Positions 1 through 32,000 of a DNA stretch of 32,000 bases are shown here, in pieces. Numbering within the stretch: position 1 is the first letter of the stretch; each line of letters opens with the position of its first letter. The DNA is from Candidatus Brocadia sp. (GTDB lineage: Bacteria > Planctomycetota > Brocadiia > Brocadiales > Brocadiaceae): contig CP091279.1 in assembly GCA_021650915.1 (NCBI GenBank), positions 3,240,001-3,272,000 on the forward strand. The letters run 5' to 3'. The notes beneath the pieces were generated by a model. The model saw only the letters and a program-made list of their open reading frames with translations, had not been told where the DNA came from and did no database searches. A program made the translations under genes and the position numbers.

Positions 1-1
1 C

Positions 2-1312
2 GTAGAGATTATTGTGGCAACGATTGCCTTTGGGATGGGTATCCATAAACCTGGTGTGCGGTACGTAATCCATTACGATTTACCGAAGAGCATTGAGGGA
101 TATTATCAGGAGACAGGGCGCGCCGGACGGGATGGGTTGCCAGGCGACTGTGTCCTCTTCTTTAGTTACGCCGATAAATTCAAGATAGAACACTTCATTC
201 AGCAAAAAGAGGATGAAAATGAAAGGCAGATTGCATATAAGCAACTGAGGGAGCTGATAACGTATTGTGAAAGCAATGTCTGCAGGAGAAGGGTATTGCT
301 TGCCTATTTTGGCGAGCAATTCGAAGAGCCGAATTGTGGTGGTTGCGATGTTTGTGTGGAACCGAAGGAACGGTTTGATGGAACGATTGCCGCGCAAAAG
401 ATATTATCCTGTGTTTACCGGACGGGCGAACGGTTTGGGATAAATTATATTGTTGACGTTTTGTTGGGCGCAAGGAATCAAAAGTTGTTGCAGAACCGGC
501 ATGACACACTGAAGACCTATGGTGTCGGGAAGGAGTATGCAAAGGTGCAGTGGCAGTCGTTTATCCGAGAATTAATACAGCTCGGATATTTAAAGTTGGA
601 CGGAGATGAATATCCCATCCTGAAACTGCACGAAAAGAGCCGTCCCGTCCTATTGGGTGATGAAAAGGTCTCTTTGATAAAACCCGCGGAGAAAATTCCC
701 GTTCAGAAGGCCGAAAGGAGTGACAACTATGATCACACCTTGTTTGAACGTTTGAGGGCTTTGCGAAAGACGCTGGCCGATCAGGAGGGGGTGCCGCCGT
801 ATATCATTTTTCATGACACCAGCTTGAAAGAAATGACGGTCTCTTATCCGCAGAGCTTGCTCGATTTACGGAAGATAAGCGGTGTTGGAGATCAGAAATT
901 AGTGAAGTACGGAAAGGCGTTTGTTGAAGAGATCGTCAACTACTGCGAAGAAAATAACATCATGCCAAGGCAATTCTGCCAGCCATCTGCTGAATTTTCC
1001 GCAAAACAGCAAAAAATTTCTACGATTCAACTGACATTCGACCTGTATAAACAACGCCTCACCATTCCTGAAATTGCACAAAAGAGAGGTCTGGCGGTAT
1101 CCACGATTGCCTCTCATCTGGAAAAACTGATCCTGGATGGTGAAGACATTTCCCTCGACGACCTTGTTACCTCAGAAAAGCAGCAGCAGATCAGAAAGGT
1201 GTTTGCAGAAGCAGGCATGCAGACGCTCAGCCCGGTAAAAGAGAAATTAGGGGAAGGGTATTCCTATGAGGAGATAAGACTCGTCAGGGCAAAGGTGATG
1301 GTCGAAAGGTGA
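2..1312 (+). CDS. recQ: ATP-dependent DNA helicase RecQ, C-terminal ~435 aa (5' end lies outside the window)
   Basis: The ORF is open from the window edge ([45 protein letters not shown], helicase motifs V/VI). It has the RecQ Zn-binding Cys cluster (CESNVCRRR...CGGCDVC). An HRDC-like segment ([19 protein letters not shown]) and a C-terminal HTH-like tail follow. Confidence 0.9.
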
Positions 1313-1718
1313 AAAAGGGCAAGTAACTATACGGCATATCAATATTGGTAATCTATTTTCTCTTGGCATGTCAGGCAAGGGGTGACCCATAGCCCTGGCC
1401 TCCTAAAGGCACCCCGGGTATTGTTGATGGCCAAGATAATGCTTGTGACTCGTCCGGTTGCTCCACGAATATTTCGTGGATAATAAAACTGTAGGAATTA
1501 CCTTTTTGCAAGGGTAAATCTTCTGGTAGGGTGAGTGACTATTATGAAATCAACGATATCGAGAGATAATGAAAAGCATAGGCGATTAGAGGAAATTAAA
1601 TCACTAATGAAGGTTTGATAATCATATAGAAGGCTCCTTCACAAAGCGATGCGAAAATGTATCATAGAGGCATCGTGAAATAAACCATGAAAACAGTAAG
1701 AAAGAAGGAGGAGCAGAT

Positions 1719-2739
1719 ATGAGTTATTTTGTGGGAATAGATTTACATTCGGATAATAGTTACGTGGGGGTGATAGATAAGAAAGATAGTCAGATATTTG
1801 GCAAGAAACTCCCAATGATCTTGACGTGATCTTAAAGACACTGGAGCCGTTTCAGAAGAAGATACAAGGGATTGTAGTAGAGTCGACGTACAACTGAACT
1901 GGTATTGGCTGGTGGACGGATTACAGGAGGCGAAATACAAAGTGCACCTGGCCAATCCTCCGGAGATGCAGCAGTATAGTGGCATGAAGTACACGGACGA
2001 CACATGGGATTCTTATTGGCTGGCACATCTGCTGCGTTTGGGTATATTACCGGAAGGGTACATTTATCCGAAAGAGATAAGGCCGGTACGGGATTTATTG
2101 AGAAAGCGAACGATGTTGGTACGGCACAGGACGGCGCACCTATTAAGCCTGCAAACCATGGTGAATCGCAATACCGGAAGAAAGGTGAACGTCAACGATG
2201 CGAAGAGACTGAGCGAAGAAGAGATAAGCGAGCAGTTAACGGACAAACACCTTAAGATGACGGTGCAGGCGGACAAGGCAGTAATAGACTTTTTCCATGA
2301 ACAGATAGAGAGAATTGAAAAGGTCGTACTGAAAGAGGTAAAACTACGGTATCCGTATGAAGAACTGCTCACGGTGCCGGGGATAGGCAGGATATTAGGG
2401 ATAACGATCATGCTTGAGACGGGAGATATTAATCGGTTTCCCACGGTATCAGATTATTCTTCATACTGCCGGTGTGTATCGTCCAAAAAGGTATCAAACG
2501 GGAAGAAGAGAGGAGAGGGGAATAAGAAGGACGGGAATAAGTATTTGGCATGGGCGTATGTGGAAGCGGCAAATTTTATGAGGAGGTATAGTGAACCTGC
2601 CAGGAGTTGGTATCAACGCAAGGCAGCGAAGACGAACAGAATCGTGGCGATCAAGGCATTAAGCAACAAGATATCCCGGGCGTGTTATTTTATTATAAAA
2701 GACCAAAAGCCATTTGATCCGAAGAAATTATTTCAATAA
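1719..2739 (+). pseudogene. IS110-family transposase, broken by two frame changes
   Basis: ATG at 1719 follows aaggaggag and gives MSYFVGIDLHSDNSYVGVIDKK, an IS110 DEDD-type N-terminus. The frame is lost near 1815. It is lost again at 1892-1901, where aactg is directly duplicated (aactgaactg) and creates a TGA. ORF 1912-2739 carries the C-terminal helix-hairpin-helix region (LLTVPGIGRILG). Confidence 0.8.
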
Positions 2740-3489
2740 AACCGTGGGTGGAGCAGGGAACCAGACAGATACTACGTGGTTGATAAAAACCCAAACCAAA
2801 TGGAAACTGTTCCACTCACATAAAAAGGAGAAAGGTATGTAAAGGAATGAAAGAATGAAGCAGTGAACCGGTAGGAAGGAGAAAAGGGGGCAAATCTTTA
2901 TTGTTGACAAAGCTGCTTCAACTCTTTGGATCATCTGGGAAAGATGCTTGTCGTCTTTCAGTCTTTCCCGTAATCGTTTTTTCCCCTGGCTCACGGTACT
3001 ATAGTCTACCCCCATCATTTTTCCTATCTCAGTTCCGTTGAGCCCACCAACCCGATAGAACAAGTCCATCGCCATTTGTCTTATTATACCCCGTTCCTTT
3101 TTTATTTCATCAAAACTTTTCTTCGTCTCTTTGCAGAGTGCGGCAATGATTGCCTCTTTTGTGGTATATTTTTTTAGCCGCTGTACCGCCGGTATTTCAC
3201 GTGACTTCGCTGGCAAAAACCTGTCTCTTACCCACTTGATAAACGTCTCACTTCCCAGTATGCTTCCTCCGGTAACCTCTTCTTTTATGTCAATACCTGT
3301 CGATATATCCTTGCAGATCGTCTCCCAATACAATCTCCTTCCTTCTGTGTTGTCCCCTCCATACGACTCAAATATCCTGGCATAATCAATAGTACCATTT
3401 CTTCTGATATCATCGACATAGCCCAAAAGGCTGTTCCACGGGTAGTTCCTCAAATATTTCTTCTTTTCTGACAAGGGCAGCTTTAGCTG

Positions 3490-5486
3490 GTAGGAAGGAG
3501 GCGAACCGCCTCCAACCCCCAATCGTCGCCAGATACTTTGGACAACGTGACAAAGTATCCTTTTAAACCATACGGCTTTCCCGTAGTTAGCGACCCCATA
3601 GTGTTGCTCTGGAGCAGAGAAAAGTAAACTATCATGCCTTTGCACGTGCCTTAAGAAATTCTCTTTCAAATGAGAGTAACCCCATCTTAAAGAATCGGTG
3701 TACCGGGAAACGTTTGTTGTCAGTTTTCCATTTTCTCGAAAACTTGAAACTTCTCAGTCTCATGCGTACCCAGCAGTCTAACGAGCGATATACCGTTTGT
3801 ACATTGCCCAGCCGAAAATAGTTGACATGTCCCCTTATGACAGGATTTAATGTATCAATGACGGCTTGCAGGTTGACGCCTTGTGTGCGTTTGGTGATGT
3901 CCCTGACGGTGTCCTTGAGTTTGTCCATGGATTTCATGCTTATACCCTTGTTCTTGCCCATGAAATTATATCCGAGAAACCGGAAGCCTCGTTTGAAGTT
4001 GGTGAGCCTGGTTTTATCCTCGCTCAGCTTCATTTCAAGTTTCCCTTCGATGATTTCTTTGACGTACTGAAGGGCGGCAGGGAGTTCTTCTTTTGTTTTA
4101 GTCATGACAACGAAGTCATCGGCATAGCGGACAAATTTATATCCTGCCTTTTCAAGCTCCTTGTCGATGATGTCACCGATAAGGTTTGCAAGCAAGGGAG
4201 ATATGACGCCTCCTTGCGGAGTGCCTTGATTTGTCTCATGCACGATGCCGTTCTCCATGACCCCTGCCTTGAGCATGTTCTCGATACTGTTCAAAACCCA
4301 TCCGTCAGCGATTTTCTCACGCAAGGAGTTCATGATAAGCTTGTGAGGTATGGTGTCATAGAACGCCTTTATATCGGCGTCCAAAATGTTCCGATACCCT
4401 TGCTGCTTATACTGTTCAATCCGTTTGATAGCATCATGACAGCATCTGTTTGGACGAAATCCAAAGCTGTTATCCGAGAATTCTTTCTCGAATATTGGCT
4501 CTATGATTTGTCTGAACGCCTGCTGTACTACCCTGTCCTTGACAATGGGAATGCCAAGAGGTCTCTTGTCATGCCTGCCTTTGGGAATGTAGACCCTTAA
4601 GACGGGCGCAGGGTTGTATATGGCGGTTTTCAGTTCCTTGTGAACAGCTTGTAGATTATTCTCAAGGTCACTTTCAAACTGCTTAATACTTACCCTGTCG
4701 AGACCAGCCTTGCCTTTATTCTTCTTTACGTGCCCAAAAGCCGCATAAAGGTTTCTCAGACTGAATACCTTGTCTCTTAAAGAATGATACTTAAGCATCT
4801 CCCGATATGTTCCTTTTGATTGATTCCGGATAATAGACTTGTCAATCGTGTTTCCTGAGTCGAGATTCCTCCTGACAGAGGCAAAACAAGAGAGGCTCTT
4901 GCTACTACTTGCCCATGCAAAGAGTCTCTTTTCTCATGGAACGTATTCAATCTACCACGTTTCATCAACTCCACTACGGTTATGCCCCTTCATTCCTGGT
5001 ACACACCAGAAACTATTATGAGCACTGCTGACGACTTCAAAGACAGACCTGTGAGAGCCAGTCGTCCGTCACCATCTCATACAGCTTGGATTTCGGATTT
5101 CCCTTATACCTCGCTGTTAGGGAATTTCTTCCCAAGACGTAAGTCCTCCCCCGGTCATATGGATTACCCCTTTTCCCTTCGTGATGTATGTTCAAACGCA
5201 TTATCCAGAGATGTTTTCACCAGGTCTTTTTTTTGACATCTCCAACAGGGACATTGTCAGTGCTTTACTGAGAAAGGGCAGTTGGCACGAACTAACACGC
5301 CATACTCATACACCCCAAAAGGTCGTCTGTACCTCGTACTCCGTCATACCCCTCACGGGAATACGCTATCCTTCTACGCATACGGATTGCTCCTTTGTAT
5401 ACGCATAGGTACAAACTTCTCTACGAGGATTTAGGCTCGCAGAGGTGATATTTTCAACCACTTAGGTATCCCATACTTCAAGGCAC
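3490..5486 (-). mobile_element. Group II intron, copy 1 (about 2.0 kb; boundaries inferred)
   Basis: The RT/maturase ORF has about 680 nt of non-coding sequence 5' and about 140 nt 3'. Both flanks are almost identical in copy 2. The 3' end reads ggaggcggttcgcctccttcctac, a DVI-like hairpin ending in AC. The 5' limit is placed at gtgcc|ttgaag, a non-canonical GUGCC. I could not fold a canonical domain V by eye. Confidence 0.75.
3632..4798 (-). CDS. Group II intron reverse transcriptase/maturase (388 aa, no endonuclease domain)
   Basis: RT blocks are present (RPLGIPIVKDRVVQQA, GTPQGGVISPLLANL, YADD box VRYADDFVV). The maturase X motif is IRGHVNYFRLGN. The protein ends shortly after domain X. 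Confidence 0.92.
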   Translation of the reverse strand: MLKYHSLRDKVFSLRNLYAAFGHVKKNKGKAGLDRVSIKQFESDLENNLQAVHKELKTAIYNPAPVLRVYIPKGRHDKRPLGIPIVKDRVVQQAFRQIIEPIFEKEFSDNSFGFRPNRCCHDAIKRIEQYKQQGYRNILDADIKAFYDTIPHKLIMNSLREKIADGWVLNSIENMLKAGVMENGIVHETNQGTPQGGVISPLLANLIGDIIDKELEKAGYKFVRYADDFVVMTKTKEELPAALQYVKEIIEGKLEMKLSEDKTRLTNFKRGFRFLGYNFMGKNKGISMKSMDKLKDTVRDITKRTQGVNLQAVIDTLNPVIRGHVNYFRLGNVQTVYRSLDCWVRMRLRSFKFSRKWKTDNKRFPVHRFFKMGLLSFEREFLKARAKA

Positions 5487-5607
5487 GCCCTTCTCGTTTC
5501 GTTCTCGCCGGGTTTACATGGATATATCGGGATACAATATGCAGATAGCTTCTCTTTTCCATGAGAATACTCTTGTATCTCCCCTGATACAAATGACCGG
5601 CCCTCTT

Positions 5608-5824
5608 ATAGTATTACTGTATAAAAACTTCTTTTTTTGTAAGTTTTTTCATAAGCCCCTTTCAGGAGGTACCGGTTTTTATGAGTGAAAGATTGCTTCG
5701 CTTCACTCGCAATGACAACGTGCAGTGTGCCATCAAAGTGCATGGTCACTGTCATTGCGAGGGCCTTTTCCGAAGCAATCTCCCCACTTTCATAAAGGAA
5801 ATTTGGTTGCGGCTGTGCTGCGCT
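5608..5824. mobile_element. Non-autonomous insertion of about 217 bp flanked by TA, carrying a REP-like nested palindrome
   Basis: Removing 5608-5824 plus one TA joins ...aaaagaca-TA-agagggccggtcat. That reads YNKRHKRAGHLYQGRYKS in frame, which matches the family consensus around GRYKS. Confidence 0.6.
5691..5780. repeat. Nested palindrome (REP-like)
   Basis: gattgcttcg (5691-5700) pairs with cgaagcaatc (5771-5780). ctcgcaatgac (5706-5716) pairs with gtcattgcgag (5751-5761). Confidence 0.75.
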
Positions 5825-6022
5825 ATGTCTTTTGTTATAATGAGATGTGTAAGTAATGTTAAACCATCTCATAAATTCACTGAGATTGGCAAGGGGTGTT
5901 TCTAAGAGCAGATGGAAATGATTCTCCATGAGGACGTAACAATACAGGATGATATGATACGTCCTCAGTCCGTCATTCAACAACTCAAGAAACACGTTTT
6001 TATCACAATCATCCTTGAATAT

Positions 6023-6098
6023 TGCCCTCCGTTCGTTACCCCGGCAGGTCATTTGACCCCTTTCGTTACTGTGACCCCTTTCGTTACTTCCGAAAGGG
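6023..6098. repeat. Direct repeats plus hairpin at the 5' end of the Y1 transposase-like gene
   Basis: tgacccctttcgttac occurs at 6054-6069 and 6072-6087. A degenerate third copy (tgccctccgttcgttac) lies at 6023-6039 inside the CDS. A hairpin joins ccctttcg (6076-6083) and cgaaaggg (6091-6098). Confidence 0.55.
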
Positions 6099-6122
6099 TT
6101 TAAAAGGATAAGATATTATGGG

Positions 6123-6580
6123 GTGCAAGCGACAAAGACGTTTGAACAGGTGCGGGAGATTATTCGAGAAGCCTTGTCAAAAGTTAAAAAGGTATTGAAG
6201 GGGGCGGTGAAGATGATTGCGCAGAGGAGGTATCGCGAGAGATATAGGGAGAGCACGGGGAAAGACCCTTTAGTCTGTCCGCATTGTGGTCAAGAGATGG
6301 ACATTTGCACGATATGGCATCCCCGGTATGGGGTGATTTATGGTGAGTTGGATGAGATAAAAAGAGGTAAGTATGAGCAAAAGGAGAAAGAAACCTCCCG
6401 AGAGGAAGGTAATGGAGGACCATTCGGTCCAGCACCAAAGGAGTACAAATACCGTTGTTCAGTATGTGGAACTGAGCTTTTGGTCAATGAAGCAATTGCT
6501 GATGCGGGCATCGGGATGGCCAAATCCAGTAAGGAATATTCTGAAGGGTACATGCCAAAGGTCGGATGTCCAGGGTGTAA
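6123..6580 (+). pseudogene. Zn-ribbon protein fragment, possibly the C-terminus of a transposase (IS91/Y2-like?), cut at its 3' end by IS630 copy 1
   Basis: Two CxxC...CxxC pairs are present (CPHCGQEM... and CSVCGTE...CPGCN). The ORF runs straight into the IS630 terminus at 6583. The family assignment is only a resemblance from memory. Confidence 0.3.
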
Positions 6581-7549
6581 TATTAACCGTCTCATAATAG
6601 TATTGACATAGTAATGCCAATATGGTATCATGTATTTATGAAAAAGAATGATGCCAGACGGTTAGATCACAAAACGCTTACCGAGTTGAGAAAGCGTGCG
6701 GTAAATAGTGTGCAAGAAGGACAAAGTCCCGAGATAGTGGCAAAAGCCATAGGTATAAACCGTGTAACCATGTACGGTTGGTTGGCGCGGTATAACCGTG
6801 GTGGATGGGGAGCCTTGGATGCCCGTAAACGGGGAGGACGCCAACCCAGGCTTAATGCCAAGGCACTGCAATGGATATACAAGACGATAGTCGATAAAAA
6901 CCCTCTCCAGCTGAAATTTACCTTTGCGTTGTGGACATCAAAAATGATAGGGGAGTTGATCTATAAGCGTTTTGGTGTAAAACTGAGCAAGGCATCCGTA
7001 TGCCGTCTGTTAGCCCGAATGGGACTAACACCGCAACGTCCTCTATGGCGTGCTTACCAACAAAGGCCTGAAAAAGTCCAACAGTGGTTGAATGAGGAGT
7101 ATCCCAGGATCAAAAAGATGGCACAGGAGATGAAGGCACAGATATTTTTTGGTGATGAAGCAGGAGTTCGATCAGATCATCATGCAGGTACTACCTGGGG
7201 AGTGAAAGGGAAGGCTCCTATTGTGAGTAGTACCGGTGCACGTTTTGGGCTGAACATGATCTCGGCGGTGAGTGCGCAAGGCGAGTTTCGCTTTATGGTG
7301 GTGAAAGGGTGTGTCGGAGCGCGGCAGTTTATCAAGTTTATCAAGCGACTGATTCATGGTAGCAGTCGTACGGTCTTTTTGATTGTTGATGGCCATCCGG
7401 CACACAAGGCGCGTAGTGTCACCAAGTTTATTGAATCCATAAAGGAACGCTTTCGGTTATTCTTTTTGCCGCCGTATTCACCGGAGTTGAATCCTGATGA
7501 GTGCGTTTGGAGTGATGTTAAGAATAATGCAATTGGTCGGCAAATTATT

Positions 7550-8935
7550 AGTAGCGTTGTCAAGTGGAGACCTGAGAAAAGTCCTCCAATGTATAGTTGT
7601 CACGCATCAAAGCCGTTGTAGTAATAGGCAAGCCGAATTTTGGTGACGTTCAGCGCCCCGGCAACACTCCATTTGCTCACATTCACCCGCAGGTTAACCG
7701 TACGCATGACGCGCTCTACTTTACTTGTCGTTCTGCCATTGAGCCTCTTTTCTATCGCCGTAAACATATCAGGCCTGGCATTCTCAAGATAGGATGCGGT
7801 ATGAGTATATCCCTTCGACAAACAATGCTGAATCACCGCATCCAATCGTTTCCTCTTGGACTCTATCATTTTCTCGATGGTCTTCTGACAATCAACCAAT
7901 GGCCGTATCGCACAGACCTCCATAAGCTCCGACATCACCTCCAGCCATTCTTTCCCCTTGCTCTTGACCCCATCTTGCCACAATACATACTTTGCCTGAT
8001 ACGGAATATGCCACAAACATCTCTGTACAAGCACCTTGATCTTACCTTTCAAACTATCCAAAATAGAGGTGTCTCCATCGGTTATCAAAAGAAACCGGGA
8101 AAACTTCCTGAACACCTTAACACTCTTACCAAAAAGCTTATCCCAACTACCGTTGTAATCCCCTATGTCAAGCCCTGCCACTCTCACCCCTCCACCGCTC
8201 TTGTATTGCACAAAGACCTTGAGTTCCTTGCCTCGTTTGGCTATCCCCTTAATCCCTACCCCTGTCCCGTCTGCTTCTCCCAGGGGAAGTCCCTTCTCGT
8301 CGAGTTGAAAATCTATCTCTGCTGCCGTCTTTTGTACCGATTTCCATATCGTCATCTTGTCTACTGTCCAGCCAAACATCGACACGATCTTCTTCGCTAC
8401 CCGGTAGGTCGTTAACGATCCTACCAGCCCAAGCTTCCGATACGTCTCCGGTGGTATTCGCTTCATCCGCTCCATCCCCAGAAGCTTTCGCGTTATATAC
8501 ATCTTATGACCGCACCTCTTGCACTGCACCTGCAACTGCTCTAATCTCAACCACTGAAAGACCGTCAGTATCTTCGTCTCTTTTCCATGCCTCGTCTTCC
8601 AGATAAACTCCTTGTCATTCCCACATTCGTCGCAGCAAAATGGCTTCCGTGATTGCGCCATCGCACTCTCACCAAAACCAACCACGATCTTCTGAATAAA
8701 ATCCCTTAATATCTCCGGCAGTATCTTGCAAAATGCCTTGAGAATCGACTCCAGGCTGCCGTCCTTTAATTCAACCCGAATTTAACAACCAAATTCTATT
8801 GTGATACCATCTGTGCATGGGGTTGCTCCCATATAGCCCTCCTTTTCTTTATGGTTTAGTTTCTTGTATCAAAACTATTTTTTACCATATTTGGAGGGCT
8901 TTTTCTTTAACCAAGTCTCTCTTTTTCTACTCTAC
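7550..8935 (-). mobile_element. Nested 1386-bp IS (ISKra4/ISLre2-like) inside IS630 element 1
   Basis: A direct repeat caaattatt lies at 7541-7549 and 8936-8944 (TSD of 6-9 bp; the exact length is ambiguous). Deleting the element restores the IS630 reading frame. Confidence 0.75.
7600..8685 (-). CDS. DDE transposase with N-terminal Zn finger (ISKra4/ISLre2/UPF0236-like; family uncertain)
   Basis: The 361-aa ORF is intact (GTG at 8685, alternative ATG at 8661). It has CCDECG...CKRCGH, then LLITDGDTSILDSL...QRCLWHIPYQ, then a C-terminal TTSKVERVMRTVNLRVN..KWSVAGALNVTKIRL. Confidence 0.7.
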   Translation of the reverse strand: MVGFGESAMAQSRKPFCCDECGNDKEFIWKTRHGKETKILTVFQWLRLEQLQVQCKRCGHKMYITRKLLGMERMKRIPPETYRKLGLVGSLTTYRVAKKIVSMFGWTVDKMTIWKSVQKTAAEIDFQLDEKGLPLGEADGTGVGIKGIAKRGKELKVFVQYKSGGGVRVAGLDIGDYNGSWDKLFGKSVKVFRKFSRFLLITDGDTSILDSLKGKIKVLVQRCLWHIPYQAKYVLWQDGVKSKGKEWLEVMSELMEVCAIRPLVDCQKTIEKMIESKRKRLDAVIQHCLSKGYTHTASYLENARPDMFTAIEKRLNGRTTSKVERVMRTVNLRVNVSKWSVAGALNVTKIRLAYYYNGFDA

Positions 8936-9086
8936 CAAATTATTACCGATCCAAAGCAATTACAGAGGGCAGTAATAAAGCATTTGCGGTTTATCCAAAA
9001 AACACAGGATAGAGTGCGTGCTTATTTCAATAATAAAACAACGAGGTATGCTGCAGCATGTTAATATTATTATGAGACGATTAATA

Positions 9087-10172
9087 AATCATTTTGGTGA
9101 GTACGGGTATAATCGTGACGGCAAGAAGGGGAAGAAGCAGATCGTGATTGGTATGCTGTGTGATGAATTTGGGGAGCCGGTGTCCACGGAGGTATTTCGG
9201 GGCAATACCCAGGACCCAAAGACCTTTGAGTCTCAGGTAAAGAAGACGGCAGAACGGTTTGGGTGCACCGGGGTGACCATGGTAGGTGATCGGGGGATGA
9301 TCAAGACGATGCAAATCGAATGTTTACCGGAGGGGTTTCATTACATAACGGCGATAACCAAGCCGCAGATCGAGTCGTTGATAAAACAAGGGATTCTGCA
9401 GTTAGGGTTGTTTGAAGAAAAGCTCTGCGAGATAAAGAGTGAGGGGGTTCGGTATATTCTGAGACGCAATCCGATAAGGGCAGAAGAGATGGCGAAGACG
9501 CGCATGTCAAAACTACAGCATATGGGGGACTATATCGATAAGAAGAACAGCTATCTCAAAGAGCATCCGAAGGCATCGATATCGAAGGCGCTGGAGGCAG
9601 CGAAGGAGAAGCTCAAGAAACTGAAGCTGGAGGGATGGGTTCGGATAAAGGACGAGGCCGGAACGCTGAAGATAGAGAGCGACGAGGAGGCATTAAAAGA
9701 GGAATTGTGTCTGGACGGATGTTATGTAATCAAGACCGATCTGAAGGAGGGCGAGGCGGATACCGATCTGGTGCACGACCGGTACAAGGACTTGTCAGAG
9801 GTGGAGAAGGTGTTTCGGGGGTGCAAGACGGTGAATCTTGAGGTTCGTTCTATATACGTGAGGAAAGAAGAGAGTACAAAAGGGCATGTGTTTGTGGTAA
9901 TGCTTGCGTACCTGATAATCCGAAGGTTACGTGATGCGTGGAAGAGTTTTGATCTGACGGTAGAGGAAGGACTCAAACAATTGACTACCATTTGTTCCGT
10001 GGAAGTGAAGGTGAAAGGCCAAAAGGCGCATTGCCAGAAGATACCACATCCACGGCAACAATCACGTGAATTGTTAGAGGCATTGCAGGTAAAGCTGCCG
10101 GAGGCATTGCCAAGCCGGAACCTACGGGTAGTCACGAGAAAAAAACTTACCAGGCAACAAATAAGCCAGTAA
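9087..10172 (+). pseudogene. IS1634-family transposase ('ISx'), C-terminal half
   Basis: It starts at the IS630 junction with NHFGEYGYNRDGKKGKKQIVIGML...MVGDRGMIK. The IS terminal repeat ttttgccttgaggtgaacatccg lies at 10199-10222. Confidence 0.8.
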
Positions 10173-10176
10173 AATT

Positions 10177-10204
10177 AAGGCTTTCGCAGCCTTTTTGTTT
10201 TTTG
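10177..10204 (+). terminator. Rho-independent terminator after the ISx transposase
   Basis: The hairpin aaggct-ttcgc-agcctt is followed by tttgtttttt, 5 nt after the stop at 10170-72. Confidence 0.6.
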
Positions 10205-10235
10205 CCTTGAGGTGAACATCCGCTTCAAGGCACGC

Positions 10236-10298
10236 CCTTCTCCAATATTGAAGCGCTAAACGGACAGCTTAATGTGTGTTCTATTATGAGACGATTAA
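10236..10298 (+). repeat. Partial copy (right ~60 bp) of the IS630-type MITE seen at 20672-20773
   Basis: ccttctccaatattgaagcgctaaacggacagcttaatgtgtgttctattatgagacgattaa is identical to 20711-20773 and is followed by TA. Confidence 0.75.
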
Positions 10299-10300
10299 TA

Positions 10301-10874
10301 ACTCCCCCTCCACATAACTGCTCGTCACGTCATACAGAAACAGCTTCGGCTTTTTGCCTGCCCGTCTTGCATCAAACAACGTTCGCTCTATCTTTGCCTG
10401 ATGCTCCGATAACCACAATAAATTATCGTAGAGATCATTCTCGTCGAACCCCCGCTTCATACCCAGCACATCACCCGCCGCATGCACCTGCGCCAGCCTT
10501 ACCGCCGAGAGTCTTGACCCCTGATTTATCACCCGCGCCATTACCTGCCACAGCGCCAGTCTCCCCTGAAAATCCTTCCCCAACGCCTCCTCTATCCCTA
10601 ATTCCTTTGCCACCTGGTACACACTCCAGATCGCCCCCACGGACATCCCCTCCTGGAGTTCCACCGATCCTGACAATGCCCCCAATGCAGTGAGATCCTC
10701 TTTATGGCTGAGGGCAAGCTTTATCGCTTCTATCTCCCGCGATGTGCAGTTCGACAGATTTGCAATGGTACGCTTCCTGACCTTTCCGCCTTCCCGATAC
10801 GATTCCCGCAAAAGAATGGAGCGATAGATTTTTTTGCCGGATTTTGATTTATTTTCCACAATATGCATGTCCAC
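10301..10874 (-). pseudogene. IS1634-family transposase ('ISx'), N-terminal half, inverted relative to its C-terminal half
   Basis: It reads MDMHIVENKSKSGKKIYRSILLRESYREGGKVRKRTIANLS...LFLYDVTSSYVEGE. Joining gagggggagt-TA-aatcattttggt (10301 side to 9087 side) reads EGELNHFGEYGYNRD in frame. The matching terminal repeat lies at 10991-11014. Confidence 0.8.
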
Positions 10875-11701
10875 TATAATATACTATATTATTCAACATT
10901 TCAAGCACATTATTGAATAATAACAATATATTAGTGACTACATAATTGCCGACAAAACCATACTAACTACCAATATATTAAATACTTACGTGTTTTGCTT
11001 GGGGTGAACATCCGTTGAAGTATGGGATACCTAAGTGGTTGAAAATATCACCTCTGCGAGCCTAAATCCTCGTAGAGAAGTTTGTACCTATGCGTATACA
11101 AAGGAACAATCCGTATGCGTAGAAGGATCGCGTATTCCCGTGAGGGGTATGACGGAGTTACGAGGTACAGACGACCTTTTGGGGTGTATGAATATGGCGT
11201 GTTAGTTCGTGCCAACTGCCCTTTCTCAGTGAAGCACTGACAATGTCCCTGTTGGAGATGTCAAAAAAAAAAAGACCAGGTGAAAACATCTCTGGATAAT
11301 GCGTTTGAACATACATCACGAAGGGAAAAGGGGTAATCCATATGACCGGGGGAGGACTTACGTCTTGGGAAGAAATTCCCTAACAGCGAGGTATAAGGGA
11401 AATCCGAAATCCAAGCTGTATGAGATGGTGACAGACGACTGGCTCTCACAGGTCTGTCTTTGAAGTCGTCAGCAGTGCTCATAATAGTTTCTGGTGTAAG
11501 CCGGAAATGAAGGGGCATAACCGTAGTGGAGTTGATGAAACGTGGTAGATTGAATACGTTCCATGAGAAAAGAGACTCTTTGCATGGGCAAGTAGTAGCA
11601 AGAGCCTCTCTTGTTTTGCCTCTGTCAGGAGGAATCTCGACTCAGGAAACACGATTGACAAGTCTATTATCCGGAATCAATCAAAAGGAACATATCGGGA
11701 G

Positions 11702-12849
11702 ATGCTTAAGTATCATTCTTTAAGAGACAAGGTATTCAGTCTGAGAAACCTTTATGCGGCTTTTGGGCACGTAAAGAAGAATAAAGGCAAGGCTGGTCTC
11801 GACAGGGTAAGTATTAAGCAGTTTGAAAGTGACCTTGAGAATAATCTACAAGCTATTCACAGGGAACTGAAAACCGCCATATACAACCCTGCGCCCGTCT
11901 TAAGGGGCTACATTCCCAAAGGCAGGCATGACAAGAGACCTCTTGGCATTCCCATTGTCAAGGACAGGGTAGTACAGCAGGCGTTCAGACAAATCATAGA
12001 GCCAATATTCGAGAAAGAATTCTCAGATAACAGCTTTGGATTTCGTCCAAACAGATGCTGTCATGATGCTATCAAACGGATTGAACAGTATAAGCAGCAA
12101 GGGTATCGGAACATTTTGGACGCCGATATAAAGGCGTTCTATGACACCATACCTCACAAGCTTATCATGAACTCCTTGCGTGAGAAAATCGCTGACGGAT
12201 GGGTTTTGAACAGTATCGAGAACATGCTCAAGGCAGGGGTCATGGAGGACGGCATCGTGCATGAGACAAATCAAGGCACTCCGCAAGGAGGCGTCATATC
12301 TCCCTTGCTTGCAAACCTTATCGGTGACATCATCGACAAGGAGCTTGAAAAGGCAGGATATAAATTTGTCCGCTATGCCGATGACTTCGTTGTCATGACT
12401 AAAACAAAAGAAGAACTCCCTGCCGCCCTTCAGTACGTCAAAGAAATCATTGAAGGGAAACTTGAAATGAAGCTGCGCGAGGATAAAACCAGGCTCACCA
12501 ACTTCAAACGAGGCTTCCGGTTTCTTGGATATAATTTCATGGGCAAGAACAAGGGTATAAGCATGAAATCCCTGGACAAACTCAAGGACGCCGTCAGGGA
12601 CATCACCAAACGCACACAAGGCGTCAACCTGCAAGCCGTCATTGATACATTAAATCCTGTCATAAGGGGACATGTCAACTATTTTCGGCTGGGCAATGTA
12701 CAAACGGTATATCGTTCGTCAGACTGCTGGGTACGCATGAGACTGAGAAGTTTCAAGTTTTCGAGAAAATGGAAAACTGACAACAAACGTTTCCCGGTAC
12801 ACCGATTCTTTAAGATGGGGTTACTCTCATTTGAAAGAGAATTTCTTAA
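11702..12849 (+). pseudogene. Group II intron RT/maturase, copy 2 (last ~6 codons replaced by IS sequence)
   Basis: It matches the copy 1 protein apart from a few substitutions (for example LRGYIP vs LRVYIP, MEDGIV vs MENGIV). After ...FEREFL the ORF reads into the IS terminus. Confidence 0.85.
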
Positions 12850-12887
12850 CCCGACTTTCGCAATTCGAGGGGTATACAACCCGCTAA

Positions 12888-13982
12888 CCCGACTTTCGCA
12901 ATTCGAGGGGTATGCAACCGGCTGAGCCAGGAAAATCAAGGGGTCATGTAAAAAGGTCGGCACTACAGACCGACCTGTCCGGATGCGTAAACCTTGGGCG
13001 GCGGTTGTTCAGGAAGCGTCAATCCCAATTGTGCCAAAAGGAGAGCGACGTCCTTCTCCGGCTGGGTATAACGGCTCATGACAATATGACGGCCATCCGT
13101 GGTCGGTAAATGAACGTCTATCATTTGAATGCCCGACAGTTTTTCCAAAATCGCTTCAGACGTCAACCCTCCGGCCCTCCCCCGCGCAAGATTGCGCAGT
13201 GTCGTGTGGAGACAAAAAGCCAAAAAGGAAACAAAGATATGGGCTTCAATTCTCCGTTCCAATTGATGCCATAGGGGGCGGACGGAAAGAGACCCCTTCA
13301 AGTCCTTAAATGCCTGTTCTATCCGTGTCAACAGCAAATAATTTTCCCAGACGGTTTCTGGCGCGGTGGCCTGCATGTTGGAACGAAGCAAATAACGCCC
13401 CTCGCGCCGATACGCCTGCCTCAGGCGTTCCCGATCCAAACTGAACCGGAACGTATTCTCATTGACCGGTTCCTGCGGTTTGGGAATGGAGATAGCGGCC
13501 AGTCTGTAGTCGCGTCCGGCTTCTTTCTTTAACGCGCCAATATGCATGAGCAGGTCATCGCGCGTGAGGGCTTTTCGATTGCGAAGTTCGCGCAAACCCA
13601 TCCACAAACGTCTGAGTCTTCGCCTACGCATGGCACGCTCCTTAGACACCCGGTCCTGGCTTTCCACGTAAACGTAAAACTCCGATTCCTGCCGAAGAAC
13701 TTTCACGCGGACACTCTCCCTCGCCTGCATCCAGGTTTGTTCGAGCAACGGTTTTTCTACTCGCGTCAAATGTCCCTTCGGAGTCCCAACCAAATAATCA
13801 ATCCCGCGCTCACGCATCTTTTCCAACATCTCCTCCGTTGGAATACCGCGATCCATAAGCCAGGTGCGCCGGAATTTCCCATACTGCTTTTCAATCCGAT
13901 CCAGAAATTCCTCCAGCGTTGCGGTGTCTCTGGTATTGCCCGGATACACTTCGTAGGCCACGGGAAATCCTTCCGGCGTTAA
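12888..13982 (-). mobile_element. IS1634-like element, truncated copy (transposase-distal 1.1 kb only)
   Basis: It begins with the terminus cccgactttcgcaattcgaggggtat. It ends at an internal ...ggcgTTAA, where the next full copy starts. Confidence 0.8.
12963..13978 (-). pseudogene. IS1634-like transposase, C-terminal ~340 aa only
   Basis: It is colinear with residues TPEGFPVAYEVYPGNTRD...VYASGQVGL of the 610-aa copies. The N-terminal MYTPRIAKVGL in the ORF track is read-through into the next IS terminus. Confidence 0.85.
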
Positions 13983-14044
13983 CCCGACTTTCGCAATTCG
14001 AGGGGTATACAACCCGCTAAGCCAGGAAAATCAAGGGGTCATGT

Positions 14045-14070
14045 AAAAAGGTCGGCACTACAGGCCGACC
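14045..14070 (-). terminator. Hairpin plus T-run at the transposase stop (putative terminator inside the IS end)
   Basis: The minus strand reads ggtcggc-ctgtagt-gccgacc followed by ttttt. The stop codon sits in the loop. The same structure recurs in every copy. Confidence 0.5.
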
Positions 14071-15890
14071 TGCCCGGATACGTAAACCTTGGGCGGCGGT
14101 TGTTCAGGAAGCGTTAATCCCAACTGCGCCAAAAGGAGTAAAACGTCCTTCTCCGGCTGGGTATAACGGCTCATGACAATATGACGGCCATCCGTAGTCG
14201 GTAAATGAACGTCTATCATTTGAATGCCCGACAGTTTTTCCAAAATCGCTTCAGACGTCAGCCCTCCGGCCCTCCCCCGCGCAAGATTGCGCAGTGTCGT
14301 GTGGAGACAAAAAGCCAAAAAGGAAACAAAGATATGGGCTTCAATTCTCCGTTCCAATTGATGCCATAGGGGGCGGACGGAAAGAGACCCCTTCAAGTCC
14401 TTAAATGCCTGTTCTATCCGTGTCAACAGCAAATAATTTTCCCAGACGGTTTCTGGCGCGGTGGCCTGCATGTTGGAACGAAGCAAATAACGCCCCTCGC
14501 GCCGATACGCCTGCCTCAGGCGTTCCCGATCCAAACTGAACCGGAACGTATTCTCATTGACCGGTTCCTGCGGTTTGGGAATGGAGATCGTGACCAGTCT
14601 GTAGTCTCGTCCGGCTTCTTTCTTTAACGCGCCAATATGCATGAGCAGGTCATCGCGCGTGAGGGCTTTTCGATTGCGAAGTTCGCGCAAACCCATCCAC
14701 AAACGTCTGAGTCTGCGCCTACGCATGGCACGCTCCTTAGACACCCGGTCATGGCTTTCCACGTAAACGTAAAACTCCGATTCCTGCCGAAGAACTTTCA
14801 CGCGGATGCTCTCCCTCGCCTGCATCCAGGTTTGTTCGAGTAGCGGTTTTTCTACTCTCGTCAAATGCCCCTTCGGAGTCCCAACCAAATAATCAATCCC
14901 GCGCTCACGCATCTTTTCCAACATCTCCTCCGTTGGAATACCGCGATCCATAAGCCAGGTGCGCCGGAATTTCCCATACTGCTTTTCAATCCGATCCAGA
15001 AATTCCTCCAGCGTTGCGGTGTCTCTGGTATTGCCCGGATACACTTCGTAGGCCACGGGAAATCCTTCCGGCGTTAACACCAATGCCACTACCACCTGCA
15101 CGCAATCCGAACGGTTGTCCCGACTGTATCCAAAACGCTTCTTACTTCCCGATACAGCCGGAGGTGGGTCACTTTCAAAATACGTACTCGTCAAATCATA
15201 CAGCAGCACATCGTACTTCGCCCCAAAGAGCTTGCCCCACTTCTCCTTTAAATAGGCAAACAGCTCGTCCCGATGCTCAAGCAACAAATCCAAACAACGA
15301 TACGCCTTGTCCTTCTGCGCCAGGGAATAATCCTCTCCCAGCAGATCGCCTGTTGCGCTCCGCACGTACCACTCACGGTGAAAACGAAATTCGCTTCCCG
15401 GATCGATCAACCGGTAACAGACAAGCGCCTTCAGTATATTCAACCAGCTTGTCCCCTTCCGGCTTGACGGCAGACGCATCCTCCAGAATGTGTCCAGTTC
15501 CAGCATATTCCATACATACAATCCCAACCAGCTTGCTCCCCACTCCCGTGGATGGCGCAGCTCTATTTTGTCCAACCTCACCCGAACTGTCTCACCATCC
15601 GGTATCGGCATGGCTTCCCGGTCATCCGGAAACAATGCCAGTTGTCTTGGTTTCGGTTCTTTACCCGACACCGCCTCTATCGTCCGAATCCACCCAGCCC
15701 GTTGATTGTCATTGAGTTCTCCCAAATAGAGAACCTGCCGCTGCACCACCCTTCTTCCGGTAACCCGGCGGTTCTCTACCACACTCCAATACCGGTGGGT
15801 TTTCCCATCCTTCGTTCGTGTCTTTTCCCGGAGAAACATGCGAGCATTTTCGCACTTCCTCCTGCATGCGTCAAGAGGGTAGGTCGGCAC
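14058..15890 (-). CDS. IS1634-like (IS4 superfamily) DDE transposase, 610 aa
   Basis: The ORF is intact (GTG at 15890; alternative ATG at 15840 gives MFLREKTRTKDGKTHRYWSVVENRR...VLYLGEL, a typical IS1634 N-terminus). Motifs include LLYDLTSTYFE, WLMDRGIPTEE and YLLLTRIEQAFKDLK. Confidence 0.85.
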   Translation of the reverse strand: MPTYPLDACRRKCENARMFLREKTRTKDGKTHRYWSVVENRRVTGRRVVQRQVLYLGELNDNQRAGWIRTIEAVSGKEPKPRQLALFPDDREAMPIPDGETVRVRLDKIELRHPREWGASWLGLYVWNMLELDTFWRMRLPSSRKGTSWLNILKALVCYRLIDPGSEFRFHREWYVRSATGDLLGEDYSLAQKDKAYRCLDLLLEHRDELFAYLKEKWGKLFGAKYDVLLYDLTSTYFESDPPPAVSGSKKRFGYSRDNRSDCVQVVVALVLTPEGFPVAYEVYPGNTRDTATLEEFLDRIEKQYGKFRRTWLMDRGIPTEEMLEKMRERGIDYLVGTPKGHLTRVEKPLLEQTWMQARESIRVKVLRQESEFYVYVESHDRVSKERAMRRRRLRRLWMGLRELRNRKALTRDDLLMHIGALKKEAGRDYRLVTISIPKPQEPVNENTFRFSLDRERLRQAYRREGRYLLRSNMQATAPETVWENYLLLTRIEQAFKDLKGSLSVRPLWHQLERRIEAHIFVSFLAFCLHTTLRNLARGRAGGLTSEAILEKLSGIQMIDVHLPTTDGRHIVMSRYTQPEKDVLLLLAQLGLTLPEQPPPKVYVSGQVGL

Positions 15891-16017
15891 TACAAGCCGT
15901 TTTTAAAATTCACCCCTTGAATATCACGGGTTTCCTGGCGACTCTTGCCCAAAAATAAACGTTTTTGGGCGCGAATTGCGAAAGTCGGGCTAAGCCAGGA
16001 AAATCAAGGGGTCATGT

Positions 16018-16043
16018 AAAAAGGTCGGCACTACAGGCCGACC
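16018..16043 (-). terminator. Hairpin plus T-run at the transposase stop (as at 14045-14070)
   Basis: The sequence aaaaaggtcggcactacaggccgacc is the same as in the other copy. Confidence 0.5.
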
Positions 16044-17863
16044 TGCCCGGATACGTAAACCTTGGGCGGCGGTTGTTCAGGAAGCGTTAATCCCAACTGC
16101 GCCAAAAGGAGTAAAACGTCCTTCTCCGGCTGGGTATAACGGCTCATGACAATATGACGGCCATCCGTGGTCGGTAAATGAACGTCTATCATTTGAATGC
16201 CCGACAGTTTTTCCAAAATCGCTTCAGACGTCAGCCCTCCGGCCCTCCCCCGCGCAAGATTGCGCAGTGTCGTGTGGAGACAAAAAGCCAAAAAGGAAAC
16301 AAAGATATGGGCTTCAATTCTCCGTTCCAATTGATGCCATAGGGGGCGGACGGAAAGAGACCCCTTCAAGTCCTTAAATGCCTGTTCTATCCGTGTCAAC
16401 AGCAAATAATTTTCCCAGACGGTTTCTGGCGCGGTGGCCTGCATGTTGGAACGAAGCAAATAACGCCCCTCGCGCCGATACGCCTGCCTCAGGCGTTCCC
16501 GATCCAAACTGAACCGGAACGTATTCTCATTGACCGGTTCCTGCGGTTTGGGAATGGAGATCGTGACCAGTCTGTAGTCTCGTCCGGCTTCTTTCTTTAA
16601 CGCGCCAATATGCATGAGCAGGTCATCGCGCGTGAGGGCTTTTCGATTGCGAAGTTCGCGCAGGCCCATCCACAAACGTCTGAGTCTGCGCCTACGCATG
16701 GCACGCTCCTTAGACACCCGGTCATGGCTTTCCACGTAAACGTAAAACTCCGATTCCTGCCGAAGAACTTTCACGCGGACACTCTCCCTCGCCTGCATCC
16801 AGGTTTGTTCGAGCAACGGTTTTTCTACTCGCGTCAAATGTCCCTTCGGAGTCCCAACCAAATAATCAATCCCGCGCTCACGCATCTTTTCCAACATCTC
16901 CTCCGTTGGAATACCGCGATCCATAAGCCAGGTGCGCCGGAATTTCCCATACTGCTTTTCAATCCGATCCAGAAATTCCTCCAGCGTTGCGGTGTCTCTG
17001 GTATTGCCCGGATACACTTCGTAGGCAACGGGAAATCCTTCCGGCGTTAACACCAATGCCACTACCACCTGCACGCAATCCGAACGTTTGTCCCGGCTAT
17101 ATCCAAACCGTTTCTTACTCCCCGATCCAGTCGGAGGTGGGTCACTTTCAAAATACGTACTCGTCAAATCATACAGCAGTACATCGTACTTCGCCCCAAA
17201 GAGCTTGCCCCACTTCTCCTTTAAATAGGCAAACAGCTCGTCCCGATGCTCAAGCAACAAATCCAAACAACGATACGCCTTGTCCTTCTGCGCCAGGGAA
17301 TAATCCTCTCCCAGCAGATCGCCTGTTGCGCTCCGCACGTACCACTCACGGTGAAAACGAAATTCGCTTCCCGGATCGATCAACCGGTAACAGACAAGCG
17401 CCTTCAGTATATTCAACCAGCTTGTCCCCTTCCGGCTTGACGGCAGACGCATCCTCCAGAATGTGTCCAGTTCCAGCATATTCCATACATACAATCCCAA
17501 CCAGCTTGCTCCCCACTCCCGTGGATGGCGCAGCTCTATTTTGTCCAACCTCACCCGAACTGTCTCACCATCCGGTATCGGCATGGCTTCCCGGTCATCC
17601 GGAAACAATGCCAGTTGTCTTGGTTTCGGTTCTTTACCCGACACCGCCTCTATCGTCCGAATCCACCCAGCCCGTTGATTGTCATTGAGTTCTCCCAAAT
17701 AGAGAACCTGCCGTTGCACCACCCTTCTTCCGCTGACCCGGCGGTTCTCTACCACGCTCCAATAACGGTGGGTTTTCCCATCTTTCGTTCGTGTCTTTTC
17801 CCGGAGAAACATGCGAGCATTTTCGCACTTCCTCCTGCATGCGTCAAGAGGGTAGGTCGGCAC
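16031..17863 (-). CDS. IS1634-like DDE transposase, 610 aa (second intact copy)
   Basis: It differs from 14058-15890 at only a few residues (for example RRVSG vs RRVTG, PPTGSGSKK vs PPAVSGSKK). Confidence 0.85.
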   Translation of the reverse strand: MPTYPLDACRRKCENARMFLREKTRTKDGKTHRYWSVVENRRVSGRRVVQRQVLYLGELNDNQRAGWIRTIEAVSGKEPKPRQLALFPDDREAMPIPDGETVRVRLDKIELRHPREWGASWLGLYVWNMLELDTFWRMRLPSSRKGTSWLNILKALVCYRLIDPGSEFRFHREWYVRSATGDLLGEDYSLAQKDKAYRCLDLLLEHRDELFAYLKEKWGKLFGAKYDVLLYDLTSTYFESDPPPTGSGSKKRFGYSRDKRSDCVQVVVALVLTPEGFPVAYEVYPGNTRDTATLEEFLDRIEKQYGKFRRTWLMDRGIPTEEMLEKMRERGIDYLVGTPKGHLTRVEKPLLEQTWMQARESVRVKVLRQESEFYVYVESHDRVSKERAMRRRRLRRLWMGLRELRNRKALTRDDLLMHIGALKKEAGRDYRLVTISIPKPQEPVNENTFRFSLDRERLRQAYRREGRYLLRSNMQATAPETVWENYLLLTRIEQAFKDLKGSLSVRPLWHQLERRIEAHIFVSFLAFCLHTTLRNLARGRAGGLTSEAILEKLSGIQMIDVHLPTTDGRHIVMSRYTQPEKDVLLLLAQLGLTLPEQPPPKVYVSGQVGL

Positions 17864-18431
17864 TACAAGCCGTTTTGAAAATTCACCCCTTGAATATCAC
17901 GGGTTTCCTGGCGACTCTTGCCCAAAAATAAACTTTTTTGGGCGCGAATTGCGAAAGTCGGGTTAAGGCACGTGCAAAGGCATGATAGTTTACTTTTCTC
18001 TGCTCCAGAGCAACACTATGGGGTCGCTAACTACGGGAAAGCCGTATGGTTTAAAAGGATGCTTTGGTACGTTGTTCAAAGTATCTGGCGACGATTGGGG
18101 GTTGGAGGCGATTCGCCTCCTTCCTACCAGCTAATTGGTTGCGGCTGTGCTGCGCTATGAATATCCAAAATCTTTTGGTTTTTGACAAGCTAACAAAACT
18201 ACCCATGTCCGCGCTTCCTAGGTTAAAGAAGGAGGTTTTCCTTTTCTTGGCAAATCTTGTAGGGCAGCTATCACTCCGAGCTGAAGCACTTTGTCAATAC
18301 ACCGTTCAATCTTCGGCCGATTTGTCTGAAGTTGTCGGGCTATCTCCGATAGCCGATGATCCTTCTGTATACAAAAGGATCATTTTCACACGCTCAACCG
18401 TTTGCAACTCTTTTATTCGTGAACGACTTAG

Positions 18432-19705
18432 GCATCGCGTGAAAATAACTTGACCAATATGGTTAAATGGTTTTTAATGATGGCATGCAAGATGCGAACT
18501 TACTATGCCAGATCAAATCACGCTATAGCTCGCTTGGGCCTTTAATGGATGAGCGTATGCGTCGTCAATGGGCGGCGACGGAAGCGCAGGCTTATGGCCG
18601 AGGCGGATTGAGCGCGGTGAGCAGTGCGACGGGAATGTCGCGCAACACGATTCGCAAGGGGAAACCCAAGGCGGCAGTGGATGCTCGCTTGCGCAAGAAA
18701 GGCGGCGGTCGCAAACGTCTCACGGAAACGGATCCTGGTTTGATGAACGCGTTAGAACGATTGGTCGAGCCAACGAGTCGGGGCGATCCCATGTCGCCCT
18801 TGCGTTGGACCTGCAAGAGCACGGTCAATCTGGCCGAAGCATTAACTCGCCAGGGGCATCCCATCGGCGCCTGGACGGTAGGGAATTTATTGAGGGGGCC
18901 GGTTATAGTTTACAGGGCAACCGCAAGACGAAGGAGGGAAGCTCTCATCCAGACCGCAATGCTCAGTTCGAGTATATCAACACGACGGTACAGCAATTTC
19001 AAGATCGCGGCCAACCGGTGATTTCAGTCGACACAAAGAAAAAGGAACTGGTAGGTCCGTTCAAGAACGGCGGGCGCGAGTGGCAGCCCAAAGGCGAACC
19101 GGAAGAAGTGCTGGTGCATGACTTTATCGATAAACAATTGGGCAAGGTTATTCCATACGGGGTATTCGATCTGAGTCTGAACGAGGGCTGGGTCAGTGTT
19201 GGCATTGATCACGATACCGCGCAGTTCGCCGTACAAGCCATTGGTCGGTGGTGGCAAAAGATGGGATCAAAGCGATATCCCTATCGCCAAAGAATTGTTG
19301 ATCACCGCCGATGGGGGTGGTAGCAACGGTAGCCGATGCCGGCTGTGGAAGGTTGCGCTACAAGAATTATCCACACGTTTGGGGTTGCCAATCCATGTAC
19401 GCCACTTCCCGCCGGGAACCAGCAAATGGAACAAGATCGAACATCGCATGTTCAGTCACATTACCAAGAACTGGCGTGGTCGCCCGTTGGTGAGTCATGA
19501 GGTCATTATCAATTTAATAGCCAATACCAAGACCAAGGCTGGCTTGCGAATTCGCACGGAATTGGATCGGGGCAATTATCCAACGGGAATCAAAATAAGC
19601 GACGCGGAATTGAATGCGTTAAATTTAAAACAAGCGCAATTTCACGGCGAATGGAATTACGCGCTCTGTCCACAACTTAATGGTCAAGTTATTTTCACGT
19701 GATTC
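18432..19705 (+). mobile_element. ISAzo13-family element (1274 bp) with 5-bp CTTAG target duplication
   Basis: The inverted repeats are gcatcgcgtgaaaataacttgacc (18432-55) and ggtcaagttattttcacgtgattc (19682-705). CTTAG lies at 18427-31 and 19706-10. Confidence 0.8.
18467..19702 (+). pseudogene. ISAzo13-family transposase with two frameshifts
   Basis: Three overlapping frames together read DPMSPLRWTCKS...GYSLQGNRKTKEGSSHPDRNAQFEYIN...ISVDTKKKELVG...ELLITADGGGSNGSR..LWK...FPPGTSKWNKIEHRMFS. The frame changes near 18890 and 19290. Confidence 0.8.
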
Positions 19706-20018
19706 CTTAGTTCTTGCAGATACGATACCTCTTCGTGATTTAAAATGATACCGGCTCTTTTTCTTTCAAATGGCATCTCCGCCTCCTTTCTTGAGGCAAG
19801 TATACCACAAAAGAATCGTATTGCAATATTATTATGGAATCATTATGCTGGCAGACTCGATCAGTTCGTGGCTTTCTTACTGATTCGATAAATTTTACCG
19901 CTTACACGAGAGGGCCTATTGGGGGCAAAATGCAAGAAAGGGTTCAACTTTCTTAAGAACAAGCCGAAAATCATTAAACAAGAGGAAAGCCAGGGAAGAG
20001 CTTGCCAAATCAGAGGTA

Positions 20019-20866
20019 TTGCATGCAGATGAGACAAGCATGAACAAGAACGGGGACAGATATTGGTTGCACAGTGCATCGAATAGTTTCTGGACGCACT
20101 TTTTCCCCCACGAAAGGCGCGGGACTGAGGCGATGAATAGTATCGGAATACTGCCCCAATTTCGGGGGATTCTTTGTCACGACCATTTGAATGCGTATTA
20201 CACCTATACCCACGGTACGCATGCGCTCTGCAATGCACACCATCTGAGGGAGTTGGAGGGGGTGTGGGAAGAGGACGAGAAGCAGCAGTGGGCGAAAGAG
20301 ATGAAGGTCTTGCTTGGAGAGATAAACCGTGCGGTAAAGGATGCGGGAGGGGCGTTGGAAGCCAGCGCGTCTGAGAAATACCGGCAAAGGTATCGGGGGA
20401 TATTGCAAAGCGCAGAGACCGAAAGCCCTCCCCCTGATGAAACAAATCGTAAGGGGAAAAGGGGGCGGGTGAAGAGGACAAAGGCACGGAATCTCCTGGA
20501 ACGGTTACGGGAGTATGAGGGTGATGTCCTCAGGTTTATGGACAACAAAAACGTCCCCTTCACGAATAATTTGGCTGAAAACGATATCAGGATGACGAAG
20601 GTTCAGCAGAAGATATCGGGCTGTTTTCGTTCTTTGGATGGAGCGAAGATTTTCTGTCGCATTCGTAGTTATTAAGGGTCTCATAATTGTATTGATTCGT
20701 CGTATGCTTTCCTTCTCCAATATTGAAGCGCTAAACGGACAGCTTAATGTGTGTTCTATTATGAGACGATTAATATCTCTCGACCTGTCGAAAACAAGGG
20801 GTAAATTTGAGCCAGGCATTACAGAGGGTATTCCGCGGCAAATTGCCTGATTTTGCCCGCTCGTAG
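20019..20866 (+). pseudogene. IS66-family (ISBst12-like) transposase, N-terminally truncated and interrupted by a MITE
   Basis: It reads VLHADETSMNKNGDRYWLH...HALCNAHHLRELEGV...FTNNLAENDIRMTKVQQKISGCFRSLDGAKIFCRIRSY. After in-silico removal of 20672-20775 it continues LSTCRKQGVNLSQALQRVFRGKLPDFARS*. The probable IS end is ...gagtagttatac at about 20897. Confidence 0.8.
20672..20773 (+). mobile_element. 102-bp MITE with IS630-element-1-type termini, TA-flanked
   Basis: The termini ttaagggtctcataattgtattga... and ...gttctattatgagacgattaa resemble the ends of 6583-9084. TA lies at 20670-71 and 20774-75. Confidence 0.8.
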
Positions 20867-20892
20867 CGGCAGTGAATAATACGCTGAGTAGT

Positions 20893-21003
20893 TATACTCA
20901 GGGTGTTCACAAAATGTGATTTTTGAAACACTTTAACCATTTATATAAACAGAAGTTATGTAGAACTTCAGAAATCATTGTTTGTGAACCCTTAGAGTAT
21001 ACA
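20893..21003. repeat. Imperfect ~26-nt inverted repeats bracketing ~60 bp of AT-rich sequence, next to the IS66 end
   Basis: tatactcagggtgttcacaaaatg (20893-20916) pairs with cattgtttgtgaacccttagagtata (20976-21001). Confidence 0.5.
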
Positions 21004-21335
21004 TTTGTTTATAATGTAACGCTGTTGATGACATAAAAATACTTTTTATGAAGATTTTTAGCAAAAAGTTATTGTGGCAAAACGTTTAATTTAGTATAAC
21101 GTTTCAGAAGAAATATATGACACTGTTGATTAACTATTACTTCAACAATGTGCTATGCTATATGCAGTATAATGTAGTCAAGATAATGCCGTATATGATA
21201 TACGGGTTTGGTCTGAAGGGCATTAATCAACTGAGCCAGATATATAAATGCACACAGTCTTTAATTTATGCTATTTACAGGTAAAAGCCTGCCATTGCCA
21301 TACGTCTTAATTATCGATTTTTTATGAAACTTATA

Positions 21336-21444
21336 CTAGTGTAGAGACATATTAATAACGAAACATATAAATGCTGTTTTGCAGCACTATATAACTATAA
21401 TTGTCCACAATATATAATTTGTAATTAATATGTCTGCACACTAG
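21336..21444. mobile_element. 109-bp MITE derived from IS630-type element 2
   Basis: The termini ctagtgtagagacatattaataacgaaaca... and ...attaatatgtctgcacactag match the ends of 22151-23303. There is no coding capacity. Confidence 0.75.
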
Positions 21445-21568
21445 TGCTTACTTGCAATAATCTGTGATATTATATAAGGCTCTGGAATAAGCGAAAATAT
21501 TGGCTTTTCAGCGCAAATTTATTATAAAGAATTTATGCAATTAGACACTCGATATTAACAGGTGAAAT

Positions 21569-22147
21569 ATGGACATTGGTGATTCTTCAAATAGGGGTCT
21601 TTTACGTATTGATCTCCAGACATCCTTAAAGCGTAGCCCTCTTAATCCAAAAGATATTACTCCTTTTCAGCGAATTCTTCTTACGACAGATGGTATGGTG
21701 ACTGAGATGCTAGAAGCCTATCTTTGGGAACGGATGAAGGTTATAAAATTGTTCCAAGGTTATTTTGTTGCGGATAATGAAAATCCCTTTTTGGAGATTG
21801 CAAAAGGGTGTAGGGTAATGCAAAGAAAGGTTCTCTTATGTGGGAGATTAAGTCAGAAAAATCATCTGTATGCTGATTCTATAATAATTCCAGACCGACT
21901 TGATGAAAGGATCAAAGACAGCTTATTAAATACTAACAAGCCTATTGGATTATTAATTTTGGAAAATCGTTTAGAAACTTTTCGTGAGATTTTGGATTGT
22001 GGCAAAGAAGAGGCGGAAGACCTCGCTGATTATTTTAACATCCGAAGGAGTGAATTTTTGATCTTTAGGACATATAGAGTTTTTTCAAATCGTTTGCCTA
22101 TAATGTTAATAACTGAAAAGTTTCCAGAGAGTGGAATGAGAATATAA
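21569..22147 (+). CDS. DUF98 / chorismate pyruvate-lyase-like protein (192 aa)
   Basis: An SD (aggtga) precedes the ATG. The motif FQRILLTTDGMVTEMLEAY and the later ...KPIGLLILE...RTYRVF...PIMLITEKFP resemble the DUF98/UbiC-fold family. The function is inferred. Confidence 0.6.
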   Translation: MDIGDSSNRGLLRIDLQTSLKRSPLNPKDITPFQRILLTTDGMVTEMLEAYLWERMKVIKLFQGYFVADNENPFLEIAKGCRVMQRKVLLCGRLSQKNHLYADSIIIPDRLDERIKDSLLNTNKPIGLLILENRLETFREILDCGKEEAEDLADYFNIRRSEFLIFRTYRVFSNRLPIMLITEKFPESGMRI

Positions 22148-22150
22148 TTA

Positions 22151-23303
22151 CTAGTGTAGAGACATATTAATAACGAAACACATAATATGATGTATGAGAC
22201 AAACCGAAATACATCTAACCGAAGAGGATAAGGCGGCACTGAAGGTTTTTCGTTCGAAGGGGAAGCACATGGCAAGGGAAATCAACCGGACGCACATTTT
22301 ATTAGCATTAGATGAAAAAATGCCTGAATTGCTCATCATGCAGGTTCTGGCGTGGGTCGCACCACCATTTGGCGTACGCGCTCGGCTTATGTAGAAAAGG
22401 GATTGGACTATGCTTTGCACGATGTGGCACGTCCTGGGCAACCACGGCAGTACGGAATCGATCAGCAAGCCGAGATTGTAGCTTTGGCTTGTAGTGCGCC
22501 TCCGAAGGGAGCTAAGCGTTGGACGATCTGATTGCTTACCAAGGCTGCGCGTCGGCGTCCCAAGCTGAAAAACATCAGCCGTGAAAGTATTCGCCGGTTT
22601 CTAAAAAAACGACTGCAAGCCTTGGCGCAAGGTGGTGTGGTGTATTGGCAAAATCACCACGGAGTATCGACAAAGGATGTATGAACTGTTGGAACTCTAT
22701 GCACGGCCATATCGGAAAGAGGAGCCCGTGATCTGCGTGGACGAGAAAAACAAACAGCTTTTACAACAGACCCGGGCACCGATTGTGGCCAGACCTGGTG
22801 CGCCAACGAAGGGGGATTACGAATACCGGCGTGCTGGCACGCGCAACATCTTCTTGGCGGTGGAGCCAAAGGGTGGACACCGCCAAGCGGAGGTGACAGC
22901 CCGTCGCACCAAGCCTGATTTTGTTCGGTTCATAGGCCGATTGGTAGAAAAGGTCTATGCCGGAGCAGAGAAGATTCATCTGGTGATGGACAATCTGAAT
23001 ACTCATTTCCGCAGGAGTTTTGAAGAAGTTTTGGGTGTCAAGCGTGCGGAACGGATGCTGGCAAGGGTAGAGTTTCACTACACGCCAAAACACGCCAGTT
23101 GGCTGAATATGGCAGAAATTGAAATAGGAGTTATGGATAGACAGTAGACTGCCCAACGAAGTGATACTTAGGTCCGAAGTGGCCGCCTGGCAGCATCGCC
23201 GTAATCAAGCTAAGACCAAGATCGAATGGAAGTTTACCCGACAAGATGCCGACGATAAACTATCCAGGCATTATGTCTTTTAATTAATATGTCTCTACAC
23301 TAG
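22151..23303 (+). mobile_element. IS630-family element 2 (1153 bp), inserted 3 nt after the stop of the preceding gene
   Basis: The inverted termini are ctagtgtagagacatattaat (22151-) and attaatatgtctctacactag (-23303). The target context is CTAG/TA. Confidence 0.8.
22194..23283 (+). pseudogene. IS630-family transposase, decayed (at least three frame changes and an internal stop)
   Basis: The fragments read MRQTEIHLTEEDKAALKVF..., GVGRTTIWRTRSAYVEKGLDYALHDVARPGQPRQY...ALACSAPPKGAKRWTI*, KPWRK..WCIGKITTEYRQRMYELLELY...VCVDEKNKQ...HLVMDNLNTH...TPKHASWLNMAEIE, and ...EVAAWQHRRNQAKTKIEWKFT. Confidence 0.8.
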
Positions 23304-23329
23304 CACAGAAATATTATGGAGGTATAATT

Positions 23330-23599
23330 ATGAGCGGTGAGGTGGTCAGTATTGATAATAGAGTGAAAAAAGTAATAATTGAAAGACTAAAGCCAAATAT
23401 TAATGTAGCGGAAATATCGAAAAATACTCCTCTTATTGGTAAGGGACTAGGGCTTGATTCTGTTGGTGTTCTTGAATTAGTAGTTGGTTTGGAACAAGAA
23501 TTTAGTATTATGTTTGATGACTCTGAGATGAATATTGAACTCTTCGAGAATATAGGAAGTTTAACTAACTACATTGATAAGAAATTAAATTATAAGTAA
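23330..23599 (+). CDS. Acyl/peptidyl carrier protein (89 aa)
   Basis: An SD (ggaggt) lies upstream. The phosphopantetheine-attachment motif is GLGLDSVGVLELVVGLEQEF. Confidence 0.85.
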   Translation: MSGEVVSIDNRVKKVIIERLKPNINVAEISKNTPLIGKGLGLDSVGVLELVVGLEQEFSIMFDDSEMNIELFENIGSLTNYIDKKLNYK

Positions 23600-23698
23600 G
23601 CGCGAAATAACAGGATTCAATATTCTGTTAGCGTTAGTAGCGATTGAAAATAAATATTTCCCTGAAACTAAATGCATTCCATGATTTAAAACTAAAGA

Positions 23699-24958
23699 AT
23701 GAACCGTAGAATTTTCCTTAAAAGAATTACCGCATACATAACTGGATTCTTTTTCTTCAAAAAATTATCATGGAGGATGGCGACAGTTCATGCGGAAAAA
23801 ACAAGGCCAAAGGTTCTTAGGGTTTATCACGCTCATGCAACTAATTGGGATTTTCAAAATAGCGTGACCTCAGAAAGTCGTTATTGGGAACGTGTTAACA
23901 TCGATGCTTGTCGTAAGATGATAGCTGAAGGCTTAAAGACATTTACCAAGAATCCAACCCTTGATGAGGCATGGAATTGGATCTTGTATCAAAATGGAGG
24001 AAAAGGCTACGTTAAGGGTCAAAAGATTTCTATAAAACTTAATTGGAACGATTGTGATCCAGGTCTTGGAGATGGGCCTAATGGTAACTATCTTGTTTCC
24101 AATACTCAGTTGGTGCAGGCAGTTGTTGAAAGTCTGCTTGTTCACGTCCCTGGTTTAAGGCCTGAAAATTTATTGGTTGGAGATCCCTCCCGTATTCCTT
24201 ATGATAGGATACGCTCTGCTCTGGCTGGTTTAGGTGTACAGGTAATAGAGTTCAAACCTGACATCTTCATTGCCTCTCCAGATGGTCGATTAAATTATCC
24301 CAACTGGCAGGATGATTATGTGTGTGATGCGATGTTCGGCCAATCTACCCATCTGATCGAGATGCCACTTCTTAAGGCAATCACACCGTCATGGGGAGTC
24401 GCTGGTGTACTTAAGGATGCTCAGGGCAAGGTAGGACTGGCAAAAGCATCATATCATGATAACAGAAAGGCATGGAAAAAAAAGCATCGCGAGACATTCT
24501 CCCATACGGATAGATTAAATACCCTGGTTCACATGAATTCTCACCCATGGATTAAGGGCAAACGTCGCCTGATTATTGCAGATGGCCTGTATGGTCTCTT
24601 TAATGGTCAGCATTTTCCTTCCGGGCCAAAAGATGATATTCCCCGCCCTTGGATGCTTTTTAATAATGCTTTTCCTAATAGCATCTTGTTTTCAACCGAC
24701 CCCGTGGCTATTGACTGTGTCATGCATGATTTGGTTCGTTTCGAGCGAATGTGTCAGGGGTTATCCGGTTCATTTCTAAAACCAGTGAAGTTTCAGAAAC
24801 CTATCCAATTGGCGTGTGCTGTCGCTGGATTAGGTACAAACGACGAACCCGCGGAATCTAAAGTCACTCCGTCCCCAATTGGACCAGTGATTAGTTATGC
24901 CAATATTGATTATGAAGTAGCGGATGTTACATTCCGGAAGCCAGGTTTAGAGGAGTAA
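23699..24958 (+). CDS. DUF362-like protein with a twin-arginine (Tat) type signal peptide (419 aa)
   Basis: The N-terminus MNRRIFLKRITAYITGFFFF...VHA fits the S/T-R-R-x-F-L-K pattern. The body (VLRVYHAHA...DEAWNWIL...GQKISIKLNWN...TQLVQAVVESL...ENLLVGDPSR...DPVAIDCVMHDL) resembles DUF362. Confidence 0.6.
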   Translation: MNRRIFLKRITAYITGFFFFKKLSWRMATVHAEKTRPKVLRVYHAHATNWDFQNSVTSESRYWERVNIDACRKMIAEGLKTFTKNPTLDEAWNWILYQNGGKGYVKGQKISIKLNWNDCDPGLGDGPNGNYLVSNTQLVQAVVESLLVHVPGLRPENLLVGDPSRIPYDRIRSALAGLGVQVIEFKPDIFIASPDGRLNYPNWQDDYVCDAMFGQSTHLIEMPLLKAITPSWGVAGVLKDAQGKVGLAKASYHDNRKAWKKKHRETFSHTDRLNTLVHMNSHPWIKGKRRLIIADGLYGLFNGQHFPSGPKDDIPRPWMLFNNAFPNSILFSTDPVAIDCVMHDLVRFERMCQGLSGSFLKPVKFQKPIQLACAVAGLGTNDEPAESKVTPSPIGPVISYANIDYEVADVTFRKPGLEE

Positions 24959-24973
24959 ACTATAGGTATTGAA

Positions 24974-26476
24974 ATGGATAACAAATTGCTTCCTTTCTGG
25001 CTTTCTGTGAATGTGGATAGGAATCCTTACGCAATTGCTATTGTTGATGGTAATAAGAGGATTACTTATTCCGAAATGAATGATTCCGTAAGCAGATTAG
25101 CCGGTTGGTTAATTTCGCGTGGAGTTCAACAAGGCGACCGGGTAGTTTTACTGTTACCGAACTCTTCAGAATTTGTAATAAGTTTTTTTGCAATTGCTAG
25201 GATAGGTGCTGTAGCAGTTCCGCTCAATGTTCAGTATAAAGAGCAAGAGCTGGCCGCTTATCTGAAGGACTCTAACCCGAAAGTAGTGATTGCATTAGGC
25301 CATTTAATCCCGTTAATTAAAGGGATTATTCTTCTCATAAATAACAAGGCGTGTGATATTGTCAGCGTTCACAATGAGAGAAACGAATCATTTTCTTACA
25401 CGCAGGTAGTTCGAGAAAATTCTCCCTTCAGTGGAACAGTAAATGTACTGTCAGAAAATGATCTCCTTTGTCAGTATTCTTCAGGTTCTACAGGAATACC
25501 CAAAAGGATTATGCGTACTCACTTGAATCTCGTATCTGAGGCGAGTAATTTTAACTCCACGGTTAAGCTAGCGAATAGTGACAAAATCCTCTGCGTAGTG
25601 CCTTTGTTTCACGCACATGGACTTGGAAATTGCATGTTAGCGTCGGTTTATGCCGGGGCAACTCTTGTTATTTTAGAGGGTTTCAATCGACAGGGCGTCT
25701 TGAAAACAATTCAAGATGAGCGGATTACCGTTTTTCCAGGAGTACCCTTTATTTTCAGTATTTTGGCCGACATGCCTTTGAGAGAGGTTATGGCATTTCC
25801 TTTCTTAAGGCTCTGCTTTTCCGCTGGCGCAGCTTTACCACGTGAGACATTTCAAAAGTTCTTAGAGAAATATGGCGTCCCAATTAGGCAACTGTATGGT
25901 TCCACAGAAACCGGTTCGGTATCGATAAATTTGAATAAGGACGTTTCTGAGACGGCAGACTCCGTTGGTTTGCCTATGAAAAATGTTGAGGTAGAGATCT
26001 TTGGAGAAAAAGGGGAGATTCTACAGCCTAACGAAATAGGTAATATAGGCATTAAAAGTTCAGCCATGATGAAGGGTTATTCGGGGTTGGAAAATCTCAA
26101 CAAAGAGTCATTCCGTGATGGATACTTTTTCCCCTTGGATCTGGGGAAAAAGGATGAGGGAGGCAATATCTATCTTAGGGGTCGGAAGACGTCGTTTATT
26201 AACACCGGTGGTAATAAGGTGGATCCATCCGAGATTGAAATACTCCTAGGTAAGCATTCGAAGGTTAAGGAGGTTGTCGTAGTGGGGGTAAAGAGCTATT
26301 ACGGTGAGGATGTAATAAAGGCCGTTGTTGTTCCTAACGATCGGTGTGATGAAAGAGAGATTGTAGAATTTTGTAAGGGGAAAATCGCGGATTTTAAGAT
26401 ACCAAGGATTGTTGAATTCCGGAAAGAAATTCCCAAGAATCCTTTAGGTAAGGTATTGAAAAAATATTTACACTGA
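24974..26476 (+). CDS. AMP-forming adenylating enzyme (ANL superfamily; acyl/aryl-CoA or -ACP ligase), 500 aa
   Basis: Core motifs are YSSGSTGIPKRI, LYGSTETG, GRKTSFINTGGNKVDPSEIE and PKNPLGKVLK. Confidence 0.9.
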   Translation: MDNKLLPFWLSVNVDRNPYAIAIVDGNKRITYSEMNDSVSRLAGWLISRGVQQGDRVVLLLPNSSEFVISFFAIARIGAVAVPLNVQYKEQELAAYLKDSNPKVVIALGHLIPLIKGIILLINNKACDIVSVHNERNESFSYTQVVRENSPFSGTVNVLSENDLLCQYSSGSTGIPKRIMRTHLNLVSEASNFNSTVKLANSDKILCVVPLFHAHGLGNCMLASVYAGATLVILEGFNRQGVLKTIQDERITVFPGVPFIFSILADMPLREVMAFPFLRLCFSAGAALPRETFQKFLEKYGVPIRQLYGSTETGSVSINLNKDVSETADSVGLPMKNVEVEIFGEKGEILQPNEIGNIGIKSSAMMKGYSGLENLNKESFRDGYFFPLDLGKKDEGGNIYLRGRKTSFINTGGNKVDPSEIEILLGKHSKVKEVVVVGVKSYYGEDVIKAVVVPNDRCDEREIVEFCKGKIADFKIPRIVEFRKEIPKNPLGKVLKKYLH

Positions 26477-26598
26477 AAAATATGGATTACAAGATAAAAA
26501 CAATACCGCGATAGAAACTGGACGAAACACGCTACACAAGAAAACTGAATGCTTATCCGGCAATATAGTTGATTCAAAAACGATCAAAGGAGTTTGAT

Positions 26599-27630
26599 AT
26601 GTCCGATTTAGAAACGAAAAAACAGGGTGGCCTTGGCTACCTCTTAGACTTGGCATCTTCTTACTATAAATCCAAGGTGCTTTTTGTTTCAACTGACCTC
26701 GGTATTTTTTCTGTCCTGTTACGTGCAAGGAAGGATGTGCAAACCATAGCTCGAGAAATTAAACTTGAGCGAAGACCGGTAGAAATGCTTTTGAATGCCT
26801 GTGTATCTCTAGGCCTACTTGAGAAAAAGGAAGGGCTTTACTCTAATTCTTCCACTGCAGAGATGTTCCTCGTAAAAGGTAAGCCTATGTATGTTGGTGA
26901 GGCTTTTCAGGTGCTGGATCGGAGAAGCTATAAGTTATGGGATAGGCTCAAAGAAGCTGTTAAAACAAATACGCCACAGGCCTATTTGGAAGGAAAAGGG
27001 GATCTTTTTGAAGAAATGACTAAAAACAAAGAGGAAATGCATGCCTTTTTTCGCGGCCTCCACGCCTTAGCCTACTGGCCAGCCAGTTCTCTGGCACGGA
27101 TATTTGATTTTACGCCATATCGCCATCTTTTAGATGTGGGTGGTGGCTCAGGGGCTTATTCCATTGCTCTTGTAAAAAGACATGCGCATTTAAATGCAAC
27201 GATTCTCGATCTTCCGCCGGTGTGTAAGATTGCGCAGGAGAACATTGCAAAAGAGAACCTTTCTCATAGAATCTCAACCCTTCCAGGAGATTTCTTTAAA
27301 GGCGATTTTCCGAAGGGTGTGGACATTATCCTCTTCTCCAATCTTCTTCATGACTGGGAGGAGAAGAAGATTGAGCACCTATTAAAAAAGACGTTTGAAG
27401 TTTTACCTTCAAAGGGCGGGGTAATCATCAGTGACATGGTCTTGAGTAACGATGGTACAGAACCACTTTACGCGGCTTTGATGTCTCTAACTTTGCTCTT
27501 AGATACACACGGAGGTTCGAACTACACGGAGGAGCAATACACTCGTTGGTTGGATGGAGCTGGTTTTCGAGAAATCAGTGTAAAACCTCTCTCTGGTCCA
27601 AACGGGATAGTGACTGGCACCAAACCTTAA
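26599..27630 (+). CDS. SAM-dependent O-methyltransferase (Methyltransf_2-like with N-terminal dimerisation domain)
   Basis: ATG at 26599 lies 8 nt after aaaggag (the ORF track starts earlier, at 26569). SAM motif I is LLDVGGGSGAYSIAL, and ILFSNLLHDW lies downstream. Confidence 0.85.
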   Translation: MSDLETKKQGGLGYLLDLASSYYKSKVLFVSTDLGIFSVLLRARKDVQTIAREIKLERRPVEMLLNACVSLGLLEKKEGLYSNSSTAEMFLVKGKPMYVGEAFQVLDRRSYKLWDRLKEAVKTNTPQAYLEGKGDLFEEMTKNKEEMHAFFRGLHALAYWPASSLARIFDFTPYRHLLDVGGGSGAYSIALVKRHAHLNATILDLPPVCKIAQENIAKENLSHRISTLPGDFFKGDFPKGVDIILFSNLLHDWEEKKIEHLLKKTFEVLPSKGGVIISDMVLSNDGTEPLYAALMSLTLLLDTHGGSNYTEEQYTRWLDGAGFREISVKPLSGPNGIVTGTKP

Positions 27631-27717
27631 TTTTTTTATTTCCGAGCGGAATACTGACTCATTGACAACTTAACGAAAGAGGCACGACAGAAAGACAAGA
27701 ATGGGGGTAAATGAAAA

Positions 27718-29076
27718 ATGAAGGTATTAATAGTGCAGCCTGCTACAAACCCGAAGGTTTTGGGTGGTGACCTTATCTTCAAGACCGAACCTTTGTGGGG
27801 GGAGTATCTTGCCGCAGCGGTTCAGGAAAATCACGATGTTGAGATTCTTGATCTAAGGATGGGAGGTAATTTCCACGAGACCTTGGAAAGGTTCCAACCA
27901 AATGTTATTGCGATGACTGCCTTTACTGTGGATGTTAACAGCGTTAAAAAGCTATCAAAGGAAGCAAAAGGCCTGAACCCCAAGATATTAACAGTTGTTG
28001 GAGGATACCATGCATCTTTGGCTCCTCATGACTTCGACGATCAAAATATTGATGTTATTGTCATAGGGGAGGGTATATTTACTTTTAAGGATGTGGTAGA
28101 GTCTCTTGAAAAAGGCAGCAATTTTAGATCCATTCCAGGGATTGTCTTTCGCTCAGAAAATACCTTGATAAAAAATGAGCCAAGACCCTGGCCCCATCTC
28201 GACTCATACAACTTTCCCAACAGGACCCTAACAGCCCTGCACAGGAAAGAATATTTCGATAAATGGATGAAGCCGCTCGCTACTATCAGAGGCTCTTACA
28301 GTTGTCCTTTCAGATGTGACTTCTGCTGTCTCTGGCCTATGACTAACAGCAAATATCTAACCAGAACTCCGGAGTCTTTTGTGGCAGAGCTGAAAACAAT
28401 ACAAGAGGAAAACATCTTTTTTTCTGATGACGAGGCCCTTATTGATATTGAGAGAATGAGAAAGATTGCCGATCTTATTAAAAGAGAAGGTATAAAGAAA
28501 CAGTACTTTTTTATGACGCGTTCAACTTCCATCAGAAAAAAACCTGATATCATAGAGAAATGGGCTGAGATAGGGCTGAAGAGGGTTCTTTTAGGGTTAG
28601 AGTCCCCTCGTGAAAGAGATCTGGTTGATTTCAAAAAGGATGCTACGATAGATGACAATAATCAGGCAATTTCTATTCTTAAGCGGAATAATATCGAGAT
28701 CAACTCCATGTTTGTTATTGCTCAGGATTACGAAAGAAAAGACTTTGAAAATCTCGATGGATACGTAAAATCACAGGGACTGGAGATGCCCATTTTTTGT
28801 ATCCTTACTCCTTTTCCTGGGACACCCCTGTATGAAAAGATGAAGAAACAAATCATCGTGGAAGACTACGACCTCTGGGATCTTTTACACACCGTGCTTC
28901 CAACGACTAAACTCTCTTTAAAGGAATTTTACCTGGAGTTTGCAAAGTTGTATGGAGGTTTGGAACCTCTTTACCGGGGAATTTTAAGTCATCGCAAGTC
29001 CGTCTCTGCGGAAGACACCGTCGAAAACATACGGAGAGTATTCAGAGCTATGAGAAAAAAGGAGGGTGCAATATGA
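27718..29076 (+). CDS. Cobalamin-binding-domain radical SAM enzyme (class B), 452 aa
   Basis: The N-terminal Rossmann-like B12-binding region reads KVLIVQP...NVIAMTAF...VVGGYHAS. The CxxxCxxC box is SCPFRCDFCC. There is no SPASM-type C-terminal Cys cluster. Confidence 0.9.
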   Translation: MKVLIVQPATNPKVLGGDLIFKTEPLWGEYLAAAVQENHDVEILDLRMGGNFHETLERFQPNVIAMTAFTVDVNSVKKLSKEAKGLNPKILTVVGGYHASLAPHDFDDQNIDVIVIGEGIFTFKDVVESLEKGSNFRSIPGIVFRSENTLIKNEPRPWPHLDSYNFPNRTLTALHRKEYFDKWMKPLATIRGSYSCPFRCDFCCLWPMTNSKYLTRTPESFVAELKTIQEENIFFSDDEALIDIERMRKIADLIKREGIKKQYFFMTRSTSIRKKPDIIEKWAEIGLKRVLLGLESPRERDLVDFKKDATIDDNNQAISILKRNNIEINSMFVIAQDYERKDFENLDGYVKSQGLEMPIFCILTPFPGTPLYEKMKKQIIVEDYDLWDLLHTVLPTTKLSLKEFYLEFAKLYGGLEPLYRGILSHRKSVSAEDTVENIRRVFRAMRKKEGAI

Positions 29077-30473
29077 AGGTTCTTTTAATTGCGGTCAATC
29101 AGGAAAAACATCCCTACCCTGTGCAACCCATTGGTGCTATTTATATTGCAGCAGCTTTAAAGGAAAAAGGTCACCAGGTCCGATTTTTGGACCTGAATTT
29201 TGTGGATGATTATAAAAGAGAGATACCTCTTACCCTGAACGAATTTAAACCGGATATTGTTGGTATTTCCATGAGAAATATCGATAACTGTTTCTATCCC
29301 AATATGGAGTTCTATCTCCCAAAAATAAAAGAGTTTGTCGATTGTTGTAAAGCAAATACCACTGCCAGATTGATAGTAGGTGGCTCCGGGTTCTCTGTAA
29401 TGCCGAAAGAGATTTTGGAGTATTTAGAGTTGGACTTGGGAATAACAGGAAATGGCGAAGAGGTAATTTGCAATTTGGTCGCCAAGATAGAGGATGGCGC
29501 AGACATTGAAAAGATCGAAGGTATTATTTATAGGAAGAACGGGCACTATTTTAAAAATCCTGTCACCTATACTTCCTATGGGCTTGATGGATTAGAGCCT
29601 GCCCGATTTCTTCTTGCATTAAAGACATATTTTGAAGAGGGAAGTGTTGCGCCTATTCAATCCAAGAGAGGTTGTGAGTTTGACTGTATTTATTGCACCT
29701 ATCCCTTAATTGAAGGAGAAAAGGTCAGGTTGCGCAATCCGAAAATGGTTGTGGATGAGATTGAGAAATTGAAACGGGATTTTGGAATCGACTACGTATT
29801 CTTCATCGACAATGTCTTTAACTATCCCATTAACCATGCTGTTTCCATTTGCAAAGAAATTATAGACCGTAAGATCAAGATAGGGTGGACAGGATTTTTT
29901 AATCCGGCATTTATGACAAAAGAATTGGTTTCCCTGCTTAAGGAATCAGGTTGCTCCGGAGTAGAGTTTGGAACTGAGGCTGCATGTGATAAGATGCTTA
30001 AGAATTTAGGGAAAAGCTTTAATGTAAATACCCTGATTAAATCTCACAAACTATGTGCAGAAGTAGGCGTTAAGACATGCCATTATCTACTATTGGGAGG
30101 GCCCGGAGAAACCATAGAGACGATAGAGGAAAGCCTTGCTTTAATGAGAGAACTGAAGCCCACAGCCGTAATTGTCGCTACTGGAATACGCATTTACCCG
30201 GGAACGCCATTAGAAAAGATAGCAATTGAAGAAGGGTATGATCTGACAAATCTCTTGATACCCCATTTTTACATTTCCAAAGAATTGGGAGATAATGTTG
30301 AAGAAACTATTCAGAATTTTGCAAAAAAATACCCTGAGTTTATCTTTGAAGGTGTTCACAAGAAGACGTCTAAGGAGATACTACGGATGATGAGGCGTAT
30401 GGGGTTTAAGGGACCTTCATGGGAATTTGCTCCTGTAGTTAATAGGCTTTTTAAACGCCGGGAATCAGATTGA
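29073..30473 (+). CDS. Cobalamin-binding-domain radical SAM enzyme (class B), 466 aa
   Basis: It overlaps the upstream gene by ATGA. The B12-binding-like N-terminus reads KVLLIAVN...DIVGISMRN...IVGGSGFS. The CxxxCxxC box is GCEFDCIYCTY. Confidence 0.9.
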   Translation: MKVLLIAVNQEKHPYPVQPIGAIYIAAALKEKGHQVRFLDLNFVDDYKREIPLTLNEFKPDIVGISMRNIDNCFYPNMEFYLPKIKEFVDCCKANTTARLIVGGSGFSVMPKEILEYLELDLGITGNGEEVICNLVAKIEDGADIEKIEGIIYRKNGHYFKNPVTYTSYGLDGLEPARFLLALKTYFEEGSVAPIQSKRGCEFDCIYCTYPLIEGEKVRLRNPKMVVDEIEKLKRDFGIDYVFFIDNVFNYPINHAVSICKEIIDRKIKIGWTGFFNPAFMTKELVSLLKESGCSGVEFGTEAACDKMLKNLGKSFNVNTLIKSHKLCAEVGVKTCHYLLLGGPGETIETIEESLALMRELKPTAVIVATGIRIYPGTPLEKIAIEEGYDLTNLLIPHFYISKELGDNVEETIQNFAKKYPEFIFEGVHKKTSKEILRMMRRMGFKGPSWEFAPVVNRLFKRRESD

Positions 30474-30479
30474 TAAAAA

Positions 30480-30612
30480 GTAAGTGCTCGGTGTAAGTTT
30501 AATCACTACCGAGAAGAGCGAACAAAATCAGGCAATTCGTCGCATAATATCCGCCTCGAATGCGTTCCTTATTTTTGACAGATCGAGAGATAGCAGTAAA
30601 ACATGACAAAAA
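30480..30612 (-). pseudogene. 3'-terminal remnant of a second, diverged IS66-type element
   Basis: The minus strand reads YLSICQK*GTHSRRILCDELPDFVRSSR*, colinear with YLSTCRKQGVNLSQALQRVFRGKLPDFARS* at 20776-20866. An IS66-style terminus gtaagtgctcgg starts at 30480, 6 nt after the rSAM stop. Confidence 0.6.
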
Positions 30613-30616
30613 ATTG

Positions 30617-30682
30617 GTAGAGTAGAAAAAGAGAGACTTAGTTAAAGAAAAAGCCCTCCAAATATGGTAAAAAATAGTTTTG
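30617..30682 (+). repeat. 66-bp terminal fragment of the ISKra4/ISLre2-like IS (reverse complement of 8870-8935)
   Basis: gtagagtagaaaaagagagact.agttaaagaaaaagccctccaaatatggtaaaaaatagttttg matches the end of the 7550-8935 element with one mismatch. Confidence 0.75.
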
Positions 30683-30839
30683 GGTCTTCAGGCAAGCGAG
30701 TGGGTAATTTTGAGCAGTTTTATATCTCCTTTAGCATACAAGTAAGAATTTTTAGCCGGAGATATTCCTCATCTCTCAAGCCGTATGCCCTCCTCTGTAT
30801 CACCCGAATCTTGTTATCAAGACCTTCGGCAAAGCCTAA
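30683..30839 (-). pseudogene. ISL3-family element end with the last 41 codons of its transposase
   Basis: The minus strand reads LGFAEGLDNKIRVIQRRAYGLRDEEYLRLKILTCMLKEI* (CDS part 30714-30839). The IS terminus ggtcttcaggc is at 30683. The element is cut at 30839 by the IS1634-like copy. Confidence 0.7.
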
Positions 30840-32000
30840 CCCGACTTTCGCAATTCGAGGGGTATACAACCCGCTAAGCCAGGAAAATCAAGGGGTCATG
30901 TAAAAAGGTCGGCACTACAGGCCGACCTGCCCGGATACGTAAACCTTGGGCGGCGGTTGTTCAGGAAGCGTTAATCCCAACTGCGCCAAAAGGAGTAAAA
31001 CGTCCTTCTCCGGCTGGGTATAACGGCTCATGACAATATGACGGCCATCCGTGGTCGGTAAATGAACGTCTATCATTTGAATGCCCGACAGTTTTTCCAA
31101 AATCGCTTCAGACGTCAGCCCTCCGGCTCTCCCCGCGCAAGATTGCGCAGTGTCGTGTGGAGACAAAAAGCCAAAAAGGAAACAAAGATATGGGCTTCAA
31201 TTCTCCGTTCCAATTGATGCCATAGGGGGCGGACGGAAAGAGACCCCTTCAAGTCCTTAAATGCCTGTTCTATCCGCGTCAACAGCAAATAATTTTCCCA
31301 GACGGTTTCTGGCGCGGCGGCCTGCATGTTGGAACGAAGCAAATAACGCCCCTCGCGCCGATACGCCTGCCTCAGGCGTTCCCGATCCAAACTGAACCGG
31401 AACGTATTCTCATTGACCGGTTCCTGCGGTTTGGGAATGGAGATCGTGACCAGTCTGTAGTCTCGTCCGGCTTCTTTCTTTAACGCGCCAATATGCATGA
31501 GCAGGTCATCGCGCGTGAGGGCTTTTCGATTGCGAAGTTCGCGCAGGCCCATCCACAAACGTCTGAGTCTGCGCCTACGCATGGCACGCTCCTTAGACAC
31601 CCGGTCATGGCTTTCCACGTAAACGTAAAACTCCGATTCCTGCCGAAGAACTTTCACGCGGACACTCTCCCTCGCCTGCATCCAGGTTTGTTCGAGCAAC
31701 GGTTTTTCTACTCGCGTCAAATGTCCCTTCGGAGTCCCAACCAAATAATCAATCCCGCGCTCACGCATCTTTTCCAACATCTCCTCCGTTGGAATACCGC
31801 GATCCATAAGCCAGGTGCGCCGGAATTTCCCATACTGCTTTTCAATCCGATCCAGAAATTCCTCCAGCGTTGCGGTGTCTCTGGTATTGCCCGGATACAC
31901 TTCGTAGGCCACGGGAAATCCTTCCGGCGTTAACACCAATGCCACTACCACCTGCACGCAATCCGAACGTTTGTCCCGGCTATATCCAAACCGTTTCTTA
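30840..32000 (-). mobile_element. IS1634-like element, fourth copy (runs off the window)
   Basis: It has the same terminus cccgactttcgcaattcgaggggtatacaacccgctaagcc, preceded by CTAA (30836-39). Confidence 0.85.
30915..32000 (-). pseudogene. IS1634-like transposase, frameshifted copy (partial in window)
   Basis: It reads cagccctccggctctccccgcgc at about 31117-31139, where the other copies read ...ggccctcccccgcgc (one nt shorter). This splits the ORF into 30915-31166 and 31115-31957+. Confidence 0.8.

Follow-up and report, generated by a model that had tools for sequence, protein, structure and literature searches.

A conserved, uncharacterised carrier-protein operon with two cobalamin radical SAM enzymes in the anammox bacterium Candidatus Brocadia fulgida

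In the anammox bacterium Candidatus Brocadia fulgida, seven same-strand genes of a 32,000-nucleotide stretch (the window) form a real and conserved operon that is still uncharacterised. An ORF check of the window found all seven genes full length and intact where they had been predicted (Table 1), and the encoded proteins exactly match B. fulgida proteins. The genes of the two radical SAM enzymes (rSAM1 and rSAM2) overlap by an ATGA at 29073-29076, and the remaining intergenic gaps are short, as had been noted (99, 15, about 122 and 87 nt). A synteny search in other genomes showed that the seven-gene set is co-conserved and colinear in at least four related lineages (loci L001, L005, L006 and L008), at 64-91% amino-acid identity, in agreement with the original prediction of a single operon. 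No description of this gene set was found in the literature searched, and the statement that no characterised pathway holds these genes still stands there. We tentatively read the operon, at somewhat less than even confidence, as a carrier-protein-dependent cassette for tailoring a small acid, in which a chorismate-derived aromatic acid would be methylated and handed to an envelope glycan.

Table 1. Features of the operon and its borders in the window
Feature	Position	Strand	Evidence or remark
MITE-like element, 109 bp	21336..21444	.	AT-rich region upstream of operon; read from sequence
DUF98/Rv2949c-like protein, 192 aa, putative chorismate-utilising lyase	21569..22147	+	PF01947 58.8 bits, cut-off 22
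Decayed IS630-family IS	about 22151..23303	+	In DUF98-ACP spacer
Free-standing ACP, 89 aa	23330..23599	+	PP-binding 31.4 bits; LDS serine motif
Tat-signal DUF362 protein, 419 aa	23699..24958	+	PF04015 26.3 bits, cut-off 24
ANL-superfamily adenylating enzyme, 500 aa, presumed acid:ACP ligase	24974..26476	+	AMP-binding 285.6 bits, AMP-binding_C
Junction missing two alpha/beta-hydrolase genes	26477..26598	.	About 1.8 kb in relatives
Methyltransf_2-family SAM methyltransferase, 343 aa	26599..27630	+	PF00891 132.8 bits, Dimerisation 57.9 bits
Cobalamin-binding radical SAM enzyme 1 (rSAM1), 452 aa	27718..29076	+	B12-binding 66.7, Radical_SAM 57.2 bits
Cobalamin-binding radical SAM enzyme 2 (rSAM2), 466 aa	29073..30473	+	TIGR04072 413.9 bits, cut-off 360
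IS4-type element copy, right-hand bound of operon	30836..32000	-	DDE_Tnp_1 match

What remains of the window outside the operon is the 3' end of recQ together with mobile elements; as predicted, no ketosynthase (KS), condensation domain, thioesterase or PPTase was found in it, nor were polysaccharide genes or a transferase. The operon is a roughly 10-kb single-copy island amid copies of insertion sequences (IS) and group II introns, and further copies of the IS4-type element on its right lie at 12882-17967 (97-99.6% identity in a self-blast). The decayed IS said to part gene 1 from the rest is an IS630-type element with perfect 21-nt inverted repeats (CTAGTGTAGAGACATATTAAT), whose transposase is a DDE_3 fragment (89.5 bits) with its frame broken into pieces. 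The MITE-like element has the same terminal inverted repeats, and blastn of the IS against the window matched an IS end to it at 21336-21377. The IS630 element is a secondary insertion. It is absent from the orthologous loci, where the DUF98 and ACP genes are adjacent, and its removal would leave about 27 nt between the DUF98 stop and the ACP start. The junction recurs at 99.5% identity in an independent metagenome contig (L022).

The operon is nevertheless not complete. In all intact relatives, the adenylase and methyltransferase genes are separated by a pair of alpha/beta-hydrolase genes, both of them deleted in the window, where homology to L001, L005 and L006 ends at the adenylase stop and restarts at about 26541-26583. 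The relatives' hydrolases find their best matches, well above other families, in the 'exosortase A system-associated hydrolase 2' (TIGR03101, 131 bits) and 'hydrolase 1' (TIGR03100, 100 bits) families. The arrangement lacking them is common to several B. fulgida-like assemblies, as judged by accession order. Since the hydrolase loss and the IS junction are found in other assemblies or in the metagenome contig, this state is not a fresh lesion. The operon could still be a stranded, incomplete remnant that no longer yields its original end product, as the two missing genes, the IS between genes 1 and 2, the lack of polysaccharide genes in the window and the island setting would suggest. We consider this rather unlikely, because all seven ORFs are full length and the shared arrangement shows no further decay. 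Purifying selection on all seven genes is strong (dN/dS 0.03-0.14 against three relatives) and the values for the window copy do not exceed those between intact relatives, although pairwise dS is near saturation, which makes pairwise dN/dS blind to recently relaxed selection.

Gene 1 had been predicted to encode a DUF98 chorismate lyase making 4-hydroxybenzoate. The fold is well supported: besides its Pfam score, the protein matches PDB 2nwi (E 7.5e-12), and its AF2 model matches 2nwi with a TM of 0.81 and UbiC (1fw9) with an E of 5.6e-4. Residues R86 and E183 do not vary across 33 homologues; an alignment to UbiC pairs them with R76 and E155, but at an hhalign probability of 2.4% and with a hand-entered UbiC sequence. 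On NF037993, a validated cyanobacterial chorismate-lyase model with a cut-off of 175 bits, the window protein scores 30 bits and members of its clade 29-46 bits, and half of these members stand alone, in cyanobacterium-like contexts. The protein belongs to an uncharacterised clade, so that its product can only be presumed to be 4-hydroxybenzoate.

The ACP lies under every NCBIfam ACP equivalog cut-off (best AmcB, 48 vs 80 bits) and is 69-81% identical to its orthologues. The predicted ANL adenylase is recovered by both of its domains. It too falls under all NCBIfam cut-offs, with the long-chain-fatty-acid-CoA ligase PRK06187 scoring best (371 bits). FadD13 is its best PDB match, and 4CL, oxalate-CoA ligase and an NRPS A-domain follow within about 20 bits. 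The protein lies equally far from all four; neither an aryl nor a fatty-acyl substrate class can be assigned from these comparisons. Adenylases next to DUF98 genes in unrelated genomes share 40-48% identity with it, and no other partner of the ACP and adenylase is as tightly co-conserved across phyla as DUF98.

The methyltransferase carries an LHDW catalytic-His motif. Its most likely start is the ATG at 26599 and not the TTG at 26569 given originally, because AAGGAG sits 6 nt upstream of this ATG, the orthologues are all 343 aa long and a 353-aa form is absent from the protein collection. Its best PDB match is RedM (8tji, 2e-56), followed by DsyB, ASMT and SibL. Membership of the Methyltransf_2 family is upheld, while the 'O-' of the predicted O-methyltransferase is a Pfam family name only; N-, S- and C-methyltransferases are among the solved structures nearest to the enzyme.

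Both radical SAM proteins have the expected B12-binding and Radical_SAM domains, with CxxxCxxC motifs. By its scores, rSAM1 is HpnR/BchE-like and outside every curated family (HpnR 236.8 vs 650 bits; BchE 159.5 vs 481), and its top representative in a library of 1.84 billion proteins is 53% identical. For rSAM2, TIGR04072 is followed by BzaD (251.9 bits), the TsrM family scores 168.9 bits, and the best PDB match is TsrM (6wte, 1.9e-39). TsrM and BzaD, its closest characterised relatives, methylate aromatic rings or carbons. A homologue of rSAM2 (54%) on an Acidobacteriota contig adjoins an A-PCP protein and a pair of DeoC-type aldolase and DHQS-II genes, which we take to be of the kind making 3-amino-4-hydroxybenzoate.

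The Tat-signal DUF362 call is borne out by an N-terminal NRRIFLK twin-arginine motif, and 47 of the 52 aligned homologues have an RRxFLK-type motif. The AF2 model (pLDDT 83) gave only weak fold matches, to LarA-like 9q3k and 4nar; DUF362 shares Pfam clan CL0471 with LarA (PMC11770544). It is not obvious what a periplasmic DUF362 protein would do in ACP chemistry, which counts against the tethered aromatic acid.

In contrast to the island in the window, the operon of the relatives is embedded in surface-polysaccharide loci, whose flanks encode Wzx, Wzy_C, sulfotransferases and glycosyltransferases. The L008 operon contains a GT-C-like protein with 9 TM segments, GtrA and a HAD-UbiA fusion that passes the decaprenyl-phosphate phosphoribosyltransferase model (292 vs 234 bits), and it is flanked by a FemAB-like protein, a polysaccharide deacetylase and exosortase EpsH/EpsI. 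DUF98, ACP and adenylase occur together in 14 of 29 well-flanked metagenome loci, in an EPS locus of Thiogranum longum with an LpxL-like acyltransferase, and in a Scalinduaceae XrtA-type locus with both hydrolases, adjoined by a dedicated class II DAHP synthase (TIGR01358, 641 vs 615 bits). A proteobacterium-like MAG (L103) encodes an ACP, an adenylase, DUF98 (71%), rSAM1 (56%), rSAM2 (47%), a methyltransferase and an LpxL-like acyltransferase; LpxL-like or PlsC genes also accompany the module in L020, L030 and L024.

Several known systems resemble parts of this operon. The mycobacterial p-hydroxybenzoate arm (Rv2949c, FadD22, Pks15/1) serves phenolic glycolipid, a methylated, glycan-bearing envelope molecule, and likewise pairs a PF01947-family lyase with a carrier-loading adenylating enzyme. 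However, FadD22 joins adenylase and carrier in one fused protein and feeds a polyketide synthase, whereas the Brocadia ACP is free-standing without a KS, two cobalamin radical SAM enzymes are added and the DUF98 protein is of another clade. For aryl polyene, flexirubin and xanthomonadin starters (ApeH/ApeE-type), a stand-alone ANL enzyme charges a free ACP with hydroxybenzoate, the ring receives a methyl group, and the product becomes anchored in the envelope through an LpxL/PlsC-type acyltransferase, which recalls the acyltransferase genes beside the module. The Brocadia operon lacks the KS/CLF, KR and DH genes and the class I SAM methyltransferases of those clusters, which in turn are not known to include B12 radical SAM enzymes. 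The XrtA/PEP-CTERM cassette (acyl-CoA ligase TIGR03098, ACP, TIGR03100, TIGR03101 and decarboxylase TIGR03099), itself without known chemistry, is matched in the relatives by adjacent genes for an ANL ligase, an ACP and two dissimilar alpha/beta hydrolases in an EPS locus, which abuts an exosortase in L008. Nevertheless, all scores on its models are below cut-off (131 vs 203, 100 vs 168, 236 vs 592 bits), a DUF98 protein takes the place of the decarboxylase, and the window has no hydrolases. In the anaerobic dimethylbenzimidazole pathway, a Methyltransf_2-type O-methyltransferase and two cobalamin radical SAM enzymes (BzaC, BzaD and BzaE) act in turn on a phenolic ring. By contrast, rSAM2 does not reach the BzaD cut-off (450 bits), rSAM1 is not BzaE-like (38 bits to BzaD), and these enzymes and TsrM work on benzimidazoles, free or ribosylated, or on tryptophan instead of carrier-bound acids.

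Lipid tailoring offers another, unlikely, account, in which the adenylase would be a fatty-acyl-ACP synthetase, the radical SAM enzymes and methyltransferase would methylate an aliphatic chain or lipid head group, and DUF98 would have a non-lyase role such as ligand binding. It is favoured by the PRK06187 and FadD13 matches, by the likeness of rSAM1 to the hopanoid C-3 methylase HpnR and by the passing score of rSAM2 on TIGR04072, a 'lipid biosynthesis B12-binding/radical SAM protein' family (that of antiSMASH-style 'ladderane' clusters) without demonstrated reaction. A core member of this family (in L102) also pairs with a second, overlapping B12 radical SAM gene, only 24% identical to its Brocadia counterpart, and has KS and KR partners that the Brocadia operon lacks. 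In L004, an 83% homologue of rSAM2 sits in an ACP-ACPS-FabA-FabA-KS-reductase-PlsC cluster, and in L024 the DUF98-ACP-adenylase module abuts the same type of cluster. These points, with the low scores of the DUF98 clade, weigh against an aromatic substrate. Yet the adenylase matches are all below cut-off, with other enzymes scoring close to FadD13, DUF98 is the tightest partner of the module and keeps its Arg and Glu, a DAHP synthase adjoins the Scalinduaceae module, arenes are the substrates of the characterised rSAM2 relatives, and the L004/L024 cluster would also suit a lipid primed with an aryl group, as in aryl polyenes.

A role in ladderane biosynthesis, the alternative first offered, would make the ACP, the methyltransferase and the B12 radical SAM enzymes responsible for forming or rearranging the cyclobutane lipid; the host makes ladderanes, the TIGR04072 model is nicknamed rSAM_ladder_B12, and ACP-bound intermediates, SAM methyltransferases and radical SAM enzymes all figure in published proposals (PMC2649909, PMC10139942, PMC9821293). 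This is highly improbable, because the operon is confined to a few Brocadia-like lineages, rSAM2 homologues of at least 77% identity form only ten 90%-identity clusters (the named ones Brocadia sp. and one Proteobacteria-labelled MAG), only two close loci were found among 185,579 species-representative genomes, a variant occurs in the proteobacterium-like MAG, the module lies in polysaccharide loci, the proposed B. fulgida ladderane Cluster I (Broful02170-02173) is a different locus, and TIGR04072-type clusters are common in non-anammox phyla (PMC9902471). Of the earlier interpretation, the operon, the DUF98 fold and the secondary IS are thus retained, and the ladderane alternative is given up.

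We return to the tailoring of a chorismate-derived acid, of which we infer the substrate, step order, product and acceptor. The DUF98 protein would form an acid from chorismate, with 4-hydroxybenzoate as precedent, and the adenylase would activate this acid and charge the dedicated ACP with it. Methylation of the ACP-tethered group would then fall to the Methyltransf_2 enzyme and both radical SAM enzymes, rSAM2 on a ring carbon, like TsrM and BzaD, and rSAM1 at a further, possibly sp3, position. The earlier model of a methylated aromatic acid gains indirect support from the DAHP synthase beside the Scalinduaceae module and from TsrM and BzaD as nearest rSAM2 relatives, 4-hydroxybenzoate itself still being inferred. 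In intact relatives, the hydrolase pair of the exosortase-A-associated type may act as the acyltransferase that moves the finished group to an acceptor in the cell envelope. The likeliest acceptor is a sulfated polysaccharide of the surface or the lipid-linked precursor of one. Other genomes have an LpxL-like, E2-like or GNAT-like enzyme in place of the hydrolase pair. For the DUF362 protein, Tat export would imply a site of action beyond the cytoplasm. The lack of a transferase and of glycan genes in the window counts against glycan transfer there. Because the B. fulgida copy is without hydrolases, split by an IS and separated from glycan genes, it would either rely on a transferase encoded elsewhere or yield only an ACP-bound or released acid.

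The seven same-strand open reading frames of the original prediction, with their domain content, were recovered by ORF calls and profile searches. They encode, in order, a DUF98 protein, an acyl carrier protein (ACP) of 89 aa, a DUF362 protein, an adenylase, a Methyltransf_2 enzyme and two cobalamin-binding radical SAM enzymes, rSAM1 and rSAM2, encoded by genes that share an ATGA overlap. Six of the seven proteins are residue-for-residue matches to proteins of Candidatus Brocadia fulgida or Brocadia sp. (KKO18914-18918, KKO20893, UJS20087-20094), which public records annotate at family level only. The methyltransferase lacks an exact database match only because the mechanical ORF begins at TTG 26569; read from ATG 26599, which has AAGGAG ahead of it, it comprises 343 aa, the length found in all orthologues. 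Orthologous genes in identical order are present in four distinct contigs from relatives (L001/L013, which comes from a Brocadia MAG, L005, L006 and L008), with amino-acid identities of 64-91%, in agreement with the earlier view that they constitute one operon. Since the DUF98 gene lies directly ahead of the ACP gene in these four relatives, the IS630-type insertion that separates them in the window is secondary; an independent metagenome contig shares its junction at 99.5% identity. When 20900-31000 was scanned for promoter and terminator consensus sequences, 21 promoter and 10 terminator sites were found (23.9 and 8.1 expected), a result uninformative on co-transcription.

Coordinates of features in the window and in related loci
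Sequence	Feature	Position	Strand	Remarks
Window	recQ, 3' end	14-1312		
Window	Group II intron, RT/maturase ORF	3651-5481	-	Copies 98.5% identical, inverted orientation
Window	Group II intron, RT/maturase ORF	11015-12849	+	
Window	IS4-type element, partial copy	12882-13983		
Window	IS4-type element, full copy	14016-15994		~2 kb, 610-aa DDE_Tnp_1 transposase; tandem with next copy
Window	IS4-type element, full copy	15989-17967		
Window	MITE-like element	21336-21444		109 bp
Window	Seven-gene operon	21569-30473	+	
Window	IS630-type element	~22151-23303		1.15 kb, between DUF98 and ACP genes; perfect 21-nt inverted repeats, broken DDE_3 frame
Window	IS4-type element, further copy	30836-32000		Right boundary of operon, runs off window; IS4-type copies 97-99.6% identical
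L008	Three extra genes	4762-8565		Between methyltransferase and rSAM1 genes
L004/L012	rSAM2 homologue (83%) and duplicated gene pair	6825-12446		Contig end
L009	rSAM2 homologue (54%) locus	422-13835		
L010	rSAM2 homologue (54%) locus	457-11362		Acidobacteriota
L034	ACP-DUF98-adenylase locus	4962-13144		
L060, L072, L074, L080, L085	Stand-alone DUF98-clade gene	~10001-10555		~50% identity

The operon genes in the window are all present, as predicted, but the set is incomplete: the four relatives hold two extra genes between those of the adenylase and the methyltransferase. Homology between the window and its relatives ends at the adenylase stop codon and restarts just ahead of the methyltransferase gene. 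The extra proteins are two unlike alpha/beta hydrolases (hydrolases 2 and 1) whose clear best matches are the families named for hydrolases associated with the exosortase A system, TIGR03101 (hydrolase 2; 131 bits, below the cut-off of 203) and TIGR03100 (hydrolase 1; 100 bits, below 168). No such pair adjoins the operon in the window, and judging by accession order the hydrolase-less arrangement is common to several B. fulgida-like assemblies. In every relative the operon is located within surface-polysaccharide genes. It is flanked in L001, L005 and L006 by a Wzx flippase, Wzy_C, glycosyltransferases and several sulfotransferases, and accompanied in L008 by the exosortase proteins EpsH/EpsI, a FemAB-like protein and a polysaccharide deacetylase. 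The three extra genes of L008 encode a 615-aa GT-C-like protein predicted to span the membrane 9 times, GtrA and a HAD-UbiA fusion; the fusion scores above the cut-off of the decaprenyl-phosphate phosphoribosyltransferase model (292 bits vs 234). Together the three form a predicted polyprenyl-phosphate-pentose donor route inside the operon. In the window we found neither remnants of the relatives' flanking glycan genes nor an exosortase/EPS locus context.

The remainder of the window consists of the 3' end of recQ, its sole other housekeeping gene, two group II introns, and IS110, IS630, IS66, ISAzo13 and IS4-type elements, mobile DNA amounting to about two thirds of the window. The operon is a ~10-kb single-copy island with insertion sequences on either side. 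GC content is 32% upstream of the operon (21001-22000), about 38-44% across it and 52-53% in the IS4-type copies (13001-18000), and from this contrast the IS elements appear compositionally foreign to host DNA. A MITE-like element whose 21-nt terminal inverted repeats are identical to those of the IS630-type element lies within the 32%-GC stretch immediately upstream of the DUF98 gene. With the hydrolases and the glycan genes missing, the operon could be a stranded, incomplete remnant in this genome. We judge this unlikely: pairwise dN/dS is 0.03-0.14 for every operon gene, and on the window's branch it is no higher than between two intact relatives. Such a remnant would concern present-day function and is compatible with an ancestral role in the modification of an aromatic acid, the reading that we prefer.

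The placement of the first gene product in the DUF98/chorismate-lyase fold was upheld (PF01947, 58.8 bits vs a gathering threshold of 22; PDB 2nwi, E 7.5e-12). Its AF2 model matches 2nwi at a TM-score of 0.81, as well as UTRA domains and UbiC (1fw9, E 5.6e-4). The protein does not reach the chorismate pyruvate-lyase equivalog NF037993 (30.1 bits vs a cut-off of 175), which describes the validated cyanobacterial chorismate lyase; members of the clade, cyanobacterial ones included, score 29-46 bits. Because the clade lies far below this cut-off, we can only infer chorismate-lyase activity. Residues R86 and E183 are invariant in 33 homologues. They were paired by hhalign with the catalytic R76 and E155 of UbiC, at a probability of 2.4% and with a provisional UbiC sequence, and a PDB sequence-profile search with the DUF98 alignment retrieved 2nwi only and no UbiC. 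The equivalence of these residues is at most suggestive.

The DUF98 clade is tightly conserved, 47-86% identical across Planctomycetota, Proteobacteria and Cyanobacteria, and its genes recur in a DUF98-ACP-adenylase module. In an EPS locus of Thiogranum longum that includes sulfotransferases, the DUF98 gene sits between those of the ACP and the adenylase, with an LpxL-like acyltransferase adjoining. A Scalinduaceae MAG shows the order class II DAHP synthase, hydrolase 2, hydrolase 1, DUF98, ACP, adenylase, methyltransferase and Wzy-like ligase, flanked by XrtA-type amidotransferases; the DAHP synthase exceeds the TIGR01358 cut-off and provides the best contextual support for a shikimate-pathway substrate. 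A proteobacterium-like MAG (L103) carries a variant operon with ACP, adenylase (40%), rSAM1 (56%), rSAM2 (47%) and DUF98 (71%), adjoined on the opposite strand by a class I methyltransferase and an LpxL-like acyltransferase. In a further locus, L024, the genes for an E2-like acyltransferase, DUF98, ACP and adenylase stand directly beside a FabA-FabA-KS-reductase-PlsC-phosphodiesterase cluster, the one that holds the 83% rSAM2 homologue in a Lac Pavin MAG (L004). The 29 metagenome DUF98 loci for which at least 2.2 kb of sequence is available on either side include 14 in which an adenylase gene on the same strand lies no more than 2.5 kb away, and an ACP was detectable in 12. The rest are solitary genes in cyanobacterium-like surroundings. 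Five such stand-alone genes, with petA, Mur ligase and SLH neighbours, encode proteins that score 33-34 bits on NF037993 and are distinct from the validated cyanobacterial lyase which that model describes. The ACP-DUF98-adenylase genes of L034 are flanked by those of an APH-type kinase, a nucleotidyltransferase, a GCS2-like ligase, an AstE/AspA-like deacylase and a GNAT-like protein, which points to an acylated sugar or amine, and not a polysaccharide, as the product. The logic of the module would be that an acid is made, loaded on a private ACP and transferred by whichever acyltransferase accompanies it. The Brocadia form is this module with the addition of the DUF362 protein, the Methyltransf_2 enzyme and the two radical SAM enzymes.

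The adenylase falls below every curated cut-off and is equidistant from FadD13, oxalate-CoA ligase, an NRPS A-domain and 4-coumarate ligases. Its fatty acyl-CoA ligase, oxalate-CoA, A-domain and 4CL matches lie within ~20 bits of one another, and neither the single sequence nor a 13-sequence profile of the module allowed a substrate class to be assigned from the nearest solved or curated relatives. The exosortase A-associated ligase family TIGR03098 ranks about 16th among its matches (236.1 bits vs 592.35). The methyltransferase bears an LHDW motif, and its closest solved relatives act on nitrogen (RedM), sulfur (DsyB), oxygen (ASMT) and carbon (SibL). AmxMT1 of the anammox FASII clusters (PDB 8HD2) was considered as kin and rejected, being a class I enzyme and not among its relatives. 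The DUF362 protein is predicted to be exported by the Tat pathway: its N-terminus (MNRRIFLK...VHA) combines the twin-arginine leader NRRIFLK with an h-region and an AxA-like site, and the RRxF/L motif occurs in 47 of 52 homologues. A fold search with its AF2 model (pLDDT 83) returned only weak LarA-like matches (TM ~0.3), consistent with the common Pfam clan of DUF362 and LarA (PMC11770544).

Both radical SAM enzymes match PF02310 (B12-binding) and PF04055 (radical SAM), placing them in class B, and the two translations contain the CxxxCxxC motifs CPFRCDFC and CEFDCIYC. rSAM1 resembles HpnR and BchE, far under the cut-offs of both; for the hopanoid C-3 methylase HpnR (TIGR04367) the score is 236.8 bits vs 650. 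Its nearest representative in a library of 1.84 billion proteins is 53% identical. rSAM2 matches TIGR04072, the family named for B12-binding/radical SAM proteins of lipid biosynthesis, over residues 2-451 of 466 (413.9 bits vs a cut-off of 360). Next come BzaD (251.9 bits, short of the 450 of the equivalog TIGR04385) and the tryptophan 2-C-methyltransferase family (169 bits); among its solved relatives TsrM matches best (1.9e-39). BzaD, the tryptophan 2-C-methyltransferase family and TsrM methylate aromatic carbons. We rejected the idea that the rSAM1-rSAM2 pair is the core TIGR04072 pairing, the partner in the core locus L102 being only 24% identical.

The neighbourhoods of rSAM2 homologues bear on the substrate. 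An aliphatic or lipid substrate would fit the KS/KR/ACP-type lipid-cluster context seen in L004 and L102. No KS, KR or DH of that context was detected in the window, L001, L005, L006 or L008; the ketosynthase, condensation domain, thioesterase and PPTase reported as missing from the window are indeed absent. We regard a lipid substrate as improbable. In L010, a 54% rSAM2 homologue is preceded by genes for DHQS-II (PF01959) and a DeoC-type aldolase, which we take to be of the kind that makes 3-amino-4-hydroxybenzoate, by an A-PCP protein and by a 1852-aa NRPS in which a B12-binding/radical SAM domain is embedded between the adenylation halves. In L009, a 54% homologue is found with an ACP, a Methyltransf_2 enzyme (OMT), an adenylase, GT2, a PIG-L deacetylase, a BtrH_N-type transferase, another radical SAM enzyme and three DUF362-ferredoxin fusion proteins. 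This is the sole other place where DUF362 occurs alongside rSAM2, ACP and OMT. In the Lac Pavin MAG (L004/L012), which is labelled Proteobacteria and has Brocadia-like proteins, an acyltransferase-phosphodiesterase gene pair occurs twice, on either side of the 83% homologue and a 214-aa protein; tandem duplication or faulty assembly could account for the repeat. The ladderane locus raised in the original prediction is very improbable, given that close homologues are few, patchy and confined to a few Brocadia-like lineages, that a variant of the operon lies outside anammox bacteria (L103), that the proposed Cluster I of B. fulgida is a different locus (Broful02170-02173), that neither the window nor the orthologous loci hold FabZ, FabF or phytoene-desaturase-like partners, and that TIGR04072-type clusters are widespread in non-anammox phyla (PMC9902471).

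Our preferred reading, which we hold tentatively, is that an aromatic acid derived from chorismate would be loaded on the ACP and methylated there by the methyltransferase and the two cobalamin enzymes. In the intact versions the hydrolase pair would then transfer the methylated group to an envelope glycan, a step that would be missing in cis from the B. fulgida copy. We know of no demonstration that cobalamin radical SAM enzymes of the TsrM/BzaD-like class act on an ACP-tethered aromatic ring. Every part of the operon belongs to a known family, and its front end has precedents in Rv2949c/FadD22 and in aryl-polyene starter modules. It is the joining of this front end, within glycan loci, to two class B radical SAM enzymes, a DUF362 protein and exosortase-type hydrolases that is uncharacterised. 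Full-text searches of one literature library found no paper on this gene set, and nothing on DUF98 or on exosortase, ACP, acyl-CoA ligase and hydrolase in combination; the papers retrieved that pair PEP-CTERM with ACP concern unrelated N-acyl amino acid synthases.

The anammox granule matrix is important to wastewater engineering and, to our knowledge, genetic manipulation of anammox bacteria is impossible. The operon offers a small enzyme set open to in vitro study, in which two cobalamin radical SAM enzymes gain a tractable carrier-bound candidate substrate. An anammox locus flagged by TIGR04072 or by a 'ladderane' cluster call may have nothing to do with ladderanes. The conserved cassette may acylate surface polysaccharide, which makes methylated hydroxy- or methoxybenzoates set free from EPS a chemical target, and it may open a way into the ligase/ACP/hydrolase cassette of exosortase EPS loci, itself uncharacterised. 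More speculatively, and in our estimate with only a small chance of being right, the operon might make a new polymethylated aroyl group on its carrier. If so, this group would decorate the sulfated extracellular polysaccharide that binds anammox granules, and the acylation cassette of exosortase-type EPS loci, long without an explanation, would be the DUF98-ACP-adenylase-hydrolase module.
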